NCBI GenBank assembly: GCA_037444845.1
Contig: JBBILQ010000004.1
Location: forward strand, 12,745-76,744
Length of the DNA: 64,000 nt
Direction: 5' to 3'
From: Candidatus Aminicenantes bacterium
Lineage (GTDB): Bacteria > Acidobacteriota > Aminicenantia > Aminicenantales > UBA8522
The notes below the pieces were generated by a model that was given only the letters and a program-made list of their open reading frames with translations, was not told the DNA's origin and did no database searches. The position numbers and the translations under genes are program-made. Shown in pieces: positions 1 through 64,000 of this stretch; within the stretch, counting starts at the first letter, position 1, and each line of letters begins with the position of its first letter.

Positions 1-1150
1 CCATCGTGATTTCTTTGTTCTTCGACAGGATCACAGCGTGCTCGATCATGTTTTCGAGCTCCCTCACATTACCCGGCCAGGAGTAATTCAGCATGAATTC
101 GATGACCTCCGGCGAAAATTTCTTAACGGCCTTATTATTACTCCTGGAAAACTTTCTCAAGAAATGCTCGGCCAGGGGAAGAATATCCTCCTTCCTCTCC
201 TGAAGCGGCGGGAGTTGAACGGTGACCACCTTTAACCGGTAATAGAGGTCCTCTCTGAAAGCCCCCTGCTTGACCAGCGTTCTTAAATCCTTATTCGTAG
301 CCGCAATGACCCGGACATCAACACCGATCTCCTCATTCCCCCCAACCCGGGTAATCTTTTTCTCTTCCAGCGCTCTCAATAGGTGAATCTGGGTATTAGC
401 GTTTATTTCACCTATTTCATCTAAGAATAAAGTCCCTCCGTCTGCCGCCTCAAATTTTCCCTTTTTGCGTTCGATCGCTCCCGTGAACGATCCTTTTTCA
501 TGTCCGAAAAGCTCACTCTCGAGCAGGCTCTCCGGAAGGGAGGCGCAGCTAAGGGCAAGGAAGGGCTTCCGGCGACGCTGACTCTGATGATGAATGGCCC
601 GGGCAACGATTTCCTTCCCCGTGCCAGTCTTCCCGGTGATCAAGACCGTGGCCGTCGTCGGGGCGACCGTTTTAATAAGCTCAAATATCCTCAGCATCCC
701 ACGGCTTTTAGCGATGATCCCTTCAAAGAGATACCTATCCTCTATCTTCCGCCGCAGGGAGATGTTTTCTTCAACCAGGTCCTGGTGAGCCACCAGGTTT
801 TTGATGAGAAGCTCGACTTTTTCGGGGCAAAAAGGTTTTTCGATGTAATCATAGGCGCCTTCCCTGATGGCGGAGATGGCCGTTTGAATCGAACCGTAAG
901 CCGTGATGATGACCGTTATCAGCGCCGGGACCATTCTCCTTGCTTCCTTCATCAGCTCGATCCCGTCTATCCCGGGCATAACCAGGTCAGCCAGCATGAT
1001 TTTTATGTTTTTCCGCCTCAGAATTCCCAGCGCGGCCTCTCCGGATTCGGCGACCTCAACGTTATAGCCAACGTTTACCAGCCAGTCCCGGAGCGATTCT
1101 CTTACTATTTTTTCATCATCGACGACAAGGATTACCGCCTTTTTTCCCAT
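1..1150 (-). CDS. Sigma-54-dependent response regulator (NtrC family). N-terminal receiver, AAA+ sigma-54 activator domain; C-terminus runs off the window start.
   Basis: Manual translation of the minus strand from ATG at 1150: [16 protein letters not shown] (receiver), GKTGTGKE Walker [27 protein letters not shown] (sigma-54 interaction motifs). Not in the ORF track because it has no stop inside the window. The plus-strand ORF 500..1174 is its shadow. Confidence 0.85.
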
Positions 1151-2660
1151 CCATGGCCTCCAGGTAGATCGTGAATGTTGTCCCCTTGTTAAGCTCGCTG
1201 GCTACTTCTATCTTTCCCTTGTGCCTCTCAATAATCCCATGAACGACCGGAAGTCCCAGCCCCACGCCCCTGCCCTTTTCCTTGGTGGTGAAGAAAGGCG
1301 TGAAAAGCTTGCTCAGGTTTTCTTTGGGAATGCCGACCCCGGTGTCGGCGACATCAATCCTGACGGTATTCTTGATTGCTTCATTGATTCTGACGCCCCG
1401 GGCAGCCGATGTGGCGATGGTTAATTTTCCGCCCTCGGGCATTGCTTGAGTCGCATTCAGAATGATATTGATCAGGACCTGCTGAATCTGGTCGAAACCA
1501 GCATGAACAAGAGGTAGATCCTTGCCTAATTTCAGCTCAAGGGTAATGTTTTCCAGGCTGATCTGGTGCCTGACCAACAACAGGGCAGCCTGCACGACCT
1601 TGTTGATCTCAATCGGCCTCATGTCAGCGTCCGATTGGCGTGAGAAATCGAGCAGGTTTCTGATGATCCCGGACGTTCTTTCGAGTTCTTTCTTCATCTT
1701 CAAAAGCTGATTTTCTGTGTCTTCTGTTTGCAATCTTTTGGCTTGATACTTCTTAAGGAGGAGGGTTGTGTAGACCATAATCCCGGCTAAGGGGTTGTTC
1801 ACTTCGTGAGCGACGCTGGCCGCTAATTGACCCAGAGAGGCCAGTTTTTCTGACCTGATCAGTTCGACCTCCGTTTCTTTGCGCTTTGTGATGTCTTCTC
1901 CTGAGCTGAGGGTGCCGATGATCAGGCCCTTTTCATCCGTGAGCGTCGAATTGTGCCAGGCAATGATCCTTTCCTCACCGGACTTGGTCAAGACTGTGTT
2001 TTCATAGTCCTCAACTTCCTCCTCTTCTCCAGCCATCACTTTTTTGAAAGTTTCCCTTCTTTTTTCCCTGACCCTTTCCGGCACGCACAAATCAAACCAG
2101 TCTTTTCCGATTATCTCTTCTCCTCTGTAGCCCAAGACATCACACCCTTTCTTGTTAATGAGCGTAACGATGCCTTTTTCATTAATAGCGATGATGATGG
2201 CTCCCGCGATATTGAGGTACTGTTGGGCTCTATTCCTTTCCTCGAGCAGCTTTGCCCACAGTCCCTTGTGCTTGGTTAAATTCCTGAAGTGTTCCACGGC
2301 GCCGATGATCTCGTTCTTGCTGGAGCGCAAGGGCGAGGTCGTTATGTTGACAGGAATCTTCTTCCCTTCTTTATTCGTTATCACCACCTCATAGCCGAAA
2401 AATGTTTCCCCTGTTGTCATGGCCTTTTTGACGAGACATTCTTCTTTGCAGAGGTCACTCTTGAGAACCTGATCGCACTCCCTGTTCAGCACTTCCTCCC
2501 GCTTGAACCCAGAAATCTCCTCGGCCGCCTGATTAAACGTCGTAATTCTCATCTCTTTATCTACGGTGAGAACTCCCCCTTCCATGCTGTCCAGGACGTT
2601 TTCCAGGAATTCTTTGGTGAGGCCGTTCTCGCTGCTCAAGGAAATTTCTCCCTCTACCAT
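1116..2660 (-). CDS. PAS-domain sensor histidine kinase
   Basis: Several PAS-like segments; HisKA motif SEKLASLGQLAASVAHEVNNPLAGI; HATPase_c region DTGVGIPKENLSKLF...GRGVGLGL...GTTFTIYLE. Its 3' end overlaps the start of the regulator gene by 35 nt. Confidence 0.85.
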   Translation of the reverse strand: MVEGEISLSSENGLTKEFLENVLDSMEGGVLTVDKEMRITTFNQAAEEISGFKREEVLNRECDQVLKSDLCKEECLVKKAMTTGETFFGYEVVITNKEGKKIPVNITTSPLRSSKNEIIGAVEHFRNLTKHKGLWAKLLEERNRAQQYLNIAGAIIIAINEKGIVTLINKKGCDVLGYRGEEIIGKDWFDLCVPERVREKRRETFKKVMAGEEEEVEDYENTVLTKSGEERIIAWHNSTLTDEKGLIIGTLSSGEDITKRKETEVELIRSEKLASLGQLAASVAHEVNNPLAGIMVYTTLLLKKYQAKRLQTEDTENQLLKMKKELERTSGIIRNLLDFSRQSDADMRPIEINKVVQAALLLVRHQISLENITLELKLGKDLPLVHAGFDQIQQVLINIILNATQAMPEGGKLTIATSAARGVRINEAIKNTVRIDVADTGVGIPKENLSKLFTPFFTTKEKGRGVGLGLPVVHGIIERHKGKIEVASELNKGTTFTIYLEAMDGKKGGNPCRR

Positions 2661-2717
2661 TATTATAATAAAACCCGTTCCTCAGTAAAGACTTTTGCCT
2701 CTCCCCCTGGCTTCGCC

Positions 2718-2757
2718 GATAGAATCACCCGGCGGGTCCCGTCGAGGTTCACCCCCG
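2718..2757. promoter_or_regulatory. Conserved 40-nt motif D, copy 1 (gatagaatcacccggcgggtcccgtcgaggttcacccccg), in the 5' leader of the minus-strand kinase/regulator operon
   Basis: Near-identical 40-nt block also at 62204..62243. Both lie upstream of minus-strand genes. On the minus strand it reads as two direct GGGTGA(A/T) half-sites about 22 bp apart. Confidence 0.4.
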
Positions 2758-2800
2758 CGCCCCCTCACACCTCTTCTTACCTTGCTCAGTTCCCCTTTTC

Positions 2801-2886
2801 AATGTTTATTATATTTATAGATTTTATAAATTCTATAAAATCTATAAATTCTATTGACTTTGGATATTTTGATTTGTCATAATGAG
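2801..2886 (+). promoter_or_regulatory. AT-rich tandem 9-11 bp repeats (ctataaaWtY units) followed by a sigma-70-like promoter (TTGACT, 17-bp spacer, CATAAT) upstream of ORF 2975
   Basis: Read directly: tagattttataaattctataaaatctataaattctaTTGACTttggatattttgatttgtCATAATgagg. Confidence 0.4.
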
Positions 2887-2974
2887 GCCACGCCTGTTTC
2901 CAGAGTCATGGAAACCCGGAAAATTATTGCCAACGGAAATCCTTTGAAGACAAAATAACATAAGGAGGCCTGCG

Positions 2975-3619
2975 ATGATTTCAATAATCAGGTTAAGTTC
3001 CCAGGAGAGAAAGGAAAGAATGTGTGATCTGGTAATGGCCAAGCTGGGTGAATTACAGGAAAGCCTGAAGGACAAGGGGCAGCTTCTCTACCTGACCAAG
3101 CGCGCCAGGCATGAGGATGTGAGCCTTTTTGTCCACACCATCGACCCGAATTTCCTGGGAGATTTCATCGCTGAGGGTTTGACTAAGATAGATCATGTGA
3201 CGGGGATCTGGGCCATACACTTGATCAAGCCGGTGTTTTACCCTCTGCCCAAAGATACAAAAAACATGAAAAGATATGCCATTTCCTTAAAGGTTTTTAT
3301 AAAAAACCTCAAGGAGGTCTACAAGAATATCGCAACCCCGAGTCTCCCCGCTGGGCTCAAACTAGCGTACGTCGCCTACACGTTTCATCTCTTCGAGGAC
3401 AGCATCCAGTTTTCGATCCTGACCAAAAATGAAAAGACTCTAAACAATTATCTGACTGATGTCATCGAAAAAATGCCCGGCGTGCTGAGAACCACCGTCA
3501 ACCTGATTGAAAGGACCAGACCCCTTGTCTCTCATGACGCCTGGAGAGAATATTCTTTAAGACACGGCATCGTGTCGTCCTGGAACCAGAACTTGATGGT
3601 TGAGCAGTTCCAGGCGTAA
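2975..3619 (+). CDS. Hypothetical protein with two Lrp/AsnC-type ligand-binding (RAM) domain-like repeats
   Basis: C-terminal segment ...NNYLTDVIEKMPGVLRTTVNLIERTRPLV resembles the AsnC C-terminal domain (IPGVxRTET). No clear HTH recognised. Its own promoter lies upstream. Confidence 0.4.
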   Translation: MISIIRLSSQERKERMCDLVMAKLGELQESLKDKGQLLYLTKRARHEDVSLFVHTIDPNFLGDFIAEGLTKIDHVTGIWAIHLIKPVFYPLPKDTKNMKRYAISLKVFIKNLKEVYKNIATPSLPAGLKLAYVAYTFHLFEDSIQFSILTKNEKTLNNYLTDVIEKMPGVLRTTVNLIERTRPLVSHDAWREYSLRHGIVSSWNQNLMVEQFQA

Positions 3620-3628
3620 CCTGGCAAT

Positions 3629-3970
3629 TCATTCCAACCTAAGTCTTTCCGCTTCGAGGCCAAAATCCTTCACCATAAGTTTGATGGCATGCGCTCTCTT
3701 CTCTGCTTTGAGATTTCCCTCATTGTAGTGGCAATCACCCAGATGACAACCGGGCGTCAGCAGTCCGTTCGACGCATTTCTATTTTGGGATAGCTCCGGC
3801 TTTCTATCCTCCTCATACCTGGCGAACATGACTCCCTTCTGCCTTGCCTTGGTATAATAGCCTTCTCTGAATCCATACGTTCTGATGTCCCGGAACAAAA
3901 CATAAACCTTCGTCCCGGGGAGAAAGCTCTTTTCCCTTCAAGGCGTTCTTCACTGCCTCGGTGCAACAAA
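3629..3970 (-). pseudogene. Decayed hdrA'-'mvhD fusion remnant: partial duplicate of the hdrA/mvhD junction with internal deletion
   Basis: The 89-aa ORF 3629..3898 reads FRDIRTYGFREGYYTKARQKGVMFARYEEDRKPE (matches HdrA 8084..11347 region FRDIRTYGFRESYYSEARRQGVMFARYEEDRKPE) joined to GCHLGDCHYNEGNLKAEKRAHAIKLMVKDFGLEAERLRLE (matches MvhD 7671..8087 GCHPGDCHYKEGNLKAEKRAEAIVLMLEDFGLEADRFKLE). Nucleotide identity is visible, e.g. ctgatgtcccggaacaaaacata shared with 8776..8798. Confidence 0.7.
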
Positions 3971-4028
3971 TGCTGAAGTAATAAATCTTGAATATTCGGT
4001 TGACACGACCGAAATTTCAAGATAATCT

Positions 4029-5198
4029 ATGGCCATGATAGACCGTCCTAGAGAAATTAAAACGCTGAAGAGGCTCATCGCTAGCCATCCTGTCGTCGGC
4101 ATCATCGGCGCCCGACAGGTTGGGAAGACGACTCTGGCCCGGTCGTTCGTCGCCCAGTGGCCAGGGCCGACTCATTATTTTGACCTCGAGAATACCGAAG
4201 ACGAGGCACGGCTCAGTGACCCCATGCTTGCGCTCAAAGGGCTTAAGGGCCTCATCGTGATCGATGAAATCCAGCGCTTGCCGGGTCTCTTTCAGGTTCT
4301 TAGGGTGCTCGCAGATAGAGTCCGGCCCGCCGCCCGTTTTCTCGTCTTGGGAAGCGCCTCGCCCGAGCTGCTTCGTCAGGGGTCTGAGACGCTTGCCGGC
4401 CGGATCATATATCACGAGCTAAGAAGCCTGTCTCTTGATGAAGTCGGGATGATAAATCACGCGCGCTTATGGTTGAGAGGAGGATTTCCCAGGGCTTATC
4501 TGGCCCGAACGGCCACCACGAGCGATGAGTGGCGCCGCGGCTTCATTAGGACATTTCTGGAGCGAGATCTGCCCCAGCTTGGTATTGCGATCCAATCGTC
4601 TACGCTGCGCCGATTCTGGACCATGCTGGCGCATTATCACGGCCAGATCTGGAATTCCTCGGAATTTGCCCGCTCATTCGGCGTTGCCGACACGACCGTA
4701 CGGAACTATCTCGATCTGCTGACTTCGGCGCTGGTTGTCACTCAGCTTCAGCCGTGGCATGAGAACATCAGCAAGCGTCAGATAAAGTCGCCAAAGATCT
4801 ATCTTGCAGATAGTGGAATACTGCACACCCTCCTCAACATCACCTACTTGCAGGACCTCGAAATGCATCCCAAACTTGGAGCCTCATGGGAGGGTTTCGT
4901 GATCAGCCAGGTGATCCGGCAGCTTGGGGCGAGGCCTGATGAATGCTATTTTTGGGGCACCTATGCCGGAAGTGAATTGGATCTATTCGTGGCCAAGGGT
5001 CAATTGCGGCTCGGATTCGAGATCAAGAGAACCAGCTCGCCACGCCTCACGCCGTCCATGAGAACCGCTATGAAAGACCTGAAATTAAAGAGTCTGGACG
5101 TAATCCATGCGGGAGAGAACACCTTTGGCTTGGCCGAGAAAATCCGAGCAGTGGCTTTCCCCAGGTTGCTCGAAGATATAAAGCCCCTACACAAATAG
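4029..5198 (+). CDS. AAA+ ATPase of the DUF4143/COG1373 type (P-loop NTPase)
   Basis: Walker A GARQVGKTTLA and Walker B LIVIDEIQ; architecture typical of stand-alone AAA ATPases that often sit next to defence genes. Confidence 0.75.
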   Translation: MAMIDRPREIKTLKRLIASHPVVGIIGARQVGKTTLARSFVAQWPGPTHYFDLENTEDEARLSDPMLALKGLKGLIVIDEIQRLPGLFQVLRVLADRVRPAARFLVLGSASPELLRQGSETLAGRIIYHELRSLSLDEVGMINHARLWLRGGFPRAYLARTATTSDEWRRGFIRTFLERDLPQLGIAIQSSTLRRFWTMLAHYHGQIWNSSEFARSFGVADTTVRNYLDLLTSALVVTQLQPWHENISKRQIKSPKIYLADSGILHTLLNITYLQDLEMHPKLGASWEGFVISQVIRQLGARPDECYFWGTYAGSELDLFVAKGQLRLGFEIKRTSSPRLTPSMRTAMKDLKLKSLDVIHAGENTFGLAEKIRAVAFPRLLEDIKPLHK

Positions 5199-5349
5199 TG
5201 TCAACGCCTCGAGCTCGACCCAGTCTTTGGAAAGCACTGTTGAAGCCCGGGAGGCTGCCGCCGTGGCCAGAAAGACAGCGTCTTTTTAGCATGATAAAAA
5301 TATCGTAAACCGGACTTGAATTCATGGCCATATTAAGATTATTGGCAGG

Positions 5350-6381
5350 ATGAGGGAAATATTCCGGTTCGGTTCGCCAGCCGACAAAACGAAAAAACTC
5401 AGCAAGAGGACTTCCATAAGAAGCGCAAGTAAAGTGTTTGATACGCGCCCCCGGATCAGTGACTCTTTTGGACTGGATGAACGGATCGTCGTTCATTGCG
5501 GCGACTGCCTGGATTTCCTGAAATCGATTCCGGATCAAACACAACAGTTTATTGTAACATCCCCGCCCTATAATATAGGCAAGGAATACGAAAAACGCCT
5601 TGAGCTCCAGGTATATTTGGATCAACAAGCAAATGTCATTACTGAGTGCGCCCGGGTTTTAAAGCATTCCGGCAGCATCTGCTGGCAGGTTGGAAATTAT
5701 GTTAAGAACGGATCGATAATTCCCCTCGATACTGTCTTATATCCCATCTTTATAGGATTGGGCTTTAAGATGAGAAATCGCATCATTTGGCATTTTGAGC
5801 ACGGCCTTCATTGCTCAAGGCGCTTCTCTGGTCGCTACGAAACGATCATCTGGTTCACTAAGTCGGATGAATACTATTTTAATCTCGACGGGGTCCGCGT
5901 TCCGCAAAAATACCCAGGGAAAAGGCATTTCAAGGGCCCAAAAGCAGGACTGTACTCGGGCAATCCGCTGGGCAAGAATCCCGGCGATCTGTGGATCATT
6001 CCAAACGTCAAGAGTAACCATATCGAGAAGACAATCCACCCCTGCCAGTTTCCCGTTGAACTAATCGAGCGGCTCGTGTTAGCCCTGACTCAAACCGGAG
6101 ATTGGGGCCTGGACCCATTTCTTGGGGTCGGCACTTCGATCATCGCCGCAATCCGGCATGATCGAAGAGGCGCTGGCGCGGAAATCGTTCCCAAGTATGT
6201 TGAGCTTGCCAAAGAGAGAATTGACCAGGAGATCGACGGCACCCTAAAAACGCGGCCCATGAGCCGGCCTGTATATGATCCAGTTGAAGCGGGGAACAGC
6301 CTGACGAAATCCCCATGGGGATCAGAATCTAAGTCTCCTCAACTCTCCCTCATCAAAAGCTTGGTGAACAGGCAGGAATAG
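5350..6381 (+). CDS. Type II DNA methyltransferase, beta-class (N4-cytosine or N6-adenine; SPPY motif IV before FxGxG motif I)
   Basis: TSPPY catalytic motif near the N-terminus, HPCQFP and DPFLGVGTS (AdoMet motif I) near the C-terminus. This order is typical of N4C MTases such as M.BglII, M.PvuII and M.BamHI. Confidence 0.85.
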   Translation: MREIFRFGSPADKTKKLSKRTSIRSASKVFDTRPRISDSFGLDERIVVHCGDCLDFLKSIPDQTQQFIVTSPPYNIGKEYEKRLELQVYLDQQANVITECARVLKHSGSICWQVGNYVKNGSIIPLDTVLYPIFIGLGFKMRNRIIWHFEHGLHCSRRFSGRYETIIWFTKSDEYYFNLDGVRVPQKYPGKRHFKGPKAGLYSGNPLGKNPGDLWIIPNVKSNHIEKTIHPCQFPVELIERLVLALTQTGDWGLDPFLGVGTSIIAAIRHDRRGAGAEIVPKYVELAKERIDQEIDGTLKTRPMSRPVYDPVEAGNSLTKSPWGSESKSPQLSLIKSLVNRQE

Positions 6382-6385
6382 CTGA

Positions 6386-7155
6386 TTGACAATCGCTGAA
6401 ATCTATTCTCATCTTAATGGGCAGGAGTTTCTCTTGGTGCATAAGCGCGCGCTTTGGAAAGAAATCAAAGCGGTCATTAAAGAAGTCGATGCCGTGAAAT
6501 GCAGGACAAAAATCTCGAAGGAAAAAACGAAGAAAGGAAGAACGCTGTACAGCCCGATTGCTCTCAACGCAGATTTTAAAAGACTGCTCAGGGCAAAGAA
6601 TTGGCAAGAGAGCCGGGTTAGTTACTGGGTGACGAAGAGCGAAAAGCTTATTCGAAAGACGTTGACGATGACCGCGGCCGAGCAAAAACGCGAAATCGAA
6701 GAAGCTGGAGAGAAACCTATTTTTAGCTATAATCAGACGGATTTCGTCAAAGACAGAGTCGCGGTAGAAGTCCAATTCGGGAAATACGCGTTTGTTGCTT
6801 ATGATCTATTCGTAAAACACTTGGCTTTCTATGTTGGCGATCAAATAGCCTGATCTATTCACAAAATGATACGATAAAACGCCCCCTCCCCTGGCGGGAG
6901 GGGATAGAGGGGAGGGGGAATCTTTGAATGATCCCCCTCACCCCGACCCTCTCCCACATGGGGAGAGGAGATTTTTTCCTTTCATTTCGTGAATAGTCCA
7001 GGATAGATGTTGGGATTGAAATTCTTCCGATGAAGACTCTACAGAACGAGATGAGTTCGGGCGTTCCTTATTTTGAGGGTGAGTTTTATAACGTCGTTCG
7101 ACAGGGACGGGGAGTCCCCGCTGTGCCTCTGGTGCTAATCGGAGTCGAAGCTTAA
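6386..7155 (+). pseudogene. BglII-family type II restriction endonuclease gene interrupted by a MITE-A insertion (N-terminal part 6386..6848, C-terminal part 7007..7155)
   Basis: N-terminal ORF ends ...RVAVEVQFGKYAFVAYDLFVKHLAFYVGDQIA*. It contains the BglII-like ALWKEI segment and the catalytic EVQF block (BglII TLVEVQF). The stop codon lies in the MITE terminal repeat. Removing 6849..7006 (element plus one ATAG copy) restores an in-frame 203-aa reading frame: ...DQID VGIEILPMK...VPAVPLVLIGVEA*. Confidence 0.75.
6849..7002 (-). mobile_element. MITE-A copy 1 (154 bp), flanked by 4-bp ATAG duplications; sits inside the REase gene
   Basis: Near-identical to 20977..21116 and 59289..59442. Terminal inverted repeats cctgRYctattcacRaaat; direct repeats atag at 6845..6848 and 7003..7006. 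Confidence 0.85.
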
Positions 7156-7445
7156 TCCCTGAGCACTCAACCCTAAGGTAATGAGGTAGCAGCGCGCCTA
7201 ATGCTTCAGCCATAAAGTCAGCATAACGCCATAAATAGGGTTCATAAGGATATGGGCTCAGATGTCAAATCGTGCAAAAAATGCGGAAGGCGGGCTCTGA
7301 AGATACAAAAAGGCCGAGTCACGCAGAAATCATCCAGACCTGTCTGACCTATCCTCCTGGAAAAGAAAGGATTACTAAAAATACTCAGCCGAAGTCTCGG
7401 CGGCCAGGAGAACTTCGTGATAGACAAGGCAGGATTGCTGGGCGG

Positions 7446-7655
7446 TTAAGCCGGGGGCGGCTGGCCTTCCAGGACAATTTTCGTCACCAATCTTCTTGTA
7501 TAAAGAAGAAATTGCCCCCCTTCTTCTATCAACTCCACTTCAAAATTGTCCTTCTTGTAGTTCTCCATCACCTCTTGAGCCTTCTCCCTGGACTCGTAGA
7601 CAACGCCATCCCACATGAATTTTTTCCCGTTTATGATCCTCGAAGAATCCGGCAT
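7446..7655 (-). CDS. Small hypothetical protein (69 aa) at the 3' end of the hdr operon
   Basis: ORF on the same strand and tightly spaced after mvhD. No recognisable motifs or cysteines. Confidence 0.3.
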   Translation of the reverse strand: MPDSSRIINGKKFMWDGVVYESREKAQEVMENYKKDNFEVELIEEGGQFLLYTRRLVTKIVLEGQPPPA

Positions 7656-7670
7656 CTTAAACCCTCTGTC

Positions 7671-8087
7671 TTAGGTTTTATACGGGCTCGGCCCTAACTT
7701 TTTAACCTTCTCGGTAAACTCCCTCACCACCTGGGCGAACCTCGGCCCCTCAGACGCCGAAACCCATTCCAACTTAAACCTGTCCGCTTCCAGGCCAAAA
7801 TCTTCCAGCATCAAAACGATTGCCTCGGCTCTCTTCTCCGCCTTGAGGTTTCCCTCCTTGTAGTGGCAGTCGCCGGGATGGCAACCGCACATCAGCACCC
7901 CATCCGCTCCCTTGGTCAGGGCATCAATCACTAAATTGGGATGGACCATCCCTGAGCACATCACTCTGATGATCCTTATATTGGGAGGATACTGCAACCT
8001 TGACACCCCGGCCAGGTCCGCTCCCGCATAGGAACACCAGTTGCAGCAAAAACTCACGATTAAGGGCTCAAACGCCTCACTCATCAT
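7671..8087 (-). CDS. mvhD: MvhD-like subunit (methyl-viologen-reducing hydrogenase delta / FlxD-like)
   Basis: FCCNWCSYAGADLAG...RVMCSGMV...CGCHPGDCHYKEGN, the MvhD signature. Confidence 0.9.
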   Translation of the reverse strand: MMSEAFEPLIVSFCCNWCSYAGADLAGVSRLQYPPNIRIIRVMCSGMVHPNLVIDALTKGADGVLMCGCHPGDCHYKEGNLKAEKRAEAIVLMLEDFGLEADRFKLEWVSASEGPRFAQVVREFTEKVKKLGPSPYKT

Positions 8088-11000
8088 CCTACTCCTAAGG
8101 CCGCGTTGGCCTGCGCGGCTAACTGTTCAAGGGTAAAGCCTTTGACGAATATTCCCTTCTTGGGACAGGTGGCCATGCAGCACCCGCAGCCCTTGCAGGC
8201 CGTCTCATCCACCTCGACCGTCTTTTTCACCGAACCATTTCTCATGTATTCGATTAATGTAATTGCCTGATAAGGACATGGTTCAATGCAGTAGGCGCAG
8301 CCGTCGCAGTTCTCATCCACCACCTGAGAAATGTTCGCCTCCAGCTCCACACTGTCCTTGGAGAGCACCGTCGATGCCCGGGAGGCTGTCGCCTGGGCCT
8401 GGATGATGCTCTCGTCGATGGCTTTGGCCGAATGAGCCAGGCCGCATAAAAAGACTCCCTCGGTGGCAAAATCAACAGGCCGCAACTTCATGTGGGCTTC
8501 CAGGAAAAACTTCTCCTTGGTTAAGGGGACTTTCAAGAATTTGGCAATCTCCTCGTTCCCCTGATCTGCCACAATTCCGGCCGACAACACGACCAAGTCC
8601 GCGGTAAGCTCCAGGGGCATCTTTAACGTCTGGTCAAAAACCACGACACTCAACCCATTCCCGTTCTGGGACACCTCCGGCTTTCTATCCTCTTCATACC
8701 TGGCGAACATGACTCCCTGCCGCCTGGCTTCGGAATAGTAGCTTTCCCTGAACCCGTACGTCCTGATGTCCCGGAACAAAACATACACATTCGTCTTAGA
8801 AGAAAGCTCTTTTATTTTTAGAGCGTTCTTGACGGCTTCGGTGCAGCAAATCCGGGAGCAGTAGGGCCTTTCCACATCCCGGGAGCCAACGCATTGAATC
8901 ATCACGATGTTCCTGGGAATTCCGTTATTCCTGCCCTTTGACCAAATTCCACCCTCGCCGAGGCGCTGCTCCAGCTCAAGCTGAGTTATGACTCTGTCAT
9001 TCTGTCCGTACAGATACTCCTTGGGTTTATATTGCTGAGCTCCGGTGGCAACGATCACGACGCCGTGTTCAAATTCTTCTGATTTTCCGTTCGTGCTAAT
9101 CGTTGTCTTGAAATTCCCGATTGTCCCTTCAATCTTTTCGATCTTAGCATCTGTGTAAAGAAAGATTTTTCCCGAGTCTTCGACCTGTTCGATAAGGCTT
9201 TTTAACCTGCTCTGCGGGTTTTCTCCGCTTATTAAGTAGTTGATATGCCGGAGATTTCCGCCCAGCTCCTTCTCCTTCTCAACCAGATGGACATAAAACC
9301 CCTGGTTAGCCAGTTCGATTGCCGAAGTCATGCCCGAAAGCCCGCCGCCGATGACGAGGGCAGCTTTAACGATGGGCACGGCTCTTTTCTGGAGAGGGCT
9401 CAATAATCGCGCCTTGGCCACAGCCATTCTGACCAAGTCCCTGGATTTCTCCGTTGCCTTTTCCGGCTCCGCCATATGCACCCAGGAGCACTGGTCCCTG
9501 ATATTGGCCATCTCGAAAAGATAGGGGTTCAGCCCAGCTTCCCTGGCCGTATTCCTGAACAGAGGCTCGTGAGTTCGCGGCGTGCAGGAGGCCACGACGA
9601 CGCGGTTGAGGCTGTGCTCCTTGATTTTTTCCTTTATTCTCTCTTGAGTGTCGTTCGAACAGGTGTAGAGGTTATTTTCTGCGTAAACGACACCGGGAAG
9701 CGTCCTGGCATACTCGACTACATCCAGGACACGGACCACCCCGGCGATATTTGTCCCGCAGTGACAGACGAAGACTCCGATTCGCGGCGCCTGCCCGCTG
9801 ACATCAGTCTCCGGGGGGTATTCCTTGGGAATAATAAGGCTTCCTTTAACGTCTCTTAAGAGCGACAGGACTTTGGACGAGGCGCCCGAGGCCTGCATGA
9901 CCGTCTCCGGTATATCCTTTGGCTCAGTAAAAGGACCGGCGACATACACTCCTTCGCGTTTTGATTCAACCGGAGCAAAAGGAGACGTCTTGCAGAAATG
10001 GAATTCATTGAGCTCGACCCCGAATATTTCAGAAATTTCTTTGGCCGATTTTGGGGGGAGCATGCCGACGGATAAAACAACAAGGTCATACTCACGCGAA
10101 GCCTTCCTGTCGTCCTCCGTTAGATAGTCGACGATCAGGTTTTTTGTTTGAGGGACCTCTTTAATGGTGGGCGGACGACACCTTACATAATTTACTCCAT
10201 GCTCCTTAGCCCTTTGATAATACTCATCAAACCCCTTGCTGAAGGCGCGCATGTCCATGATGTAGACATCACAGTCCAGATCTCCGCTGATATGCTCCTT
10301 GGCAATGATGGCTTCCTTGGTCGCGTACATGCAGCAGACAGAGGAGCAATAATCCCGCTCCGAATCACGCGAGCCCACGCACTGGATAAAGGCTATCCTT
10401 CTGGGTTCGGTCTTGTCATAAGGCCTTAAGACTTTTCCAGAATAGGGGCCCGAAGCAGAGAGGATTCTTTCAAACTCGAGCGAGGTGACGACATTAGGGG
10501 AAGCCCCGTATCCCAAACCCTCTTTGATCTTGGCGTCGAACAGGTCGTATCCCGGCGACAGGATGACCGCGCCGACATCCAATTCCATTTTCTTCTCGGT
10601 CTGGTCATAGTCAATCGCCCCGGCTTCGCAAAACTCCTTGCAGACCCCGCATTCATCCTTGAGCACATGGACACAGTATCGTTCGTCGATCGCTGCTTTA
10701 TGAGGAACGGCCTGGGGATAGGCAATGTAGGCCGCAGCCCGATCGAGCAATCCCTTGTCAAATTCATTCAAGATGGGGATTTCTTTATTCTTGCTGATTT
10801 TCTCAAGCCTAATCCTTTCGGTCGGACAAATAAAGGCACAGGCTCCGCAGGTCTGGCAGACATCGGAATTGGCATCAAACGGCGGGCCGACCTTCCGCTG
10901 AGGTCCGCGATGGACAAACCCGATGGCCGCGACACCCATTCGTTCGCAGCACATTCTTGTGCACAAGCCGCAAAGGAAACAATCATCGTTCCTCTTTGTA

Positions 11001-11347
11001 AAGCGTGTTTCTCTAACCCCATGTTCTTCGGCAACACTCTGGATGACTTTTGAATCAGGGCATCTCGCCAGGAGCAGTTCGATCATGATCTTCCGCGATT
11101 TTTTCACCCTTTCGGAATCCGTCTTCACCTCCAAACGATGGCTCGCCGGATAGGTGCATGAAGTCTGAATCGTCGTCCTCCCCCTTTGAATAACCTCGAC
11201 CAGGCATAATCTGCAAGCTCCGTAAGGAGTTAGGGCTTTATGATAACAGAGAGTCGGGACCTTTATGCCCACACTCTGAAGACATTCTAAGACTGTCTTC
11301 CCTTCATCGAATTCGTACTGTCTGCCGTTTATCGTCAGCTCAATCAC
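8084..11347 (-). CDS. hdrA: HdrA-like FAD/FeS oxidoreductase with an N-terminal NuoG-like 2Fe-2S/4Fe-4S domain and tandem HdrA modules (1087 aa)
   Basis: N-terminus MIELTINGRQYEF...CYHKALTPYGACRLCLVEV (2Fe-2S ferredoxin domain); FAD-binding GGGLSGMTSAIELA; HdrA Cys-rich CHCGTNIAG and CSWVH motifs; C-terminal CxxCxxCxxxCP ferredoxin. Confidence 0.85.
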   Translation of the reverse strand: MIELTINGRQYEFDEGKTVLECLQSVGIKVPTLCYHKALTPYGACRLCLVEVIQRGRTTIQTSCTYPASHRLEVKTDSERVKKSRKIMIELLLARCPDSKVIQSVAEEHGVRETRFTKRNDDCFLCGLCTRMCCERMGVAAIGFVHRGPQRKVGPPFDANSDVCQTCGACAFICPTERIRLEKISKNKEIPILNEFDKGLLDRAAAYIAYPQAVPHKAAIDERYCVHVLKDECGVCKEFCEAGAIDYDQTEKKMELDVGAVILSPGYDLFDAKIKEGLGYGASPNVVTSLEFERILSASGPYSGKVLRPYDKTEPRRIAFIQCVGSRDSERDYCSSVCCMYATKEAIIAKEHISGDLDCDVYIMDMRAFSKGFDEYYQRAKEHGVNYVRCRPPTIKEVPQTKNLIVDYLTEDDRKASREYDLVVLSVGMLPPKSAKEISEIFGVELNEFHFCKTSPFAPVESKREGVYVAGPFTEPKDIPETVMQASGASSKVLSLLRDVKGSLIIPKEYPPETDVSGQAPRIGVFVCHCGTNIAGVVRVLDVVEYARTLPGVVYAENNLYTCSNDTQERIKEKIKEHSLNRVVVASCTPRTHEPLFRNTAREAGLNPYLFEMANIRDQCSWVHMAEPEKATEKSRDLVRMAVAKARLLSPLQKRAVPIVKAALVIGGGLSGMTSAIELANQGFYVHLVEKEKELGGNLRHINYLISGENPQSRLKSLIEQVEDSGKIFLYTDAKIEKIEGTIGNFKTTISTNGKSEEFEHGVVIVATGAQQYKPKEYLYGQNDRVITQLELEQRLGEGGIWSKGRNNGIPRNIVMIQCVGSRDVERPYCSRICCTEAVKNALKIKELSSKTNVYVLFRDIRTYGFRESYYSEARRQGVMFARYEEDRKPEVSQNGNGLSVVVFDQTLKMPLELTADLVVLSAGIVADQGNEEIAKFLKVPLTKEKFFLEAHMKLRPVDFATEGVFLCGLAHSAKAIDESIIQAQATASRASTVLSKDSVELEANISQVVDENCDGCAYCIEPCPYQAITLIEYMRNGSVKKTVEVDETACKGCGCCMATCPKKGIFVKGFTLEQLAAQANAALGVG

Positions 11348-11375
11348 GCCGACCTCCGTTCAAAGGAAACTGTTT

Positions 11376-14300
11376 TCATTCTTTAGCCTCGAGATCACAC
11401 CTCAGACATCGCTTGGCTTCAAGGACGGCATCGGCCTCGCTGAATCCCAGTTCAACCTCTGAAAAATCTTTAAGTCTCTGCTCAACCGGCCGGGATTGGA
11501 CTTCAGGCCTTTTCAGGCTTTTCGTCTCTTGCTCCGTGAGCTCAACGGCCTCCACATGCACGGCCGGACGGGTGACCTCATATCTTCTCTCCAGCTTTTC
11601 ACCCCTGATATACGTATCTATCATCTGAGCAGCCGTTTTGCCATGGGCCATGGCCTCGGTCACTGTATTCGGGCCGGTCACCACATCACCCCCTGCGAAT
11701 ATCCCCTTGATATTTGTAGAAAGAGTTTCGGGATCGACCTCGATGGTATTCCATTTAGAAATGTTCAATCCATTTCCGCTGAACAAAGAGACATCCGGCT
11801 CCTGACTGATGGCCAAAATCAACGTATCCACGTCGAGGCGAAATTCTGAGCCCTCTACCGGGACAGGCCGTCTTCTCCCGCTCTGGTCTATTTCTCCCAG
11901 TTCCATCCTGATACATTCAATAGCTTTGAGCTGGCCATTGCCTGAAATGACTTTGACCGGAGCAGCCAGGAATTGGATCTCCACGCCCTCGGCCATGGCT
12001 CCTTCAACTTCGCTCTCGATAGCGGGCATCTCCGCTCTCGTCCTTCTGTATAAAATTTTCGTATTCCTGCCTAAGCGTCTGGCTACCCGGGCAGCATCGA
12101 TGGCAGAATTTCCCCCCCCGACAACGATGACCTTGTCACCAATCTTGACTTGGCGTCCAAGGTTAACATCCCTCAGGAATTCGATGGCATCGATAACACC
12201 CCCCGCTTCTTCGCCGGGGATTTTCATCTTCAAGCCTCTATGAGCTCCGATGGCGATGAAAACAGCGTTATAGTCTTCCTTCAGTTTAGCTAAGGAAATG
12301 TCTTTCCCCACAGTCGTGTTCGTCTTTATTTCCACCCCTAATTTTTTTATCCTGTCTATTTCATACTTCAAGACATCCTTGGGGAGCCTGAAATCCGGAA
12401 TACCCAGGGCCAGCATGCCGCCGGGGAGTTCCTGGCTTTCAAATATGGTCACTTTGTACCCTTCAAGAGCAAGATAATAAGCGCACGTCAGCCCTCCCGG
12501 ACCGGAGCCAACGATGGCCACCTTTTCTTTTTTTTGGCTCTTTGGTTTTTCTCCCGTGTCGAGGTCATGCTTCATCTCATAATCGGCCAGGAAACGCTTC
12601 AGCAGCCTGATGGAGATGGGATCATCCCATTCCCCGGCGACGCACTTCTTTTCACAGGGCGTATTACAGACCCTCCCGCAGACAAGAGGGAGCGGGTTTT
12701 CTTTTCTCACCACTTTAATGGCATCTTCAAGTTTTCCCCGGGCAATGAGCCCTATATAACTGGGGACATCCTGGGAAAGCGGGCAGATATGCTGACAGGC
12801 AGATGAAATAATCCCCTTGCACACCAACGCAGAGCATCTCTTGTATTTAATGTGCTCGATATACTCGTCCTCGAAATATCTCAACGTGCTCAGGACAGGG
12901 TTCGGGAGCGTCTGTCCCAGCCCGCACATCGAGGCGTCTTTGATCGCATCGCTGAGCTCTTCTAAAATCTGGATGTCCTTTTCTTTGCCTTCCCCTCTGC
13001 AGATCCTCCTGAGTATTTCCAGGAGCTCCGTTGACCCGTCGCGGCAGGAAGCGCATTTTCCGCAGGACTCATCGTTGGTGAATTCGATAAAATACTTGGC
13101 CACATCCACGACACAGGTGTCCTCGTCCATCACAATCAACCCGCCGGATCCCATAATCGACCCTGCTTCGGTCAATTTTTCATAATCCACCGGCAGGTTT
13201 ATCAAACTCGCGGGAATGCACCCCCCTGAAGGCCCTCCCGTCTGGATGGCCTTGAACTTTTTCCCCTTCGGGATTCCGCCTCCGATATCATAGATGATTT
13301 CTTTTAGAGTAATTCCCATGGGGACTTCGACCAGGCCCGTGTTGTTGATCTTGCCGACAAGAGAAAATACCTTTGTCCCTTTGCTCAACGGAGTGCCAAT
13401 ACTGCTAAACCAATCCGATCCTCGGTCAATGATAACCGGAATCGTCGCCCAGGTTTCGACATTATTGATGACCGTGGGCTTTCCCCATAGCCCTGACTCA
13501 ACAGGAAACGGCGGCCTCTGTCTTGGCTCTGGCGGACGCCCCTCTATGGAACCGATGAGCGAGGTTTCTTCGCCGCAAACGAATGCCCCTGCTCCCTGTT
13601 TGATGGAAATATCAAAGCTGAAATCCGTATCGAATATTCTTTCACCAAGAAGCCCGTAATCTCTTGCCTGGGCCAGCGCAATCTCCAGCCTCTTCATGGC
13701 CAGCGGGTACTCCGCTCTGATGTAGACATACCCTTTTCTGGCGCCTATGGCTCTGGCTCCGATCAGCATTCCTTCGATGACCGAATGAGGGTCAGCCTCG
13801 ACAATGCTCCTGTCCATGTAAGCGCCGGGGTCGCCTTCATCTCCATTGCAGATGATGTATTTTGTGTCTCCCGGCTGGTTCCAGCACAGTTCCCACTTCA
13901 GGCCTGTTGGGAATCCAGCCCCTCCCCGGCCTCGCAGGCCGGATTTTTTCACTTCTTCAATAATATCTTCCGTCGACATTTCTGTGAGCGCCTTGGCCAG
14001 GGCTTTATACCCGTCTCTGGCGATGTATTCGTCGATGACTTCAGGGTCTATTAACCCCCTGTTTCTAAGAGAGATGAGCGTCTGGCGGGAGAAGAATCCA
14101 ATATCCATCATCTTGGGAATGGGAACCCTCTCGGCAGGGGGGGTAAACAGAAGCCGCTTGACAGGCCTCCCTTTCAAGAAATGCTCCTCAACCAGATGCG
14201 GAATGATATCTTTAGTTAGACTATGATAGAAAATGCCATCGGGCATGACAGTCATGACAGGGCCTACAGCGCAAAATCCGTTACATCCTGTCATGACAAC

Positions 14301-14441
14301 GATGACTTCTTTATCCAGTCCTTGCTTCTTTAATTCTTCGTCCAGCGCTTCCTTGATCTTAAAAGCCTTATTGGAAACACAAGCGGTCCCCGCGCAGAGC
14401 ATTAAATGGAGCCTGTATCTGTCCAAGTTTTGCCCGTTCAT
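11376..14441 (-). CDS. NuoE-like/NuoF-like/GltD(NfnB)-like fusion: NAD(P)H-oxidising flavoprotein (FlxA-like input module)
   Basis: N-terminal thioredoxin-like 2Fe-2S domain; NuoF motifs GLRGRGGAGFPTGLKWE and SCGKCxxCR; C-terminal GltD-type VAIVGSGPGGLTCAYYLALEGY...GGGNSAIDAAR. Confidence 0.85.
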   Translation of the reverse strand: MNGQNLDRYRLHLMLCAGTACVSNKAFKIKEALDEELKKQGLDKEVIVVMTGCNGFCAVGPVMTVMPDGIFYHSLTKDIIPHLVEEHFLKGRPVKRLLFTPPAERVPIPKMMDIGFFSRQTLISLRNRGLIDPEVIDEYIARDGYKALAKALTEMSTEDIIEEVKKSGLRGRGGAGFPTGLKWELCWNQPGDTKYIICNGDEGDPGAYMDRSIVEADPHSVIEGMLIGARAIGARKGYVYIRAEYPLAMKRLEIALAQARDYGLLGERIFDTDFSFDISIKQGAGAFVCGEETSLIGSIEGRPPEPRQRPPFPVESGLWGKPTVINNVETWATIPVIIDRGSDWFSSIGTPLSKGTKVFSLVGKINNTGLVEVPMGITLKEIIYDIGGGIPKGKKFKAIQTGGPSGGCIPASLINLPVDYEKLTEAGSIMGSGGLIVMDEDTCVVDVAKYFIEFTNDESCGKCASCRDGSTELLEILRRICRGEGKEKDIQILEELSDAIKDASMCGLGQTLPNPVLSTLRYFEDEYIEHIKYKRCSALVCKGIISSACQHICPLSQDVPSYIGLIARGKLEDAIKVVRKENPLPLVCGRVCNTPCEKKCVAGEWDDPISIRLLKRFLADYEMKHDLDTGEKPKSQKKEKVAIVGSGPGGLTCAYYLALEGYKVTIFESQELPGGMLALGIPDFRLPKDVLKYEIDRIKKLGVEIKTNTTVGKDISLAKLKEDYNAVFIAIGAHRGLKMKIPGEEAGGVIDAIEFLRDVNLGRQVKIGDKVIVVGGGNSAIDAARVARRLGRNTKILYRRTRAEMPAIESEVEGAMAEGVEIQFLAAPVKVISGNGQLKAIECIRMELGEIDQSGRRRPVPVEGSEFRLDVDTLILAISQEPDVSLFSGNGLNISKWNTIEVDPETLSTNIKGIFAGGDVVTGPNTVTEAMAHGKTAAQMIDTYIRGEKLERRYEVTRPAVHVEAVELTEQETKSLKRPEVQSRPVEQRLKDFSEVELGFSEADAVLEAKRCLRCDLEAKE

Positions 14442-14481
14442 CGTCTATTTGACCTCTATTCGTGAAATGACGGAAAGCACG

Positions 14482-14865
14482 TCAAGAGACCCTCTCGCTT
14501 CCCACAGCCAGGGCATAGTCACTGACGATCTTCCCTCCGTTGACGTGCTCTGCCAATATTCTCCGTATCTTTTCCGGAGTCAAATCGACATACTTGACAG
14601 GCGCGTCGCCCTTCAGTTCCACCGTGGCCATGGGCTCTTTGCTGCACAACCCCGCGCACCCTGAGCTGGTGAGAATAACATCCTTGATGTTTTGCTTCTC
14701 AAACTCATCCATTAACGTGCTCATGATCACCCTCGCTCCAGCGGCTATCCCGCAAGTTCCCATGTGAACGGTTATTTTGGCTCTTCCCGCTCCTTCCCTC
14801 AAAAGAGTCGTCTTTTTCACTCTCTCGCTGATGGCATCCAAATCTTTAATCGTTAGTTTCGGCAT
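14482..14865 (-). CDS. NuoE/HoxE-like thioredoxin-fold 2Fe-2S ferredoxin
   Basis: Cys pattern HMGTCGIAAGA...SSGCAGLCSKEP, typical of NuoE-family proteins. Confidence 0.8.
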   Translation of the reverse strand: MPKLTIKDLDAISERVKKTTLLREGAGRAKITVHMGTCGIAAGARVIMSTLMDEFEKQNIKDVILTSSGCAGLCSKEPMATVELKGDAPVKYVDLTPEKIRRILAEHVNGGKIVSDYALAVGSERVS

Positions 14866-14926
14866 TATCTCTCTCTCCGTTAAAAGCGTTCAAGCATCAG
14901 ACCTTGAACGGCTTTTGCCCGAGCCA

Positions 14927-15817
14927 TTACTGGGCGTGCGCATATGTTCCCAGCAACTCGGGCACTTTTGTCTTGGACATAAGACCATGAATATCTTCTC
15001 CCACCTTCAGGACTGGAGCCAGGCCGCAGCATCCGATACAACGCACGGTCTCAAGCGTAAAAAGCATGTCCTTTGTCGTCTCCCCGTTTCTTATCCCCAG
15101 CTCACTTTCAAGGGCCCCGACAACTTTGCCGGCGCCCTTGACATGACAGGCCGTCCCGAGGCAGACCGTGATGATATGCTTGCCCCTCGGCTCCAGGCTG
15201 AAAGCGTTATAAAAGGTGGCGATTCTACAGACCACACTCAAAGGCATGTTGAGCTGATCAGCCACGTATCTCAACACGGGCTCGGGCAGATAGTTATACG
15301 TATCATTGGCTTTCTGCAGGATGGCGACCAGCGGCCCTTCTATATCTTTATATTCTTTGATGATTCTGTTCATGATTTCCATATCTTTAACGGAAATATC
15401 AATTTTGTCTTTTTCCGGTGTCACATAAATGATATGGTGAACCGGGCAATTCTCCGTGCAGATACCGCATCCCGTGCACTTCTCCTCGTCCACAAACCTC
15501 GGTCTCTTCCGGATTTTTACTTTAAAATGGCCAGCTGTTCCTTCGATGCTCTCGATGTCGGCAAGGGAAATCACTTCAATGTCCTTGTGTCTGCCCACTT
15601 CAACCAGCCTCGGCGCCATCGTGCACATGGCGCAATCGTTCGTCGGGAAAGTCTTGTCGAGTTGAGCCATGACGCCGCCGATGGATGGTTGGCTATCGAC
15701 CAGATAAACCTTAATGCCTGATTCAGCCAGGTCAAGGGCTGCCTGCATACCGCCAATTCCGCCGCCAACAACCAGGGCGGCACCAATTTTTTTATTTTCC
15801 TCTGCGTTCATTGACAT
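14927..15817 (-). CDS. Fusion of an HdrA N-terminal FAD-binding/ferredoxin segment with a NuoE-like 2Fe-2S domain
   Basis: ALVVGGGIGGMQAALDLAESG...DKTFPTNDCAMCTMAPRLVEV (HdrA N-terminus), CTGCGICTENCP, then NuoE-like CLGTACHVKG...CIGCCGLAP. Confidence 0.7.
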   Translation of the reverse strand: MSMNAEENKKIGAALVVGGGIGGMQAALDLAESGIKVYLVDSQPSIGGVMAQLDKTFPTNDCAMCTMAPRLVEVGRHKDIEVISLADIESIEGTAGHFKVKIRKRPRFVDEEKCTGCGICTENCPVHHIIYVTPEKDKIDISVKDMEIMNRIIKEYKDIEGPLVAILQKANDTYNYLPEPVLRYVADQLNMPLSVVCRIATFYNAFSLEPRGKHIITVCLGTACHVKGAGKVVGALESELGIRNGETTKDMLFTLETVRCIGCCGLAPVLKVGEDIHGLMSKTKVPELLGTYAHAQ

Positions 15818-15898
15818 GGCCTGAGATTCTCTCCTTGTTCACACGCCTTTGAACCCTATTTTTCATTCCGGTTCGTATCGCCTTCATTCCTTCTCCAC

Positions 15899-16750
15899 TC
15901 AGAGAAGGCCTTTTGATTTCAATAGATCACACGGATCAATAATGTGCCTTCTTAGCCATTGATCTACTTCCTCCGAGCCCAAGGCCAATCCTAGTAGCTC
16001 TGTAAAATAAAAGATGGGGAAGTGAACCTCCCGACCTACATTTTTCGAGACCGCCAGCTGTTTCGTGTCCAGATTGGCTTGGCAGAGGGGGCATGCCGTG
16101 GCCACACAATCCGCTCCTGCATCTTCCGCCATTTGGATGAGTTTTCCTGAAAGCTGGGCCACAATATCAGGTCGGGAAAGCATCAGGCTTCCACCACAAC
16201 AGTCTGTTTTATAGGACCAGGGATAAACCTCCACGCCCAAAAGGGATAAAAGCTCATCCATAGCTTGGGGATTTTCGTAGTTTTTCGCATCCGTCACCTT
16301 GGGAGGCCTGGTTATGAGACACCCATAGTAACAAACAGCCTTGAGACCCTTCAAAGGTTTTTTTATTTTCTCTTTGATGCCTTTAAGATTTTCTTTTTCA
16401 AAGAGAAAATCGAGGAGATGTTTAATGGGAACTTTTCCCCGATAGGAAGTCTCTATAACAGGTTTCTTTCCTTCTCGGACGTGTTTTTCTGCAACCTTGA
16501 ACCTTTGAAAGCAAGCGGCGCAAGGAATCACCAGGTCCAAGCCAACATCCTCCGCCGTAACAAGGTTGCGTGTCGCAAGCTCAATGGCTAAGACCTCATC
16601 GGTACAATGGGCAGAACTCGCACCACAGCAGTTCCAGTCTGTAAGTTCATTTAGCTCGATACCCAGAATCTTGCAGACCTCCAGCGTGGATTTTCCATAC
16701 TCAAGTCCAGTGCTACGCAGGGAACAGCCGGGGTAATACGAAACTTTCAC
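15899..16750 (-). CDS. hdrB: HdrB-like subunit with two CCG domains
   Basis: YYPGCSL...NCCGA and YYGCLITRP...CCGG...CPLCQ, the CCG-domain signatures. Confidence 0.9.
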   Translation of the reverse strand: MKVSYYPGCSLRSTGLEYGKSTLEVCKILGIELNELTDWNCCGASSAHCTDEVLAIELATRNLVTAEDVGLDLVIPCAACFQRFKVAEKHVREGKKPVIETSYRGKVPIKHLLDFLFEKENLKGIKEKIKKPLKGLKAVCYYGCLITRPPKVTDAKNYENPQAMDELLSLLGVEVYPWSYKTDCCGGSLMLSRPDIVAQLSGKLIQMAEDAGADCVATACPLCQANLDTKQLAVSKNVGREVHFPIFYFTELLGLALGSEEVDQWLRRHIIDPCDLLKSKGLL

Positions 16751-17334
16751 GTACGTTCTCCTCTGTTTAGCTTTTTGAAAAGCTTTTTGATCTCTTTTCT
16801 TCCTTTGATCCTTTCAGGGATGATTTTCAGCTTTCCATTCTTGAACAACTTCCATCCCACTTTCATGTCTTCCAAAAGAGAACCGTTCTTTATGTTGGAA
16901 ACCAAATCTCCACTTCTCAGGACGTATGAGCCAATCATCCCCAGCTCATACAGTCTTCCCGTTTTTTTAATCGAGGAGAGAACGGAACCGTGAAAAACAG
17001 ATGGCCTCTTTTCTCCCAACTCCAATCCGGATTTGATTGAAGCCATCCTCAGAGCGTCTATAATCTTGGCGACATCAATATCATTAGGACAGCGTGTGGT
17101 GCAGGCTTCACAGGAAACGCACAGCCAGATAGAAGAGCTCTTTAAAACGATTTCTTTTAGTCCCATTCGAATCATATGAATGATCTTGTGCGGCGGTAAA
17201 TCCATAGCAAAAGCAACGGGGCATCCGCTGGAACATGTCTTACACTGATAACAGATTGAAGCGCTTTCCCCGCTGAATTTCTCCACCTCCGCAAGCCAGG
17301 CGTGATTTGGGACAATCGCTGACTCAGACGGCAT
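16747..17334 (-). CDS. hdrC: HdrC-like 4Fe-4S subunit
   Basis: CYQCKTCSSGCPV and CVSCEACTTRCP cluster motifs. Confidence 0.85.
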   Translation of the reverse strand: MPSESAIVPNHAWLAEVEKFSGESASICYQCKTCSSGCPVAFAMDLPPHKIIHMIRMGLKEIVLKSSSIWLCVSCEACTTRCPNDIDVAKIIDALRMASIKSGLELGEKRPSVFHGSVLSSIKKTGRLYELGMIGSYVLRSGDLVSNIKNGSLLEDMKVGWKLFKNGKLKIIPERIKGRKEIKKLFKKLNRGERT

Positions 17335-17647
17335 GATTTATCTCCTTGACACTGTGAGGAAACGGGCCATCGAAATCATATCTCCACCCCCAGGGCTCTG
17401 TCTTTCTGGGGCAGGCCGTTGAACAATCGCCGCAGTAGTAGCACAACCACGGCTCGAGGCTGCTTCGCAGCAGGCCTTTCAAGCCCAGGAGCACATAGCG
17501 CATCGTTCTCCTGGGAAATGAAGCCGAGTCCTTTGCTAAGTTACAGGAAACCGTGCAGCTTCCGCATTGATAACAAGCGTTTACGTCGAAATGGCCGTAC
17601 TTCCGGACTTCTTCCAATAAGTTAGGATCACTTTTAATATTTATCAT
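17324..17647 (-). CDS. Small HdrC-like 4Fe-4S ferredoxin; first gene of the operon
   Basis: CYQCGSCTVSC and CYYCGDCSTACP motifs; overlaps hdrC by about 11 nt. Confidence 0.65.
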   Translation of the reverse strand: MINIKSDPNLLEEVRKYGHFDVNACYQCGSCTVSCNLAKDSASFPRRTMRYVLLGLKGLLRSSLEPWLCYYCGDCSTACPRKTEPWGWRYDFDGPFPHSVKEINHAV

Positions 17648-17982
17648 GCTTGCACCGCTTCACTGAGATAGCCCTATCCTTTCTTTTGGCCACAAACCTC
17701 CCTTTTGGCTTCTCTTAAAATCAATACATGGGTAAAGCTGTTTTGTCTTTCCGCTTTGAATAAGGGCATCGTCTTATAATTATAATAACAAGCAGGCAAT
17801 TAGTCCTGAACTGGGCCTCAGGAACACGGTATAATATAAAACAAAGATTCTGTTGTCAAGAAATTCGCAGAAACTCGCTTGGCTGACCAAAATTCGGGAG
17901 CGGTAGCGCTTTGAAAGCGAGTTGGATATAATAGAATGTTTATTTCTTTGATTCTCGAATTCATAAAATAAGGAGGCCCTGG

Positions 17983-18429
17983 ATGAGCAACGGAACTTTC
18001 GAGCCCAGGCTGGTCGGGTTCCTGTGCAACTGGTGCTCATACACAGGAGCAGACCTTGCCGGCACAGCGAGGATGATCTACGCGCCCAACATCCGCGTCA
18101 TCCGGGTCATGTGCAGCGGCCGTGTCGACCCTCAGTTCGTTCTGAAAGCATTCAAGGAAGGGGCTGACGGAGTCCTGATCTCGGGCTGCCATCCAGGAGA
18201 CTGTCATTACAAGGAAGGCAATTATAAGGCTCTCAAGCGGGCCAAGCTTCTGTCGAAAATGCTTGATCAGTTCGGCATCGAAAAAGAGAGATTCCGGCTG
18301 GAATGGGTCTCCGCAGCCGAGGGAGTAAAATTCCAGCGGGTCTGCAATGAATTCACGGAACAGATCCGGAAACTGGGGCCGCTCGGCCTGGCCAAAAACG
18401 GAGGCAAACATGAGCAACGCGAAGCCTAA
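17983..18429 (+). CDS. mvhD: MvhD (second paralog), first gene of the mvhDGA operon
   Basis: LCNWCSYTGADLAG...ISGCHPGDCHYKEGN; RBS AAGGAGG before the ATG; a TATAAT box at about 17926. Confidence 0.9.
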   Translation: MSNGTFEPRLVGFLCNWCSYTGADLAGTARMIYAPNIRVIRVMCSGRVDPQFVLKAFKEGADGVLISGCHPGDCHYKEGNYKALKRAKLLSKMLDQFGIEKERFRLEWVSAAEGVKFQRVCNEFTEQIRKLGPLGLAKNGGKHEQREA

Positions 18430-19390
18430 GGTTGCCTTTTACTGGTCCTCCTCGTGCGGCGGCTGCGAGGAATCCATCGTTGACCTGGCAGAAGACATCC
18501 TCAAAGTTGTTGCTGCCGTGGACATCGTCTTCTGGCCGGTCGCTCTCGATTTTAAGAAGAAGGATGTCGAGGCCATGCCCGACGGCTCCATCGCCGTGAG
18601 TTTCATCAACGGCGCCGTCAGGCTCTCCGAGCAGGAGGAAATGGTCAAGCTCCTGCGCCGGAAATCCCAGCTCGTCGTCGCCCACGGATCCTGCTCCCAT
18701 CTTGGAGGAATCCCCGGGCTGGGGAACTTCTGGAATAGAGAGACGATCTTCCGGCGCGCCTATCACACGACGCCTTCCACGCAAAACCCTGAGAAAATCG
18801 TCCCGCAGGAAAAGACCATCCTTGAAGGAAAAGAGCTCACCCTGCCCGTGTTTTACGACACGGTTTACGCTCTCAACCAGGTCATCGATGTCGACTATTA
18901 CCTGCCCGGGTGCGCGCCGCCTCGGGATCTCATCCTCAGCGCCGTCAGCGCCATTTTAGAGGGAAAGCTTCCGGCGAAAGGAGCCGTCCTCTCGCCCAAC
19001 ACGTCTCTCTGTGACGACTGCGATAGGAACAAAACCAAGCCCGAAAAATTGACCATCAAGGAGATCAAGCGTCCCTGGGAAATCATGTTAGACCCAGAAA
19101 AATGCTTCCTTGCCCAGGGAGTCATCTGCATGGGACCGGCCACCCGGACAGGCTGCAACGAGCGCTGCATCGAGGCGAACATGCCTTGCCGGGGCTGTTT
19201 CGGCCCCACCGACCAGGTCTACGACCAGGGCGCCAAGTTTCTCTCAGCCCTGGCTTCGATCTTAGACACGAACGACGAAAAGGAAATCGACAGGATCGTC
19301 CAATCCATATCCGACCCTGCAGGAACCTTTTACCGGTTCAGTCTGCCCACGTCCATCCTGCAGCGAAGACGCATGGAGGCCATAAAATGA
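18407..19390 (+). CDS. mvhG: NiFe hydrogenase small subunit, MvhG-type (group 3c)
   Basis: Start chosen at MSNAKPKVAFYWSSSCGGCEES (RBS GGAGG 5 nt upstream); proximal cluster Cys motifs; overlaps mvhD by 23 nt. Confidence 0.85.
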   Translation, partial: NMSNAKPKVAFYWSSSCGGCEESIVDLAEDILKVVAAVDIVFWPVALDFKKKDVEAMPDGSIAVSFINGAVRLSEQEEMVKLLRRKSQLVVAHGSCSHLGGIPGLGNFWNRETIFRRAYHTTPSTQNPEKIVPQEKTILEGKELTLPVFYDTVYALNQVIDVDYYLPGCAPPRDLILSAVSAILEGKLPAKGAVLSPNTSLCDDCDRNKTKPEKLTIKEIKRPWEIMLDPEKCFLAQGVICMGPATRTGCNERCIEANMPCRGCFGPTDQVYDQGAKFLSALASILDTNDEKEIDRIVQSISDPAGTFYRFSLPTSILQRRRMEAIK

Positions 19391-20847
19391 CTCAAAGAAT
19401 AACCATTGACCCGATCACTCGACTCGAAGGCCACGGCAAAATCGAGATTTTTCTCGACGACAAAGGAAATGTCGACCGGGCCATCCTCCAGATCCCGGAG
19501 CTCAGGGGTTTCGAACAGTTTGCCGTGGGCAGGCCGGTGGAGGAAATGCCGCGGATCACACCCCGCATCTGCGGTGTCTGTCCGACCGCTCACCACATGG
19601 CGTCGACCAAAACCGTCGACGCCGTCTTCCACGTCGAGCCCACTCCGACTGCCCGCAAAATCAGGGAACTCATCTACAACACGTTCATGATGGAAGACCA
19701 CACTCTCCACTTCTTCTTCCTGGGAGGGCCGGATTTCGTCGTCGGCCCCCAAGCGCCGGCGGCCGAGCGGAATATCTTGGGCGTCATCGGCAAGGTCGGC
19801 CTCGAGATTGGCGGCAAGGTCATCCGGGTGCGGCGTGAGTGCCGGGACATCATCAATTACCTGGCCGGAAAAGTCATCCACCCGGTCTGCGGCCTCCCGG
19901 GCGGCGTCTCCAAGGGGCTGGATGAAGAACACCGGGTTCAGTTCCTGGAGACGGCCAAATTCGCCGTCGAATTCGCCCAATTCGCCCTCCAGATATTTAA
20001 CGACGTCGTCCTGAAGAACAAAGAATACGTCGCCCTCGTCGTCGGCGACGCCTATAAAATCAAAACCTACTACATGGGACTTGTCGATGACAAAAACAAG
20101 GTCAATTTCTATGACGGAGCCGTGCGCGTCGTCTCTCCGGAAGGGAAAGAGTTCGCCAAGTTCAGGCCGAATGAATATTTAGAGCACATCGCCGAGCGCG
20201 TCGAGCCGTGGAGCTACATTAAGTTTCCTTTCTTAAAAAAAGTCGGCTGGAATGGGTTTACGGAAGGTTCGGGATCGGGCGTCTACAGGGTTGCCCCGCT
20301 GGCCCGGTTGAACGCTTCGGATGGCATGGCCACTTCTCTGGCCCAGAAAGAGCACGACCGGATGTACGAGACACTCGGAGGAAAACCTGCTCATAACACG
20401 TTGGCTTTCCACTGGGCCCGCCTGATTGAGGCCCTCCAGGCTGCCGAAGCCATGGTCATGTTGCTCGAGGACAGGTCCATCACCGATACAAATATCCGCA
20501 CGATCCCCACCCAGACGCCAACCGAAGGCGTGGGCATCGTAGAAGCACCCCGGGGAACGCTCATCCACCACTACAAGACAGATGAAAAGGGGATCGTTGA
20601 GGAGGCCAACTTGATCGTGGCCACGGTCAACAACTCGGCGGCTATCAACATGTCCATAGAGAAAGCGGCTAAAGCGTTCATAAAGGGTGGAAATGTCTCC
20701 GAAGGGCTGCTTAACCTGGCTGAGATGGCCTTCCGCCCCTACGACCCCTGCCATGCCTGCGGAACCCATGCCCTGCCAGGCGATATGCCGCTCGTCATCA
20801 ACATCTATGATCGAGACGGAGAGCTCGTCCGGCAGCTGAAGAGATGA
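19387..20847 (+). CDS. mvhA: NiFe hydrogenase large subunit, MvhA-type
   Basis: Start MTQRITIDPITRLEGHG overlaps the mvhG stop (ATGA). RICGVCP N-terminal Ni-binding motif; C-terminal DPCHACGTH followed by a short cleavable tail. Confidence 0.9.
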   Translation: MTQRITIDPITRLEGHGKIEIFLDDKGNVDRAILQIPELRGFEQFAVGRPVEEMPRITPRICGVCPTAHHMASTKTVDAVFHVEPTPTARKIRELIYNTFMMEDHTLHFFFLGGPDFVVGPQAPAAERNILGVIGKVGLEIGGKVIRVRRECRDIINYLAGKVIHPVCGLPGGVSKGLDEEHRVQFLETAKFAVEFAQFALQIFNDVVLKNKEYVALVVGDAYKIKTYYMGLVDDKNKVNFYDGAVRVVSPEGKEFAKFRPNEYLEHIAERVEPWSYIKFPFLKKVGWNGFTEGSGSGVYRVAPLARLNASDGMATSLAQKEHDRMYETLGGKPAHNTLAFHWARLIEALQAAEAMVMLLEDRSITDTNIRTIPTQTPTEGVGIVEAPRGTLIHHYKTDEKGIVEEANLIVATVNNSAAINMSIEKAAKAFIKGGNVSEGLLNLAEMAFRPYDPCHACGTHALPGDMPLVINIYDRDGELVRQLKR

Positions 20848-20910
20848 AACTCATGAGGATGGTCCTGAAGAAGCGCCCTCTCTTATAGGGATTTCCGTTT
20901 GTTCAATTCT

Positions 20911-21165
20911 AATAGGCGGATGTTTCTCCTGTCAAGGCGAGCACCCATTGCGTGCGTGGCATCCCATGATAACTAACCTGGACTATTCACGAAATGAAAG
21001 GAAAAAATCCCCTCTCCCCATGTGGGAGAGGGTCGGGGTGAGGGGGATCATTCAAAGATTCCCCCTCCCCCCAGGGGAGGGGCCTGCTTTCTGGCATAAT
21101 TTGTGAATAGGTCAGGCTAACTGAGATCACTTCGTTTCGCTCGCGATGACAAAGTCCTAACGGCA
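20911..21165. repeat. Repeat-C palindromic element (REP-like) split by a nested MITE-A insertion
   Basis: Left half gtcaaggcgagcacccattgcgtgcgtggcatcccatgataa, right half ctgagatcacttcgtttcgctcgcgatgac. Together they align to the uninterrupted copy at 38620..38696. Confidence 0.7.
20977..21116 (+). mobile_element. MITE-A copy 2 (140 bp; 14-bp internal deletion relative to the other copies) with CTAA target duplication
   Basis: ctaa at 20973..20976 and 21117..21120; inserted within repeat C. Confidence 0.85.
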
Positions 21166-21251
21166 ATTTTCGGGCCACTTTATTTCCTTGAGGGTCTTCG
21201 CTCTTTTAGAGTATAATGTTTTTTAAGAAAAAAATAGCCCCGTAAAGTCTG

Positions 21252-23234
21252 ATGCATCCTCTTCGCTTGTCCCTGCGAATAAAGCTCATCCTCAGTTTTT
21301 TGGTGGTCATCATCATAGGCGGGTTGATCTCCCTCACCTTCGGCCAGCGCTTGATCAAGAACGTTCTCATCTCTCAAGCCCAGGTCAAGGTCAATCACGA
21401 CCTGGCCTCTGCCTGGATCGTCTTCAACGAGAAGCTCAATGACATCGAAGACATCGTCAGCCTTACCGCTTCCCGGGAAAGCCTCCATGAGGCAATCCGG
21501 AATAACCGGAAAGACATTCTTCTCCGCTACCTGAACCGGGTCAGGAACCAGTACGGCCTGGACGTTCTGACCCTTACGGACAGACGAGGTCGGGTCATCA
21601 CGAGGACCAGGAACCCTGAGGTGGAAGGGGATGACCAGTCCGGGGATGAAATCGTCAGCTGGGCTCTTCAGCCCAATGTCCTCGCCTATCCCCAGATTAT
21701 CCCCCGGGAGGAGCTCCTTAAAGAGGGAAAAGACCTGGCCGAGAAAGCCTGCATGGAATTCATCCCTACCCCCAAGGCCGCTCCAAGGCCCGAGAATAAA
21801 GAGACAAGCGGCTTGATGCTTAAGGCAGCTGCCTCGGTCATCGATGAGAATGACGAGCCCCTCGGGGTTCTCTACGGCGGCATCCTCCTTAACCGCAACT
21901 ATGAGATCGTGGATAAGGTCAAAGAGACCGTCTTCAAAGGAGAAAAATACAAGGGGGTGGAGACGGGAACGGCGACGATCTTCCAGGGAGACCTGCGCAT
22001 CTCCACAAACGTCACCGATGCCCAGGGCCATCGGGCCATCGGCACGCGTATCTCCGAGGAGGTGAAGAAAGCCGTGCTCGATAAGGGCAAGTCCTGGAAC
22101 GACCGGGCGTTCGTCGTCAAGGACTGGTACATCACGGCTTACGAGCCGATCAAAAACATCAAGGACGAGATCATCGGCATCCTCTATGTGGGAACGCTGG
22201 AAAAGCCGTACATCGATATCGCCAATCGAGTCATGTTGACTTTCACTATCCTGGCCTCCCTCTGCGTCATCTTTCTCTTAGTCAGCCTCTATTTCTCAAC
22301 GACAAGAATCATCAAGCCTCTTCAGCGGATGGTCAACGCTACTCAGGAGATTGCCAAAGGAGACCTCGAGCATAAGGTGGAAATCAAGTCGACCGACGAG
22401 CTGGGCTATCTTGCCTCCTCCTTCAACCAGATGACCGAAAAACTCAAGGCCGCCAACGAGGAGCTTATCGAATGGGGCAGGACGCTTGAAAAAAAAGTCC
22501 AGGAGAGGACCGGAGAACTCCTGGAGATGCAGGCCTCCCTCGTTCAGTCAGAAAAACTGGCCTCGCTGGGCAAGCTGGCCGCAGGAATCGCCCACGAAAT
22601 CAACAACCCCCTGGGAGGAATTCTCATTTATAGCCATCTCCTCCTCGAAGAGACAAAGGGAAAAAGCGGCCAGTCTGAAACCCTGAAAAAAATCATCAAA
22701 GAGACATCCCGCTGCAAGAACATCGTCAAAGGGCTGTTGGAGTTTGCCCGGCCCAAAGAGCCGGAGATGGCGCCAACCGACCTCAATGAGGTAATAAACA
22801 AGACCCTGGCGATTTTTGAGCGCCAGGCGCTTTTTCAAAACATCAAGGTCGAGAAAGATTTTTCTGGCATTCCCAGGATCGTGGCTGACGGGTCCCAGCT
22901 CCAGCAGGTCTTCGCCAACATCATCATCAACGCCGCCGAAGCCATGGACGGAAATGGCCTGCTGACGATCAAGACATATCTGGACACAAAGACCAACGTT
23001 TTAAGAATCGAGTTCCGGGACACGGGACACGGAATCCGAGAAGAGGACCTGCCCCGTCTCTTCGAGCCTTTCTTCACCACTAAAGAAGTGGGCAAGGGGA
23101 CCGGCTTGGGCCTGGCCATCAGCTACAGCATCGTCCAAAAACACAACGGGTCTATCAAGGTAAAGAGCGAGGTCGGCCAGGGCTCAACCTTTACCGTCAT
23201 TCTCCCCCTGAACAAGGAAGCGCCATATGAATAA
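21252..23234 (+). CDS. Sensor histidine kinase with periplasmic sensor domain, HAMP, HisKA and HATPase_c
   Basis: N-terminal TM segment LILSFLVVIIIGGLISL and a second TM segment; HAMP region; SEKLASLGKLAAGIAHEINNPLGG; GTGLGLAISYSIVQKHNGSIKV. Confidence 0.85.
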   Translation: MHPLRLSLRIKLILSFLVVIIIGGLISLTFGQRLIKNVLISQAQVKVNHDLASAWIVFNEKLNDIEDIVSLTASRESLHEAIRNNRKDILLRYLNRVRNQYGLDVLTLTDRRGRVITRTRNPEVEGDDQSGDEIVSWALQPNVLAYPQIIPREELLKEGKDLAEKACMEFIPTPKAAPRPENKETSGLMLKAAASVIDENDEPLGVLYGGILLNRNYEIVDKVKETVFKGEKYKGVETGTATIFQGDLRISTNVTDAQGHRAIGTRISEEVKKAVLDKGKSWNDRAFVVKDWYITAYEPIKNIKDEIIGILYVGTLEKPYIDIANRVMLTFTILASLCVIFLLVSLYFSTTRIIKPLQRMVNATQEIAKGDLEHKVEIKSTDELGYLASSFNQMTEKLKAANEELIEWGRTLEKKVQERTGELLEMQASLVQSEKLASLGKLAAGIAHEINNPLGGILIYSHLLLEETKGKSGQSETLKKIIKETSRCKNIVKGLLEFARPKEPEMAPTDLNEVINKTLAIFERQALFQNIKVEKDFSGIPRIVADGSQLQQVFANIIINAAEAMDGNGLLTIKTYLDTKTNVLRIEFRDTGHGIREEDLPRLFEPFFTTKEVGKGTGLGLAISYSIVQKHNGSIKVKSEVGQGSTFTVILPLNKEAPYE

Positions 23235-24579
23235 ACCGGCCAACATCCTGATCATCGACGACGAAGAATCCATGCGCGATTCCATGAGCCAGGTTCTCCG
23301 CAAAGAAGGCTACACGGTCAAAGGGGCGGTTGAAGGAAAAGAAGGGTTGAACCTCTTCAACCGGGAGACATTCCACGTTGTCTTCCTCGACCTTAAGTTG
23401 CCGGGGGTCAAGGGTATGCAGGTGCTCAGCTGGATCAAAGATACCAGCCCGGAAACGCCGGTCATCATCGTCACCGGCTACGCATCGATCGAATCAGCTG
23501 TTGAAGCGATGAAGCGGGGCGCATTCGACTACATGGCCAAGCCCTTTACTCCCGAAGAGCTGCGGGTCGTCACCAAGAGGGCCTTGGACGGACGGAAGCT
23601 TCTGTTTGAAAACATCTATCTTCGCGGCGAGCTCGAGGCCAAAACTGAATTCGAGATGGTCATCGGGAAGAGCAAAGCCATGCGCGATGTTCTCGACATC
23701 GTCAGGCGGGTCAGCCCCACCGAGAGCACGGTCCTCATCACCGGAGAGAGCGGCACGGGCAAGGAGCTCATCGCCCGGGAAATTCATCTTCACAGCCTGA
23801 GACGACAGGCGCCTTTCGTGGTCGTCGACTGCGGAGCCCTGGTCGAGACGCTCTTCGAGTCTGAGCTTTTCGGACACGTCAAAGGGTCGTTCACCGGAGC
23901 CCACGAGACCAAGCACGGGCGGTTCGAAGTGGCTGACGGAGGCACAATTTTCTTCGACGAGATCAGCAACATCGGGCTCAACATCCAGGTCAAGCTGCTC
24001 CGTGTTATCCAGGAGAGGGAGATTACCCGGATCGGGTCGAGCAAGCCGATCAAAGTTGACGTCCGGATCCTGGCCGCAACCAATGAAGACCTGGCCGAGG
24101 CCGTGAGAAAGGGAAAATTCAGGGAGGACCTCTTCTACAGGCTGAGCGTCGTCCCGATCCAACTGCCCGCCCTGCGCGAAAGGAAAGAAGACATACCTCT
24201 GCTGGTCGAGCATTTCTTGCGCAAGTACAACAAAAGAGCCAAGAAAAATATTGAAGGCGTTTCCCCTCGCGCCATCAAAGCGCTCGCCGAATACGACTGG
24301 CCCGGAAACATCCGCGAGCTGGAGAACACGATAGAAAGAGCCGTCGTCCTGTCCAAGACGAACGGCATCGACATGGAGGACCTGATGTATCACGGGATCA
24401 GCGCTTCAACCGGCCTGGCGGCATCTGCCGGCGGAAAATACAGAACCCTGGAAGAAATAGAGAAAGAGCACATCAAAGCCGTCCTCCAGGCTCAGTTCGG
24501 GAACAAGAGCCGGGCCGCTGAGGTGCTGGGGATTGACCGAAAAACTCTCTGGGCCAAAGTCAAGAAGTACAAAATCTAG
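23227..24579 (+). CDS. Sigma-54-dependent response regulator (NtrC family) with C-terminal HTH
   Basis: Receiver ILIIDDEESMRD...DLKLPG; GESGTGKE; ESELFGHVKGSFTGA; GKFREDLFYRL; C-terminal Fis-like HTH RAAEVLGIDRKTLWAKVKKY. Confidence 0.9.
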   Translation: MNKPANILIIDDEESMRDSMSQVLRKEGYTVKGAVEGKEGLNLFNRETFHVVFLDLKLPGVKGMQVLSWIKDTSPETPVIIVTGYASIESAVEAMKRGAFDYMAKPFTPEELRVVTKRALDGRKLLFENIYLRGELEAKTEFEMVIGKSKAMRDVLDIVRRVSPTESTVLITGESGTGKELIAREIHLHSLRRQAPFVVVDCGALVETLFESELFGHVKGSFTGAHETKHGRFEVADGGTIFFDEISNIGLNIQVKLLRVIQEREITRIGSSKPIKVDVRILAATNEDLAEAVRKGKFREDLFYRLSVVPIQLPALRERKEDIPLLVEHFLRKYNKRAKKNIEGVSPRAIKALAEYDWPGNIRELENTIERAVVLSKTNGIDMEDLMYHGISASTGLAASAGGKYRTLEEIEKEHIKAVLQAQFGNKSRAAEVLGIDRKTLWAKVKKYKI

Positions 24580-24674
24580 GTCAGCAGTATTTTTTTGTAT
24601 TTTTCGTGGACGCCGTGCCACCCATTCTCATTAGGCTGGTTTGCCTGATCAAGGCGAATCGTCCAGGATAAGGA

Positions 24675-24693
24675 TGGGGGAACGTCCCCCAGG
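24675..24693. promoter_or_regulatory. Palindrome TGGGGGAACGTCCCCCAGG, candidate upstream activator site about 135 bp before the sigma-54 promoter
   Basis: Inverted repeat read directly. A related palindrome CCTGGGGAAAAATTCCCCAGG sits about 120 bp before the second sigma-54 promoter at 29849. Confidence 0.45.
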
Positions 24694-24824
24694 AGTGAGG
24701 AAAAATGCCACTCTAAGGAGAACGAGTTTTTTAAACCAACTTCTGGGAAGGTCGGTTGCCTGATAATTTATTTTGAATCAATGTGTTAGGAAGTAATTAG
24801 CCGGCGCCAGAGCGCCTCCAATTA

Positions 24825-24839
24825 GGCACAGAATTTGCA
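24825..24839 (+). promoter_or_regulatory. Sigma-54 (-24/-12) promoter GGCAC-N5-TTGCA upstream of the sulfhydrogenase-like operon
   Basis: taGGCACagaatTTGCAt matches the TGGCAC-N5-TTGCW consensus with correct GG/GC spacing; located just downstream of the sigma-54 activator gene. Confidence 0.7.
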
Positions 24840-24971
24840 TAACCTCTTCTTCTACGGTTGCGGAGTCTGTTTTTTCATGATACAAGAACAGTGTCATCAA
24901 AATCGGGCTCTTATGTTGTTTGCCCTAACGGAGGGGCAAAAAATGTTCGAGCCGACATAAGGACGGACAAC

Positions 24972-26030
24972 ATGAGAATATCAAAACTCCAAAAGAACGG
25001 GCTTTTCCCCTTCCTTGAAGCTATTTCCAGGGAGGCAGAGCTGTGGGCGCCCGTCGCCAAGGGGGATAAGTTCGCCTTTGACCGCGTCGCCGACTTTTCG
25101 CGGATCGCCATGAATTCAACCCGCACGATCATCCCGGCTAAAAAAATCATGGTCCCTGCCAGCTTCAACATGTTTCACTTCACAGAAAAGGGGTATAGGG
25201 AGGACCTCTCTCATGTCACCAACAGAATCCTGTTCGGCGTTCATGCCTGCGACATTCATGGCCTTTTGACCTTGGACAAGATCTTTACGCAGGCCTATCC
25301 CGACCCTTATTATCTCGAACCCAGAAAAAGGACGATGATTCTCGGGCTGTCCTGCTGGCCTGACGAGCACTGCTTCTGCAAATCAACCCATACTCACATT
25401 GTCGAGGAAGGTTATGACCTTTTCTTCACGGACTTAAAGTCATATTTCCTCGTCTGGATCGGGTCCAGCCGGGGCGACGACCTCATTCGCCTCGCCCCCG
25501 ACCTTTTCGACGAGAACCTGACCGAGAAGGACGTCAAGACGTATATCAAATGGCAGGACGAAAGAGATAAGGCCTTCAAGACAGAAATCCAGTTCATCCG
25601 GATGCCTGACCTGATGGAGCTCAACTACCGGGCGCCTTTCTGGGAGGAGGCCGGAGATGCCTGTCTGGCCTGCGGCTCCTGCACCATGGTTTGCCCGACG
25701 TGCAATTGTTACAACGTCATGGATAAGCAATTTCTTGGGGGAAAACCGGGCCAGCGGGTACGGCACTGGGATTCCTGCACTCTCCCCGAGTATTCTGAGG
25801 TGGCGGGCGGAGAAAACTTCAGGGAGAAAAAGTCCCAGCGTCTCAAGCTCTGGTACACCCATAAGCTCCAGGCTTATGTCTCCAAGTACGGCAAGCCGAG
25901 CTGCGTCGGCTGCGGCCGTTGCCTGGTAACGTGCCCGGTCCAGATAAACGTCAAGACGGTGGCCGCGGCCCTGGAAGGGCAGGAGCCGGAGGCATTCTGG
26001 AAAAACCTGGCCAGGGAGGCAACAAGATGA
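24972..26030 (+). CDS. hydB: Sulfhydrogenase beta-like 4Fe-4S subunit (HydB/AsrA family)
   Basis: Start moved to MRISKLQ (RBS AAGGA; the annotated upstream ATG would overlap the promoter). CLACGSCTMVCPTCNC and CVGCGRCLVTCP motifs. Confidence 0.7.
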   Translation: MRISKLQKNGLFPFLEAISREAELWAPVAKGDKFAFDRVADFSRIAMNSTRTIIPAKKIMVPASFNMFHFTEKGYREDLSHVTNRILFGVHACDIHGLLTLDKIFTQAYPDPYYLEPRKRTMILGLSCWPDEHCFCKSTHTHIVEEGYDLFFTDLKSYFLVWIGSSRGDDLIRLAPDLFDENLTEKDVKTYIKWQDERDKAFKTEIQFIRMPDLMELNYRAPFWEEAGDACLACGSCTMVCPTCNCYNVMDKQFLGGKPGQRVRHWDSCTLPEYSEVAGGENFREKKSQRLKLWYTHKLQAYVSKYGKPSCVGCGRCLVTCPVQINVKTVAAALEGQEPEAFWKNLAREATR

Positions 26031-26887
26031 ACACTCAAGATAAGTGTCCTGCGGAAACTAATCCCTTTATGCCCGAGCCGGCCCGAATTGTCCGCGCCTA
26101 TCATCTGACCGAGGACGTCAAATTCTTCCAGGCCCGATTCGTTGACATGGAAAAGGCTCTGGCCTTCAGCTATAAGCCGGGGCAGTTTGCCATGGTCTCG
26201 ATCTTAGGGGCCGGAGAAGCTCCTTTCTCGATCTCCTCGACGCCTTCGCGGCCAGGCCTTCTTGAGTTCTGCATCCGGAGAGCCGGGACGGTCACCAACG
26301 CCCTCTTCCGGCTGAAAGAAAACTCGCTCATCGGCCTCCGCGGCCCTTACGGCAACGGTTTTCCCGTCGAGGCCATGACTGGCAAGGACATTCTTATCGT
26401 CGTCGGCGGGCTGGGCGCGGCCCCTCTCCGCTCTGTCCTTCTTTACAGCCTGGACAACCGCGACCAGCTCGGCCGGGTGACTGTTCTCTATGGCGCCAAG
26501 AGGCCGGCGGAAATGATTTTCAGGGAGGAATATTTATCCCTGAAACAGAGGAACGACCTCGAATGTCATTTAGCTGTAGACGCGGACGACACCGGGAAAT
26601 GGACAGAAAACGTCGGCGTCGTGACCACGCTCTTCCCCAGTCTAAAAAAAATAGACGCGCCCAACACCTATGCTCTCGTCTGCGGCCCGCCCGTGATGTA
26701 TAAATTCGTCATCAAGGAACTGATCAAGCTCGCCATCCCCAAGAACCAGATCCTGATGACGCTCGAACGGCGGATGAAATGCGGGGTGGGCAAGTGCGGC
26801 CACTGCGCCATCGATTACATCTACACCTGCCTCGACGGCCCTGTTTTTACCTACTGGGATGTCATCCACATGAGGGAGCTCATCTAA
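26027..26887 (+). CDS. hydG: Sulfhydrogenase gamma-like FAD/NAD(P)-binding 2Fe-2S subunit (HydG/AsrB/PyrK-like)
   Basis: Start MNTQDK overlaps the hydB stop (ATGA). FAD and NAD folds; C-terminal CGVGKCGHC 2Fe-2S motif. Confidence 0.8.
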   Translation: MNTQDKCPAETNPFMPEPARIVRAYHLTEDVKFFQARFVDMEKALAFSYKPGQFAMVSILGAGEAPFSISSTPSRPGLLEFCIRRAGTVTNALFRLKENSLIGLRGPYGNGFPVEAMTGKDILIVVGGLGAAPLRSVLLYSLDNRDQLGRVTVLYGAKRPAEMIFREEYLSLKQRNDLECHLAVDADDTGKWTENVGVVTTLFPSLKKIDAPNTYALVCGPPVMYKFVIKELIKLAIPKNQILMTLERRMKCGVGKCGHCAIDYIYTCLDGPVFTYWDVIHMRELI

Positions 26888-27107
26888 GTGCGCCCTTTCG
26901 TAAATACTGTAACACACTCAATATCTCCGGAGGGCGCACTTGGGGCGGTGTCGGAGGGGTATGCCCCTCTGACGGGGTTACAGCGGAAGAACGCGACGAG
27001 GAGGAGCGTTCTGGAGCGCCAGAGGGGCGTTAGCCCCTGTGGAAGTGCCCCGTTTCGTCCCAAAATATGGGATAGCATTTATGAAACGGGGCACTAAGGA
27101 GGAGACG

Positions 27108-27890
27108 ATGGAAAAAGAAAAGTTGAAAATCGGCATCTACGAGCTCACCGGCTGCGCCGGCGACGCTCTCCTCATTGTCGACTGCGAAGAGGAGCTTGTG
27201 AACATCTTCAAGGCCGCCGACATCGAGTCCTTCCTCATGGCCAAGAGCGATAACCGCAACGGCGAGCTCGACGTGGCTCTGGTGGAGGGCTCGGTCAGCA
27301 CGGAAAACGAAAAGGAAGAGCTCCTGGATATCAGAAAACGGTCCAAGGTTGTCGTGGCCATAGGCAACTGCGCCTGCGTCGGCGGCATCCAGGCAGCCTT
27401 CCTGGACAAGAAAGACTGGGAGAAGAACTTCAAGAAAGTTTACGGTGCCACCGCCTTCACCCACACCAAACCCGCCCAGAGCAAGCCTATCGACGCGTAC
27501 ATCCGCGTCGATCATTATCTTCCTGGCTGTCCCATCGGGAAAGAGCAGTTTCTTTCGACCTTCGCCCGGATGGTGGAAGGGAACCCGCCGGAGCTTTACC
27601 GCTTCCCCGTTTGCGTCGAATGCAAATGGCATGAAAACGACTGTCTTCTCAACAAAGACATCCCCTGTCTGGGTCCTTTGACATTGGGCGGCTGCGGGTC
27701 CGTTTGCCCGAATCATGCCATCCCCTGCTTTGGCTGCTGGGGCCCGACAGAGGAGGCCAATATGACTTCCGAATACCGCCTTCTCTTAGAAAAAGGCTTT
27801 GACCTCGAAATGATCAAAAAGAGAATGGCCACCTACTCCGGAACGAGGATTGCCGAGTTCTTCGCGCAATTCAGAAAGGAGAAAAGATGA
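27108..27890 (+). CDS. hydD: NiFe hydrogenase small subunit, group 3b (HydD-like)
   Basis: Start MEKEKLKIGIYELTGCAGD with RBS AAGGAGG; GNCACVGG and other cluster Cys motifs. Confidence 0.85.
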   Translation: MEKEKLKIGIYELTGCAGDALLIVDCEEELVNIFKAADIESFLMAKSDNRNGELDVALVEGSVSTENEKEELLDIRKRSKVVVAIGNCACVGGIQAAFLDKKDWEKNFKKVYGATAFTHTKPAQSKPIDAYIRVDHYLPGCPIGKEQFLSTFARMVEGNPPELYRFPVCVECKWHENDCLLNKDIPCLGPLTLGGCGSVCPNHAIPCFGCWGPTEEANMTSEYRLLLEKGFDLEMIKKRMATYSGTRIAEFFAQFRKEKR

Positions 27891-29623
27891 AGACGATCAG
27901 CATCGACCACCTCGCCCGCGTTGAAGGCAATGGCGGCATTTCCGCCACCATCGATGGCCGCGTCGTCACCGAAGTCAAGTTCACGGTCAACGAAGGCCCG
28001 AGACTCATCGAGCGCCTGACGGTCGGCAAGACGCCCGAAGAGGACGTCAGCATCGCTCCCCGGATATGCGCCATCTGCACTCTTTCTCATAAAAACGCCG
28101 TCCTCCGTGCCATGGAGAACGCCCTGGGTGTCAAGGTTCCGGCGAAAGTGACTCTCCTCCGGGAGCTCATGCACATGGGTGAGTTCATCGAAAGCCATTC
28201 CCTGCACGTGTTTTATCTTGCTCTCCCCGATTATGTAGGTTTTCCCAACGCCATTGCCATGGCCTCAAAATTTCCGCTTGAGGTCAAGATCGCCTTAGAG
28301 ATGAAGCAGTTCGGCAACCACATCATGAAAGTCCTGAGCGGCCGGTATATCCACGGCGAAAACCCGGTCATCGGCGGGTTCGGGAAGTACCCCGCCAGGG
28401 ATGAGCTCATCTGGATCAAAAACCGGGCGTTCCAGTTCATGCCCTTTGTTATCAGGACGGTGGACCTGTTCTGCGGCCTTGGCTATCCGGCCATTCCCGA
28501 GGAGGATACCGTCTACGCCTGTTGCGAGCCGGAAGACGGAAAATACGGTCTCTGGGGGGACGAGATCATCCTGTCCACGGGAGAAAAAATCAACAGGGAT
28601 GACTACAGGAGTTTGACAAACGAATTTTTCGTCCCGCATTCCTTTTGCAAGCGCAGCCGGTACAAAGGAAACACGTATTCTGTGGGCGCCCTCGCCCGAG
28701 TCAACGTCCTGGGCGAGAGGCTCGAGGGGGAAACAGGCAAGATGTTCAAGAAATATTTCAACGCCCGCTGGAAAAGGAACCCCCTCTTCCACAACGCTGC
28801 CCAGGCTCTGGAAATTCTTTACGCTTTTGAAAAAATCCCGGAGCTGGTGGATGAAATTCTCAAACACCCAGAGAATCCAGCTTTGGTTCCGTACAAATCC
28901 AAGAGCGGCAAAGGGACAGGCCTGGTGGAAGCTCCCCGGGGCCTCCTCGTCCATCATTATGAAATAGCAGACGGCCTTGTCGCCGACGTCGACATCATCA
29001 CTCCGACCGCTCAGAACGCCGAAGAGATCGAACGATATTGCTACATTGCAGCCCAGAAGCTCTTAGATGAGGGGAAAGAGAGCGAGATCAGAGACAGGAT
29101 GGAGCTCGTCGTCCGGGCGTTTGACCCATGCATCAGCTGTTCGGTCCATATGGCCGAGGTCAAAAAGGCCCCGGCCGAGAACTGGAAAATCAAGCTGGCC
29201 GGGCTCCTTAAAGCCAACCCTGTTTTTATCGGCGTCGGGAAAGAAGGCCGGTCGGACGACCGGGCCGGCCTTGAACTGGCCTTAGAGATGAGGAAAGCCG
29301 GCGTCAAAGACGTCTACCTGGAACAGGAACTCGAAGAGGGCCACATCCTGGAAAAGGCCTCCCGGCGGCCTCTCATTTTCCTGGACATCGCGAACATGGG
29401 AGAACAGGCGGGTAAAATTGCCGTGCTGCCTCTCCAGCACGTCTTCTGGAACTCCGTGCTAAGCCACAGACTCTTGCCCGCCCTCTCGAACAAACTGACC
29501 CACGACGAGATCAAACACGCCTACATTCTCGGCATCCAGCCCAAATCTGTGGAAGAAGGAGACGACTTGTCTCGGCCGGTCCGGCGGGCCCTAAAAAAAA
29601 TCCTGAGTGAAACGATAGATTAA
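27887..29623 (+). CDS. hydA: NiFe hydrogenase large subunit (HydA-like) fused in frame to a C-terminal maturation endopeptidase (HycI/HybD-like) domain
   Basis: RICAICT N-terminal motif; DPCISCSVH C-terminal Ni-binding motif at about aa 410. After a 24-aa linker comes VFIGVGKEGRSDDRAGLELALEM (compare the protease motif LGxGNxxxxDDGxG), then LIFLDIANMGEQAGK and THDEIKHAYILGIQPK. Confidence 0.8.
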   Translation: MKTISIDHLARVEGNGGISATIDGRVVTEVKFTVNEGPRLIERLTVGKTPEEDVSIAPRICAICTLSHKNAVLRAMENALGVKVPAKVTLLRELMHMGEFIESHSLHVFYLALPDYVGFPNAIAMASKFPLEVKIALEMKQFGNHIMKVLSGRYIHGENPVIGGFGKYPARDELIWIKNRAFQFMPFVIRTVDLFCGLGYPAIPEEDTVYACCEPEDGKYGLWGDEIILSTGEKINRDDYRSLTNEFFVPHSFCKRSRYKGNTYSVGALARVNVLGERLEGETGKMFKKYFNARWKRNPLFHNAAQALEILYAFEKIPELVDEILKHPENPALVPYKSKSGKGTGLVEAPRGLLVHHYEIADGLVADVDIITPTAQNAEEIERYCYIAAQKLLDEGKESEIRDRMELVVRAFDPCISCSVHMAEVKKAPAENWKIKLAGLLKANPVFIGVGKEGRSDDRAGLELALEMRKAGVKDVYLEQELEEGHILEKASRRPLIFLDIANMGEQAGKIAVLPLQHVFWNSVLSHRLLPALSNKLTHDEIKHAYILGIQPKSVEEGDDLSRPVRRALKKILSETID

Positions 29624-29718
29624 GTAAGAATATGATCGATCCATTTATCTCTTGTGAGCCTTCCCCTAAAGTGATAGAATCGTTCTCCTGAAAAGAAGTC
29701 GAGGAAATATTGGAACAA

Positions 29719-29739
29719 GCCTGGGGAAAAATTCCCCAG
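29719..29739. promoter_or_regulatory. Palindrome CCTGGGGAAAAATTCCCCAGG: candidate activator binding site and/or hydA terminator hairpin
   Basis: Perfect 9-bp inverted repeat with a 3-nt spacer, about 95 nt after the hydA stop and about 120 bp before the sigma-54 promoter. Confidence 0.45.
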
Positions 29740-29848
29740 GCCGCTTGGATATCGCAGGGCCCAAAAGAGAGAAGAGATGGCTGTTAGCTCTATGTTATTT
29801 AATATCAATAACATAAATATTCCACTCGGGCCACCTCCCCCGCACGTT

Positions 29849-29864
29849 TGGCACACAAATTGCT
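29849..29864 (+). promoter_or_regulatory. Sigma-54 promoter TGGCAC-N5-TTGCT upstream of the receiver gene
   Basis: tTGGCACacaaaTTGCTt is a perfect consensus match; the RBS GAGGA and ATG 29891 follow. Confidence 0.75.
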
Positions 29865-29890
29865 TTACTTCCCTCCCTGAGGAATATGCG

Positions 29891-30262
29891 ATGAGCAGCG
29901 GAGAAAAGAGAATCCTGATCGTCGACCCCGATCCTGTTCAGAGGCGGGACTTGGCCCAGTTTCTTAAGAATGAAAACTACGATCCCGAAACAGCCAGAAA
30001 CCTCTCCGAGGCCATCAAGAAAGTATCCGGGAGAGGTTTTAGCTGTCTGGTGATGGATACTCATCTTCCCGAGATGAAAGGCTATGAAGCTGTTTCCATT
30101 CTCAAGAACCTCGACCCGGGGCTCAAGATCATCATGACGACGAAGAAAAACACCAAGCGGCTTGAGGCCAAAGTCCGGGAGCAGGACATCTTCTTCTATT
30201 TTATCAAGTCCTTCGGCAAAGATGAGCTGAAGCTTGCCATAAGAAACGCTTTTAACAAGTAA
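29891..30262 (+). CDS. Single-domain response regulator (CheY-like receiver)
   Basis: Start chosen at MSSGEKRILIVDPD; phospho-acceptor Asp context CLVMDTHLPEMKG; conserved K in IIMTTKK. Confidence 0.7.
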   Translation: MSSGEKRILIVDPDPVQRRDLAQFLKNENYDPETARNLSEAIKKVSGRGFSCLVMDTHLPEMKGYEAVSILKNLDPGLKIIMTTKKNTKRLEAKVREQDIFFYFIKSFGKDELKLAIRNAFNK

Positions 30263-30275
30263 AGGAGGAAAGGCA

Positions 30276-30683
30276 ATGAACAAAAGCGCCCAGAAAATCT
30301 TGGTCATCGACGACGACCCCGATTTCTTGGCTGCGGTGACCCCAATCTTGAAATCAGCCCTTTACGAAGTTGCGACGGCCACAAACCCAAAGGAGGCCAA
30401 GGAAAAGATTTTTTCCGAAAAGCCCAACCTCATCCTGCTCGACATCATGATGGACAGCCTTTTTGACGGCTTTTCCCTCTGTCACGCCATTAAGACTTCG
30501 AAGGAATTTAGAGACTATAAAGATACACCCATCATTTTCATTTCAGCCGTAAAGGAGATCGCCGGCACCAGGTTCCAGTTCAAGGGCGATGAAGAGGGCA
30601 TGGCCGGTCCCGATGACTATATCGACAAGCCGGTCAAGCCCGACGACCTGCTGGCCCGGATCGCCAAACTCCTCAAAAAATAG
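30276..30683 (+). CDS. Single-domain response regulator (receiver) with a divergent C-terminal half
   Basis: KILVIDDDPDFL...LILLDIMMDS...IIFISA; strong RBS AAGGAGG. Confidence 0.75.
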   Translation: MNKSAQKILVIDDDPDFLAAVTPILKSALYEVATATNPKEAKEKIFSEKPNLILLDIMMDSLFDGFSLCHAIKTSKEFRDYKDTPIIFISAVKEIAGTRFQFKGDEEGMAGPDDYIDKPVKPDDLLARIAKLLKK

Positions 30684-30744
30684 AATTCCTCCGCCTCCTC
30701 CATTCCCTTCCCGCTGCCCCAGGAAAAGAAAGTAACTTCTATAA

Positions 30745-30866
30745 TGGGCGCAGGGGGCTGCTCTAAAGCCCCCGTAGCGGAGGGGGGACCCGTCGGCTTC
30801 TCCGACGGGGGGAACCGACGGGACTGGTTCCCCGGGGCGCGGGGGCCAAGAGCAGCCTCCTGCGCC
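30745..30866 (+). ncRNA. Repeat B copy 1: about 122-nt structured element (outer 19-bp stem enclosing three hairpins), candidate small RNA preceded by TATAAT
   Basis: Second copy at 52253..52376 shows compensatory changes in the stems. G-U pairs are possible only on the plus strand. TATAAT lies at 30739..30744, immediately upstream. Confidence 0.5.
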
Positions 30867-30961
30867 CTATCCAATGATATAAGTAGAAATGCTTAGCGGA
30901 GTAAAATCCGGGCTGAAATGAATCGCGATTTGCGCTAAAATAGAGCTCCAGGAGAAAAGCC

Positions 30962-32074
30962 GTGGCCGAAAAAAACCCGATTGTTCTTGTTATTGACGAC
31001 GAAGAAGCCATGCGGGATTCGTGCTCCCTCATCCTGGCCAAAGGCGGGTTCACCGCCGTGACAGCCGAAGACGGCCAGGTTGGGCTGGAAAAAATAAGGG
31101 ATCTCAAACCCGACGTCGCTCTCATCGACCTGAAGATGCCGGGCATCAGCGGGTTCGACGTCCTGGAAAAAACGAAAGAGATTGACCCCCAGCTCATTCC
31201 CATCGTCATCACGGGATATGCGACCGTGGATTCTGCCGTCGAAGCGATGAAAAAAGGCGCTTATGACTTCCTGCCCAAGCCCTTCACTCCCGAGGAGCTC
31301 CGGATTATCATCAGCCGGGCGCTGGAAAGGCGCCGGCTGGCTATGGAGGCCGAGACACTGCGGCGCGAAAAGAAGCTCATGGAGGATAATTTCATCACCA
31401 TGGTCACCCACCAGCTCCGCAGCCCGCTGGTGGCCATCCAGCAGTATTTCGAGGTCATCCTGGCTGGACTGGCCGGCCAGGTCGATAAAACCCAGCAGGA
31501 GATGATCCTGAGAGCCCGGGAGCGGCTGGACAGCCTGCTCCGGCTGATCAACGACTGGCTGGACCTGGCCAGAATCGACCGGGGCCAGATCGTGGGCAAG
31601 CTCAAACCCGTGGCTCTCGACAACCTGCTCAAGAAGCAGGTTGAATTTTTAGAGTCGCTGGCGAAGGAGTATGAGGTGAGCCTGGAACTCGAGCCGGCCA
31701 AAGGGCCAGCCGCTGTGCTGGGCGATGAGCAGATGCTGGACCAGGTCTTCTCCAATATCATCACCAATGCCATCAAGTACAACAAGCCGAAAGGCTCAGT
31801 GACCATCTCGATGGGTCATGAGGACAGCTTCGTCGTCGTCAAGGTAAAGGACACGGGGATCGGGATTGCCAGGGAACACCTTCCGTTCATCTTCGACCAA
31901 TTCTACCGTGTCAGCCGCAGGGAGGACCAGAAAATCAAGGGGACTGGCCTGGGGCTTTCAATCGCCAAAAAAATCGTCGAAGCCCACAACGGCTCGATAG
32001 ACGCGGAGAGCGAGCCGGGTCAAGGCTCCACGTTCAGCGTCAGGCTTCCCCGGCCGGAAGATGAAACAAAATGA
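30962..32074 (+). CDS. Hybrid response regulator-histidine kinase (N-terminal receiver, HisKA, HATPase_c)
   Basis: IVLVIDDEEAMRD...IDLKMPGISG; HQLRSPLVAIQQY; DTGIGIAREHLPFIFDQFYRV...GLGLSIAKKIVEAHNGSI. Confidence 0.85.
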   Translation: MAEKNPIVLVIDDEEAMRDSCSLILAKGGFTAVTAEDGQVGLEKIRDLKPDVALIDLKMPGISGFDVLEKTKEIDPQLIPIVITGYATVDSAVEAMKKGAYDFLPKPFTPEELRIIISRALERRRLAMEAETLRREKKLMEDNFITMVTHQLRSPLVAIQQYFEVILAGLAGQVDKTQQEMILRARERLDSLLRLINDWLDLARIDRGQIVGKLKPVALDNLLKKQVEFLESLAKEYEVSLELEPAKGPAAVLGDEQMLDQVFSNIITNAIKYNKPKGSVTISMGHEDSFVVVKVKDTGIGIAREHLPFIFDQFYRVSRREDQKIKGTGLGLSIAKKIVEAHNGSIDAESEPGQGSTFSVRLPRPEDETK

Positions 32075-32550
32075 AGACTCTTGTTTTAGGCCTGGGAAAC
32101 GAGCTCTACGGAGACGACGGAATCGGCGTCCAGGTCATTCGCCATCTCAGGGAGGAAATGACAAAAATGCCGACCGGGGATTTCCAGGATGTCGACCTGG
32201 AAGAATGCTCCCTGTCCGGCCTCGCCCTTTTAGATGTTATCGTCGGCTACGACCGGCTCATCCTCATCGACACCATCAAGCGGGAGGCCCCCCAAACGGG
32301 AAGAATCCAGGTTTTGGGAGAGGCCGATATCCGGGCCGTTCCCGGCCCCTCTCCCCATTACGCCTCGGTGCCGCAGGCGATCGAAATCGGGCGAAGCCTC
32401 GGCCTCCACATGCCCTCCCGCATCCAGGTCGTGGCCGTCGAGGCAAAGAACCTTCATTCTTTAGGAGAAAAGCTATCGGAGGAAATGGAAAAAAACATGC
32501 CGGCCATTGCCGAGAAGGTCAAAAAAATCTTGAGAAAAACAGAGGATTAG
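32071..32550 (+). CDS. hycI: Hydrogenase maturation endopeptidase (HycI/HoxW/HybD family)
   Basis: LVLGLGNELYGDDGIGV signature; start overlaps the upstream stop (ATGA). Confidence 0.85.
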   Translation: MKTLVLGLGNELYGDDGIGVQVIRHLREEMTKMPTGDFQDVDLEECSLSGLALLDVIVGYDRLILIDTIKREAPQTGRIQVLGEADIRAVPGPSPHYASVPQAIEIGRSLGLHMPSRIQVVAVEAKNLHSLGEKLSEEMEKNMPAIAEKVKKILRKTED

Positions 32551-32553
32551 GAA

Positions 32554-33225
32554 GTGGACAGAAAAGAGGTTCTTGTCCGCGAGGAGATCTTAGCCTCAAA
32601 CAAGAAAATAGCCGCTGAAATCCGCGCCCGGCTGGAAAAAGAAGGCATCCTGACCGTCAATCTCCTCAGCTCGCCGGGAGCAGGCAAGACCTCGCTCTTG
32701 GAGAGAATCGCTGAAGCTTTCAAACTGAATCACCGCATGGCTGTCATCGAGGGCGATATCGAAACTGACCTGGACGCCGAGCGGATCCGGAAGAAGGGTG
32801 TGACGGCCTGGCAGATCACCACCGGCGGCGCCTGCCATCTCGAGGCCAGGATGGTCGCCAGGCTCATTCCCGAAATTCCCTCCGAGACCAAGTTTTTGTT
32901 CATCGAAAACGTCGGCAACCTTGTCTGTCCGGCCAGCTACGACCTGGGAGAAAGCCTGCGCTGCGTCCTCCTCTCACTGCCCGAGGGCGACGACAAACCA
33001 AAGAAATATCCCAAGGCTTTTGCCACGGCCGACTGCCTCATTTTCACCAAGGCCGACCTGATGCCCGTCGTTCCCTTCGACCTGAGGCGGGCGGAAAAGG
33101 AAGCCCTGGAGATCAACCCGAAGCTCCGCGTTTTCCTGACCTCTGCCCTCAGGGGCGCGGGCATTGCCGAGCTTGTCCGCTTCTTTATTGAGCGCCGCGT
33201 CAACATGATCCAGCGTCATGCATGA
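32554..33225 (+). CDS. hypB: Hydrogenase nickel-incorporation GTPase HypB
   Basis: P-loop SSPGAGKTSLL; ENVGNLVCP; SYD...; probable GTG start. Confidence 0.85.
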   Translation: MDRKEVLVREEILASNKKIAAEIRARLEKEGILTVNLLSSPGAGKTSLLERIAEAFKLNHRMAVIEGDIETDLDAERIRKKGVTAWQITTGGACHLEARMVARLIPEIPSETKFLFIENVGNLVCPASYDLGESLRCVLLSLPEGDDKPKKYPKAFATADCLIFTKADLMPVVPFDLRRAEKEALEINPKLRVFLTSALRGAGIAELVRFFIERRVNMIQRHA

Positions 33226-33562
33226 ACTTTCCATCATCGCCAGCCTGTTTGAAATCCTGGAAGAAAAAGCCCAGGAGCAGAAAGCGAACAAAATCGTCCT
33301 CGTCAAGTTAAAGGTCGGAAAACTGGCGGGCGCCGTCCCCGAGTTCCTCGAAACCGCCTTCAATATTTACAAGGACGGAACAATCGCCAGAGAAGCGATC
33401 CTGGAAATCGAGGAAGTCCCCCTCAGGATTCGCTGCCGCACGTGTCAGGCCATTGCCGAAAGGGATGACTTTGTCTTCGTCTGCCCGGCCTGCGGTTCGA
33501 CCGTCCTCGAAACTCTCGAAGGGACCGAGCTTCTCCTCGAAAAAATCGCCCTGGAAATCTAA
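33218..33562 (+). CDS. hypA: Hydrogenase nickel-insertion protein HypA
   Basis: MHELSIIASL N-terminus; zinc-finger CRTCQ...CPACGS. Confidence 0.85.
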   Translation: MHELSIIASLFEILEEKAQEQKANKIVLVKLKVGKLAGAVPEFLETAFNIYKDGTIAREAILEIEEVPLRIRCRTCQAIAERDDFVFVCPACGSTVLETLEGTELLLEKIALEI

Positions 33563-36500
33563 CCCCCCAGGAGGCCTTCGATCTCCGCAAAAATCTGCTC
33601 ATCACGGAAATGATTCTGCTGGGAAGCGGCCGCGGGACAGGCGGCGACACACGTCCCGCAGCCCTTGCAGAGCGCCTCGTTCACCTTGGAGATGCCTTCG
33701 TCCTCAGAGAACTTGATGGCCGTGTAGGGACAGAGGTCGTTGCAGAGGCGGCAGCCGGAGCAGAGCTCCGGGTCGATATAAGCCTGGATGGGCTCGATTT
33801 CAATCTCTCCCTTAGAAATATAGGCCAGAATGCGCGCGGCCGCCGAGCTCGCCTGGGCCACGCTGTCTGGAATGTCCTTCGGCCCTTGACAGCATCCCGC
33901 GATGTATATTCCATCTGTGGCCGTGGCCGTTGGGTCGAGCTTGGGATGCTTCTCCAGGAAGAAACCATCAGGGCTTCGGCTGATGGAAAAGAGCCGCTGG
34001 ATGTCGCCCGCGTCGGGTTGAGGCTCGATGGCGTTGCAGAGCACGACCATGTCAACGGGGATTTCCCGGTACTTTTTGATCAGCGTATCTTCGCAGCGGA
34101 TGAGGAGAGTCCCTTCTTCTTTTTTGGACCAGCCAGATTGAACCACCTCGGCCACTTTGCCCCGAATGACATTCACCCCCTCTTCTAAGATCCGGGAATA
34201 GAACTCTTCATACCCCTTGCCAAAGGCTCTCATATCAATGTAGAACTCGTAGACTTCAGCGTCTGTCCTGTCTTTGATGAGATGGGCAAACTTGAGCGCA
34301 TACATGCAACAGACACGGGAGCAGTAGGGGTGATACTTTTCATCCCGGGATCCGACGCAATGGATGATCCCGATGGCCCTCGGCTCCTGGCCATTTTTCA
34401 AGACAATCCTTCCCTGGGTTGAGCCTGTGGAACTCACGATCCTCTCAAATTCAAGGCTTGTGTAGACGTTATCGAATTGGCCGTAGCCGTAAAGGCTGAG
34501 GGCCTTGGAATTTAACGTTGCGTAGCCTGTGGCCAGGAGGATCTGCCCGACCTTAATCTCCTTGATCTCATCCTTCATGCGATGGTCAATGGCTTTCGGC
34601 TCGCAAACGCGCACGCACTCTTGGCATTCAACACAGATGCCGCAATTCAGGCAGCGTTCCGCTTCTTTCATCGCCTCTTCCTCGGTTAAGCCCAACTCCA
34701 CTTCTTCAAAGGTTTTGAGCCTTTTCTCCAGGCTAATTTCACTCATCTTCGTCCGGGGCACCCTGGGAGTTTCCTTGAAGGCTGGAGCATACCGATGAGG
34801 ACGGAAGCTCTCATCCCTTTTCGCCAGCTTCTTCGCCCGGGGAGTTGTGAAATCCGCGAGAGGCTCGTTGTTGAGGTATTTATCGATGGCTTCAGCGGCG
34901 CGCTTCCCGTCGCTCATGGCAGCGATCACGGTGGCCGGCCCGAGGACAACATCTCCTCCGGCAAAAACTCCTCTGATGTTGGTCTCCAGCGTCTCCGGGT
35001 TGACCTCGAGGGTGCTCCATTTGGTCACGTTGAGGGGAAATTTACCGGTTAAAAAGTCAACAACAGGCTCCTGGCTGACGGCAATGAGCAATGTGTCAAA
35101 GGCGAGATCATGCTGGCTTCCCTCAACTGGCACCGGCCGGCGCCGGCCGCTCGAATCAGGCTCTCCCAGTTCCATGCGGATGCATCGCACGCCGCAAATT
35201 TTTCCTTCTTTTCCTAAAACTTCGACCGGAGCCACGAGATATTGAATGGCGACTCCTTCTTCTTCAGCCGCAAGAATTTCCGCTTCCTCGGCCGGCATCT
35301 CCTTCCTGGTTCGCCGATACAAGACGGTCACCTCCCTGGCTCCGCAGCGGAGAGCGGTCCTGGCGGCGTCTACGGCCGTATTTCCCCCTCCCACAACAGC
35401 CACTCTCTTTCCCACAGGCTGAGGCCTTCCGAGGTTGATATCCCGCAAGAAATCGACGCCGTGCAAGACGCCTTCCAGGTTTTCTCCCGGAATGGCCATT
35501 TTTAGGCTTTTGTGGGCTCCTGTGGCAATATAAATCGCCTTGAATCCCTGGCTAAAAAGATCGTCGATGACGAAGTCTTTTCCCAGAGCCATGTTTGTCT
35601 TTATCGTCACCCCCATCCGTTTGATAAAGTCAATCTCCATATTGAGGATTTCCCGGGGCAAACGGTATTCAGGAATGCCCAAAATCAGCATGCCTCCCGC
35701 CACCTCGTGCTTTTCAAAGATGACGGGTGAATAGCCTCTCAAGGCGAGCTCATGGCCGCAAGCAAGGCCGGACGGCCCTGATCCGATAATGGCAATCTTC
35801 TCTTTCTTTTTCTTCTCCGCCTTGGGAACTTCGACAAGCGCCTTATTTTTGAGCTCCCAGTCCATGACAAACCGCTTGATGTTTTTTATGGCTAAAGGCT
35901 CATCGGCAAACCGGCGGCTGCATTCCGACTCGCAGGGATGGTAGCAGACGCGGCCGCAGACGAAGGGCAAAGGATTGTCCCGGCGAATGAGGCGGGCCGC
36001 TTCGGCAAACCTCCCTTTGGCAACAAGGGCGATGTATCCGGCGGCCTCCTGGCCGATGGGACAGGTCTCGCGGCAGGGGGGGCGTTCTTCCTTATCGATA
36101 AGGTAGGTGTTGGGAACAGCCTGGGGAAAGGTCCTGTAGATGGCGCTCCTTGCAACCTGATTCTCTTCAAATGAGTTGGGAACAAGGATTGGACAGGCTT
36201 TAACACATTCCCCGCAGGCGGTGCATTTTTCGCTGACATAGCGGGCCTTTTTCTTCACCTTGACGGTGAAATCGCCGATGAAGCCCTGGACATCCTCGAT
36301 TTCGCTCAGGCTGAGGAGCTCGATGTCCTCGTGCTGGGCGACGGAGACCATCTTTGGAGTGAGGATGCAGGCGGCGCAATCCAGGGTGGGGAAGGTTTTA
36401 TCGAACTTGGCCATCTTGCCGCCGATCGTCGAATCCCGCTCGACAAGATACACTTTGTTTCCGGAATCGGCGATCTCCAGAGCAGCCTGAATCCCTGCGA

Positions 36501-36963
36501 TTCCGCCTCCAACGATGAGCGTAGCAGGGTTGACTTTTACCACGACGGGGTCGAGGGGAGCCTGGCGGACAACTCTCATCACCGCTGCCTTGACCAAGGC
36601 TTTGGCCTTCTCGGTAGCCTCCTCCTTTTTTTGATGAACCCAGGAGCACTGTTCCCGGATATTGGACATCTGAAAAAGGAATCGGTTCAATTTGGCCGTC
36701 TCACAGGCCTTGCGAAACGTCTTTTCGTGCATCAAGGGCGAGCAGGAAGCGACCACAACCCGGTCGAGCCCCATCTCTTTTATATCCTTGATGATGAGCT
36801 CCTGGCCGGGATCAGAGCACATGAACTTGTATTCCCGTGCCACTGCCACACAGTCGAGCCTGGAGGCAAAACCCGTCACTTCGTAGACATCAACTGTCTG
36901 AGCGATATTGAACCCGCAATGGCAAATATAGACTCCGACCTTCACATTTTTATCCCTGCTCAT
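33559..36963 (-). CDS. hdrL: HdrL-like protein: HdrA with an inserted NfnB/GltD-like NAD(P)H-binding domain (1134 aa)
   Basis: HdrA N-terminus VYICHCGFNIA, CSWVH, IVGGGIAGIQAALEIA; inserted GltD-like IAIIGSGPSGLACGHELA...VVGGGNTAVDAAR; C-terminal HdrA half with ferredoxin motifs CSGCRLCNDLCP and CKGCGTCVAACP. Confidence 0.85.
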   Translation of the reverse strand: MSRDKNVKVGVYICHCGFNIAQTVDVYEVTGFASRLDCVAVAREYKFMCSDPGQELIIKDIKEMGLDRVVVASCSPLMHEKTFRKACETAKLNRFLFQMSNIREQCSWVHQKKEEATEKAKALVKAAVMRVVRQAPLDPVVVKVNPATLIVGGGIAGIQAALEIADSGNKVYLVERDSTIGGKMAKFDKTFPTLDCAACILTPKMVSVAQHEDIELLSLSEIEDVQGFIGDFTVKVKKKARYVSEKCTACGECVKACPILVPNSFEENQVARSAIYRTFPQAVPNTYLIDKEERPPCRETCPIGQEAAGYIALVAKGRFAEAARLIRRDNPLPFVCGRVCYHPCESECSRRFADEPLAIKNIKRFVMDWELKNKALVEVPKAEKKKKEKIAIIGSGPSGLACGHELALRGYSPVIFEKHEVAGGMLILGIPEYRLPREILNMEIDFIKRMGVTIKTNMALGKDFVIDDLFSQGFKAIYIATGAHKSLKMAIPGENLEGVLHGVDFLRDINLGRPQPVGKRVAVVGGGNTAVDAARTALRCGAREVTVLYRRTRKEMPAEEAEILAAEEEGVAIQYLVAPVEVLGKEGKICGVRCIRMELGEPDSSGRRRPVPVEGSQHDLAFDTLLIAVSQEPVVDFLTGKFPLNVTKWSTLEVNPETLETNIRGVFAGGDVVLGPATVIAAMSDGKRAAEAIDKYLNNEPLADFTTPRAKKLAKRDESFRPHRYAPAFKETPRVPRTKMSEISLEKRLKTFEEVELGLTEEEAMKEAERCLNCGICVECQECVRVCEPKAIDHRMKDEIKEIKVGQILLATGYATLNSKALSLYGYGQFDNVYTSLEFERIVSSTGSTQGRIVLKNGQEPRAIGIIHCVGSRDEKYHPYCSRVCCMYALKFAHLIKDRTDAEVYEFYIDMRAFGKGYEEFYSRILEEGVNVIRGKVAEVVQSGWSKKEEGTLLIRCEDTLIKKYREIPVDMVVLCNAIEPQPDAGDIQRLFSISRSPDGFFLEKHPKLDPTATATDGIYIAGCCQGPKDIPDSVAQASSAAARILAYISKGEIEIEPIQAYIDPELCSGCRLCNDLCPYTAIKFSEDEGISKVNEALCKGCGTCVAACPAAASQQNHFRDEQIFAEIEGLLGG

Positions 36964-37829
36964 AGCCTTCCTCCAAGAATTTTCTCTCCAGCAGGGACAA
37001 GGTTCTGGCCAAGCCCGGCTTCCTTTGGGGTCGATCCCATGGAAAGAGCCAAGAGCTGCGTAAAAAAGAGGATGGGGATATGGACCTTAATCTTGAATTT
37101 TTTGCTGATTTTCTTCTGATAGGCATCCAAATTGATCTGACACAGGGGGCACGTCGTCACGATGCAGTCGGCGCTGTTCTCCACGGCGCACTCGAGAATC
37201 TCTTTGTTGAGCTTCAGGGCGACTTCAGGAAACGTCGTCATGAGCATGCCCCCGCAGCAACGGACTTTCACCGGAAAATAGACATTGTTTCCGCCCAACG
37301 CTTCAAACAGCTTGTCCATGGCGGTTGGATTTTCCGGGTCATCGAAGACCCCTTCTGGCCTGACGATCTGGCATCCGTAGTACGGAGCAATGTTGAGGCC
37401 TTCCAAGGAGTGCGTGGCCCTCGAAGCGATCGCATCAATCCCGACATCATTGACGAGGACATCGAGAGGGTGCCGGGCCTTGACCTTCAGGTGATAGGAC
37501 AGGCCCTCCCGTTTTAAGGACTGGTTGACTTTGGCCTTCAAAATGAAATTTTCTTTGAGAATTTTGTTCGTCTTGTTGAGGATGGTGTAGCAGGAACTGC
37601 AAGGAGCGACCACGTCTCCTCCCATCCTTTCCGCCAGCGCCAGGTTGCGGGCTGAAAAGACAAGGGAAATCGTCTCCTTGGTGGACATGTACATCGTGGC
37701 TCCGCAGCAATTCCAATCCTCGAGCTCCACCAATTCTTTCCCGAGGCTCTGAAAAACCCAGCGGGTCGACACATCATACGATTTTGCTGACGACTCTAAA
37801 CTGCAACCGGGATAATAAAGGTAAGACAT
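36960..37829 (-). CDS. hdrB: HdrB-like CCG-domain subunit
   Basis: YYPGCSL...NCCGA and YYGCQIVRP...CCGG...CPLCQ. Confidence 0.85.
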   Translation of the reverse strand: MSYLYYPGCSLESSAKSYDVSTRWVFQSLGKELVELEDWNCCGATMYMSTKETISLVFSARNLALAERMGGDVVAPCSSCYTILNKTNKILKENFILKAKVNQSLKREGLSYHLKVKARHPLDVLVNDVGIDAIASRATHSLEGLNIAPYYGCQIVRPEGVFDDPENPTAMDKLFEALGGNNVYFPVKVRCCGGMLMTTFPEVALKLNKEILECAVENSADCIVTTCPLCQINLDAYQKKISKKFKIKVHIPILFFTQLLALSMGSTPKEAGLGQNLVPAGEKILGGRL

Positions 37830-37839
37830 CTTTGCCTCC

Positions 37840-38505
37840 TCAGGACGCCTTAATCATGCCTGGGGCAACCGCTCTTTTGGGAACCACCGGGTAGGTCCCC
37901 TCGGGGACAATCATTTCCATGACCTCGGCCTCAGTTAGGATGGCCGAAAGCTCTTTCCTCTTTTTTATTCTCGCGGGAAACGGAGCGATTCTTCCTTTCC
38001 TGAACAACCGGTACGCAAGGGGGAGAAGAGAAAACAGTTTCAGGGGATTTGTCCTCAGGTAGTAAAGAAGAAGCAGCCCGGCCTCGTAACTTCGGCCGTA
38101 GCGGTTGATCAGAAAGACAAAGGATTTGGAGAGAACGAAGATAGGAAATCTTTTGGGAAAAAGCTCCTTTTCCATGGCCATTCTTTTGAGAGCATAAAGA
38201 ATATCCGTGACTTTAATGCCCACGGGGCATCGGACTGTGCAGGCGTAGCAGGAAGCGCATATCCAGATGGTGCGGCTGTTGAGGACGGATTCCATAGCTC
38301 CGGCCCGAAAAAGGGCGATGATTTCACGCGGCATGATGTCCATCGTGTAGCTCACTGGACAGGACCCCGTGCATGTTCCGCACTGAATGCATTTTTTGAT
38401 TTTTTCTCCCCCGGGTATGTTGGAGACCTGGTAGAGGAAAGCGGCTCGAAGTTCGCTCTCTTTTTTATCCAGGATTCCCGGCTCTTTTAAAACATCGACG
38501 GCCAT
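37840..38505 (-). CDS. hdrC: HdrC-like 4Fe-4S subunit
   Basis: CIQCGTCTGSCPV and CASCYACTVRCP. Confidence 0.8.
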   Translation of the reverse strand: MAVDVLKEPGILDKKESELRAAFLYQVSNIPGGEKIKKCIQCGTCTGSCPVSYTMDIMPREIIALFRAGAMESVLNSRTIWICASCYACTVRCPVGIKVTDILYALKRMAMEKELFPKRFPIFVLSKSFVFLINRYGRSYEAGLLLLYYLRTNPLKLFSLLPLAYRLFRKGRIAPFPARIKKRKELSAILTEAEVMEMIVPEGTYPVVPKRAVAPGMIKAS

Positions 38506-38619
38506 CGTGTTGACCTCCTCAGATTTGTCTTAGCATAACTTTATATTGTCCGACGAAATGATGATCTGATCAAGGCGCATTTCACAGTCCAGAATTGCCG
38601 TTAGGAAAACGTTATCCCT

Positions 38620-38696
38620 GTCATCGCGAGCACCCCTTGGGTGCGTGGCGATCTCATCAACACAAACTGAGATTGCTTCGCTTCGCTCGCAAAGAC
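38620..38696. repeat. Repeat-C palindromic element (uninterrupted copy) in the hdrC/gdh divergent intergenic region
   Basis: gtcatcgcgagcaccccttgggtgcgtggcgatctcatcaacacaaactgagattgcttcgcttcgctcgcaaagac; the terminal arms gtcatcgcgagc and gctcgcaaagac are inverted repeats. Confidence 0.6.
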
Positions 38697-39087
38697 AATT
38701 TTCTATCGGCAATTTCTGGTCACGGCCTCGGCGTTAGCCAGAAGAGATTGCAATTTTGATACCAACTTCAGGGATAAAAACAGGCTCTCCTGGATCCCTA
38801 TAACCTGTTGATATCAAACAAATAGCTGGATCAGGTCATTCTCGGCGTCAGACCCTTAGGGTTCCGCTGAGGATTTTTTCCCCACTTTTGGGAATTTTTC
38901 CCAAACTCACCCCTACTTCCATCGCCCATGCGAAAATTGTCAATCGTGAGATCGCCGCGGCATCTTCAATCCCTCCTCATGACGGGGATCGCGCTGTCCC
39001 ACCGGCAACTTTGGGCCCCGGTCGCGAACAGGCACCCTTCGGTCTTATGATATAATAAACGCTAACTGTATATGGGAGAAAGTCACG

Positions 39088-41964
39088 ATGAAAAGCCTTA
39101 AAGAGATCGCCGTCAAGTCGGTCCTTTCCGAGACCCAGCTCAGGGAGCTCGAGCGGATTATCCTCCGCCAGGGGCCTTACACTCAAGAATCCGTTCGCGA
39201 GGAGTTGGACTGGTTCTGCGCCGGGCTGGGAATGAACGAGTACTACTTCCGGACGACACCCCTCCAGACGATCGCCAATCACATCCAGGCCATCAAGGCC
39301 GCCGAGATCATCGCCACGATCAAAAAGGAAAAGTCGGTCACAATCGACCTGGCCACCGAACATGAAAACGAGGCCATCTACCTCGTAGACGACGTCCACA
39401 GCCGGGCTCTCGAAATCGAGCGCCGGATCGAAGAAAAATACCCGAACTGCCGCCTCCAGTCTTACCGGACTCAGCGCAAGGCCATGGGACTGGAACACCT
39501 GAGGATGTATGTCGTGTGCCGGCCGAAGTTTCCGGCGGCTCATCCCGAGCCCGGAGAAACCCGCCTCCGTAAGATCGCCGACCTGACCTTCCTCAAGACA
39601 GCTCCGGCCGAAACCTTTAACCGCTACCAGGCCCTTATCTCGAAGACCAGCCGCTGGGAAAGCCCGCACATCGAATCAAGCCACGTTTCCCGGACGGGCG
39701 AGCTCCGTCTCACGGTCGTGACCAAGCGCGACTCCAGCTACCGCTTCTTTTCCAATGTCTCGGACGTGATCAACTCTCACGGCCTTGTCTCCAACCGCAA
39801 GTATGTCGAGCAGTTCAGCAACGGCCGGACAGCCTACGCCTTCTATTTCAAGGATCTCAAGGATAAAGCGCTCGTCCAGGAGTTAGTCGAAGACATCAGC
39901 CTGATCTATGTCGTTCCTGAGTCGCCGCTCTCGAGCTTGTTCCGGGAGGGAAAGCTCAGCGCCCAGGAGACCGCTTTCGGCGTCTCAGCCTGGAGCTTCG
40001 CTCACCAGTTCCTGACGGGCTACAACGAAGAATACCTGAGGCTGGCTGAGGCCCTGAAGGACTCGCCAGAACTCCTGGGAATCCTGCGGACACTGAAGAC
40101 CAAGCTCGTCAAGGACACCTACACGGAAGCCAGAGTCTGGGATGCCTTCCTGGAGAACCATGGGATGATAAAGGAACTCTTCCGGCTGTTCGACCGGAAA
40201 TTTAGCCCTGCTTCACCCGGCCGGGAGGTCAACAAAGACATGGACGCTTTGAAAAAGGACATCGCCGTCAACCTGCCGGTGGAAATTGACCGGGATATCT
40301 TTCTCGCCGTCTGCACCTTCATCGAGGCCATCCTGAAGACCAACTTTTACGTCAAAGAAAAGACATCTCTCGCCTACATGTATAACCCCGGCTTCCTGAA
40401 CAAGGTCGATTATCCCGTTACCCCCTGCGGCGTCTTTCACGTCATCGCTGCCGAGATGCGCGGTTTCCATGTCCGCTTCCGCGACATCGCCCGCGGCGGC
40501 ATCCGAATCGTCCGCTCCAGCGGCCTGCAGAACTATCTCAACAACTCGGATTTCATCTTCGACGAAAACTACAACCTGGCCCTGACCCAGCAGCATAAAA
40601 ACAAAGACATTCCCGAAGGAGGCTCGAAGGGAACGATCCTGCTGCGCTGGGGATACCAGCATTGCGCCGAAGAGGCTTTTAAAAAGTACGTCGATGGCCT
40701 GTTAGACCTGATGCTCAACGAGGAGGGCGTTGTCGATAACTTAGGCAAGGAGGCCCTTCTTTTCCTCGGCCCGGACGAGGGAACCGCTGAGCTCATGGAA
40801 TGGGCAGCTCTCCGCGCCAGAGTTAGAGGCTACCGCTACTGGCGGTCGTTCTCGACAGGAAAGCCCGTTTCGATGGGCGGCATCCCTCATGACCTCTACG
40901 GCATGACGACCAACTCCCTCCACCAGTATGTCCTGAAATCCCTGGAAAAGCTGGGGCTTCGGGAGGAGAAGATCACCAAGGTCATGACCGGAGGCCCGGA
41001 CGGCGACCTCGGCAGCAACGAAATCCTGATCTCTAAGGACAGAATTCTAGCCATCATCGACGGCTCGGGCGTTCTCTGCGACCCGGAAGGACTGGACCGG
41101 AAAGAGCTCGTGCGGCTGGCCCGGGCGCGCCAAATGGCCGAAAATTTCAGCCGCGAGCGACTCTCGATCCGGGGGTTTTTTGTCGGGATCACAGAGCGGA
41201 ATGTGCGCCTTCCTGACGGGGAAAAAGTCGATTCCGGCCTCGACTTCCGGAATTCCTTTCATCTTCATCCGAGGTTTCAGGCCGACCTCTTCGTCCCCTG
41301 CGGCGGCCGGCCCTCCTCGGTCAACATCAACAATTGGCAAAACTACCTGGATGAAAAAGGCAATCCGAGGTTTAGAATCATCGTCGAGGGCGCCAACCTG
41401 TTCCTCACCCAGCAGGCCCGGCTACGCCTCGAGGAGCGCGGGGTCATCATCTACAAGGACGCTTCAGCCAACAAGGGCGGCGTCACGTCGTCCTCCCTCG
41501 AAGTGCTGGCCAGCCTGGCCCTCACGGATTCAGAATACGACAAGCTGATGTGTGTCCGGGACGGCGTCGTCCCGTCTTTTCGCCGGAAATACATCGCTCA
41601 GATCCTCGATATCATCCGGGAAAACGCCCGGCTCGAGTTCGACATCATCTGGAGGGAAAACGAGGCCAAAGGCCTGCCGCGCTCGGTTCTCTCCGACCTC
41701 ATCAGCGAGAAGATCAACCTGATCAAGGACGCGGTCGCCCAGTCTGACCTGTGGCAGGACCGGGCCCTTTTCAGGAAAGTGACCGCCTGCTGCATCCCCG
41801 CCGTTCTGGCCGAGGAAATCGGGTTTGCCAGGATCCTGAAGAGGGTGCCGATGGCTTATCTCAGGGCGCTTTTTGCTTCGGAGCTGGCCAGCCGGTACGT
41901 TTACAAACACGGCCTCGACGCCAACGAGATCAACTTCTACGCCTTCCTCAAAGAAATCCGCTGA
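39088..41964 (+). CDS. NAD-specific glutamate dehydrogenase, large (about 110 kDa) type
   Basis: Motifs GPDEGTA, ARGGIRI, GGPDGDLGSNE, KGGVTSSSLEV typical of the large NAD-GDH family. Assigned from recalled family features only. Confidence 0.55.
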   Translation: MKSLKEIAVKSVLSETQLRELERIILRQGPYTQESVREELDWFCAGLGMNEYYFRTTPLQTIANHIQAIKAAEIIATIKKEKSVTIDLATEHENEAIYLVDDVHSRALEIERRIEEKYPNCRLQSYRTQRKAMGLEHLRMYVVCRPKFPAAHPEPGETRLRKIADLTFLKTAPAETFNRYQALISKTSRWESPHIESSHVSRTGELRLTVVTKRDSSYRFFSNVSDVINSHGLVSNRKYVEQFSNGRTAYAFYFKDLKDKALVQELVEDISLIYVVPESPLSSLFREGKLSAQETAFGVSAWSFAHQFLTGYNEEYLRLAEALKDSPELLGILRTLKTKLVKDTYTEARVWDAFLENHGMIKELFRLFDRKFSPASPGREVNKDMDALKKDIAVNLPVEIDRDIFLAVCTFIEAILKTNFYVKEKTSLAYMYNPGFLNKVDYPVTPCGVFHVIAAEMRGFHVRFRDIARGGIRIVRSSGLQNYLNNSDFIFDENYNLALTQQHKNKDIPEGGSKGTILLRWGYQHCAEEAFKKYVDGLLDLMLNEEGVVDNLGKEALLFLGPDEGTAELMEWAALRARVRGYRYWRSFSTGKPVSMGGIPHDLYGMTTNSLHQYVLKSLEKLGLREEKITKVMTGGPDGDLGSNEILISKDRILAIIDGSGVLCDPEGLDRKELVRLARARQMAENFSRERLSIRGFFVGITERNVRLPDGEKVDSGLDFRNSFHLHPRFQADLFVPCGGRPSSVNINNWQNYLDEKGNPRFRIIVEGANLFLTQQARLRLEERGVIIYKDASANKGGVTSSSLEVLASLALTDSEYDKLMCVRDGVVPSFRRKYIAQILDIIRENARLEFDIIWRENEAKGLPRSVLSDLISEKINLIKDAVAQSDLWQDRALFRKVTACCIPAVLAEEIGFARILKRVPMAYLRALFASELASRYVYKHGLDANEINFYAFLKEIR

Positions 41965-41974
41965 CGCGGCGGCC

Positions 41975-42736
41975 CTAACTAATCTCACCGGTCAGATAGG
42001 CTCTGGTTCTGGGGTCTCTGGGGTTGGCGAAGACCTCCTCGGCCGGGCCGTGCTCGACGAGCTCTCCCATATAAAGGAAAGCGATATAATCAGCGATCCT
42101 CTTGGCCTGCCGGAGGATGTGCGTGACGACAATCACGGTATAGTCATTCTTTAATTCGATCAGCCGCTTTTCCACGTTCTGGCTCGATTGAGGATCAAGG
42201 GCCGAGGTCGGCTCATCTCCCAGGATAATCTCCGGCTCCACAGCCAGGCCTCTGGCTAAGCAAAGCCGCTGCTGCTGGCCGACCGAAAGCCGAGAAGCTG
42301 GCTCGGACAGCCTGTCCTTGACTTCCTCCCAGAGCTTGGCCATCTGGAGATACCGCTCGACGATCTCGTCCAGCTTTTTTTTGTTTTTCTGGCCGTGGAG
42401 ACGAGGCCCGTATGCGACGTTATCATAGATGGACATCGGAAGAACCTGCGGCTTCTGAGAAAGAAGGCCCATCTTTTTCCGGATGTGCGTCACCTCCGTT
42501 TTCGGGTCGTAGATGTCCTCCTCGTCAACGAATATTTTTCCGCTGACCTTGACGCCGTCCAGGGGTTCCACCAGCCGGTTCAGACACTTCAACAGGGTCG
42601 TTTTCCCGCAGCCGGAGGGCCCGATGATGACCGTGATTTTTTTGTCTGGAATATCGATAGTAATATCATTTAACGCCCTCTGTCTGCCGAAAAAGACGCT
42701 TAAATTCTGGATCCTGATGTGCGGTTTCTTGTTCAT
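41975..42736 (-). CDS. pstB: Phosphate ABC transporter ATP-binding protein PstB
   Basis: GPSGCGKTT Walker A; LSVGQQQRLCLAR signature; PstB-typical N-terminus. Confidence 0.9.
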   Translation of the reverse strand: MNKKPHIRIQNLSVFFGRQRALNDITIDIPDKKITVIIGPSGCGKTTLLKCLNRLVEPLDGVKVSGKIFVDEEDIYDPKTEVTHIRKKMGLLSQKPQVLPMSIYDNVAYGPRLHGQKNKKKLDEIVERYLQMAKLWEEVKDRLSEPASRLSVGQQQRLCLARGLAVEPEIILGDEPTSALDPQSSQNVEKRLIELKNDYTVIVVTHILRQAKRIADYIAFLYMGELVEHGPAEEVFANPRDPRTRAYLTGEIS

Positions 42737-42761
42737 GGCTTTAACCTCTTTGCCTATCTTC

Positions 42762-43637
42762 CTAAATCACATGTTTTGTGTATTTTTTGATCAGGCTTCT
42801 GGCCAGCAGGCTGACGAGCAGGATGATCCCAGTCAGCAAGGCCGCCGAGGCGTAGGCTCTGGCCTGGACCTCGGGGAAGGGCGTGCCCAATTGGAAGAAA
42901 ATGGCCAGAGGCAGCGTCGCCGCCGGCTGGAATAAGGAGGTAGGAAGACGGTCGGTGAAACCGGCGGTGAACAGGACTGAGGCGGCATCGCCGATGCCGC
43001 GGCCAAAAGCGATCAAGATGGCGGTCAAGATGCCGGGAAGGCTCTGTCTGACTACGACCTTCAGGGCCGTTTCCAGCTTGGTCGCGCCCAGGGAATAAGA
43101 TGCCTCCAGGAGCTCGGAGGGCATAAGACGAATGACTTCATCCATTGCCCGGCTCATGATCGGCAGCTCAAGAAGCGCCACGATGACGATTCCTGCCAGG
43201 AGAGAGGCTCTCATTCCCATAAAAACCATGAGAATAAACCCAAAGGCCCCGTAGACAATCGAGGGAACCCCCCACAGGACGTCGAATGAAAACCTTGTCC
43301 AGGTTGCCAGCCGGGAAGTCTTTCTGGCATACACGTTGATAAAGAGGACGATCGGAAGGCTGAAAACGACGGCCAAGAGAGTCGCTCCAGAAGCAATGTA
43401 AAGGGAGCCGACGATGGCATTGAGAATTCCTCCCTCTCTCCCCAGATAATAGCCGCCCTTGGGTGTCTCGGTGATCATGGATAGGCTCAAGGCCGGCAGC
43501 CCTTTCCAGAGAATCGCACCCACAATCAACCCCAGGCAGGCGATGACGATCGAGATAGACGTGACCATCAATACGCGGAAAAAATTTTCCTCGACCTTCC
43601 TCCGGCGGAGGTTGCGCAGGGCCTGCGGCTTTCTCAT
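42762..43637 (-). CDS. pstA: Phosphate ABC transporter permease PstA
   Basis: Multi-TM permease; position in the pstSCAB order. Confidence 0.8.
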   Translation of the reverse strand: MRKPQALRNLRRRKVEENFFRVLMVTSISIVIACLGLIVGAILWKGLPALSLSMITETPKGGYYLGREGGILNAIVGSLYIASGATLLAVVFSLPIVLFINVYARKTSRLATWTRFSFDVLWGVPSIVYGAFGFILMVFMGMRASLLAGIVIVALLELPIMSRAMDEVIRLMPSELLEASYSLGATKLETALKVVVRQSLPGILTAILIAFGRGIGDAASVLFTAGFTDRLPTSLFQPAATLPLAIFFQLGTPFPEVQARAYASAALLTGIILLVSLLARSLIKKYTKHVI

Positions 43638-44515
43638 CCTGATTTCCTTTCGACTCTGACCAGTATAATCCTGGCCAGGACGTTGAAGGCCAGGACGATG
43701 ACCAGGAGGACTCCGGCCGCCAGCATGAGCGCTGAATCATAAAGCGGCACAGACATCATTTCCCCGTAGTTATTGGCGATCAGGGCCGGCAGAGGATAGC
43801 CTGCATCAAAGACTGACCGGGGCACTTTAGGGACGTTGCCGACGACCATCAACACAGCCATGGTCTCACCGAGGGCCCGTGACAGGCCCAAAACGACGGC
43901 GGCAATAATGCCCTGCAACCCCTTTTTCAAAACGACATGCTTGACGGTTTCCCATTTGGTGGCGCCCAAGGAAAGCGATGCCTCTCTCAGCTCGTAAGGG
44001 ATGGAGGAAATGACTTCAAGGGAAACGTAGATGATCGTGGGAAAGATCATGATGGCCAGGACCAATCCGCCGGCCAGGATGCTGTAGCCGCTGGAGGCAC
44101 CGCCGAAAAAAGGAGCAATTCGGGCGACAAGAGGCACGATCAAGAGGACGCCCCAGACACCATAGACGACCGATGGAAGACCAGCCAGCACGTCGATCAT
44201 CGGCCGGATGAATTCCCGGACAGGCCGAGAAGCGTATTCGGAAAGATAGATCGAGGCAAAGAGAGAAATCGGCACGGCGATGATCAAAGCGACTGCGGTG
44301 ACCCACAAAGTTCCCATGATGAAAGGAAAGAACCCAAAATCTCCGCGGCCAGGAGCCCAGGAAGAAGAGAACAGCAAGGAAAAGAGAGGCTTCTCTGCCA
44401 AGATAGGCCGGCCGCGAAGGTACAGACCGAAGATTATCAGGAAGACAACGAGGCCCGGGAAGAAGCTCAAAAAAAGCATTACCTTTGAAGCGAGCGCGTC
44501 TTTCAGCAGCCTCAC
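43634..44515 (-). CDS. pstC: Phosphate ABC transporter permease PstC
   Basis: Multi-TM permease; position in the pstSCAB order. Confidence 0.8.
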   Translation of the reverse strand: MRLLKDALASKVMLFLSFFPGLVVFLIIFGLYLRGRPILAEKPLFSLLFSSSWAPGRGDFGFFPFIMGTLWVTAVALIIAVPISLFASIYLSEYASRPVREFIRPMIDVLAGLPSVVYGVWGVLLIVPLVARIAPFFGGASSGYSILAGGLVLAIMIFPTIIYVSLEVISSIPYELREASLSLGATKWETVKHVVLKKGLQGIIAAVVLGLSRALGETMAVLMVVGNVPKVPRSVFDAGYPLPALIANNYGEMMSVPLYDSALMLAAGVLLVIVLAFNVLARIILVRVERKSG

Positions 44516-44524
44516 GTTGTCCCC

Positions 44525-45484
44525 TTAGCGAAAGCCGATTTTTCTAAAGCTTTCGGCCAATTTTTCCGGACTCAACTCAATATAGCCAGTTTCGGCAACA
44601 TACTGCTGGCCGTCTCCCAGGATCCATGTCAGGAACCTGACCAAAAGGGGATTTTCTGGCTTTCCCTTGGTCACCAGGTAAAGGTCGCGGGCTGGAGGAG
44701 AAGGATATGCTCCCCGGGCAATGGCCTGCGTGACGGCATCCCGGTTCGCGTAGAAATCTTCCTCCTCATCAACCTGGCGGTTCCCGTTAAGGTCAATCGG
44801 CAGAACGGCTATTCCCAGGACAGGTTTTTTTGTCTTGGCATCGTAAGCGTAGTTGATGTTGTTGAAACCTATCCCCAAGGAGTCGCGGCGGACAGCCTCA
44901 GCCAGTCCCGGGTCACCATAGACGCCAACTCCTTCGAGGTCCTCTTGCCTCTTCCCCAGGAATGCCGCCCAGGTCTCGGCAGCTCCGCACGCATCCGACC
45001 GGGTGTAGACATGAAGCGGAGCTTTTTCGTCGCTTCCCAGGAGATGGCCCCAGGTTGTCGCCTCTCTGGTGATCCAGACCATGACGCACATTTCCTTGGT
45101 CACGCCTTTCTCGAGAACCTGACGCCGGAATGGATTTTTCTCGCTGATCGTCGGGACGACGGCGTCCTTGCAGACGGCGATGGCCCAGGCTCCTTTCTCG
45201 ACTTCGGCGGGATGAATGTCCCGCGAGACCATCCCCACATCGACGAGGCCGGCCAGGACGTCTGCAATTCCCTTGCCCGCTCCTCCGGCCTGGACATCGA
45301 TGCGCACCCGAGGATAGATTTTCTTAAACTCTTCTGCCCACCTGAGGGCCATGGGGTAGAGGGCCCAGGCGCCCGAGATCGTCAGGCTTCCCTGCAGGCC
45401 TTTTTCCGCCGGCAAAGGTCGAGAGATGATGACGACCGTGATGGCGATCGTCATGAGGCCGCTCGCGACTTTGTTCGCCCTCAT
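44525..45484 (-). CDS. pstS: Phosphate-binding periplasmic protein PstS
   Basis: Signal peptide; LTISGAWALYP...QAGGAGKG, typical of the PstS family. Confidence 0.85.
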   Translation of the reverse strand: MRANKVASGLMTIAITVVIISRPLPAEKGLQGSLTISGAWALYPMALRWAEEFKKIYPRVRIDVQAGGAGKGIADVLAGLVDVGMVSRDIHPAEVEKGAWAIAVCKDAVVPTISEKNPFRRQVLEKGVTKEMCVMVWITREATTWGHLLGSDEKAPLHVYTRSDACGAAETWAAFLGKRQEDLEGVGVYGDPGLAEAVRRDSLGIGFNNINYAYDAKTKKPVLGIAVLPIDLNGNRQVDEEEDFYANRDAVTQAIARGAYPSPPARDLYLVTKGKPENPLLVRFLTWILGDGQQYVAETGYIELSPEKLAESFRKIGFR

Positions 45485-45519
45485 CTTTCTCCGCTATCAA
45501 TATTAATATAAACGCATTA

Positions 45520-45695
45520 AGTGTCATTGCGAGGAACGCAGTGACGAAGCAATCCGACGCAGTCGCCGCGAGCGCAGCGTGGCGGTCTCATGCCTATTTC
45601 GCACTTGATGAGATCCCTCGCCATGCTCGGGACGGCCCAAAGGGCCGGATTGCTTCGCTCCCGCCGGTCGCTCGCAATGACCATGTAATATTATT
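45520..45695. repeat. Long imperfect palindrome related to repeat C, between pstS and the Rrf2 gene
   Basis: Left arm gtcattgcgaggaacgcagtgacgaagcaatcc pairs with right arm ggattgcttcgctcccgccggtcgctcgcaatgac; internal ttgatgagatccctcgcca resembles the repeat-C core. Confidence 0.55.
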
Positions 45696-45767
45696 AATTA
45701 CGTTTGTATTAATACGATATAATCGATAGACAAACTAAACTATAAATAAAAAAAATATAGATCAGCG

Positions 45768-46208
45768 TTAATTCCTTCTCCGGCCTGGCTTGGCGGCCCT
45801 CGCTTTGCTCGCCAGGTCGGCGAAGGTCGTCCTTTCCATGATCTCCGCCACGGCGTCCCGGACGTCCTTCCACAGCCATCTCAGGGTGCAGGTGGCCTCG
45901 TGCGGGCAGACTTCGTGCGCCGTCACGCTGACGCAGTCGATGGGCGCGAGCGGCCCGTCCATGACCCGGATGACCTCGGCGACGTTAATCTCGGCAGGCG
46001 GCTTGGAAAGCGTATAGCCGCCGTTCGGACCCTTGCGGCTGCGCAGGTAGCCCGCCCTCTTGAGCTGGAGCAGAATCTGCTCCAGGAACCGCTGCGGGAT
46101 GTCCTGAGCCTTGGAAATGTCACGGATGTGGAGGGGTTTCTTTTCGTAGTGACGGGCTAACTCGAGCATGGCCCGGCTGGCGTATTCGCCTTTCGTAGAA
46201 AGCCGCAT
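45768..46208 (-). CDS. Rrf2-family transcriptional regulator (IscR-like, with a Cys cluster)
   Basis: MRLSTKGEYASRAMLELA HTH; Cys residues CVSVTAHEVCPHEATC. Confidence 0.85.
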   Translation of the reverse strand: MRLSTKGEYASRAMLELARHYEKKPLHIRDISKAQDIPQRFLEQILLQLKRAGYLRSRKGPNGGYTLSKPPAEINVAEVIRVMDGPLAPIDCVSVTAHEVCPHEATCTLRWLWKDVRDAVAEIMERTTFADLASKARAAKPGRRRN

Positions 46209-46425
46209 GCGCGTCGATCCCTTTATTGTCGACTAATTCAATCGACTATATCAACTTATCACGTCTGCAACCTGCTGTCAAGCCATTTTATTGCAAAGCC
46301 GCCCTTTCGGGCGACTTGTGGCCGGACAGTGTTTTATAATATCATCCTTGTTCAGAAGTTCCCCGGGCGAGATGAGCCAGGGGATCTTAGGCCAAAACAA
46401 AACCTGTAGAGGAGGAGAAATATTC

Positions 46426-48615
46426 ATGTTTAAACAAAAACGAGCCTTTATAATCCGCTTCATTCTGTTTCTCTTTCTTGCCAACTTGGCTTTGGGCCAG
46501 CCTCACGTTCCGGCGAAAAGAATCACCTTTGAACAGGCCTATTTGAACAAGGAGCCCCGCCTGCTCGTAAGACTCCCGCGCGCGACCTGGCTCGATGACG
46601 AAAATTATCTCCTCCGAGAGACAGACGATAGGGATAAAACCAGGCGCTTATTCAAAGTGTCTGTCCGGACAGGAGAAAAAACTCTCTTCCTGGATGTCAT
46701 CGCGCTCGAAAAACGCCTTCCCAAGGGCATGGTTGCCAGGGAACACGTGGCTGCCACGCCAGATTTTTCGATCCTTGTGTATTCTTATGAGAATGATCTC
46801 TACTGTTATGTTCAACCTGCCGAGAAACTCAAACGGCTGACCGCCACGCCGGCTGAAGAGGAAAAGAATCCCCGTTTCTCCCCCGACGGAAAATACTTAG
46901 CCTACACCCGTTCGAACAACCTTTTTGCCTGTGAGCTCGAAACGGGGCTCGAACACCAGCTCACGTCAGATGGATCTGAGACGATTGCCAACGGCTGGGC
47001 CTCCTGGGTTTACTACGAAGAAATCCTGGGCCGGATTTCTCGGTATGCAGCCTTCTGGTGGTCTCCAGACAGCCGAAAGATCGCCTTCCTGCGCTTCGAC
47101 GACAGCCCGGTCCCGACGTTTCCCATTTTCCACGCTAAAGGCGTTCACGGCGAGCTCGAAATCCAGAGGTATCCCAAGTCAGGCGATCCCAACCCGCGGG
47201 TGAAGTTAGGCGTGGCCAGCCTGCCTGACGGCAACATTGTCTGGGTCGATATCGATGACAGGGCGGACCATTACATCGCCTGGCCGCTCTGGCTTCCCGG
47301 AGGCTCCGGGCTGACTTTCCAGTGGATGAACCGCGGCCAGGACAACATCAAGATCTACGCCATGGACCTCAAGACCGGCGGAAAAGAAGAAATCTTCGAC
47401 GAAAAACAGCCCTCATGGGTCGAGTTTTTCGAGGACCTCTATTTTTTCAAAGACGGGAGCGGTTTTCTCCTCCGGAGCGACGTCGACGGGTGGCGGCATC
47501 TCTACCATTACGACCTCCAGGGGAAGCTTATCCGTCGCCTGACCGAGGGCCCCTGGCAGGTAGAGAGCATCAACCTTGTTGACGAAAAAAACAGGCGGGT
47601 TTATTTCACTGGCCGGAAGGAGAAAACAACGGAAACTCATCTTTTCAAGGTCGGGCTCGACGGCCAGGGCCTCGAGCAGCTCACCCGCGAGCCCGGAACC
47701 CATCGCAGCCAGGTCTCGCCGGGCGGCAGCTATTTCCTGGATTCTTTCTCGAGCGTCGATTCTCCCACGCGGCTGGACCTCTTCCGCAGCGACGGGACCG
47801 AGCTCAAAACTATCGAACTGAGCGAAACGCCGGAAATGAAGGAATACACGCTGGCAAAAAAAGAGCTCTTCACCATCCCCACCGAAGACGGCTTCGAGCT
47901 TCCTGCTTACTGGCTTCTTCCGCCGGGTTTTGACCCGGCCAAAAAATACCCCGTGCTTTTTACGATTTACAGCGGGCCGGGATCGGCCACCGTCTCCAAT
48001 TCCTATCCGCCTTTATCCTCTTTGTTCCTGGCCCAGGAGGGGATCATCGTCATGAGCGTTGACCACCGAGGCTCGGGCCATTTCGGGAAAAAGGGCATGG
48101 CCCTGATGCACCGGAATCTGGGCAAGTGGGAAATGCACGACCTTATCGAAGCGGCCAAATGGATCCGCCAGAAGCCTTTTGTGGACAGCCAAAGGATCGG
48201 CATCACGGGAGGGAGCTACGGCGGCTACACGACCTGCTTGGCCCTGACCTACGGCGCCGACTACTTCACTCACGGGTTCGCGAGCGCTTCAGTCACAGAC
48301 TGGAAGCTCTACGACACGGTCTACACCGAGCGCTACATGGACAGGCCGGAGGAGAATGAAGATGGGTACAGGTTCGGGTCGGTCATGACCCATGCGGGAA
48401 AGCTCAAGGGCGTTCTTTTCCTCGAGCACGGGGCCACTGATGACAACGTCCACATGCAGAACACCATCCAGCTCATCGATGCCCTGATGGACTTAGACAA
48501 AATGTTTGAATTCATGCTGTACCCCGGCCAACGCCACGGGTTCATCGGCAAGAAACGGGAAAACTCAAACCGCCGGTCCGTCAATTTCTGGCTCAAACAC
48601 CTCCTCAATCGTTGA
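46426..48615 (+). CDS. Secreted S9-family serine peptidase (dipeptidyl-peptidase / prolyl oligopeptidase-like)
   Basis: Signal peptide; beta-propeller N-terminal half; catalytic GGSYGGY serine motif; start chosen at MFKQKR with RBS GGAGGAG. Confidence 0.8.
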   Translation: MFKQKRAFIIRFILFLFLANLALGQPHVPAKRITFEQAYLNKEPRLLVRLPRATWLDDENYLLRETDDRDKTRRLFKVSVRTGEKTLFLDVIALEKRLPKGMVAREHVAATPDFSILVYSYENDLYCYVQPAEKLKRLTATPAEEEKNPRFSPDGKYLAYTRSNNLFACELETGLEHQLTSDGSETIANGWASWVYYEEILGRISRYAAFWWSPDSRKIAFLRFDDSPVPTFPIFHAKGVHGELEIQRYPKSGDPNPRVKLGVASLPDGNIVWVDIDDRADHYIAWPLWLPGGSGLTFQWMNRGQDNIKIYAMDLKTGGKEEIFDEKQPSWVEFFEDLYFFKDGSGFLLRSDVDGWRHLYHYDLQGKLIRRLTEGPWQVESINLVDEKNRRVYFTGRKEKTTETHLFKVGLDGQGLEQLTREPGTHRSQVSPGGSYFLDSFSSVDSPTRLDLFRSDGTELKTIELSETPEMKEYTLAKKELFTIPTEDGFELPAYWLLPPGFDPAKKYPVLFTIYSGPGSATVSNSYPPLSSLFLAQEGIIVMSVDHRGSGHFGKKGMALMHRNLGKWEMHDLIEAAKWIRQKPFVDSQRIGITGGSYGGYTTCLALTYGADYFTHGFASASVTDWKLYDTVYTERYMDRPEENEDGYRFGSVMTHAGKLKGVLFLEHGATDDNVHMQNTIQLIDALMDLDKMFEFMLYPGQRHGFIGKKRENSNRRSVNFWLKHLLNR

Positions 48616-48616
48616 G

Positions 48617-49534
48617 ATGGAAGGAACAGAGGCTCAATTCATCGACGTCGCCGCCTGTCCGGCCTGCGCCGGGCGGAGCTTTCATCCCCACAAAAAGGGA
48701 ACGTACGCGGGCCGGCTGACCCGGGACGAGATCAAGATCACGGACAGTCAGTACGGCAGAGTATGGGACCTCAGCCTGTGTCTGGACTGCGGCCATATCT
48801 TTGCCAACCCGTGTCCTTCTCCGGACTTTATCTTCTCTCTTTACGGCGAGGTCTGTGACCCAGAGTACGAAGAAGAGGCGGCCGGACGCTCCAGAAATTT
48901 TCTCAGGATTCTCGACGCTCTCGAAAGGATTGTCCCGGAGCGGGGCGCTCTTTTCGATGTCGGCGCGGCCACGGGCATCCTGCTCGACATCGCCCGCAGC
49001 CGCGGCTGGCAGCCGGACGGCATAGAGCCAAGCTCCTGGGCCGTCAGAATCGCAGCGGAGAAATATGGCTTGGCCTTGCAGCACGGCCCCTTTGAAACGG
49101 CCCGCCTCAAGGAGAACGCTTACGCGGCCGTGCTGATGGTTGATTTCATCGAGCACACGCCTTTGCCCCGCGAGGCGATCGTCCGGGCGCAGCGAATTTT
49201 GCGGCCAGCCGGAATCTTAGTTTTGGTGACGCCGGACATCCGCAGCCCGGCCGCAAAAATCGCTGGCCGGAGGTGGTGGCATCTCCGCCCGGCTCACCTT
49301 GCTTTTTTCTCCCGCGCCTCTCTCCAGGCCCTGCTCAGCCGGGCCAGCTTCACGATCATCGAGGAGAGGCGGTATGCCTGGACCTTTAGCGCCCACTACC
49401 TGCTTTCCAGGAGAAGCCTGACGCGTGTTCTGCTCAAAAATTCAGCTATGGCTTCTTTTTTCAAACGAATTCCGATAAAATTGGCCCTCGGCGACTCGTT
49501 TGAAATATATGCCCGAAAGGACAGAAACGCATGA
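48617..49534 (+). CDS. Class I SAM-dependent methyltransferase
   Basis: LFDVGAATGILL (motif I) and LRPAGILVL; N-terminal Cys4 zinc-ribbon-like CPACAG...CLDCGH. Confidence 0.65.
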   Translation: MEGTEAQFIDVAACPACAGRSFHPHKKGTYAGRLTRDEIKITDSQYGRVWDLSLCLDCGHIFANPCPSPDFIFSLYGEVCDPEYEEEAAGRSRNFLRILDALERIVPERGALFDVGAATGILLDIARSRGWQPDGIEPSSWAVRIAAEKYGLALQHGPFETARLKENAYAAVLMVDFIEHTPLPREAIVRAQRILRPAGILVLVTPDIRSPAAKIAGRRWWHLRPAHLAFFSRASLQALLSRASFTIIEERRYAWTFSAHYLLSRRSLTRVLLKNSAMASFFKRIPIKLALGDSFEIYARKDRNA

Positions 49535-50424
49535 AGGCTTACGTGCGGGCTCTGCGTCTCGAACGATGGCCGCGCAGCACTGCCATCCTTTTGGGGGGCG
49601 CCGGCTTCTTTTTCCTCCACCATGACATCCTTGAGCCCTTCAGCCTGCCGACGATTCTCTCTCGCCTTCTTTTTTCTTTTCTCCTGACCTGGGGCATATC
49701 CACGGCCAACTACGTGATCAACGAAATCGTCGATGTCCCCTACGACGCTCACCATCCAATCAAGCGACATCGGCCCCTGGTCAAGGGTGAAATCAGCAAA
49801 ACGTTCTTCATCCTGGTCGGCGTCGCGCTTTCCTTGACTTGCCTCAGCCTGGCAGCAGCAGCTTTTTCCCGGCCCTTTTTCCTGGCGCTCCTGTCCCTTC
49901 TTGCGGCCGGGTTTGTATACAACATCAAGCCCATCAGGACGAAAGACATCCCGTTTCTCGACGCGGTCTCCGAATCAGCCAACAACCCCATCCGTTTCCT
50001 CATCGGCTGGTATGCGTTCTCTCCTTCCCAGCTTTTCCCCCCCCTGAGCTTGCTCATCTCGTGGTGGTCGTTCGGGGCTTTCCTGATGGAGGCCAAAAGG
50101 TTGTCAGAATTCAGGCTGCTCAAAGAAAACGCCGCCAACTACAGGGCTTCTCACAAGAAATACACCCGGACGTCTCTCCTCGCCGGCATGGCAGCGAGCG
50201 CCGTCCTCTTCATGGCAAGCTACGCGCATTTCGCCCTCAGCCAGGGGCTTCCTCTCCTCCTCTATGCCTCGCCCCTCCTCCTTCTCTATCTCTCCCTCTT
50301 TTTCCATAAAACTCTTCGCGAAAAGGAAATCATGGAAGAACCGGAAACTCTGCTCCTCCACCCGCTGATTGCGCTCTTCACTTTAGTGCTCCTCCTCCTC
50401 TTTGCCCTGGCCTTCTTTTTGTGA
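49531..50424 (+). CDS. UbiA-family prenyltransferase (membrane)
   Basis: NYVINEIVDVPYDAHH (NxxxDxxxD) motif; multiple TM helices; start overlaps the upstream stop. Confidence 0.7.
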   Translation: MKAYVRALRLERWPRSTAILLGGAGFFFLHHDILEPFSLPTILSRLLFSFLLTWGISTANYVINEIVDVPYDAHHPIKRHRPLVKGEISKTFFILVGVALSLTCLSLAAAAFSRPFFLALLSLLAAGFVYNIKPIRTKDIPFLDAVSESANNPIRFLIGWYAFSPSQLFPPLSLLISWWSFGAFLMEAKRLSEFRLLKENAANYRASHKKYTRTSLLAGMAASAVLFMASYAHFALSQGLPLLLYASPLLLLYLSLFFHKTLREKEIMEEPETLLLHPLIALFTLVLLLLFALAFFL

Positions 50425-50447
50425 TACAGTAGCAACATGTTTGGGGT

Positions 50448-51104
50448 TTGACAGGCATGAATATCTTGGAAACGTTGCTCAAACTTCTCCTGGCCATCGC
50501 TCTCGGCGGGATTATCGGCCTGGAAAGAGAGACCAGCCAGAAGCCTGCCGGGTTGAGGACTCATATCCTCATCTGCCTGAGCGCAACCATGATGATGGCC
50601 TTTTCCCAGTTCATGCTGGCAGGCAAAGGAGCGGCAACGAGCGACATGCTGCGCGTCGCGGCTGCCGTCATCATGGGCATGGGGTTTATCGGCGCCGGCA
50701 CGATCATGCAGGCCCAGGGAAGCGTCCACGGGCTGACAACGGCTGCAACCCTTTGGGCTGTGACCGGGCTGGGGCTGGTCGTCGGAGCAGGCTACTATGC
50801 CGTCGCCGTGGTGTTCTCGGTGCTGGTCCTGGCGACTCTCGTCCTCTTCCGCCGAGTCGAAGAAACCCACCTCAAGAAAGCCCTTTATCGGTATCACCTC
50901 AAGATTAAAGACAGCCCTGATTTCCTGATCAACCTGAGAAAACTGGTCTTCCATTTAGGGCTCAAGATGGCGGAGTTGAACCTGAAAAAGGAAAGGAACA
51001 TCTTGGCCATCGCCCTCTCCTTCGCTGCGTCTGAAGAAAAGGAGAGGGAATTCCACCAGAGCCTCTACGACCTGGCCGATATCCTCGAAATCAAAATTGA
51101 CTAA
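50448..51104 (+). CDS. mgtC: MgtC/SapB-family membrane protein
   Basis: LLLAIALGGIIGLERE N-terminal signature. Confidence 0.8.
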   Translation: MTGMNILETLLKLLLAIALGGIIGLERETSQKPAGLRTHILICLSATMMMAFSQFMLAGKGAATSDMLRVAAAVIMGMGFIGAGTIMQAQGSVHGLTTAATLWAVTGLGLVVGAGYYAVAVVFSVLVLATLVLFRRVEETHLKKALYRYHLKIKDSPDFLINLRKLVFHLGLKMAELNLKKERNILAIALSFAASEEKEREFHQSLYDLADILEIKID

Positions 51105-51735
51105 AAAGAAGCTCGTTCTGGCCACCTCAAACCGGGGCAAATTCAGAGAAATAAAAGAGTATCTGGCCGACCTTCCCGTCCATATCGTTTCCCTCGATGA
51201 CCTGAGCTCAAGCGAGGAGGTCGAAGAAAAAGGAAAGACTTTTTTTGAGAATGCCCGCCTGAAAAGCCTGACCTGGAGCCGGAAAGCGGACGGCCTCGTC
51301 CTGGCTGAAGACTCGGGCCTTGAGGTTGAGCACTTGGGCGGAAAGCCCGGCATCTTTTCAGCGCGCTTCTCTGCGCCCCGGCCAACCGACGAAAAGAACA
51401 TCCGGAAGGTGCTCCAGCTGATGGCCGGTGTGCCCTGGAACCAGCGCCAGGCCCGGTTTGTCTCTTGCCTGGTCCTGGCTCAAAAAGGAAAGGTCCTAAA
51501 GGAAGCGAGGGGCGAGGTCAGAGGCTTTGTTGCTTTCAAGAAAAAGGGCAACCGGGGATTCGGCTACGACCCGATTTTTTACTACCCTCGCTGGCGGAAG
51601 AACTTCGGCGAGCTCGACCCCCGGGAGAAAAACAAAGTCAGCCACCGCGGCCGCGCTCTCCGGAAAATGAAAGCTTTTCTCGCCGCCTTTCTGAGCGTGC
51701 AAAAAAAGCGAGAAGGACGGGAAGAAGGGGGCTGA
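51097..51735 (+). CDS. rdgB: Non-canonical purine NTP pyrophosphatase RdgB/HAM1
   Basis: LVLATSNRGKFREI, EDSGLEV, FGYDPIF, SHRG motifs. Confidence 0.85.
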   Translation: MTKKKLVLATSNRGKFREIKEYLADLPVHIVSLDDLSSSEEVEEKGKTFFENARLKSLTWSRKADGLVLAEDSGLEVEHLGGKPGIFSARFSAPRPTDEKNIRKVLQLMAGVPWNQRQARFVSCLVLAQKGKVLKEARGEVRGFVAFKKKGNRGFGYDPIFYYPRWRKNFGELDPREKNKVSHRGRALRKMKAFLAAFLSVQKKREGREEGG

Positions 51736-51751
51736 GCCCCCTTCTTATTTG
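51721..51751. terminator. Bidirectional hairpin terminator between convergent rdgB and comEA
   Basis: gaagaagggggc-tga-gcccccttctta then tttg; the rdgB stop codon forms the loop. Confidence 0.55.
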
Positions 51752-52056
51752 CCCGTGCTTTCAGCGCCGACAGTGATCAGGTCTTTCAGCTGATTATACG
51801 TTTTTTCGCCGATCCCCCTGACCTTCATGATCTCTTCGATTTTCCTGAAATTCCCGTGCTCCTTCCTGTAGTCGATGATCCTCTGGGCGACCTGCGGCCC
51901 GACCCGGGGCAGCTTCTGGAGTTCACTTAGTGAGGCGGTGTTGATGTTGATTTTCTGTTCACCGCCTTTGGACCCAGCCTGCTGGGCGATGAGAGGAAGG
52001 AACGACAGGCCCACGGCCAGGGCAATGACCAGGGCTACGACCTTTGAGCTTTTCAT
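51745..52056 (-). CDS. comEA: ComEA-like helix-hairpin-helix DNA-binding protein
   Basis: Signal peptide; KININTASLSELQKLPRVGPQVAQRIIDYR...IGEKT HhH motifs. Confidence 0.8.
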   Translation of the reverse strand: MKSSKVVALVIALAVGLSFLPLIAQQAGSKGGEQKININTASLSELQKLPRVGPQVAQRIIDYRKEHGNFRKIEEIMKVRGIGEKTYNQLKDLITVGAESTGK

Positions 52057-52252
52057 GATAACCTCCTTTCGTCTTCCCCTTATGCAAACCGGAGGCCAAA
52101 GCCTGGATGTTGTATAGTTACTTTATTTTCAATGAGATAGAATTTTGTCCGGCTGGCTGATGTCAATGTCCGTTGACTTTTTCTGCCGCCGCGATCAACC
52201 GGCGTTGACGCAGGAGTGCGGGAAGAATCTCCAAATATGTGATTTCTATTAT

Positions 52253-52376
52253 GGGTGCAAGGGGCTGCTCTGAAGCCCCCGTAGCGGAGGGGGGACCCAT
52301 CGGATTCTCCGATGGGGGGAACCGACGGGACTGGTTCCCCCGGGGCGCGGGGGCCAAGGGCAGCCTCTTGCGCCCA
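52253..52376 (+). ncRNA. Repeat B copy 2 (structured element, candidate small RNA) preceded by TATTAT
   Basis: About 90% identical to 30745..30866, with compensatory substitutions in two stems. Confidence 0.5.
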
Positions 52377-52412
52377 ATTGAATCACATAACGGAGATATC
52401 TACAGGAGTGTT

Positions 52413-53543
52413 TCATTCGACCGGGGGAAGCGTCAGCCCTTCTGGCTCGAAAATGACCCGTCGCTCCCCTTCCTCCACATGGCCAAGGTCAAGGAGTTCG
52501 TACCCGGCTTTTTTGCCCGCTTCAATTGTTTTATCCACTTCTTTTTCAGGCGCGAAGATATAGAATCCCACCCCCCAGTTGAACGTGGTCAGGCAGTCTT
52601 TCAGGCTGACGCCAATTTCTCGCATGAACAGGAAGAGGGGCGGTATCTCCTCCACCCATTTTCGGATTCTGTACGTGAATGGCCTCTTGTCATAGGCAAT
52701 CTTGGAAATCCCTCCGCCCGTGCCTCCCAGCAGAGAGTGCACCTCCACGCCGTTTTCCAGGAGCGCCTCAACCAGCCTCACATAAGAGCGGGTTGGGATA
52801 AGCGCCTCATCTCCCAGCGTGTTTCCGTTCGGCAGCTGATGGAGAAATTTGTCCTTAAGCGTCAGGGCTCGCTTGATCACTAAGGAAATCCCGTTAGAAT
52901 GGAGCCCGGACGACGTCGCTCCGATGACGTGATCGCCCGCACCGAGCTTTTCTCCTGTGACCATTCTTTCGGCAGGCGCGATGATTCCCGTCACGCACCC
53001 CGACAGGGAAGGAGCGCTCTTCACGGGCGGCTCAGGTTTGATCAAATAGCGGAGGGCCGGAGATTCGCCGGCGGGAAGGGCCATGCCGCACATCTCGCAG
53101 GCCTTAAAAAAACTCTCCGCCAAGTCATGGCTTCTCTTTTCATCCATGAACCACTCGCTGTCTCCGGCAGCCACCTCATCCGTGTAGATGACAGGAAGAG
53201 CGCCCTGACAAATCACGTCGTTGGCGGCCATCAAAGCTGTATCAATGCCAATGCCCTCGTAATACGTCCTTCCTGTCCCCGCATGGTGATACATCCATTC
53301 CGCGATCCAGTTCTTGTTGCCCAGGCCTTCCTGAGTCTTGCACCAGAGGTGAGACCCAGCCCCGCGATAGCGGAAAACAACGCCGTGCAGCCCCAGGCTT
53401 TCAGCCTCGATGTAGACATCTCTCTTGTTCGGAAATTCGAGCGTCCGCTTTCCGGCCTCAACCATGGCCATCTTGAAGGGCTCGATCTTTGCGTAGTCAA
53501 CCCCGGCCTTGGCGTACTCAGATTTCGGCTTTTCCTTGGACAT
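52413..53543 (-). CDS. purM: AIR synthase (PurM)-like protein
   Basis: Start chosen at MSKEKPKSEYAKAGVDY (PurM-like N-terminus); AIRS N- and C-terminal domain character. Confidence 0.55.
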   Translation of the reverse strand: MSKEKPKSEYAKAGVDYAKIEPFKMAMVEAGKRTLEFPNKRDVYIEAESLGLHGVVFRYRGAGSHLWCKTQEGLGNKNWIAEWMYHHAGTGRTYYEGIGIDTALMAANDVICQGALPVIYTDEVAAGDSEWFMDEKRSHDLAESFFKACEMCGMALPAGESPALRYLIKPEPPVKSAPSLSGCVTGIIAPAERMVTGEKLGAGDHVIGATSSGLHSNGISLVIKRALTLKDKFLHQLPNGNTLGDEALIPTRSYVRLVEALLENGVEVHSLLGGTGGGISKIAYDKRPFTYRIRKWVEEIPPLFLFMREIGVSLKDCLTTFNWGVGFYIFAPEKEVDKTIEAGKKAGYELLDLGHVEEGERRVIFEPEGLTLPPVE

Positions 53544-53544
53544 A

Positions 53545-54648
53545 TCAGGCCTTTTTCTCGAGCTCTCCCATGTCTGTCTCTGAAGGCCGGTTGGGAATGA
53601 CCGCGATTGTTCTGCCTTTGTACTCGAACACCTGTTTGTCATCATCTGTAATTTCGGCGATCATTTCCGCTTTGACCCCTTTGGAACGGATGACGGACAA
53701 GACGTCATCAACGTCTTTCCCTTCCACCTGGACCGCCATTCTGCCCTGAGTTTCACAGATCATGATTTCTTCCGGCGTGATCTCGTCAACCTTAACCGGG
53801 ACCTTGGATAAGTTGACAGATGCTCCAAAACCTCCGTACCTGGCTGATTCGCAAACCGCCGCGCCGATGCCGGCTGCGCCAAGGTCAGAGCACGCCTTTA
53901 TCTTTCCCGTGCGAAACGCGGCCAGGGTTGCCTCCATGACCTGCCTTTCTTCCTCAAAAAGAGCGACGGCAGGCCTCATTTCCTTGACCAGGCCTGCCCT
54001 GTAGAGAGTGTCGTTGCCGTCGTTTCCGGTCTGGCCGATGAGGATGACTTTATCTCCGGCCGACTTGGCGGGCTTCGTGAGCGGCCTGGCCGTGACCAAC
54101 TTTCCGATCACTGAAACAACGACGGCCGGAACGATGTCGGAGAATGAGGTGGAAAAACCGCCCCCGATGATAAACACATCCATGGCGTGGCACATGTCCC
54201 TCAGGCCTTTGACCATCAAATTCACTCTTTCCTGGCTCGTCATTTCGACGCACTTTCCGCAGGTGCACCTTCCCTCAAACCCACAGACGCCGACGATGAC
54301 CTTTTCATGCAAAGGCCGGGTCCCGATAAAATTCATGAGAAAAATTGGCCTTGCTCCCATGGCCAGAACATCGCGCATAGCCCCGCCTGCCCCTGTTGCA
54401 GCAGCGTCGTACGGCCTCGGAACACAGGGAGAACAATGGCTTTCCATTTTGGCAACGAATAATGCGTCCGTCTCAGGAAATTTGATGACAGCCGCATCAT
54501 CTCCCGGGCCGACGATCAGAGCGCCAGGAAACATCTTGCTGACCTGGTCATTTAGGGCCTCAATAGCCCTAAAATCAATCGCCTTATCGATGTTGTGATG
54601 AAGATGGACAAACAGAGCATGCATTAAAGCTTTTTCGATGGTGTTCAT
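53545..54648 (-). CDS. AIR synthase-related (PurM/PurL/HypE superfamily) protein
   Basis: GDDAAVI and GGAMRDVLAMGARP motifs of AIRS-domain proteins; no HypE C-terminal PRIC motif. Confidence 0.55.
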   Translation of the reverse strand: MNTIEKALMHALFVHLHHNIDKAIDFRAIEALNDQVSKMFPGALIVGPGDDAAVIKFPETDALFVAKMESHCSPCVPRPYDAAATGAGGAMRDVLAMGARPIFLMNFIGTRPLHEKVIVGVCGFEGRCTCGKCVEMTSQERVNLMVKGLRDMCHAMDVFIIGGGFSTSFSDIVPAVVVSVIGKLVTARPLTKPAKSAGDKVILIGQTGNDGNDTLYRAGLVKEMRPAVALFEEERQVMEATLAAFRTGKIKACSDLGAAGIGAAVCESARYGGFGASVNLSKVPVKVDEITPEEIMICETQGRMAVQVEGKDVDDVLSVIRSKGVKAEMIAEITDDDKQVFEYKGRTIAVIPNRPSETDMGELEKKA

Positions 54649-54789
54649 CCTCCAGCCTCCTCAAAATTGAATGATAATTCTCGCCCGACTGTAAGATAGA
54701 CAAGTTTTAAGAAATTAGCAAATTTTTTTGTTCATCTTCATTATTGACATGAATTTTCGCTTACAAACCATTGATACAAGACAGGATGA

Positions 54790-55674
54790 TCAGGACCGCG
54801 GGTGGCTCTTGCGGTAGACGTCCATCAGCCGGCCGAGGTTGAGGTGGGTGTATTTCTGGGTCGTGGCCAGGCTTTCATGGCCGAGGAGCTCCTGGATGAC
54901 CCGGAGGTCTGCTCCGCGGCTCAAAAGATGGGAGGCAAAAGAGTGCCGGAGGGAATGGGGGCTGATCTTCCTCCGCACGGCCGCGAGCCGGATGTACTTG
55001 TCAACGATTCTCTCCACCGACCGGGCCGTCAGCCGCCTCCCCTGGTAGTTGAGAAAGAGCGCTTTTTCTCCGACCTCGGATTTGAGGAGCGTTAGCCTAA
55101 CCCCCACGTATCCTGTCATCCTCTCTCCGGCGATCCGGCCGAACGGCACAAGGCGCTCCTTCTTGCCCTTCCCCCGGATGCGGATCAGCCGTTCCTTAAA
55201 ATTCACGTCATCTTGATTGATTCCAACGAGCTCGCTGACCCGGATGCCCGTGGCGTAGAGGAGCTCAAGGATGGCCCTGTCCCGAAGATCGAGGGGCCGG
55301 CCGGAGCCGGGCGTCTCCAGAAAGCCGGCCACTTCTTCTTCGGATAGAAAAGAGGGGACGCGTTTATCCTGCTTGGGCGTGGCCACGATTCTGGCCGGGT
55401 TCTCGGCCAGCCAGCCCTTCCTCACGCAGAATTGAAAAAAAGACCGGACTGCGGCCAGCTTGCGCGCCAGCGAGGATTTCTTGAGTTTTCTCTCGTGGAG
55501 CTCGGCCATGAACCCCCGGACATGGACATTGTCCACCCGGCTCAGGGTGAGCTCTCTGGATTCAAGATAAGCCGCCAATTGCCCCAGGTCACGCCTGTAG
55601 CTTGAAATCGTATGGCCCGAGGCGTTCCGCTCATGGCGGAGATAGTCAAGGAACTGGCTAAGTTCTCGCTTCAT
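54790..55674 (-). CDS. xerC: Tyrosine site-specific recombinase XerC/XerD
   Basis: R...HSLRHSFASHLL...LGH...Y catalytic motifs; conserved dprA-topA-xerC neighbourhood. Confidence 0.85.
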   Translation of the reverse strand: MKRELSQFLDYLRHERNASGHTISSYRRDLGQLAAYLESRELTLSRVDNVHVRGFMAELHERKLKKSSLARKLAAVRSFFQFCVRKGWLAENPARIVATPKQDKRVPSFLSEEEVAGFLETPGSGRPLDLRDRAILELLYATGIRVSELVGINQDDVNFKERLIRIRGKGKKERLVPFGRIAGERMTGYVGVRLTLLKSEVGEKALFLNYQGRRLTARSVERIVDKYIRLAAVRRKISPHSLRHSFASHLLSRGADLRVIQELLGHESLATTQKYTHLNLGRLMDVYRKSHPRS

Positions 55675-57889
55675 CTTTTTGGGATTCTTTGGCCTCTTCC
55701 TTGAAGCCGCATTTCTCGTCCCGGCAATAGACAGTGGTCACCCCCTTCCGGGTTTTGCGTAGAAGAACGGGCTTGCCGCAGCAAGGGCAGGCCCTGGCGA
55801 CGGGCTCGTCCCAGGTGGCAAAACGGCATTTGGGAAAACGGCTGCAGCCGTAAAATATCTTCCCCCGCCTGGTCGTCCTCCGGACGATCTTCCCGCCGCA
55901 GCCCAGGGGACAGGCCATATCGGTCTCAGCCTTTTCCGTCTTCTCTTTCTTGATGAACCGGCACTGCGGATAGTTCGAGCAGGCGACGAATTTCCCGAAC
56001 CTTCCCCGCTTTTCCTGGAGCTGGGCGCCGCACTTGGGACAGAGCTCATCCAGGTTGATCGTCTCTTTTTTGGTCAGGCTCTCTTTGTGCGTGCATTCGG
56101 GAAAACCCGAACAGGCTTTGAACCGGCCGAACCGGCCGTTCTTGATCAGCAGGGGCCGGCCGCAGCGGGGGCACTTTTCGTCAACCGGGATCCCTTTGAC
56201 GCCTTTGACTTCCCCGGCTTTGGCCAGGTCCTGGTTGAGAAGATCGTGGTACCGGCGCAGGGAGGACAGCCAATCCTGGTCGCCCTCGCTGATTTTGTCC
56301 AGCTCCTCCTCCATCCTGGCCGTGAACTTGACTTCCATCAGGTCAGCAAAATGGGCCACTAAAAAATCCGTGACAAACATTCCAAGGTCGGTCGGGATGA
56401 ACTTGCCCTTTTCCTTGATGACGTAAACACGGTCCTGAAGGGTGGCGATGATCGGCGCATACGTGCTCGGCCGGCCGATGCCTTTGGCTTCAAGCTCTCT
56501 CACCAGAGTTCCCTCAGTGTAGCGGGGCGGAGGCTGAGTGAAATTCTGTTTTGTCTCAAGCTCCAGGAGCCGGAGAGTCTCCCCTTTCTGTGCTTTGGGC
56601 AACTGCTCTTCCTCCTCCTTTTTGGAGTTGGGGAAAAGCACTAAGAAGCCGTCAAACCTGATGACTTCGCCCTTGGCCCTAAACTCCGACCGTCCGGCCC
56701 GGATCAAGAACTCGGTCTCCTCTGTGTCGGCGGCGCTCATCTGCGAGGCTAAGAAACGGTTCCAGATGAGCGTGTAGAGGTCAAATTCCTCTTTCTTGAG
56801 ATAGGGCTTGACGACATCGGGCGGCAGGTCGGGAGAGGTCGGCCGGATGGCCTCGTGAGCGTCCTGAGCCTTCCGCTTATTCTTGAACAGGCGAGATTTG
56901 GCCGGGACATAGTCTCTGGAATAGGTGACCTCGATGTGCTTTCTGGCCCAGTTGATGGCGCTATCGGAGACGCGGACAGAATCGGTCCTCATGTACGTGA
57001 TCAGCCCTACCAGGCCGCGCTCGCCGACCGGGAGGCCCTCGTAAAGCCTCTGGGCGATGGACATCGTCCTCTTTACGGGAAACTGGAGAAGCCGGAAGCT
57101 GTCCTGCTGCAGGGTGCTTGTGATATAGGGAGGGCCAGGCTGGCGTTTTTTTTGCCTGACCTTGATGTCCTCAAGGACAAAGGCCGCTGTCTTCAGCTCG
57201 GCCACGATCTCATTGGCCCTGGCTTCGTTACTGATCTTAGCCTTCTTGCCGTCTATTCGGGCGAGGTTCGCTTTGAAAGCCGGCGGGCGAGAAGCCTCAA
57301 GATGCGCGGCGACCGTCCAGTATTCCTCAGCCACGAAATTCCTGATCTCTTTTTCCCGCTCGCAGACGAGCCGCAGGGCGATCGACTGAACCCGGCCGGC
57401 GCTCAGTCCGCGGCCGATTTTTTTCCACAGGAGCGGGCTGATGAGATACCCGACCAGCCGGTCGAGAATGCGCCTGGTTTGCTGGGCCTTGATTTTGTTC
57501 TCGTCGAGGTGTCCCAGGCTCTGGAAGGCTTCTTCAACCGCCTTCTTGGTGATCTCATGGAGGAGGACGCGGCGGATGTTCGGGTTTCGCTTCTCGAGGA
57601 GGGCGCTGAGATGCCAGCAGATGGCCTCTCCCTCCCGGTCCGGGTCAGCGGCCAGGATGACGGAAGCGGAATCCGCTGCCAGCTTTTCGAGGTCGGCGAC
57701 GACCTTTTTCCGCTCGGGGATGAGGACATAACGGGGCGCAAAATCATGCTCGACATCCACGCCCAGGCTGCTTTTCGGAAGGTCGCGGACGTGCCCCATC
57801 GAGGCCTTGACGAGGTAGCCGGAGCCAAGGTAGCGGTTGATGGTCTGGGCTTTGGCCGGCGATTCGACGATCACGAGAGATCTGGACAT
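55658..57889 (-). CDS. topA: DNA topoisomerase I with C-terminal zinc-ribbon repeats
   Basis: MSRSLVIVESPAKAQTI Toprim N-terminus; catalytic-Tyr region; multiple C4 zinc fingers at the C-terminus. Confidence 0.9.
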   Translation of the reverse strand: MSRSLVIVESPAKAQTINRYLGSGYLVKASMGHVRDLPKSSLGVDVEHDFAPRYVLIPERKKVVADLEKLAADSASVILAADPDREGEAICWHLSALLEKRNPNIRRVLLHEITKKAVEEAFQSLGHLDENKIKAQQTRRILDRLVGYLISPLLWKKIGRGLSAGRVQSIALRLVCEREKEIRNFVAEEYWTVAAHLEASRPPAFKANLARIDGKKAKISNEARANEIVAELKTAAFVLEDIKVRQKKRQPGPPYITSTLQQDSFRLLQFPVKRTMSIAQRLYEGLPVGERGLVGLITYMRTDSVRVSDSAINWARKHIEVTYSRDYVPAKSRLFKNKRKAQDAHEAIRPTSPDLPPDVVKPYLKKEEFDLYTLIWNRFLASQMSAADTEETEFLIRAGRSEFRAKGEVIRFDGFLVLFPNSKKEEEEQLPKAQKGETLRLLELETKQNFTQPPPRYTEGTLVRELEAKGIGRPSTYAPIIATLQDRVYVIKEKGKFIPTDLGMFVTDFLVAHFADLMEVKFTARMEEELDKISEGDQDWLSSLRRYHDLLNQDLAKAGEVKGVKGIPVDEKCPRCGRPLLIKNGRFGRFKACSGFPECTHKESLTKKETINLDELCPKCGAQLQEKRGRFGKFVACSNYPQCRFIKKEKTEKAETDMACPLGCGGKIVRRTTRRGKIFYGCSRFPKCRFATWDEPVARACPCCGKPVLLRKTRKGVTTVYCRDEKCGFKEEAKESQKDEART

Positions 57890-59035
57890 TTAGAGACTCC
57901 TCTGAAAATACTTCCCGGGGACTTGATGGACGAGTCCCTTGAGCTCGAGGCCGAGAAGGATGGCTAAGATTTCGGACACTGAGGCGGTCGTCGCCTCGGC
58001 CAGCTCATCTATATGAGTGACCTCGTCCGTCTTGAGGTGATCAACAATCATCTTCTCCTCAGTGCTCAGTTCCGGCATTTTCTCTTTTTCCTCCTCCTTG
58101 CGAGCGAGAAACTTCTCCCGCAGGGGCAACGAGAATTCTTCTACCACATCTTCCCATGTTTCCACAAGCTTGGCGCCCGATTTGATGAGCCAGTGGCAGC
58201 CTCGACTGAGGCCGGAGGTGACGTTTCCGGGCACGGCCATCACTTCGCGATCCTGCTCCAGGGCCAGCCGTGCCGTGATGAGCGAACCGCTCCGGCCGGT
58301 CGCCTCGACAACCACGACGGCCAGAGAAAGGCCGCTGATGATACGGTTCCGGAGGGGGAAGTGAAAAGCGAAAGGTGGCATCGCCGGAGGAAACTCGGAG
58401 ACGACGGCCCCGCGGTCGACAATCTTACGAAACAGGGGTTTATTTTCCCGGGGATAGATATTGTCGAGCCCAGATCCCAAGACCGCGACGGTCCTCCCCT
58501 CTGCAAGCGCTCCCCAGTGGGCGATCGAATCGATCCCCAAGGCCATCCCGCTCACCACGACAAGGCCGCGAGCCGCCAAATCCTTAGCGAGCCTCTCGGC
58601 AACAGCCCGGCCGTACGGAGTCGGCCGGCGGGCGCCGACGACGGCGACAGACGGTTCTTTCAGGACTTCCGGGTTTCCCGCGCCGTAAAGAAGGTAAGGC
58701 GGGTCGAAGATTTCCCGCAAGGTTTCAGGGTAGTCCGGACTATCCGGGGTGATCAAGAAATAGCCCTTTTTGGAGACCCAGTCGAGAACCCGGCCGGCCT
58801 GGTCAAAAATGGCTGGAGAAGTGAGCGCTCTGGCTTTTTCTTCTTCCAGCCCGAGGACCGTGAGATGCGAGGGAGAGGCGTGGAAAATGTCCTCGAGGCT
58901 GGCAAAATGGTTGATAATTTTCTGGGCCGGACCGAGGCTGTCGGAAAGGACGAGGTTCAAGCCCACTCGAAAAAGGAGGCTTTCAGCATCGCCCCTGAAT
59001 AATTTTCCCTGGGAGTGTCCTTTCCCTCGTCGCAT
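57890..59035 (-). CDS. dprA: DNA processing protein DprA/Smf
   Basis: Rossmann-like core VVSGMALGIDSIAH...VLGSGLDNIYP. Confidence 0.85.
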   Translation of the reverse strand: MRRGKGHSQGKLFRGDAESLLFRVGLNLVLSDSLGPAQKIINHFASLEDIFHASPSHLTVLGLEEEKARALTSPAIFDQAGRVLDWVSKKGYFLITPDSPDYPETLREIFDPPYLLYGAGNPEVLKEPSVAVVGARRPTPYGRAVAERLAKDLAARGLVVVSGMALGIDSIAHWGALAEGRTVAVLGSGLDNIYPRENKPLFRKIVDRGAVVSEFPPAMPPFAFHFPLRNRIISGLSLAVVVVEATGRSGSLITARLALEQDREVMAVPGNVTSGLSRGCHWLIKSGAKLVETWEDVVEEFSLPLREKFLARKEEEKEKMPELSTEEKMIVDHLKTDEVTHIDELAEATTASVSEILAILLGLELKGLVHQVPGKYFQRSL

Positions 59036-59288
59036 GATCGTGTTTTCCAGCCCAAACGGCCGCCTCTATTCAAGACGACTGACCCCGCCTCTTCTTTCTC
59101 AGCCTCTGGAGCATCAACCCTGATGAAAATACTCTAAGTATGAATATAAAGACTTGGATGAGCGCCTAATTATTGACTGGTAATCCATTCCATCTGAGGC
59201 GGAAGCGTTCCCAGTGAGATGAATTGAAAGACATCCCTTAAGATCCCAATAGTCTGGGGGATATTGTCATAGGCGAGTTTTCTATTAA

Positions 59289-59442
59289 CCTGGACTATTC
59301 ACGAAATGAAAGGAAAAAATCCCCTCTCCCCATGTGGGAGAGGGTCGGGGTGAGGGGGATCATTCAAAGATTCCCCCTCCCCTCTATCCCCTCCCCCCAG
59401 GGGAGGGGCCTGCTTTCTGGCATAATTCGTGAATAGGTCAGG
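59289..59442 (+). mobile_element. MITE-A copy 3 (154 bp) flanked by TTAA / TTAG
   Basis: Identical architecture to copies 1 and 2; intergenic between dprA and the nucleotidyltransferase gene. Confidence 0.85.
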
Positions 59443-59714
59443 TTAGATAAGTTTTAAGCATTCATCCCTGCTGGCATCGATAAGGAGTATAAACCGGCAG
59501 CTCGGAAAGCGTCAAGTTGCCGGAGAAGGAATTGGTTCTTGGTTGTACCAGATCTATATAAAACGTCATAAATAGTCGGGCGCAATTTTAGGCGTTATCA
59601 CTCCTGCCTTTATGGATAGATCACGTTGGTGAAGAAGTAAACTGGCGCCTTCGAAGGCAGTTCCTTATTCGAAAATGATAGCAACACAGGGTCCTGCCGA
59701 ATTTTCGCCTTGCT

Positions 59715-60341
59715 TTGGGCTTGTCCCAATGGGTGAGAACTGTTATTATTTACGGCGTCATGAAGGCCGAAGAAATAAAAAAAATTCTTCAGCGAGCAGA
59801 GTCACCGCTGAAAAAACAGCTTCTCCTTGTCGCATTGATCAGCCGCACGCTCGAGGATCGGGGCAAGGACACGCCAGTCGTCATCGGCGGTTGCGCTCTT
59901 TCATACTATACGCGGGAGGTATATTTTACGGCTGACATAGACCTTGCTTATGCCGACAGGAAAGCTCTGAATGCAGTGCTCAGGGAGTTCGGGTTTTCGA
60001 AGAGAGGTAGGTACTGGGTCAGCCATGATCTGGATATGGCCGTCGAGGCTCCTGTCTCAACACTGGCCGGAGAAGATTCTCCCATCGAGGTTGTCGAGTT
60101 CGACGAAGGCTGGCGGTGCAAGATACTCGGACTCGAGGATTTGATCATCGATCGCATGAACGCCTGCAAACACTGGAAATCGGAAATCGATTGCGAGATG
60201 GTCGAACTTCTACTGAGAAAGTATGGAAAGGAGGTTGATTGGAGCTATTTGAAGACGAAAGCCGCTCTGCCGGAAAATGACCTTCTCCCGGAACTGACAA
60301 CGCTAAGAACAAAAACACGCCGAAGCAAGAGAAAGAGATGA
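59715..60341 (+). CDS. Predicted nucleotidyltransferase (Pol-beta superfamily minimal NTase fold)
   Basis: VVIGGCAL...TADIDLA (G[GS]-x(n)-DxD NTase motif). The true start may be MKAEEIKK at 59760. Confidence 0.45.
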   Translation: MGLSQWVRTVIIYGVMKAEEIKKILQRAESPLKKQLLLVALISRTLEDRGKDTPVVIGGCALSYYTREVYFTADIDLAYADRKALNAVLREFGFSKRGRYWVSHDLDMAVEAPVSTLAGEDSPIEVVEFDEGWRCKILGLEDLIIDRMNACKHWKSEIDCEMVELLLRKYGKEVDWSYLKTKAALPENDLLPELTTLRTKTRRSKRKR

Positions 60342-60365
60342 TTTTAAAGCGAGAACCTTAGGGGA

Positions 60366-60581
60366 ATGAGAGCGAGAGAAAAAAAGTATAAAGAAACTTC
60401 GCCTCTGGAATTCCTTCTCCTCAGGGATAGGTGGGGTCTGAGTAGGTATAGAAAAAGTCGGAGAAGGGACCCTCTAAAGCTTAAAATTCTGACCAAGCTA
60501 GCCCTAGAAAAGATGGAGAAAAAGGAAAAGGATGATTTTATCCTGGTTGAGTACCGGAGGCGGAAATTAAAACTTCTCTGA
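60366..60581 (+). CDS. Small, highly basic hypothetical protein (71 aa)
   Basis: ORF only; follows the NTase gene on the same strand. Confidence 0.2.
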   Translation: MRAREKKYKETSPLEFLLLRDRWGLSRYRKSRRRDPLKLKILTKLALEKMEKKEKDDFILVEYRRRKLKLL

Positions 60582-60655
60582 CCCGGCCCTGTCATGGAAT
60601 TCTTGATACCTTTTCGAGGTCTGATTTACCGTTCTCCAATTGTTCTGATGTCACG

Positions 60656-61966
60656 TTATTTCCCAAGGAGAATCGAGCTGCCGGTGAAGAATGTGCCGGC
60701 CACAGCGCCGGTCATCAAGCCGACCAGGGTGGCAGCAAGAAGGGCCCTGAAGCCCAAGCGCGACAGGTCCTTGGTGCGGGTAGGGGCCAGAGCGCCGATC
60801 CCGCCGACAAAGATGGCCAGCGAAGCGACGTGGGCGAAGCCGCATAGAGCATAGGAGGCAATGAGGCCCGAGCGCGGGTGAACTAGCGTGCCTTGGGCCA
60901 GCAACCGGGCTAGGTCCTTGTAAGAGGCAACTTCGGTGGCCACGACCCTCTCGCCGATGATCCTGGCGATAGAAAGAGCATCGGCCGGCGGAATGCCGAT
61001 GACGAGGGCAAACGGGTAAAAAATGTAGCCCAACAGCGCTCTGAACGACCATTCCTGGGTCCAGCCGAACCAGCTATTCAGGTAGCCGCCAAACCAGCCC
61101 AGGGCGAGGTCTAACAGGGCCAGGATTCCCAGGAAAGCCAGGAGCAGGGTGATGATTCCGCCCAGCAGCCTCAACCCGTTCCAGGCGCCGTTGATGATCG
61201 CCAGGATGAGATTGTCTTCTTTTTCGTAATGGGGCTTGATATCCAGCCCCAGAGTCTTCGGCGTCTCCGTCTCGGGCATCAACAACTTGGAGATGACCAA
61301 CGTCGCCGGTGCGGCCAGGAAAGAGGCAGAGACGAGGTGGCCGGCGATGGTCGGAATTTCATTATGGAGTAAAAAAACATAGACGGCCAGCACGGTCGAA
61401 GCGATGGTGGACATCCCGGCCGTGAGGATGGTCGTGAGCTCGGAGCGCGTCATTTCCGCGAGATACGGCCTGATGACAAGCGAGGATTCGACGCCGACAA
61501 AAATTTCGCTCGAGACGCACAGAGCTTCTGCGCCGCTGACCCTCATCAACTTGGTGAAAACCCGGGCGAAGAGCCGGACGAAAAAAGGCATAATACCCAG
61601 GAAGTAGAGGGCGCCGACGAGGCCGGCGAAAAAGATGACCGTGGACAGGCCCTGGAAGGCTAAGATGCTGCCCAGGGAAGCCTCGCCGGCCTCGCCCGTC
61701 GTCCCTGGAGGAATGGCCAGCACGCCAAAGACGAAACGTGTCCCGGCCGAGGCGCTGTCTAACACGGTGACGACGATCCGGTTTACGAAAAGGAAAGCTT
61801 TGGTACCGACGGGAAGGACAAAAATGAAAAAAGCGAACAGGAATTGAAGCCCGATTCCCCAGAAAACGACGCGCCAGTTGACAATCCTCCTTTTAGCCGA
61901 GAGAAGCCAGGCGAAAGCGGCCAGGATGAAGATGCCGGCAAAACTCACCGCGTTATAAGCGTCCAT
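60656..61966 (-). CDS. nupC: Concentrative nucleoside transporter (NupC/CNT family)
   Basis: Multi-TM; CNT-family N-terminal region and C-terminal GFAH...GGIGALAP region. Confidence 0.8.
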   Translation of the reverse strand: MDAYNAVSFAGIFILAAFAWLLSAKRRIVNWRVVFWGIGLQFLFAFFIFVLPVGTKAFLFVNRIVVTVLDSASAGTRFVFGVLAIPPGTTGEAGEASLGSILAFQGLSTVIFFAGLVGALYFLGIMPFFVRLFARVFTKLMRVSGAEALCVSSEIFVGVESSLVIRPYLAEMTRSELTTILTAGMSTIASTVLAVYVFLLHNEIPTIAGHLVSASFLAAPATLVISKLLMPETETPKTLGLDIKPHYEKEDNLILAIINGAWNGLRLLGGIITLLLAFLGILALLDLALGWFGGYLNSWFGWTQEWSFRALLGYIFYPFALVIGIPPADALSIARIIGERVVATEVASYKDLARLLAQGTLVHPRSGLIASYALCGFAHVASLAIFVGGIGALAPTRTKDLSRLGFRALLAATLVGLMTGAVAGTFFTGSSILLGK

Positions 61967-62203
61967 GTGACCTTCCTTCCCGCCGATATCTTAAGTGGCA
62001 TGAGAACGGGTCCTGTCCCGGCGCGAGCTTCTCGACCCCAGCGTGGCGCGCGCCCGGCCGGACCCGGACGGTCAGCAATGTTTTCTCCTTCTTCCCGCCC
62101 GCTTCTTTTCTCTCCATGGTGGATTCCCGGCGGCGACGCCAATATCGCAATTTACTATAAATGGAGCAATTTCTATCGCGATGTCATTTTACACAAATTC
62201 GCA

Positions 62204-62243
62204 GATAGAATCACCCGGCGGGTCCTGTCGCGGTTCACCCCCG
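62204..62243. promoter_or_regulatory. Conserved 40-nt motif D, copy 2, in the long 5' leader of nupC
   Basis: gatagaatcacccggcgggtcctgtcgcggttcacccccg; 37/40 identical to 2718..2757. A third GGGTCCTGTC occurrence lies at about 62008. Confidence 0.4.
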
Positions 62244-62358
62244 AACCACGCCACCCATCGGGTGTAATCCCTGTCATGCTCATTTAGTGGCAAAGCAAAC
62301 GCTTTTGTTGGTGAAAATTCCCAAAAGGCAATTTCGGGGTGCTTTCCGGTGTTTTTTG

Positions 62359-62682
62359 TTAGAATGGGGGACGCGCGGTCGCAAGCAGGCGTTTAGCGTA
62401 GTGAGCGAGCGATCCGACAAGAAAAGAATCGACGAAAACAATGACCAGAGCGACGATGATGGGGCTGACGTCAATTCCTCCCAGGTTGCGGGGCGGGACG
62501 AGGCGACGGAAAGGCCGGAGCACGGGCTCGGTCAGCCGGTAGAGGACGAGGATGACCGGGTAAAGAGAGGGGACGTTGACCCAGGAGAGAACAGCCCGGA
62601 TGATGACGACCCACAGATAGAGCATCAGGACAAGATGGAGAATCTTCGCAACGGCAGCCAGAAAATTCCCGAAGAGGATCAC
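62359..62682 (-). CDS. yggT: YggT-family membrane protein
   Basis: LYLWVVIIRAVLSWV and LYRLTEPVLRPFRR, the YggT signature. Confidence 0.75.
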   Translation of the reverse strand: MILFGNFLAAVAKILHLVLMLYLWVVIIRAVLSWVNVPSLYPVILVLYRLTEPVLRPFRRLVPPRNLGGIDVSPIIVALVIVFVDSFLVGSLAHYAKRLLATARPPF

Positions 62683-62691
62683 CTCACGGTC

Positions 62692-63471
62692 TCAGCGGAG
62701 GATGTCTTTGTATTTATTAAAGAGCTCTTTGAGCTGCTCTTTGGTGATGATGTAGCCGGTCAAGTAGAGGGAAAGCGTGGAGCGCATCGGGTCGTTGGAT
62801 TTGATCAGGATGTACTCCCTGACCGTGCCCGACCTTTCCTGAGTGGGAATCCTGGCTTCAAGAGTCGTTTCTTTTCTCGCCGCGATTTTCAGAGGCGAGG
62901 GAGCGGGTTTTCCTCCCAGGAAAAAGGAGGCGTTGCGGTGGTTGAACTCGACCCTCAGCTCGAGCTCACCCTTGTTCATGATCTTCAGGGAGGCGCGCAA
63001 CTCGTCCCCGGCCAAGACGAGCCCTCCATCATAGTTATAGGGGTCAACTTCTATCTTCGGCGCCGGAGGGACCTCGATATCGGCTGAAACCTCAAGCTGC
63101 ACCCGCGCCTGACCCGGGTCGTTTGAATCGACAAAGATGTGCTTGCTGACCCTATTTCCGAAGCCCCGGGTGTCAAACTTGACCTCGATCTTTCCCTGTT
63201 TGCCGGGAGCCAGTTTCTCATCCGAGACGAGCGCTGCCGTGCAGCCGCAGGAAGTGGAGACTTTCTTGATGACGAGAGTTGAATCGCCCTCGTTGGCGAA
63301 AACAAACTCATGAGAGAGGATGTCACCCTGCTTGACCTTGCCGAAATCCCTGGCCAGCTCCTTGAATTTTATCCGGGGCTCGCCGGCCCGAAGAGCGGAG
63401 CTCCCAAGGAAAAGCAGCAAGACAAGGCCTGTTAAGGCCACGGCCTGTGTTCCTGCGTGATGCCTTTTCAT
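62692..63471 (-). CDS. Secreted DUF1573-domain protein (two repeats)
   Basis: Start chosen at MKRHHAGT with RBS AAGGAGG; signal peptide; FGKVKQGD...TSCGCT DUF1573 hallmark. Confidence 0.7.
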   Translation of the reverse strand: MKRHHAGTQAVALTGLVLLLFLGSSALRAGEPRIKFKELARDFGKVKQGDILSHEFVFANEGDSTLVIKKVSTSCGCTAALVSDEKLAPGKQGKIEVKFDTRGFGNRVSKHIFVDSNDPGQARVQLEVSADIEVPPAPKIEVDPYNYDGGLVLAGDELRASLKIMNKGELELRVEFNHRNASFFLGGKPAPSPLKIAARKETTLEARIPTQERSGTVREYILIKSNDPMRSTLSLYLTGYIITKEQLKELFNKYKDILR

Positions 63472-63622
63472 AGCTCCTCCTTGCTTTAAAGAATGTACAC
63501 TTTTTTGTCGGAATTGGCAAGCAAAAGGCGACGGGCGCGGTTTTCGCAGAAGGCCATTTCTGACGATAGTCCCGGTTGACCGCTGCTTAATTTTTATTGA
63601 AATCGGCCGAGGTTTTGATATC

Positions 63623-64000
63623 ATGAATACACATGAAATGAGAGACAAATACCGTCAAAGAATGAGCGGAAAGGATGAAAAGGTTATTATCCTGGGCATC
63701 CTGGTCTTTTTTGGCGCAGTGAGACTCCAGGGAGAGACAATAAAACTCAGGGTCACGGCCGAGCAGGCCAATATCCGCGAAAGGCCTGACATCACCAGCG
63801 CCATCCTTCTCCAGGTCAACGAAGGAAGCCTTTTAGAAGCAGATAAAAAAGAGGGAGAGTGGTATGCCGTGCGGGTCGAGCAGGAGGGCGGAATGCTCAT
63901 CAACGGCTACGTGCACGAAAGCCTGGTCGCGGTCTTGGAGCTGCCCAGGCCCGAAGAAAAGGCCGCTCCCATCCTGGAAAAGCCGGTCTTAGAAAAACCG
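63623..64000 (+). CDS. Secreted SH3b-like domain protein, partial (runs off the window end)
   Basis: Manual translation: MSGKDEKVIILGILVFFGAV...ANIRERPDITSAILLQVNEGSLLEADKKEGEWYAVRV, the bacterial SH3 pattern. Confidence 0.45.
   Translation, partial: MNTHEMRDKYRQRMSGKDEKVIILGILVFFGAVRLQGETIKLRVTAEQANIRERPDITSAILLQVNEGSLLEADKKEGEWYAVRVEQEGGMLINGYVHESLVAVLELPRPEEKAAPILEKPVLEKP

Follow-up and report, generated by a model that had tools for sequence, protein, structure and literature searches.

A probable remnant of a diverged hdrA-mvhD copy within a small insertion behind an hdr operon of Aminicenantes

The hdr operon and its last genes

The window (the whole stretch of DNA that was analyzed, 64,000 nt from a Candidatus Aminicenantes bacterium) has its best relatives among Aminicenantes metagenome-assembled genomes (MAGs); positions are those of the window unless a related locus, cited by its L number, is named. 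The window carries on its minus strand an operon comprised of hdrC and hdrB, NuoE-like genes, a NuoF+GltD fusion (11376–14441), an HdrA2-type gene, mvhD, and a conserved 69-aa gene, in that order. The two genes on which this study turns are intact.

8084–11347, minus strand: intact hdrA-like gene of 1087 aa, with an HdrA2-type match in NCBIfam
7671–8087, minus strand: intact mvhD (Pfam FlpD, E 7e-56)

The HdrA-like protein (8084–11347) carries a 2Fe-2S domain (Fer2_4) at its N terminus and contains a repeat, in that its last 215 residues match an upstream segment at ~32% in every relative. This repeat explains the additional HdrA matches inside every locus, which had been considered as remnants and were rejected. 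Two further sets of candidates were set aside: the short "HdrA" proteins (P0002 and others) are frameshift-split gene calls from the error-rich contig L081, and the truncated mvhD of L006 results from masked runs of N. The 69-aa gene (7446–7655, minus strand) directly follows mvhD and gave 56 hits among 80 related loci, with occurrences also in the archaeal Methanomassiliicoccales loci L050 and L055. Its product matches no Pfam family above threshold and could represent a small, so far unrecognised subunit of this Hdr/Mvh-type complex.

Three fragments of hdrA and mvhD

Beyond the last gene of the operon lie three pieces homologous to hdrA and mvhD, referred to here as the relic, two of them joined to each other and the third at a distance.

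3630–3771, minus strand: mvhD' fragment, ~codons 60–107 of 138, without the N-terminal Cys-rich part and the C terminus
3769–3983, minus strand: hdrA' fragment, codons 829–897 of 1087, with a frameshift near 3920
3769–3776, minus strand: deletion junction between hdrA codon 897 and mvhD codon 60, placed from the alignment end-points
3629–3898, minus strand: junction ORF of 89 aa, from the ORF list, with a partial Pfam FlpD match
5205–5275, minus strand: hdrA'' fragment, codons 981–1004, out of order relative to hdrA'

Comparison of the window with itself aligned hdrA' with positions 8650–8863 of the intact gene (80.0% nucleotide identity over 215 nt with one 1-nt indel, E 9e-52) and mvhD' with positions 7765–7906 (76.8% over 142 nt, gapless, E 1e-28). 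The homology of the relic to hdrA and mvhD is real, specific, and far beyond chance. An earlier sequence-only reading had recognized this homology and put the identity at roughly 85%, a figure that has to be lowered to the measured 77–80%. In tblastn comparisons hdrA' covers HdrA residues 829–897 in two frames, with 83% amino acid identity at residues 852–897 and 74% at 829–851, the change of frame being due to a 1-nt insertion near 3920, and mvhD' covers MvhD residues 60–107 with 69% identity. The hdrA part had been described as ~180 bp ending at 3970; the fragment is indeed there, but it is 215 bp long, reaches 3983, and is frameshifted.

The alignments of hdrA' and mvhD' overlap by 3 nt (3769–3771), which on the alignments would amount to weak microhomology only, and the reading frame is preserved over the join. 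Relative to the intact genes, positions 7907–8649 are absent, a loss of 743 nt or ~248 codons where ~260 had been estimated. The in-frame hdrA'-'mvhD junction proposed from the sequence is borne out, as the ORF at 3629–3898 runs from HdrA-like into MvhD-like sequence in frame and matches positions 53–98 of the 123 in the Pfam FlpD profile. A 66-aa version of this ORF is annotated in an NCBI record, and two NCBI contigs carry the relic ORF; the structure as a whole is known from one genome, on one metagenome-derived contig. The relic lacks MvhD residues 1–59 and 108–138, which separates it from a functional MvhD/FlpD (PF02662), and the conserved C of CGCHPGDCHY is substituted. Likewise, all that is left of an HdrA-like flavoprotein is residues 829–897 and 981–1004 of 1087, interrupted by the frameshift.

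The third fragment, hdrA'', which the sequence-only reading had overlooked, is 78.9% identical in nucleotide sequence to hdrA positions 8336–8406 (E 5e-12, again from the self-comparison), and its in-frame translation FLATAAASRASTVLSKDWVELEA corresponds to IQAQATASRASTVLSKDSVELEA in the intact protein. It sits across an ATPase cassette from hdrA'-mvhD', such that the order in gene orientation is hdrA'' (codons 981–1004), the ATPase cassette, and then hdrA' (codons 829–897) fused to mvhD' (codons 60–107). Judged from the alignments, this order is non-collinear with a single deleted copy and looks like a duplication junction of the form codon 1004/cassette/codon 829. All pieces are internal to hdrA and mvhD, and the true 3' end of the operon, comprised of mvhD codons 108–138 and the 69-aa gene, is absent from the relic.

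Limits of the insertion and the empty site

The relic belongs to a stretch of DNA that relatives do not have.

3625–7418, no strand: lineage-specific insertion (the island) of ~3.8 kb, its limits set within ~7 nt by collinearity with L082 and by empty sites

The order in L082/L089 (FWPV01003278.1) is a histidine kinase, a 214-aa gene (p214), the 69-aa gene, mvhD, and hdrA, with the stop codons of p214 and the 69-aa gene 39 nt apart. Window positions 1–3624 align with L082 7070–10650 (82.2%) and positions 7426–12000 with L082 10665–15239 (84.6%), the position of the island being occupied in L082 by 14 nt. The empty site is found in at least ten relatives (L089–L092, L094–L096, L101, L104, and L105), some of which came from a metagenome scan anchored on p214, and the insertion is also missing from L005. 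Since these relatives keep p214 and the 69-aa gene 34–40 nt apart, the insertion extends from ~3625 to ~7418. The island thus lies in the spacer that separates the 69-aa gene (7446–7655), the last of the operon, from the convergent p214, and the relic starts 5 nt from the native spacer, at its extreme left edge. No hdrA or mvhD remnants like the relic were found in any of the 80 + 24 related loci.

These limits place the accessory DNA precisely behind the 3' end of the hdr operon and the relic at an edge of the insertion, as the sequence-only reading had it, and the synteny comparison it proposed is what delivered the empty sites. The block that it delimited, 2661–7445, is too wide. It took the 214-aa gene (2975–3619) for island content, and this gene is resident in the relatives and lies outside the island; its label as Lrp/AsnC-like is without support, because HTH_AsnC and AsnC_trans_reg were not found in 2975–3619 (Pfam, NCBIfam, PDB). 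Indeed p214 matches no Pfam or NCBIfam family and no PDB sequence below E 0.19.

Among the island ORFs there is no integrase or recombinase, the hits being restricted to AAA_14/DUF4143, N6_N4_Mtase, and Endonuc-BglII. No direct repeats were found at ~3625 and ~7418, where the ends share at most 2–3 nt. The island therefore lacks both marks of an integrase island, namely the integrase and attL/attR sites that match the target 3' end. A duplicate of p214 was sought at 7156–7445 as a sign of two-sided duplication, and nothing beyond the spacer was seen. The GC and skew profile, computed as the sequence-only reading had recommended, is undistinctive (0.55–0.58 GC in the ATPase gene versus ~0.50 elsewhere), so composition speaks neither for nor against a foreign origin. 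In L093, a different cargo follows p214 at 2813–9737, containing two adjacent ORFs judged AbiEi/AbiEii-like by sequence inspection and having a repeated ORF start (MFTLHPRPLFLIIQDDERRQNW...) at its two borders (4766–5245 and 9519–9734), which suggests that the 3' side of p214 may be a recurrent insertion hotspot.

Content of the insertion

Apart from the relic, the island consists of an ATPase cassette, a damaged restriction-modification (RM) module, and a terminal segment.

3984–5204, plus strand: ATPase cassette, a 39-nt palindrome (3985–4023) followed by an AAA_14+DUF4143 gene (4029–5198)
5312–7155, plus strand: type II RM module, methyltransferase (MTase) at 5350–6381 and BglII-like endonuclease (REase) at 6386–6848 and 7003–7155, interrupted
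6849–7002, no strand: MITE-like element of 154 nt, terminal inverted repeat (TIR) CCTGAYCTATTCAC, 4-bp target duplication ATAG
7156–7418, no strand: terminal island segment with a terminator-like hairpin (7388–7401, minus strand; terminator scan) just past the last gene of the operon

The ATPase gene matches the PADLOC PDC-S01 profiles PDLC04790 (E 1.9e-81) and PDLC04789 (E 3.4e-48 over residues 3–337); by these profile matches it is a PDC-S01 candidate defense gene with a putative anti-phage role. DUF4143 has been counted among the PD-(D/E)XK families (PMC3424549). Orthologues of the ATPase with 84–87% identity are found in other Aminicenantales in a conserved context of response regulator, ATPase, and aldehyde dehydrogenase, and nucleotide homology to them spans exactly 3985–5194, ending 1–10 nt from the hdrA fragments. 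The near-perfect 39-nt palindrome at 3985–4023 (ATCTTGAAtATTCGGTTGAC / GaCCGAAaTTTCAAGAT), directly upstream of the ATPase start codon, is kept in the orthologues of other context (L113–L119), and the shared cassette begins precisely with it; a role as operator or recombination site is conceivable. Contigs of just 1.2–3 kb hold many close homologues of the ATPase, as is common for repeated or mobile genes.

The RM module is 82% identical at the nucleotide level to L083–L088, contigs of unrelated context. Of its two genes, that for the MTase is intact (Pfam E 2e-49), and that for the REase is interrupted by the 154-nt MITE; deleting 158 nt restores an ORF of 203 aa. Adjacent MTase and REase genes that are both intact, as a type II RM system has, are not found here, and with its endonuclease disrupted the system is probably an orphan methylase. 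Further copies of the MITE lie at ~20973–21119 and ~59286–59445, making three in the window; they are 85–91% identical over their full length and 98% over a 98-nt stretch, contain G/C-rich internal hairpins, and are flanked by target duplications of ATAG (copy 1) and TTAG (copy 2), so that the element has all the hallmarks of a MITE. None was seen in the loci of the relatives. Segments 7156–7418 and 5276–5311 have no homologue among 119 loci, and no Rfam family matches anywhere in the window.

Divergence of the relic from the adjacent genes

Over 427 aligned nucleotides the relic and the adjacent genes share 78.7% identity, and the identity of the relic to the orthologues of seven other species is much the same (L002, 79.4%; L092, 78.7%; L091, 78.2%; L089 and L095, 77.3%; L096, 74.9%; L001, 74.2%), where the adjacent genes themselves are 80–83% identical to those orthologues. 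Of 27 derived sites specific to the window, the relic shares seven, against a background of 7/37, 4/16, 2/8, and 1/13 for other lineages. Neighbor-joining placed it inside the close clade of window, L001, L002, and L082 with 100% bootstrap support and as sister to the local copy with 29%. Partial matches to possible donors reach 88% over 108 nt of mvhD (L002) and 83% over 200 nt of hdrA (L091), and no donor lineage closer than ~80% overall was found among the related loci searched.

Differences between the relic and the local copy are distributed over the three codon positions as 24/14/53, compared with 16/3/59 for a functional pair, and 22 changes unique to the relic fall at first and second positions that are otherwise invariant in nine functional orthologues. 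Third positions have diverged by 37% from the local copy, as against only ~8% decay at constrained sites. From the codon-position bias and the altered invariant sites we infer that the parent copy was long under purifying selection and then underwent ~8% neutral decay. A relic made from its neighbors at the time of integration would share their derived sites and be less diverged at third positions, which argues against such a derivation; by these comparisons the divergence of the relic appears too great for a recent duplicate of the adjacent genes.

To look for chimerism, sliding-window identity to L002, L001, and L082, then to the relatives of the p214 clade, was combined with informative-site triplets. 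The intact operon is a mosaic, with a switch of affinity near 7700 (29:16 versus 18:38 informative sites), and these comparisons gave no clear breakpoint upstream of codon 829 (above 8863) that is attributable to the island. On either side of the island, the immediate flanking genes (p214 and the 69-aa gene) are L089-like (0.62–0.75). Because the flanks share this ancestry, the island seems to have split a contiguous native tract, which fits the comparisons better than replacement of the operon 3' end by a donor.

Origin of the relic

On this evidence the relic is best explained as non-functional debris of a diverged hdrA-mvhD copy, which was probably captured together with DNA of a related Aminicenantes lineage by homology-anchored recombination. 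Our confidence is fair that it is what remains of a diverged copy, and much lower in the specific route of recombination. A second hdrA-mvhD pair, of the same orthologous type as the neighbors, would have had a mostly functional history at a species-level distance, then lost its function and been reduced by rearrangements to three pieces: an internal deletion of 743 nt would have made the in-frame hdrA'-'mvhD junction, the 1.2-kb ATPase cassette would have been set between the two hdrA pieces in the manner of a duplication junction, and an additional truncation would have cut the copy at mvhD codon 107, against the native spacer. Related Aminicenantes DNA with hdrA-mvhD homology may have been captured by homology-facilitated illegitimate recombination (HFIR), in which incoming DNA anchors on the conserved gene, its cargo joins illegitimately, and orphan gene fragments end up behind the cargo. 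Single-crossover insertion is another conceivable route, since a Campbell-type insertion of a circular molecule with an internal hdrA segment would also produce the order codon 1004/cassette/codon 829. It is hard to see the presence of hdrA-mvhD debris right behind the resident hdrA-mvhD as coincidence. Extra deletions must nevertheless be assumed in the capture model, as the true 3' end of the operon is missing from the relic. Of the two mechanisms in the sequence-only reading, recombination between operon copies stands in modified form, since the second copy must have been diverged at the species level, either imported or displaced.

The other mechanism, a fresh partial target duplication in which the island integrated at the operon 3' end, copied the adjacent hdrA-mvhD, and left the copy to decay neutrally, is improbable. 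The relic does have the orientation of the intact genes and lies 3.7 kb from them at the island edge, and the third-position share of 0.58 is near the ~0.5 that decay of one copy beside a conserved one would give. Against this, the local derived sites are shared without excess over other lineages, the orthologues of other species are equally distant, and the 37% divergence at third positions is out of proportion to the ~8% decay at constrained sites; moreover, the fragments come from inside the genes and do not follow gene order, in an island that has neither integrase nor flanking repeats. An ancestral tandem arrangement, with a second hdrA-mvhD copy that was functional for long and decayed in this lineage alone, would account for the mostly synonymous divergence, which implies a long functional life, and in L002 (11621–13484) and L012 (5371–6436) the 69-aa gene is indeed followed immediately by another, convergent pair, mvhD2-hdrA2. 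That pair, however, lies on the opposite strand and has 68% (mvhD) and 41–48% (hdrA) amino acid identity to the first pair, so by sequence it is a different paralogue from the relic. The complete Aminicenantes chromosomes CP070825 and CP070750 contribute one such locus each among the best 80 loci, with no second copy of the same type. At least ten lineages would need a clean, independent loss to the same spacer of 34–40 nt, and import from, or recombination with, a related unsampled lineage is therefore more economical. We regard the tandem origin as unlikely.

Two further explanations carry still less weight. Chimeric assembly of variants from different strains or species comes to mind because the source is evidently a MAG-type contig and the close relatives are all MAGs, but at 77–80% identity few or no k-mers of assembly length are common with the local copy. 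Several independent joins are well formed, the cassette being flush with the fragments and the MITE having its 4-bp target duplication, and the presence of the relic ORF on two contigs also speaks against an artefact, which we consider very improbable. That the relic is functional, whether its product is a small protein resembling FlpD or an RNA that acts on hdrA-mvhD as antisense or decoy, is scarcely credible. An ORF of 89 codons is open over the junction, and read-through from p214 would be predicted to give RNA antisense to the relic; yet the ORF covers 46 of the 123 FlpD positions without the N-terminal cysteines, residues invariant in nine orthologues are substituted, a frameshift lies upstream, the structure occurs in one lineage only, and 77–80% identity is poor for antisense pairing.

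Comparison with known systems

In T6SS effector-immunity arrays, orphan fragments are found behind inserted cargo and HFIR has been proposed as their source, with rhs work cited in the same study (PMC5361080). The locus described here resembles this C-terminal displacement of the rhs/T6SS type in the succession of intact gene, new cargo, and orphan fragments in the same orientation that are diverged at the allele or species level, and in having more than one orphan block. Order, strand, and divergence all agree (21% divergence, no excess of shared derived sites). It differs in that a core redox operon takes the place of a polymorphic toxin, in that the relic ends at mvhD codon 107 without the 3' end of the gene, and in that retention of the orphans has no apparent benefit here.

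Islands at att sites that bring a replacement 3' copy are similar in their insertion exactly at an operon 3' end with a partial copy at the distal edge. There, the copy is a short exact att repeat, whereas here it is internal and 77–80% identical, and both the integrase or recombinase and the direct repeats at the ends are absent. Defense islets at core-gene hotspots offer another parallel, as small variable cargo (a type II RM module and a PDC-S01 candidate) lies between conserved genes, and the relative L093 has other cargo after p214. Such hotspots usually swap their cargo by flanking homologous recombination, leaving no core-gene fragments in the cargo. Here, in contrast, core-gene fragments lie inside it. 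Pseudogenes formed by deletion at microhomologies share with the relic the internal deletion with a 3-nt overlap, the frameshift, and the relaxed constraint, but the parent in this case is a diverged homologue and not the neighboring gene.

A broader proposal would make the hdrA-mvhD 3' region a recurrent homology anchor for the capture of defense cassettes by HFIR in Aminicenantes, each event leaving an orphan fragment, with the two fragment blocks representing two successive events. We consider this doubtful. If it were true, C-terminal displacement would occur outside polymorphic-toxin loci, and core-gene homology could guide the capture of islands in an uncultured phylum. In the reading preferred here, debris of a diverged copy, the relic is ordinary genome debris and a new instance of a known phenomenon, in a small decaying defense islet. 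The practical value lies mostly in correcting annotation, as the public 66–89-aa "FlpD" ORF is a pseudogene fragment and has no place in counts of MvhD or hydrogenase subunits. In addition, the site is a well defined example of defense genes inserted at a place that is empty in at least ten relatives, which serve as exact controls. Overall, the observation made from the sequence alone is partly confirmed and its interpretation partly supported.

Other features of the window

An exact look-up of the window proteins on contigs found nothing. A 62-nt direct repeat (84%) occurs at 2712–2773, in the intergenic region between the histidine kinase gene and p214, and at 62198–62259, and could represent a regulatory element common to both places. 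Two-component genes at the left end (1–2660), which encode a sigma-54 activator and a PAS histidine kinase, are paralogous to a kinase/activator pair at 21252–24579 (60% nucleotide identity over 912 nt), and this pair, at 21–24.6 kb, flanks divergent mvhDGA hydrogenase genes.

Follow-up and report, generated by a model that had tools for sequence, protein, structure and literature searches.

The cassette and its split endonuclease gene

The window, meaning here the whole 64-kb stretch of DNA that was analysed, contains an intact methyltransferase gene followed by an endonuclease gene whose reading frame is interrupted by a short element. The segment 5303..7155 would represent a two-gene Type IIP restriction-modification cassette, in which the methyltransferase comes first and the endonuclease starts 4 nt after its stop. 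The features of the cassette are listed below.

5303..5349, (+) strand: short upstream stretch that accompanies the cassette; DNA similarity to intact cassettes begins here
5350..6381, (+) strand: beta-class amino-DNA methyltransferase gene, intact, 343 aa
6386..6848, (+) strand: 5' part of the endonuclease gene, codons 1-154 and the first base of codon 155; holds D119, E128, Q130 and K133
6845..6848, no strand: left copy of the target-site duplication, ATAG; intact alleles have a single ATTG
6849..7002, (-) strand: MITE copy 1, 154 bp; orientation opposite to that of copies 2 and 3
6849-6869 and 6982-7002: terminal inverted repeats of MITE copy 1
7003..7006, no strand: right copy of the target-site duplication, ATAG
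7007..7155, (+) strand: 3' part of the endonuclease gene, from the remainder of codon 155 through codons 156-203 to the stop codon; holds S172 and the VPAVPLVLIGV tail

The first endonuclease ORF, 6386..6853, begins with TTG and encodes 155 aa, and its TGA codon (6851-6853) lies three bases into the element, within the left terminal repeat. The 3' part is now separated from its start codon, and a single reading frame for the whole enzyme is absent, as 158 bp now stand between the last 49 codons and the codons before them. In silico deletion of 6849..7006 (158 bp, the element and one ATAG) produces a 612-nt open frame for 203 aa and a stop. The product, hereafter the restored protein, contains ALWKEI at residues 22-27, EVQF at 128-131 and VPAVPLVLIGV at 191-201. 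The earlier note had described this anatomy: a 154-bp MITE between ATAG duplications, a frame that stops within its terminal repeat, an intact SPPY methyltransferase upstream, and a 203-aa protein, with these three segments in one frame, that is regained by the deletion. All of these features were found, at the same positions.

The restored protein matches the Pfam family Endonuc-BglII (PF09195) from end to end, at positions 1-163 of 163, with 120.9 bits against a cut-off of 26 and an E-value of 5.6e-35, which bears out the assignment to the BglII/BstYI family. The PADLOC REase_II model, with 203 positions, is matched with the E-value 2.3e-94, and no model of NCBIfam matches the endonuclease. 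The endonuclease gene is a disrupted member of the BglII/BstYI family, that is, a pseudogene. An AlphaFold model of the restored protein, based on a 10-sequence alignment, has a mean pLDDT of 40 and is unusable; such a model is unnecessary, since the structure of BstYI has been solved and the identity to it is 67%.

BstYI (1sdo, 203 aa) is the sole strong match of the restored protein in PDB, with the E-value 3.3e-89. Residues 1-201 align to residues 1-201 of BstYI without gaps, and 134 of the 201 are identical. The identity is higher in the last 49 residues (79%) than in the N-terminal part (63%). In the ungapped alignment D119, E128, Q130, K133 and S172 are identical in BstYI, and all five are invariant across 10 relatives. 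We take D119, E128 and Q130 (Asp...Glu-x-Gln) to be the catalytic residues of the family, and K133 and S172 to be the specificity residues of BstYI. Studies by Samuelson and Xu in 2002 and by Townson and colleagues in 2005 are said to have linked K133 and S172 to site recognition by BstYI.

The similarity to BglII is marginal. With the restored protein as a single query, phmmer revealed no match to BglII at E <= 0.01; a profile of ten relatives reached BglII with the E-value 0.0056 and 19 bits, across residues 20-75 only (about 56 residues). The 223-position model of PADLOC is matched with the E-value 7.7e-4, as against the far stronger match to the 203-position REase_II. BglII (PDB 1D2I, 1DFM, 1ES8; AGATCT) belongs to the same Pfam family and has the same D...ExQ type of active site, but it is 223 aa long, whereas the restored protein is 203 aa. 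The description of the protein as "BglII-like" is thus correct with respect to family membership, and not with respect to orthology. Judged by sequence, the restored protein is an orthologue of BstYI inside the BglII/BstYI family, not an orthologue of BglII. Homologues found on plasmids are annotated as "BglII/BstYI family type II restriction endonuclease".

BstYI, a Type IIP enzyme from Geobacillus stearothermophilus Y406 (PDB 1SDO, 1VRR, 2P0J), cuts R/GATCY, and the sites of BglII and BamHI are among the sequences covered by this degenerate site (PMC2731914, PMC3413111). Because of the orthology, the expected target of the endonuclease is RGATCY rather than AGATCT alone, and RGATCY is its predicted specificity. 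The two enzymes share the length of 203 aa and PF09195. They differ in that an insertion of 158 bp divides the gene in the window after codon 154, that its host is an uncultured Aminicenantes bacterium and not a Firmicute, and that its specificity is a prediction from the sequence.

Uninterrupted alleles of the endonuclease exist. A search of a large protein collection returned at least 8000 homologues of the restored protein; nearly all of the best 120 are exactly 203 aa long, and the top identity is 95%. The junction at which the two gene parts meet (...YVGDQI followed by DVGIEILPMK...) is conserved in an alignment of ten relatives and the window protein, in which 129 columns do not vary. 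The 95% relative is encoded on a JGI metagenome contig (L001), where a 343-aa methyltransferase is followed four bases on by a 203-aa endonuclease, as in the window. The same layout with the 4-nt spacing is also seen in L091, L092 and L094-L096. DNA alignment to the intact L001 allele leaves one clean 158-bp gap, with an empty site of ATTG in L001 against ATAG-element-ATAG in the window. The 154 bp are coding sequence in no homologue examined, so the possibility raised in the earlier note, that orthologous loci carry them as native coding sequence, is not borne out.

With 86% DNA identity, the L001 allele is the nearest intact one among the matches listed, and its genomic context is different. 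The allelic relationship holds for the cassette and does not extend to the chromosomal locus. When positions 4900-7700 of the window were compared with blastn, DNA similarity to the L001 cassette was restricted to 5303 to 7154. The neighbours of the cassette vary: it lies beside TsaD in L001 and L091, beside an ECF sigma factor in L092-L096, and beside hdrA/mvhD in the window. The limits of the similarity together with the varied neighbourhoods indicate that the cassette moves as a two-gene unit.

Directly upstream of the cassette lies a gene for a DUF4143/AAA_14 ATPase (4029-5198), which matches the PADLOC candidate defence family PDC-S01. Farther upstream, beyond the ATPase, there is a decayed remnant of an hdrA-mvhD pair. 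Hydrogenase, Hdr-like and sigma-54 regulator genes are also encoded in the window. The window topoisomerase I (TopA) is 77-78% identical to its counterparts in Aminicenantes MAGs, which places the host, at phylum level, with the Aminicenantes (Acidobacteriota).

The inserted element and its copies

The element that interrupts the endonuclease reading frame ends with CCTGATCTATTCACAAAATGA and, in reverse complement, CCTGGACTATTCACGAAATGA. These are 21-nt terminal inverted repeats, in which 18 of the 21 bases match. When at most 3 mismatches are allowed, the 21-mer occurs 4 times in the window, while 0.00 occurrences are expected from 100 shuffles; the repeat is therefore not a chance match. The full length of the element forms an imperfect palindrome, in which the two 74-nt arms show 74% complementarity, and the fold of its single-stranded DNA has an energy of -38.2 kcal/mol (z = -5.5 versus shuffles).

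G/C-rich hairpins are found within the element, including terminator-like stem-loops on both strands. The terminator-like hairpin in the sense direction (6948-6968) is followed by AGATTTTTTC, and another is present on the opposite strand; both are consensus matches only. The element has no coding capacity; its longest stop-free stretch is 48 codons of G/C-rich hairpin sequence. An Rfam scan of 6300-7700 detected no family at threshold, introns included. The sub-threshold matches are to generic hairpin models (miRNA precursors), with 19-27 bits against cut-offs of 50-106, and all of the matches being of this kind, an intron or a known RNA was rejected as the identity of the element.

Exactly three full copies of the element were revealed in the window by BLAST and profile search. 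In addition to copy 1 in the endonuclease gene, they are the following.

20977..21116, (+) strand: MITE copy 2, 140 bp, with a 14-bp internal deletion; intergenic; CTAA on both flanks
59289..59442, (+) strand: MITE copy 3, 154 bp; intergenic; flanks TTAA and TTAG

The window copies are 98-99% identical over the shared 94-120 nt, and the divergence is greater near one end. Copy 1 has its own variant of the subterminal sequence, which is absent from copies 2 and 3. The element is small, carries terminal repeats, is bounded by a 4-bp duplication, occurs in dispersed copies and has an empty-site counterpart, and with these features it falls under the definition of a MITE.

A scan with a degenerate pattern of the terminal repeat matched eight metagenome loci and one viral locus. 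Three of these (L003, L008 and L010) are further genuine copies, on unrelated metagenome contigs. The L008 copy is internal to its contig, while the L003 and L010 copies are cut by contig ends, as is expected of a repeat. The other matches (L004-L007, L009 and the viral L097) were rejected as false positives: in each, the 21-mer lies inside unrelated coding sequence with an LDYSQN motif, and there is neither a partner repeat nor a transposase. The viral locus L097 and L009 are one and the same contig. No match to an exact 25-mer taken from the MITE was found in GTDB representative genomes. In the closest relatives (L011-L014), the region around topA is syntenic and copy 3 is not present, but the intergenic region is unalignable at about 74% DNA identity, so that the absence is not informative as to an empty site.

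The flanks of the three metagenome copies are TTAA, TTAG and CTAG. The six left flanks are CTAT, CTAA, TTAA, TTAA, TTAG and CTAG, and five of the six fit YTAR. The copy in the endonuclease gene is the exception, and its CTAT/ATAG departs slightly from YTAR. IS5-type elements target YTAR and produce a 4-bp duplication. An IS5-type transposase acting in trans presumably moved the element, as judged from the 4-bp flanks only. Neither the window, nor 1.37 Mb of related loci, nor the metagenome scan yielded an autonomous IS that shares the terminal repeats.

The element shares many properties with IS5-derived bacterial MITEs and with the Correia elements of Neisseria: it measures 140-154 bp, ends in inverted repeats, folds into a long hairpin, lacks coding capacity, is flanked by short TA-centred duplications, lies mostly in intergenic DNA and contains terminator-like hairpins. 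The likeness to the Correia elements is functional, and the likeness to IS5 lies in the YTAR targets. It differs from IS5-derived MITEs in that a parent insertion sequence was not found in the window, the related loci or the collection scans. The family appears to be undescribed and present in low copy number in Aminicenantes-like genomes.

The methyltransferase and its predicted target

The methyltransferase matches Pfam N6_N4_Mtase (PF01555) at positions 2-221 of 221 (169 bits, E-value 2e-49) and the PADLOC MTase_II model with the E-value 3.5e-84. In NCBIfam it is below the cut-off of every equivalog. SPPY (motif IV) occupies residues 71-74 and precedes the AdoMet motif FLGVGT at 257-262. 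In methyltransferases of the beta group, motif IV is DPPY or SPPY and precedes the AdoMet motif (PMC2890505). The protein is 85% identical, without gaps, to the 343-aa methyltransferase encoded beside the intact endonuclease in L001, and the comparison of the two genes shows a dN/dS of 0.12.

The best relative with a solved structure is an adenine enzyme, M.RsrI (E-value 1.7e-33), ahead of the m4C enzymes. M.BamHI and M.BglII, the latter being the partner of the BglII endonuclease, are m4C enzymes, and M.BstYI is "possibly" one (PMC2890505). The SPPY motif favours m4C chemistry, and methylation of RGATCY at N4 of cytosine would be the likeliest activity of the methyltransferase in the window.

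RGATCY occurs 39 times in the 64-kb window, whereas a Markov model predicts 52 occurrences and base composition 62 (ratio 0.63-0.75). This depletion is mild, and as a sign of past restriction activity it is not decisive in 64 kb. The count shows only that the genome holds many sites that would have to be protected from an active nuclease.

Age and consequences of the insertion

In the comparison with the L001 allele, codons 2-154 of the endonuclease show a dN/dS of 0.037, and the now-untranslated codons 155-203 show 0.017, with 21 synonymous and 2 non-synonymous differences. The dS is about 0.9-1.1, which means that the silent sites are becoming saturated while the protein is nearly unchanged. 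No other stop or frameshift is present in either half of the endonuclease gene. The low dN/dS in both halves and the absence of another lesion point to a recent insertion. The recent inactivation suggested in the earlier note thus agrees with a dN/dS of about 0.03 in both halves of the gene, values that a fragment drifting for long as a pseudogene would not be expected to show. The insertion is recent when set against the time since the split from the nearest known allele.

It is very probable that the locus is a BstYI-type cassette in which the endonuclease gene was split by a MITE and the methyltransferase was left as a probable orphan. The 154-bp non-autonomous element would have entered the endonuclease gene at an ATAG within codons 154/155, presumably mobilised in trans by a DDE transposase of the IS5 type that duplicates a 4-bp target. 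As the added 158 bp are not a multiple of three and an in-frame TGA is reached three bases into the element, translation is expected to end after 155 residues. The last 49 residues would be lost, and these are the best conserved part of the endonuclease and include S172. The terminator-like hairpin of the element, in the direction of transcription, may add to the effect. The endonuclease is predicted to be dead. The untouched methyltransferase probably keeps methylating RGATCY, with N4 of cytosine the likeliest position, as a new orphan. Loss of the nuclease with retention of the methylase is the safe exit for a cell from an addictive restriction system.

The cassette resembles other cases in which an orphan methyltransferase has arisen from endonuclease loss, in that an intact methyltransferase stands beside a disrupted endonuclease gene. 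From what is known of restriction-modification decay and post-segregational killing, such an arrangement is the expected first step toward an orphan methyltransferase. The case in the window differs in being at a very early stage, with a single lesion in the endonuclease gene and no decay.

It is unlikely that the whole cassette is a relic, in which the methyltransferase is also non-functional or silent and no orphan methylation takes place. A simple scan for one promoter type detected no convincing sigma-70-type promoter upstream of 5350, in a lineage whose promoters are uncharacterised. Against this, the methyltransferase is full length and aligns without gaps, at 85% identity, to the partners of intact endonucleases; its dN/dS of 0.12, the retained SPPY and FLGVGT motifs and the position of the insertion downstream of the gene all speak for a functional enzyme.

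It is very unlikely that the system is still alive, either through precise excision of the element, which would be an on/off phase variation, or through a nuclease or DNA-binding role of the 155-aa fragment. The lack of secondary decay, with the low dN/dS in both halves, would fit such a system, but a recent insertion explains it equally well. The fragment keeps the triad D119, E128 and Q130 as well as K133; however, the missing 49 residues are highly conserved, with 79% identity to BstYI against 63% for the rest, and they include S172. No natural truncation of about 155 aa is seen among the best 120 of at least 8000 relatives, nearly all of which are 203 aa. The perfect duplications permit precise excision in principle; precise excision of MITEs is rare. 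A reversible switch, in which excision of the MITE restores BstYI-type restriction in a sub-population while the always-on methyltransferase protects the genome, is accordingly given just as little credence. If true, it would be a MITE-based phase variation of a Type II system.

An assembly artefact, by which the repeat was misplaced into an intact endonuclease gene, is more improbable still. The element is repetitive, and the metagenome contigs L003 and L010 break at its ends, so that it is of a type prone to mislead assemblers. The perfect ATAG/ATAG duplication and the exact restoration of the frame on removal are, however, the signature of transposition and not of a mis-join, and copy 1 has a subterminal variant of its own that is absent from copies 2 and 3. 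That the segment is native and removable, being intron-like or subject to recoding so that the full-length enzyme is still made, can practically be dismissed: the perfectly preserved flanking frames are all that favours it, while the segment is absent from every homologue examined, matches no Rfam family (introns included) at threshold, recurs as the same element at two other, intergenic sites of the window, and shifts the frame by 158 bp into an immediate stop.

It is already well known that transposable elements insert into restriction genes and that orphan methylases are left behind, and no new mechanism is involved. The case is clean but ordinary and will not surprise a specialist. Its value is that it shows, with textbook clarity, a restriction-modification system caught at the first step of its decay, with one lesion in the nuclease gene, an intact methylase and an identifiable element. 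For annotation, the pair of short "hypothetical" ORFs should be combined into a single BstYI-family pseudogene, with the 154-bp repeat labelled as a MITE. The element also represents a MITE family that had not been listed before, from a candidate phylum without cultured members. In methylomes of Aminicenantes, an m4C signal at RGATCY would stem from the newly orphaned enzyme.

Hairpins in the MITE and matches to its terminal repeat

MITE copy 1, the element inserted in the endonuclease gene of the BstYI-type restriction-modification pair, includes two terminator-like hairpins, both G/C-rich and followed by a T-run:

6882-6904, - strand, terminator-like hairpin
6948-6968, + strand, terminator-like hairpin

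MITE copies could stop transcription in both directions at any insertion site. The 21-nt terminal-repeat pattern was also matched in five metagenome contigs:

L004, 4-24
L005, 1487-1507
L006, 10758-10778
L007, 10264-10284
L009, 4857-4877

The matches in L004, L005, L006, and L009 are within a long reading frame beginning at an L(D/V)YSQN motif. All five are coincidental matches in unrelated contigs and no MITE copies. Such chance matches call for caution when MITEs are counted by pattern.

Genes and sequence composition around the cassette

The gene just 5' of the methyltransferase gene encodes an ATPase and is located outside the cassette common to other genomes:

4029-5198, + strand, DUF4143/AAA_14 ATPase gene, matching the PADLOC candidate defence family PDC-S01 (E-value 1.9e-81)

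The region of the ATPase and the methyltransferase looks like a small defence island. On the - strand at 3630-3971, two fragments are fused: 3769-3971 shows 81% identity to 8650-8851 of the intact hdrA-like gene, and 3630-3762 shows 78% identity to 7765-7897 of mvhD, while ~750 bp between the hdrA and mvhD parts have no counterpart. A paralogous pair of hdrA and mvhD genes has decayed to this stretch, which lies at the left edge of the ATPase and restriction-modification island.

Anaerobic redox genes are dense in the window, at 8084-14441 (-), 19102-20847 (+), 27887-29623 (+), and 33559-36963 (-). Among their products, two very large HdrA-like/NuoF-like flavoprotein fusions have lengths of 1087 and 1021 aa, and a third has 1134 aa. 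NiFe-hydrogenase large subunits are encoded by two of the genes, one of which is located just 5' of MITE copy 2. Across the whole window, palindromic hexamers containing CTAG are nearly missing (ACTAGT, CCTAGG, and TCTAGA 0 each, GCTAGC 2), and GATC is in excess (313 observed against 247 expected by base composition).

Conservation and distribution of the endonuclease

In the protein-collection search, the restored endonuclease showed at least 80% identity to every one of the 120 relatives listed, whose source names include Nitrososphaera (archaea), Spirochaetes, Chloroflexi, Planctomycetota, Terriglobia, and Syntrophorhabdaceae. The dN/dS of the gene is ~0.03, with silent sites near-saturated. 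The BstYI-type endonuclease is unusually highly conserved and widely distributed. The low dN/dS, together with such identity across these source names, indicates that constraint is strong and that the two-gene cassette is often transferred horizontally.

Follow-up and report, generated by a model that had tools for sequence, protein, structure and literature searches.

A Predicted Hybrid of HdrA-Type and Bfu-Type Electron Bifurcation Modules Encoded by an Aminicenantes Operon with a Split HdrA

Nine co-directional genes on the minus strand of a Candidatus Aminicenantes genome fragment are predicted to encode a single multisubunit iron-sulfur flavoprotein in which two kinds of bifurcation module are physically fused. 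As judged from Pfam, NCBIfam, and PDB sequence searches of the operon proteins, the first module is a BamE-like "tandem HdrA" with MvhD and HdrCB, and the second is a HydBC/Bfu-type NADH module comprised of NuoE, an HndB-like protein, NuoF, and the N-terminal part of NuoG (NuoG-N). We found no description in the literature of an HdrA gene split around a Bfu-type machine.

Many anaerobes manage to live near the thermodynamic limit by means of flavin-based electron bifurcation. HdrA-type and HydBC/Bfu-type machines were regarded as separate devices until 2026, but class II benzoyl-CoA reductase (BCRII) has now been shown to chain both types. The operon and its relatives show that covalent HdrA-Bfu hybrids are not confined to aromatic degraders and form a conserved family, present in many uncultured bacterial and archaeal lineages, with plug-in donors (Mvh, Flx) and plug-in acceptors (HdrCB, QmoC-like proteins). 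From the position of the split, within the ferredoxin domain of HdrA, the point at which the two machines are connected can be predicted precisely and in a testable form.

RESULTS AND DISCUSSION

Organization of the operon

The operon occupies positions 7446-17647 of the stretch of DNA analyzed (64,000 nucleotides; the window), and all nine open reading frames reported in the initial annotation are present there on the minus strand. The genes, designated g1 to g9, are separated by -11 to 81 nucleotides, and most are preceded by Shine-Dalgarno-like sequences. Upstream of g1 is a sigma-70-like promoter candidate (TTGACA-17-TATTAT; 17831..17859, minus strand), which matched 11 of 12 consensus positions and had the top score in the region, as a consensus match only. 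No sigma-54 site was found upstream of g1.

The initial annotation described an Hdr/Flx-type bifurcation operon with unusual fusions. Its calls of NuoF, GltD, HdrA, MvhD, HdrB, and HdrC agree with the Pfam, NCBIfam, and PDB searches, none of which contradicted them, and the domain maps agree with an Hdr-type flavin-based bifurcation system. The Flx designation did not hold. Pfam and NCBIfam searches detected no FlxA, FlxB, or FlxC homologue (FAD_binding_6, NAD_binding_1, [2Fe-2S]) among the nine operon proteins, and the NAD(P)H module is instead of the HydBC/Bfu type (NuoE-NuoF-NuoG-N).

Division of HdrA copy 1 between g4 and g7

The g4 gene (14927-15817; 296 amino acids) encodes an HdrA N-terminal fragment followed by a NuoE/HydC domain, and g7 (8084-11347; 1,087 amino acids) encodes NuoG-N followed by two HdrA-like units. 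PDB alignment places the N-terminal fragment of HdrA copy 1 in residues 1 to 130 of g4 (15428..15817, minus strand). This fragment contains the FAD-binding GxGxxG motif ("VVGGGIGG"), a redox-active Cys pair (C62-x2-C65), and Cys motif 1 of the inserted ferredoxin domain; it aligns with residues 145 to 258 of HdrA 5odc_A and 153 to 268 of 8rvu_a. The remainder of copy 1, residues 186 to 515 of g7 (9803..10792, minus strand), aligns with residues 258 to 511 of 5odc_A. It contains the second Cys motif of the inserted ferredoxin domain, the TrxR-like core, the CX10CX3CC cluster motif (C323, C334, C338, C339), and Lys344, the equivalent of HdrA K409 (5ODC), which is present in 29 of 29 homologues. 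The break in copy 1 lies directly behind motif 1 of the inserted ferredoxin domain, with NuoE joined to the upstream HdrA fragment and NuoG-N to the downstream one.

Comparison with an unsplit tandem HdrA (P0122) is consistent with this assignment. The g4 fragment has 72% identity to P0122 residues 14 to 134, and residues 10 to 130 of g4 and 156 to 1084 of g7 are colinear with P0122 at 72% and 60% identity, respectively. In Desulfobacterales the homologues of the g4 fragment are stand-alone open reading frames that have a TGA (Sec) codon at the position of C65 and stop right after the CP of motif 1.

HdrA copy 2, residues 516 to 1087 of g7 (8084..9802, minus strand), aligns with residues 3 to 235 and 502 to 643 of 5odc_A. 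It has an N-terminal cluster domain, a TrxR-like core, and a C-terminal 2x[4Fe-4S] domain, and its core lacks both the Cys pair and the inserted ferredoxin domain. Copy 2 appears to be noncatalytic because K840 is variable, being kept in just 22 of the 29 homologues. The tandem HdrA previously assigned to g7 therefore stands as two units, but the FAD-binding segment missing from the N terminus of the first is located in g4; the HdrA/NuoE fusion recognized in g4 also stands, although the division of one HdrA between the two genes had been overlooked.

The diagnostic HdrA features, a TrxR-like FAD domain with GxGxxG, CX10-12CX3CC, and the flavin lysine, are all present and are invariant in the 29 homologues. 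The accessory domains each occur once, spread over split copy 1 and copy 2 rather than on a single, homodimer-forming polypeptide as in HdrABC, and the NCBIfam HdrA models score 582 to 837 bits against cutoffs of 1,100 to 1,400. The split-HdrA architecture recurs at 40 to 59% identity in many bacterial and archaeal lineages. Every Fe-S ligand was kept in the 29 g7 homologues (45 to 91% identity), which also come from many bacterial and archaeal lineages.

The NAD(P)H module

The C-terminal domain of g4 (residues 139 to 296; 14927..15403, minus strand) is a NuoE/HydC (BfuC)-like [2Fe-2S] domain (PF01257, E 1e-46). Its closest PDB match is HydC 8a6t_C (E 2e-43), and NfnC and 9mqx_C were matched too. 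The adjacent g5 (14482-14865, minus strand; 127 amino acids) was previously considered to be a second NuoE but is HndB-like, with a thioredoxin-like ferredoxin fold that matches PF01257 weakly (26.7 bits versus a 24.8-bit cutoff). It has just three Cys, C38, C70, and C74, all conserved, and Gly occupies the fourth ligand position in 37 of 37 homologues.

The product of g6 (11376-14441, minus strand; 1,021 amino acids) joins NuoF/HydB to GltD. Residues 1 to 545 (12807..14441) correspond to a HydB/BfuB-type NuoF with an N-terminal Trx-like [2Fe-2S] domain, FMN and NADH sites, a [4Fe-4S] cluster, and a His/Cys linker; residues 9 to 546 align with residues 4 to 541 of NiFe-HydB 7t2r_B (E 3e-238), including the GRGGAGFPTG and DEGDPGA motifs. 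The alignment ends at residue 546, where the N-terminal dicluster domain of GltD begins. This GltD/NfnB-like domain (residues 546 to 1021; 11376..12806; PF14691, PF07992) has 2x[4Fe-4S], FAD, and an NAD(P)H site and takes the place of the HydB C-terminal ferredoxin-binding domain. It aligns with residues 101 to 526 of NfnA 9n5u_A and with 9bov_A and has 46% identity to the GltD insert of an HdrL-type protein (P0123). We infer NADPH specificity from family membership only. Many relatives lack GltD and retain a NuoF of ca. 620 amino acids.

The N terminus of g7 (residues 1 to 185; 10793..11347, minus strand; PF13510) is a NuoG-N/BfuA-N/BamI-like domain with [2Fe-2S] and 2x[4Fe-4S] clusters. It matches 9mqx_A (E 1e-39) as well as HydA N termini, and 12 of its 12 ligand Cys are invariant across the 29 homologues. 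The BfuB domains, the BfuC [2Fe-2S] cluster, and the BfuA-N clusters are thus all represented. The exception is the C-terminal 2x[4Fe-4S] ferredoxin-binding domain of BfuB, which has been considered part of an "absolutely conserved" BfuBC core (PMC9304861) and is absent from g6.

An interchangeable output subunit

Profile searches identified g1 and g2 as HdrC-like 2x[4Fe-4S] proteins. The first gene (g1; 17324-17647, minus strand; 107 amino acids) was originally designated a small HdrC-like ferredoxin. The 2x[4Fe-4S] domain is indeed there, but the gene is a truncated QmoC-like gene, which went unrecognized, that has retained the N-terminal ferredoxin domain and lost the membrane domain. The top NCBIfam match of g1 is qmoC positions 4 to 80 (E 2e-22), and its residues 1 to 85 have 73% identity to the first 85 residues of a 404-amino-acid QmoC-like protein of a related locus (L001), beyond which the two diverge. 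The gene overlaps g2 by 11 nucleotides. Another Aminicenantes locus (L003) has the same relic with one ligand Cys replaced by Trp, and the relic is missing from L004, L005, and L088.

The HdrC-like g2 (16747-17334, minus strand; 195 amino acids) has two CX2CX2CX3C motifs, and its eight Cys show little or no variation among 25 operon-linked homologues; its TIGR03290 score (69 bits) is under the cutoff. The HdrB-like g3 (15899-16750, minus strand; 283 amino acids) matches PF02754 twice and has two complete CCG motifs (CX31-39CCX35-36CXXC), which predict two noncubane [4Fe-4S] sites. Its C9, C41, C42, C77, and C80 and its C144, C184, C185, C220, and C223 are invariant in 26 to 27 of 27 homologues. 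The best NCBIfam scores of g3, MFR SdhE (174 bits) and HdrB TIGR03288 (158 bits), are both under cutoff. No gene for formation of a disulfide substrate was identified in the window.

In sister Aminicenantes the same position is occupied by either HdrCB or a full QmoC-like membrane subunit, the latter in L001, L002, L086, and L087. QmoC-like proteins of sister loci match NF038018 over its full length with 184 to 198 bits, under the 300-bit cutoff. The output subunit is interchangeable among Aminicenantes, being HdrCB here and a QmoC-like dihaem membrane protein in the sister genomes, and g1 is the scar of such a swap. The exchange in sister genomes was not part of the initial annotation.

MvhD, g9, and potential input modules

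The g8 product (7671-8087, minus strand; 138 amino acids) is the MvhD [2Fe-2S] adaptor (PF02662, E 7e-56), with C15, C18, C44, C69, and C74 conserved. The last gene, g9 (7446-7655, minus strand; 69 amino acids), has no family match, and none of its 407 homologues is annotated. Its place downstream of mvhD is conserved in 13 related loci, which include L001 to L005, L087, L088, and five outside Aminicenantes (L007, L008, L011, L013, L016). The number of homologues and the conserved position indicate that g9 is a real gene. An AF2 model (pLDDT 82) has a beta-beta-alpha-beta-beta topology, and a fold search with this model returned no match at E<0.4.

Divergent from the operon, on the plus strand, is mvhD-mvhG-mvhA (17983..20847), the group 3c/Vhu-type [NiFe] hydrogenase cluster recognized earlier, with the true mvhA start near 19390. 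It is a candidate H2 input module. VhuD, VhuG, and VhuA scores were 138, 220, and 433 bits, all under the cutoffs. The divergent arrangement holds in the window but is not conserved in the closest relatives. Among 27 informative loci, mvhGA directly follow the operon's own mvhD in 10, and flxCBA-like genes follow it in 9, in Desulfobacterales and archaeal relatives (Flx domains were found after mvhD in L022 and L039, for example). Another set of 10/27, including most Aminicenantes loci, has neither Mvh nor Flx genes beside the operon. In one Aminicenantes locus (L086) mvhGA directly precede a QmoC-type operon, and hypAB flank the operon in L001, L005, L087, and L088.

Potential routes of electron transfer

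The initial annotation proposed that NAD(P)H and H2 could both feed the Hdr core. The link to NAD(P)H and H2 is supported, and joint input is one possible wiring, but the gene fusions favor placing the NAD(P)H module on the low-potential output branch of HdrA. In the wiring and direction that we infer, Mvh (from H2) or Flx would deliver electrons via MvhD, HdrA would bifurcate them, and Bfu/GltD would lie on the low-potential branch; the chances of this proposal being right or wrong seem evenly balanced. The copy 1 FAD would take up electrons through MvhD from a mid-potential donor, which would be H2 (by way of MvhAG) in this operon and NAD(P)H (by way of FlxABC) in some relatives. The high-potential electron would pass from the flavin to the CX10CX3CC cluster, to HdrC and HdrB, and on to a disulfide or possibly a quinone, or in relatives through QmoC to menaquinone. 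The low-potential electron would travel by way of the split ferredoxin domain and then the clusters of NuoG-N, arriving at the FMN site of NuoF to reduce NAD+ and, via the GltD domain, NADP+. In sum, H2 would drive the reduction of NAD(P)+, with disulfide or quinone reduction providing the pull, and two bifurcation stages might operate in series. If so, this would explain the role of group 3c hydrogenases and Hdr in nonmethanogens, a question raised in metagenomic surveys (PMC6472368), and would reveal a new path by which subsurface communities move electrons from H2 to NAD(P)H or ferredoxin.

Both fusion tethers terminate in the inserted ferredoxin domain, the low-potential exit of HdrA, so the Bfu module most likely takes low-potential electrons from HdrA. 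In the solved Bfu-HdrA complex this domain has that role, the two modules cooperate, and only the TrxR1 flavin bifurcates (bioRxiv 10.64898/2026.04.10.717634). Furthermore, NAD(P)H already enters through Flx in some variants, where an NADH module serving as a second input would be redundant. The location of GltD within the same inserted ferredoxin domain, both in P0123 and in the product of another gene of the window (33559-36963), also speaks for this wiring. Several considerations argue against it. The tethers, of ca. 15 residues, would indicate proximity, not an electron path, and by analogy BCRII, the only solved analogue, has its Bfu module as an input, not as a low-potential acceptor. 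Except where H2 is scarce, spending electrons at ca. -500 mV to make NAD(P)H would seem a waste. In addition, mvhGA are not adjacent in most Aminicenantes relatives, 10 of the 27 informative loci lack both Mvh and Flx, and g3 scores slightly higher against the quinone-linked MFR SdhE than against HdrB.

It is possible, though we consider it rather unlikely, that the Bfu/GltD module is instead the input, confurcating NADH and NADPH (and reduced ferredoxin in relatives), as in BCRII. Electrons would then move from NuoG-N through the C-terminal ferredoxin domain and MvhD to the HdrA FAD, with HdrCB or QmoC as the high-potential output and the inserted ferredoxin domain delivering to free ferredoxin or another low-potential acceptor, for a Flx-Hdr-like net reaction of 2 NAD(P)H with Fd(ox) and a disulfide or quinone. 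This is the same functional idea as that of the initial annotation, and it has a structural precedent: BamI feeds the BamE C-terminal ferredoxin domain and MvhD, by the path BamI to E1/E2 to BamF to the bifurcating FAD. MvhD is an internal relay there, so its presence needs no hydrogenase, and the 10 loci without adjacent Mvh or Flx genes are consistent with this. However, the halves of the inserted ferredoxin domain, rather than the C-terminal domain, are the parts to which NuoE and NuoG-N are joined, and it is that same inserted domain that carries GltD in HdrL-type proteins. Variants with flxCBA or mvhGA would hold two competing inputs, and the operon encodes no counterpart of the low-potential catalytic module BamBC.

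A somewhat more doubtful proposal is that the low-potential output of HdrA is hard-wired into the mid-potential input of the Bfu-type FMN/Fe-S site, making a two-stage series bifurcator, or "voltage multiplier." Even weak donors, either trace H2 entering by Mvh or NADH entering by Flx, could then reduce ferredoxin or NADP+ when paired with a modest oxidant, be it a disulfide or, through the interchangeable QmoC-like subunit, menaquinone. The order of events would be opposite to that of the benzoyl-CoA reductase cascade, in which confurcation precedes bifurcation, and the family would represent a widespread, unrecognized means by which subsurface anaerobes generate low-potential reductant.

A nonbifurcating linear oxidoreductase, in which electrons from NAD(P)H or H2 run downhill to a disulfide or menaquinone and the second flavins are wires or remnants, is improbable. 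The variable K840 of copy 2, which resembles the TrxR2 domain of BamE in appearing noncatalytic, speaks for such an enzyme, as do the likeness of g3 to SdhE and the resemblance of QmoC-type relatives to Qmo, which is often assumed to carry out simple quinone-linked transfer. Yet the hallmarks of bifurcation are strictly conserved, namely K344, the CxxC pair with its Sec substitution, and three full branches, as are the HydB-type N-terminal [2Fe-2S] domain and linker, and ca. 20 clusters and three or four flavins would be unparsimonious for a downhill reaction. Stand-alone trios of NuoE, NuoF::GltD, and NuoG-N (ca. 240 amino acids) in other genomes (L059, L064, L072, L073, L077 to L079, L085) might suggest two separate enzymes sharing an operon, a Stn/Nfn-Bfu-like transhydrogenase (g4 C terminus, g5, g6, g7 N terminus) and an Hdr (g2, g3, g4 N terminus, g7 C terminus, g8), but this is extremely improbable given that the modules are covalently joined twice, in g4 and g7, in more than 25 loci from many lineages.

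Comparison with known systems

Like the methanogen MvhAGD-HdrABC complex, the operon has the core features of HdrA, MvhD, HdrB with two CCG motifs, and HdrC, with an Mvh-type hydrogenase encoded beside or within it. It differs in that HdrA is tandem, pseudodimeric, and split, with its ferredoxin-reducing domain tethered to an NAD(P)H module, and in that it is found in a nonmethanogen and its NCBIfam Hdr and Vhu scores are all under the equivalog cutoffs. For the FlxABCD-HdrABC system of Desulfovibrio, Ramos et al. reportedly proposed in 2015 that HdrA and the MvhD-like FlxD connect NAD(P)H with a disulfide (DsrC) and a low-potential carrier. The NAD(P)H module of the operon belongs to the unrelated NuoEF/Bfu family.

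In Desulfobacterium autotrophicum and Syntrophobacter fumaroxidans, HdrL likewise combines an HdrA-type sequence with a GltD-like NAD(P)H domain in a large protein that precedes MvhD and is associated with HdrBC. However, HdrL is one polypeptide with GltD only, whereas the operon has a whole Bfu module plus GltD over four genes, and its GltD is joined to NuoF, not to HdrA. The insertion point in the ferredoxin domain is after motif 1 in the operon and just before motif 2 in HdrL. The gene at 33559-36963, with its GltD insert within HdrA, is not followed by mvhD.

Nfn-Bfu (NfnABC) and the Sporomusa-type Nfn (StnABC) are also single enzymes in which a BfuBC-type core is combined with a GltD/NfnB-like NADP(H) domain. 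There GltD is joined to BfuA (NuoG-N) and BfuB retains its ferredoxin-binding clusters; in the operon GltD substitutes for those clusters on BfuB, and BfuA-N is joined to HdrA. The sister loci resemble QmoABC in starting with a QmoC-like protein next to HdrA-like flavoproteins, but they have no QmoA or QmoB orthologues as such and no aprAB context. A QmoC has an HdrC-like N terminus and a six-helix heme b membrane domain, and g1 represents its first 85 residues only.

BamDEFGHI ("Bam-Bfu") of the BCRII of Geobacter metallireducens appears to be the closest characterized analogue. All of its electron-module parts are present in the operon, as compared with the description of Bam, not by sequence alignment with BamE. 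Both have a HydBC/Bfu-type NuoE/NuoF/NuoG-N set (BamG, BamH, BamI) in one complex, a fused HdrA dimer (BamE) with the CxxC pair and the bifurcation lysine at the first flavin only, an MvhD adaptor (BamF), and an HdrBC-like subunit (BamD). No gene for the tungsten AOR-type BamB or for a BamC-like protein was found in the operon or among the open reading frames of the window that were scanned. Gene order is permuted, NuoF bears GltD rather than a ferredoxin-binding domain, and both CCG cluster sites of HdrB are intact, whereas the distal site of BamD is degenerate. Unlike in Bam, HdrA copy 1 is split, with the BamG- and BamI-like domains fused to its fragments, and these fusion points suggest that in the Aminicenantes enzyme the Bfu module lies on the low-potential branch.

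Organization of the operon

Nine co-directional open reading frames (g1 to g9 in transcription order) lie on the minus strand at 7446 to 17647, with exactly the coordinates claimed in the initial annotation. Intergenic distances are -11 to +81 nt, and Shine-Dalgarno-like sequences precede most of the genes. A strong sigma-70-like promoter (TTGACA-17-TATTAT, 17859 to 17831) is located upstream of g1. No sigma-54 -24/-12 match was found upstream of g1, and sigma-54 control of the operon was therefore rejected. Between g1 and mvhD, the divergent promoter region includes an 86-aa ORF (17780 to 18040, minus strand) that matches no family and overlaps the mvhD start; it is probably not a gene.

Gene contents were established with Pfam, NCBIfam, and PDB sequence searches together with cysteine maps. 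The first three genes encode a 107-aa protein with a 2x[4Fe-4S] domain like those of HdrC and QmoC (g1), a 195-aa HdrC-like protein (g2), and a 283-aa HdrB-like protein in which both CCG motifs are complete (g3). Residues 13 to 128 of g4 (296 aa) align to residues 145 to 258 of HdrA (structure 5ODC) and include the start of the FAD Rossmann fold, the cysteine pair C62-x2-C65, and motif 1 (CX2CX2CX3CP) of the inserted ferredoxin domain; residues 139 to 296 are a [2Fe-2S] domain of the NuoE/HydC type. The g5 product (127 aa) is a weak homologue of thioredoxin-like ferredoxins with three cysteines. Residues 9 to 546 of g6 (1021 aa) match HydB, a subunit of bifurcating hydrogenase (7t2r_B, E = 3e-238), with an N-terminal thioredoxin-like [2Fe-2S] domain, an FMN loop, a [4Fe-4S] cluster, and a His/Cys linker. 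The C-terminal part of g6 is a GltD/NfnB-type module (two [4Fe-4S] clusters, FAD, and an NAD(P)H site) in place of the HydB ferredoxin-binding domain. In g7 (1087 aa), residues 1 to 180 resemble NuoG-N, HydA-N, and BamI, with one [2Fe-2S] and two [4Fe-4S] clusters (9mqx_A, E = 1e-39); residues 190 to 500 align to HdrA 258 to ~560, and residues 520 to 751 and 932 to 1077 align to HdrA 3 to 235 and 502 to 643. The g8 product (138 aa) is MvhD.

No family match was found for g9 (69 aa). Its sole Pfam match, DUF7336, was below threshold (E = 0.0085, 16.4 bits versus a cutoff of 25), NCBIfam returned nothing, homologue searches recovered only "hypothetical" proteins, and an AF2 model (pLDDT 82) had no PDB fold match at E < 0.4.

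The initial annotation had described an Hdr/Flx-type electron-bifurcation operon. The domain searches upheld the Hdr-type, bifurcation-related part of this description. Flx membership was rejected because FlxA, FlxB, and FlxC domains are absent from the operon (Pfam and NCBIfam); Flx is an NAD(P)H module different from the one encoded here. That annotation does not mention four key features described below: the division of HdrA, the QmoC relic, the exchangeable output subunit, and the link to Mvh or Flx across the family.

An HdrA unit divided between two proteins

The FAD-binding beginning is missing from the first of the two HdrA units in g7 and is found instead as the N terminus of g4. Residues 10 to 130 of g4 (72% identity) and residues 156 to 1084 of g7 (60%) are colinear with P0122, an unsplit tandem HdrA of ~1025 aa, and in this alignment the split falls directly behind the "CP" of ferredoxin motif 1. 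The NuoG-N domain of g7 has its own two-motif ferredoxin fold (C123-133 and C164-174), which leaves the g7 C225-240 motif unpaired, with the g4 C114-124 motif as its orphan partner. Therefore, the motif arithmetic and the colinearity suggest that the inserted ferredoxin domain must assemble from the g4 and g7 chains. Jointly, the two HdrA units have each HdrA accessory domain exactly once: the CxxC pair and inserted ferredoxin domain belong to copy 1, which is split over g4 and g7, and the N-terminal cluster domain and C-terminal ferredoxin domain (cluster ligands C1014-C1061) belong to copy 2, which lies wholly in g7.

Desulfobacterales encode the HdrA N-fragment as an ORF of its own, which ends just past motif 1 and has TGA (selenocysteine) where g4 has Cys65. 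A separate N-fragment bearing selenocysteine speaks for a redox-active CxxC pair and for a genuine split of the protein itself. The in-frame TGA at the second cysteine of the CxxC pair (NDCAM-U) was seen in seven Desulfobacterales/Desulfatiglandales loci (L015, L021, L022, L028, L030, L034, and L035). In L021, L022, L028, and other Desulfobacterales loci, mvhD appears as two ORFs divided by an in-frame stop. Both the TGA and the mvhD stop presumably encode selenocysteine.

Conservation of predicted cofactor sites

All predicted cluster ligands of g7 are invariant among 29 homologues, as is Lys344, which aligns with Lys409 of the 5ODC HdrA. Its copy-2 counterpart, K840, is variable (22 K, 4 D, 1 N, and 1 S). 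The ten CCG cysteines of HdrB and eight cysteines of HdrC are invariant. The HndB-like g5 (14482 to 14865) retains three of the usual four [2Fe-2S] ligands, and the missing position is Gly in g5 and in all 36 of its homologues (37/37), so the loss of the fourth ligand is ancient and selected.

Exchange of the output subunit

More than 120 clusters of g7 homologues were found at 74 to 100% identity, almost all of ~1087 aa, and the closest that carry organism names are labeled Candidatus Aminicenantes or Acidobacteria. An exact look-up of the window's g7 (P0001) returned no record. In four Aminicenantes loci, L001 (complete genome CP070825.1), L002, L086 (CP070757.1), and L087, a single 404- to 408-aa protein replaces g1 to g3 and is followed by g4 to g8 homologues. 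This protein matched the QmoC model over its full length in the two loci scanned (L001 and L002), at 184 to 198 bits and thus below the cutoff of 300; the L086 and L087 equivalents are 72 to 75% identical to the L001 protein (BLAST). Homologues of g9 were found in L001, L002, and L087; none was found in L086, in which mvhD is truncated. Loci L003, L004, L005, and L088 have HdrC and HdrB, as the window does.

The g1 product and the L001 QmoC-like protein share 73% identity over their first 85 residues and diverge beyond that point, and g1 overlaps g2 by 11 nt. L003 retains a g1-type relic in which one cluster-ligand Cys is replaced by Trp, and L004, L005, and L088 have no relic. This combination of N-terminal identity, overlap, and decaying or lost relics indicates that g1 is the scar of an in-place swap of a QmoC-like membrane subunit for soluble HdrCB. 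The two operon types are interleaved when ranked by g7 identity (HdrCB type, 91, 84, 82, and 74%; QmoC type, 80, 79, 79, and 75%), which points to swapping or recombination more than once. The g2 and g3 products show much the same identity (38 to 43%) to HdrCB linked to the operon in other phyla as to the second hdrCB pair of the window.

That pair, hdrC (37840 to 38505, 221 aa) and hdrB (36960 to 37829, 289 aa), precedes a gene (33559 to 36963) for a 1134-aa single HdrA with a GltD module within its inserted ferredoxin domain, all on the minus strand. No mvhD lies downstream of this second Hdr system (33559 to 38505); the next gene is a convergent hypA.

Variants of the split design

A profile search of 1.8 billion representatives placed the tandem-HdrA body in a large family that includes unsplit forms of ~1000 aa and HdrL-type forms of ~1500 aa. 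One genome per species was scanned by alignment to the NuoG-N::HdrA junction, and domains were then mapped onto all ORFs. The split design has the order [HdrA-N::NuoE][HndB][NuoF(::GltD)][NuoG-N::HdrA...][MvhD]. Among the matches listed, which are a sample rather than a census and do not include Aminicenantes, it was found at 40 to 59% identity in Phycisphaerae, Pirellulales, Cloacimonadota, Gemmatimonadota, Spirochaetia, Bipolaricaulota, Thermoanaerobaculia, Desulfobacterales, Fibrobacterota, Anaerolineae, Zixibacteria, Ignavibacteria, Armatimonadetes, Bryobacterales, Altiarchaeales, and Thermoplasmata. The P0174 cluster includes a Sumerlaeota protein.

Variants have a single, non-tandem split HdrA, a NuoF with the normal ferredoxin-binding tail and no GltD, or five HydABC-operon-type regulatory genes between nuoF and the nuoG-N gene. 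For example, L007 (7179 to 10004) and L008 (7182 to 10004) have DRTGG, CBS+HATPase_c, DRTGG, PHP, and HATPase_c genes between nuoF(::gltD) and nuoG-N::hdrA, and L010, L011, L013, L014, and L016 have a gap of much the same size there. HydABC hydrogenase operons typically contain such a DRTGG/CBS-HATPase/PHP gene set. In L005 and L088 the operon adjoins a HydS-like sensory hydrogenase cluster and a PAS kinase/sigma-54 regulator, and the HydS-like cluster is accompanied by a gene set resembling the five-gene insert.

The g6 homologues of L001 (6131 to 9877), L005 (6234 to 9881), L086 (5006 to 8872), and L087 (5148 to 8999) are longer than g6 (1215 to 1288 versus 1021 aa). In L001 the extra ~230 aa are an E/K-rich low-complexity tail with repeated "IEIPDMKKEE"-like units; the window, L003, L004, and L088 lack the tail.

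Eight loci (L059, L064, L072, L073, L077 to L079, and L085), in Eisenbacteria, Smithella, Zixibacteria, Acidobacteriota, Phycisphaerales, and others, have trios of NuoE (~300 aa), NuoF::GltD (~1060 to 1180 aa), and NuoG-N (~240 aa) with no HdrA. Each is a putative variant of Bfu, the HydBC-type bifurcation family, with GltD instead of the ferredoxin-binding domain. No description of an HdrA-free NuoF::GltD trio was found.

Electron donor modules and genomic neighborhood

Donor modules were counted in 27 loci that encode MvhD and extend at least 2.5 kb downstream of it. The mvhG-mvhA pair directly follows mvhD in 10 of the 27, flxC/B/A-like genes are present in 9 (two loci have both Flx and Mvh), and 10 have neither. 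In L086 (Aminicenantes), the QmoC-type operon is immediately preceded by mvhG-mvhA in the same orientation. The window's own mvhDGA, divergent from the operon, is of the Vhu/Mvh type.

The block at 17983 to 29623 (plus strand) matches positions 11816 to ~21000 of L044, which is labeled Eubacteriales, with protein identities of 85 to 86% for MvhD/G/A, 70% for the histidine kinase (HK), 78% for the sigma-54 regulator, and 64 to 84% for HyhB/G/S. In L044 the block directly follows a single-split-HdrA/Bfu operon. This suggests either a transfer of the mvh-HK-hyh block between operon types or lineages or a mis-binning of L044. Sigma-54-like matches across the window are not above chance (21 observed versus 25 expected); one, with a single mismatch to the -24/-12 site (24824 to 24839, plus strand), lies just upstream of the group 3b hydrogenase (hyhB start, 24858), and a perfect match (29849 to 29864, plus strand) lies within or beside a response-regulator gene. 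From the site at 24824, it is more likely that the neighboring sigma-54 regulator serves the group 3b hydrogenase than the operon.

In L001, L005, L087, and L088, the operon is flanked by hypA and hypB. The window has hypB and hypA at 32554 to 33562, a gene for a large NAD-glutamate dehydrogenase at 39088 to 41964, and one for a DPP-IV peptidase at 46291 to 48615. The operon's neighbors include hypA/hypB and DPP-IV in L001 and hypA/hypB and glutamate dehydrogenase in L088. Because relatives share these neighbors, the hydrogenase and Hdr genes at 17.9 to 38.5 kb look like insertions into a conserved neighborhood, a "redox island." Genes for an AAA_14/DUF4143 ATPase, an N6/N4 DNA methylase, and a BglII-like restriction endonuclease (4029 to 6853, plus strand), with lower GC (46 to 49%), sit between the operon 3' end and a PAS histidine kinase (1116 to 2660). 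A PAS kinase is close to the operon end in L005, L087, and L088, and thus the 4029-to-6853 segment looks like an inserted restriction-modification island.

Proposed route of electrons

The gene products are predicted to form one complex with three or four flavin sites (FMN, GltD-FAD, and two HdrA-FAD), ~20 Fe-S clusters, two pyridine-nucleotide sites, a disulfide-reductase-type site, and the MvhD adaptor. That they are instead two unrelated enzymes is highly improbable and is excluded in practice by covalent fusions conserved at two points.

Each Bfu-side fusion is joined by a tether of ~15 residues to one half of the inserted ferredoxin domain. P0123, an HdrL-type protein, carries a GltD insert (46% identity to the g6 module) just before motif 2 of the same domain. 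From these tethers and the independent GltD insertion, we infer that the NAD(P)H module is on the low-potential branch of HdrA. The Flx-bearing variants also favor this placement because a second NADH input would be redundant in them.

A mid-potential donor would then enter at MvhD, from H2 via MvhAG here and from NAD(P)H via FlxABC in some relatives. The CX10CX3CC cluster would pass high-potential electrons either to HdrC and HdrB or on to QmoC and menaquinone, and low-potential electrons would go through the Bfu site, which could add a second stage. At ~10 Pa, H2 has a calculated E' of ~-300 mV from standard values, versus ~-380 mV for NADP+ in vivo and ~-500 mV for ferredoxin, so their direct reduction would be uphill; the driving force would come from bifurcation against a disulfide or quinone. 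The reverse reaction (quinol or thiol plus NAD(P)H to H2) is thermodynamically implausible.

It is possible, though rather doubtful, that the wiring is instead like that of class II benzoyl-CoA reductase (BCRII), with the Bfu/GltD module as the electron input. This arrangement has a structural precedent, and many loci lack both Mvh and Flx, but the fusion topology speaks against it. A linear, non-bifurcating oxidoreductase passing electrons from NAD(P)H or H2 to a disulfide or quinone is unlikely.

Relationship to known systems

No description of the operon architecture was found in the searchable literature, which leaves out some relevant reviews. The Bfu classification mentions Bam-Bfu as the only class with an HdrA module (PMC9304861), and no "Hdr-Bfu" class was found in that paper. 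HdrL is an HdrA/GltD fusion followed by MvhD (PMC2702500, PMC5947623). The operon does not encode a benzoyl-CoA reductase itself, since BamB/C-like genes are absent from the operon and the window ORFs scanned.

The closest characterized system is BamDEFGHI of BCRII. According to a 2026 cryo-EM study (bioRxiv 10.64898/2026.04.10.717634), electrons enter through BamGH, a confurcating input of the HydBC type, with BamI as a small connector ([2Fe-2S]+2x[4Fe-4S]) and BamF as a relay of the MvhD type. The exits are the HdrBC-like BamD on the high-potential side and the inserted ferredoxin domain on the low-potential side. BamE is a fused, domain-permuted HdrA dimer with a Cys59-Cys62 pair and one bifurcating FAD, whose Lys280 is comparable to g7 Lys344. 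Only the first BamE flavin bifurcates, which is mirrored by the invariant copy-1 K344 and variable copy-2 K840. The operon has every part of the Bam system except BamBC but differs in the permutation and fusions and in the addition of GltD. It generalizes the recent discovery that two bifurcation modules are coupled, and it offers a sharp structural prediction.

Follow-up and report, generated by a model that had tools for sequence, protein, structure and literature searches.

The spacer at positions 20,848 to 21,251 of the analyzed DNA (the window, one continuous stretch of 64 kb) holds a short repeat with inverted ends, MITE-A, which is flanked by the two halves of a palindromic repeat, repeat C. 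This locus raises two questions: whether one mobile element was inserted into another, and which transposition system moved the inner one. The initial annotation proposed a nested insertion and Tc1/IS630-like targeting.

Anatomy of MITE-A and its copies

The end motif CCTGRYCTATTCACRAAAT was found six times in the window at three or fewer mismatches (0.05 matches expected). The matches formed three inverted pairs (6849/7002, 20977/21116 and 59289/59442), and the conserved ends attributed to the three copies were thus recovered. The copies and the parts of copy 2 are as follows.

6849..7002, minus strand: MITE-A copy 1, 154 bp, in the opposite orientation, with ATAG at 6845-6848 and 7003-7006
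20973..20976: left CTAA target duplication of copy 2
20977..21116, plus strand: MITE-A copy 2, 140 bp, with 19-nt inverted ends
20977..20995, plus strand: left terminal inverted repeat of copy 2, CCTGGACTATTCACGAAAT
21098..21116, minus strand: right terminal inverted repeat of copy 2, reading CCTGACCTATTCACAAATT on the minus strand
21117..21120: right CTAA target duplication of copy 2
59289..59442, plus strand: MITE-A copy 3, 154 bp, with TTAA at 59285-59288 and TTAG at 59443-59446

All three copies were spanned by a full-length alignment. Copies 2 and 3 were 99.3% identical outside a 14-bp internal deletion in copy 2, which falls between CCCCTCCCC direct repeats; copy 1 was 89–90% identical to both. 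The near-identity of copies 2 and 3 argues, at the sequence level, for recent activity of MITE-A. A contig of this locus from a Logan assembly, with the same sequence as the window, stopped 26 nt inside the MITE, as expected of a multi-copy repeat. The copies (140–154 bp) were non-coding, and their sole ORFs, 52–63 aa long and running across the GC hairpins, were spurious.

As had been observed initially, the flanking tetramers of all three copies shared a central TA (ATAG, CTAA and TTAA/TTAG). The target duplications were perfect at copies 1 and 2 (ATAG/ATAG and CTAA/CTAA); the one described at copy 3 was imperfect, with a single mismatch (TTAA/TTAG). The copy 1 tetramer ATAG deviates from strict YTAR. 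MITE-A thus has the features of a MITE: it is short, lacks a transposase gene, and has terminal inverted repeats, a fixed-length 4-bp duplication, an empty site and ends that are shared with autonomous insertion sequences.

The interior of MITE-A consists of GC-rich hairpins (predicted RNA fold −87.7 kcal/mol, z = −7). Two of them resemble terminators, each by consensus match only.

21010..21032, minus strand: terminator-like hairpin, CCCTCTCCC-loop-GGGAGAGGG followed by GATTTTTTCC
21062..21082, plus strand: terminator-like hairpin, CCCCTCCCC-CAG-GGGGAGGGG followed by CCTGCTTTCT

Because each strand has such a hairpin with a T-tract, MITE-A may terminate or stabilize transcripts arriving from either side, with the two hairpins acting as putative terminators on either strand. 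No Rfam match in the window reached the gathering score, and nothing beyond noise appeared in the interval 20850–21250 when E values of up to 1 were admitted.

Nested insertion and empty sites

The halves of repeat C, its relatives in the window and the surroundings of copy 2 are listed below.

19387..20847, plus strand: upstream neighbor of copy 2, F420-non-reducing (Mvh-type) NiFe hydrogenase large subunit
20881..21177: block missing from the hydrogenase–kinase spacer of relatives, made up of approximately 153 nt from repeat C and 144 nt from the MITE with its duplication
20928..20976, plus strand: left half of the interrupted repeat C, with the core palindrome arm GTCAAGGCGAGC from 20931
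21121..21169, plus strand: right half of the interrupted repeat C, with the core arm GCTCGCGATGAC up to 21150
21252..23234, plus strand: downstream neighbor of copy 2, Cache/HAMP sensor histidine kinase
38589..38719, plus strand: uninterrupted repeat C, 131 bp, with its own inverted ends CCAGAATTGCCGTTAGGA and CCAGAAATTGCCGATAGAA
45523..45681, plus strand: third, diverged palindrome member, GTCATTGCGAG...CTCGCAATGAC

Repeat-C homology around copy 2 covered 20928–20976 and 21117–21169. The nested insertion annotated at 20905–21170 was therefore upheld within the narrower interval 20928–21169, and the uninterrupted copy was present but extended beyond the 38620–38696 assigned to it. Once the MITE and a single CTAA were taken out, the flanks were 80.8% identical over 99 nt to 38617–38715 (E = 2.5e-5 within the window). 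The alignment was collinear across the single CTAA and ungapped at the junction, where CTAA stood opposite CAAA of the intact copy. Both the clean CTAA duplication (20973–20976 and 21117–21120) and the rejoining of the flanks into repeat C were thereby confirmed.

By its hydrogenase large subunit, the window was placed close to MAGs of Candidatus Aminicenantales. The hydrogenase–kinase spacer of relatives gave an empty site. In L203–L206, with hydrogenases 93.6–94.9% identical to that of the window, a 106-nt spacer preceded the same kinase gene; it did not contain the 297-nt block and aligned to the window on either side of 20881–21177. These boundaries are good to approximately 10 nt, as the original terminator hairpin there has diverged. 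More distant relatives (L197–L201) had spacers of 46–70 nt. Because the whole block is absent from the spacer of the relatives, copy 2 is, judged from these alignments, a nested insertion: repeat C was itself inserted, and MITE-A was inserted within it. A MITE inside another repeat is ordinary biology. In the proposed order of events, the approximately 150-nt palindromic repeat C would have entered the short hydrogenase–kinase spacer, and MITE-A would then have landed on a CTAA at the position equivalent to the apical loop of the repeat-C hairpin. The exact sequence predicted for the uninterrupted site of copy 2 was also sought in metagenomes, where it had no match.

It is extremely improbable that no nested transposition took place, that is, that the MITE and the repeat-C halves form one composite repeat or that the likeness of the flanks is owed to chance or recombination. 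Such a reading could draw on the presence in the window of only one interrupted repeat C and one close copy that is intact, and on the interrupted one having a degenerate left outer end and a weak rejoined hairpin (z = 0.06). It is opposed by the collinear rejoining of the flanks across one CTAA (E = 2.5e-5) and by the unrelated flanks of MITE-A copies 1 and 3. In addition, MITE-A relatives elsewhere were found without repeat-C flanks, and repeat-C-type palindromes stood alone at 45523–45681 and in other metagenomes.

A second empty site was found for copy 1, which interrupts a gene.

6386..7155, plus strand: BglII-family restriction endonuclease gene split by copy 1 (5′ part 6386-6848, 3′ part 7007-7155)

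The ORF from 6386 enters copy 1 and stops in its first bases. Removal of 154 + 4 nt (copy 1 and one ATAG) gave a 203-aa ORF, the protein of which matched Pfam PF09195 (Endonuc-BglII) over positions 1–163 of 163 (120.9 bits). An intact N6/N4 DNA methylase gene (5350–6381) adjoins the split gene. L207–L210, in which the methylase is at least 90% identical, had an uninterrupted BglII-family gene of 203 aa at the same place, and the rejoined window gene was 83% identical to it at the DNA level, with no gap; a single tetranucleotide ATTG was present where the window has ATAG-MITE-ATAG. Insertion of copy 1 costs the endonuclease its C-terminal 50 residues and spares the methylase. The region 5350–7155 represents a type II restriction-modification pair in which copy 1 leaves an orphan methylase; the relatives keep both genes. 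The empty sites were drawn from relatives that are 83–95% identical and belong to other lineages than the source strain. For copy 3, an empty site was sought via dprA relatives, in which synteny stopped short of the site, and no syntenic relative was found.

Target sites and autonomous partner elements

The duplicated unit was 4 bp long and varied by copy (ATAG, CTAA, TTAA, CTAG). A curated set of 53 complete elements with these ends showed a perfect 4-bp duplication in 37 cases and one with a single mismatch in 16 (chance tetramer identity of 0.22, from the observed tetramer frequencies; binomial tail 1.6e-13). When only flanks that had not been selected were considered (window and genome scan), 16 of 22 tetramers were YTAR and 19 had a central TA; the most common was TTAA (9 of 22). 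The duplication pattern is the outcome of a 4-bp staggered cut at a TA-centered site.

Metagenomes were scanned with YTAR plus the end motif, which yielded 120 loci; because YTAR was required on one flank, this selection biases target-site composition, but not the duplication test. The scan yielded approximately 50 MITEs with the same ends (93–291 bp), representing dozens of different MITE families. Eight of the 120 loci contained elements of 1684–1695 bp with the same ends, CTAG- or TTAA-type duplications and one long ORF of 456–471 aa (42–70% mutual identity). An IS1380-type element of 1691 bp (L193/L113) had a left end identical over 19 nt to that of MITE-A. Proteins of the partner elements matched the NCBIfam model NF033539 (IS1380) with 362 and 318 bits, where the cutoff is 180, and Pfam PF13701 with 422 and 364 bits; the general model PF01609 (DDE_Tnp_1) was also matched. 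As a control without selection on the end motif, two homologues were picked on protein similarity alone (62–64% identity). One of them (L218) had an end in which CTAG was followed directly by CCTGAATAATTCAT, and the other (L219), a 1709-bp element, had CCCGGATTATTCAT at both ends.

All 10 autonomous elements found with MITE-A-type ends (L082, L083, L169, L193, L113, L093, L135, L101, L218 and L219) encoded an IS1380-type transposase, and none encoded an IS630-type transposase. Their length (1684–1709 bp), ends (CCTG/CCCG) and duplications (CTAG/CTAG) fit those of the IS1380 family. MITE-A shared only its ends with them: its subterminal sequence was absent from every insertion sequence sampled. 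The end motif was conserved in dozens of MITE families from many phyla. By homology, the IS1380-type clade with these ends is very abundant; at least 7973 proteins were similar to the partner transposases at E ≤ 1e-30, mostly on contigs of 1.6–2.3 kb, and none of the best 120 of these at least 7973 homologues was labelled Aminicenantes.

A genome-collection scan with the bare 19-mer gave, among the matches listed, mostly chance matches, approximately 10 MITEs and no transposase. These MITEs had TTAA/TTAA or CTAG/CTAG flanks and came from Marinilabiliaceae, other Bacteroidota and other MAGs; one of them (L018) was a 156-bp relative of MITE-A. Two end-motif scans of viral contigs gave chance matches only, and blastn of plasmids with the end region gave nothing relevant. 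The closest named element in plasmids was IS1380A, with 38.6% protein identity to the partner transposases. Its ends, read from an Acetobacter plasmid (CGCGGAAATCTCACA), differed from CCTGGACTATTCAC and shared the motif in part.

Taken with the partner elements, MITE-A is very probably a MITE derived from, and mobilized in trans by, an insertion sequence of the IS1380 (DDE) family. Since tblastn detected no IS1380-type transposase within the 64-kb window, the mobilization in trans that was proposed initially would still apply. The transposase, encoded elsewhere in the genome, would bind ends of approximately 19 nt, CCTGRNCTATTCAC(R)AA, as the anatomy and the shared ends suggest. Insertion would take place at a YTAR-like tetranucleotide with a central TA, and staggered cuts presumed to lie 4 bp apart would leave the 4-bp duplication upon repair. 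The source genome would hold, or have held, a matching IS1380 copy; the MITE-A copies may also be fossils, and the resident partner in the source genome is one that we infer.

Two other transposase families were considered. Tc1/IS630 elements duplicate the TA dinucleotide only. That MITE-A is an element of this type, targeting TA and moved by an IS630-family transposase, has next to no probability, although the central TA in all window flanking tetramers would suit it and IS630-derived MITEs are common in bacteria. Tc1/IS630 is not supported because the whole variable 4-bp unit is duplicated (intact in 37 of 53 elements), not TA. Moreover, the 10 autonomous elements with these ends were all IS1380-type, and the partner proteins matched no IS630 model in Pfam or NCBIfam. 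The family assignment is hence corrected from Tc1/IS630 to IS1380, and the Tc1/IS630-like targeting of the initial annotation is replaced by a 4-bp YTAR duplication.

The IS5 group inserts at YTAR with a 4-bp duplication. Mobilization of MITE-A by a transposase of this group (IS5 family) agrees with the 16 of 22 unbiased flanks that were YTAR, which is not diagnostic, and with the match of the partner transposases to the general model PF01609. It was nonetheless judged very improbable: the best models were IS1380-specific (NF033539, 318–362 bits; PF13701, 364–422 bits), and no IS5-type element with these ends occurred among approximately 200 loci. In addition, IS5-group ends begin with GG/GA, whereas the ends here start with CC.

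The closest MITE-A relatives beyond the window were on metagenome contigs: L195 (Ga0194125), L116 and L119 (Ga0194112), and L081. L195 is a one-ended truncated copy, and L116 is a 103-bp deletion derivative. Differing IS1380-type MITEs (L155, L179, L143, L189, L095–L098, L117 and L181) had the same internal module of CCCTCACCC / CCCTCTCCC...GGGAGAGGG hairpins, and an additional 48-nt module was present in L117 and L181. The interiors of IS1380-type MITEs look modular and exchangeable. A 1946-bp segment at L125 11865–13810 lay between IS1380-type ends with CTAG/CTAG flanks and contained a 328-aa ORF and no transposase. Either this segment is a non-autonomous element with cargo, or host DNA lies here between two MITE ends.

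Palindromes, hairpin loops and comparison with known systems

Repeat C, the ends of which are CCAGAAWTTGCCGWTAGGA, is a member of a palindrome family with arms GTCATTGCGAG...CTCGCAATGAC, of which three members were present in the window. For the core of the intact copy, a long hairpin was predicted (DNA fold −18.6 kcal/mol, z = −3.6), and CAAA at 38663–38666, homologous to the MITE target, fell within the 11-nt apical loop of this hairpin. Palindromes of the GTCATTGCGAG...CTCGCAATGAC family were also present in unrelated MAGs and metagenomes (L033 7780–7870, L061 329–411 and L127 6354–6445), and those of L061 and L127 sat within IS1380-type MITEs. The family seems widespread; in the literature searched, its palindrome string had no match.

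At L127 6283–6573, the first hairpin loop in a 291-bp relative of MITE-A contained an insert of approximately 135 nt, as seen on comparison with uninterrupted relatives. The insert was a repeat-C-like palindrome with ends GAGGCTGTGTCA / GAGACTGTGTCA and an apparent GGA duplication. Because a MITE lies in repeat C in the window and a palindrome lies in a MITE-A relative at L127, MITE-A-type elements and GTCATTGCGAG...CTCGCAATGAC palindromes are, as far as their sequences tell, nested in each other both ways.

Specific targeting of hairpin loops of palindromic repeats by MITE-A or its IS1380 clade is unlikely. The window target (the apical loop of repeat C) would fit such targeting, as would two more independent MITE-A relatives in loops of long palindromes (L095/L130 and L117) and the reciprocal case at L127. 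When 52 elements were compared with random YTAR sites of the same loci, however, the rejoined sites did not differ in folding energy or in the number of enclosing base pairs (Mann-Whitney test, P = 0.51); 10 or more enclosing pairs were found at 40% of the insertion sites and at 48% of the random YTAR sites. Copies 1 and 3 were outside hairpins. Because no general hairpin preference was seen over the 52 elements, the hairpin-loop location of copy 2 was probably opportunistic, at an exposed, non-essential, TA-containing intergenic site, and reflects no targeting rule. A weak hairpin preference of MITE-A-type insertion could still exist.

The IS1380 family (IS1380A, IS1247, ISEcp1, ISPme1) comprises elements of approximately 1.55–2.0 kb with a single ORF, CC-initial ends and a 4–5-bp duplication (ISfinder description). 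The partner elements are alike in size (1.68–1.71 kb), single ORF, CC ends and 4-bp duplications, and their proteins match the NCBIfam IS1380 equivalog model; MITE-A differs in carrying no transposase. IS1247 is 1672 bp long and has inverted repeats of 16/13 bp and a duplication of 5 bp (PMC3281130), and "transposable modules" from one-ended transposition are described for the family (PMC9330008). The literature searched contained no IS1380-derived MITE, and nothing on IS1380 target sites or the string GTCATTGCGAGC. MITE-A is a newly recognized IS1380-type MITE, in a family without described MITEs in that literature.

MITE-A resembles other bacterial MITEs in its size of 140–154 bp, inverted ends matching an IS family, target duplications, mostly intergenic location and strong predicted stem-loop. 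Among these, MITEPye1 of Paracoccus yeei derives from IS1182 (PMC11578231). MITE-A has another parent family; its internal module is built of GC-rich CCCTCTCCC/GGGAGAGGG hairpins, and its end motif occurs across many phyla. With MITEs of the Tc1/mariner-IS630 type it has in common a central TA target and a short inverted-repeat structure moved in trans; it differs in the duplication of four bases and in the lack of an IS630-type partner with these ends. The IS5 family differs from MITE-A in its ends and from the partner elements in transposase family. Some insertion sequences, such as IS1397, target REP/BIME palindromes. Copy 2 likewise sits where a repeated extragenic palindrome forms its loop, but no statistical hairpin preference was found here, and the tetranucleotide explains the site.

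Eukaryotic piggyBac elements likewise have CC-initial ends and a 4-bp duplication at a palindromic TA-centered tetranucleotide. IS1380 transposases serve as a distant prokaryotic outgroup for piggyBac (PMC10140906). Target choice was looser here (CTAG, CTAA/TTAG and TTAA) than the strict TTAA of piggyBac, and the partner transposase matched PF13701/PF01609 and no piggyBac Pfam model. It is conceivable, if doubtful, that the CCTGRNCTATTCAC ends mark a very large cross-phylum IS1380-type clade and its MITEs, inserting at palindromic TA-centered tetranucleotides (TTAA, CTAG, CTAA/TTAG) with a 4-bp duplication. If this were true enzymatic specificity, it would be the prokaryotic counterpart of piggyBac TTAA targeting, and the tetranucleotide target-joining geometry, perhaps with seamless excision, would predate the IS1380/piggyBac split. 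The mutual nesting with GTCATTGCGAG...CTCGCAATGAC palindromes may reflect hairpin loops serving each kind of element as safe landing sites.

With the end motif and the 4-bp YTAR rule, many small repeats that have gone unrecognized in environmental genomes can be annotated, among them Aminicenantes-like genomes, those of Bacteroidota and others. Repeats of this kind break assemblies, make spurious ORFs, inactivate genes and may add intergenic terminator hairpins.

Other repeats were also present in the window. A GC-rich intergenic repeat of approximately 150 nt occurred in two copies (30732–30882 and 52239–52390; 87–91% identical), each preceded by a TATAAT-like box, with one compensatory stem change (CCCGTCGG..CCGACGGG vs. 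CCCATCGG..CCGATGGG). It had no Rfam match above noise and may be an undescribed structured RNA, to judge by its sequence. A 62-nt intergenic direct repeat (TTCGCCGATAGAATCACCCGGCGGGTCC...) was found at 2712–2773 and 62198–62259, 59 kb apart and 84% identical. Direct repeats at 3769–3986 and 8650–8866 (76–84% identical, 4.88 kb apart) were in or beside coding regions, and several Cys-rich (4Fe-4S-like) repeat segments were present (D3); both the 3769/8650 repeats and the Cys-rich segments probably represent paralogous genes.
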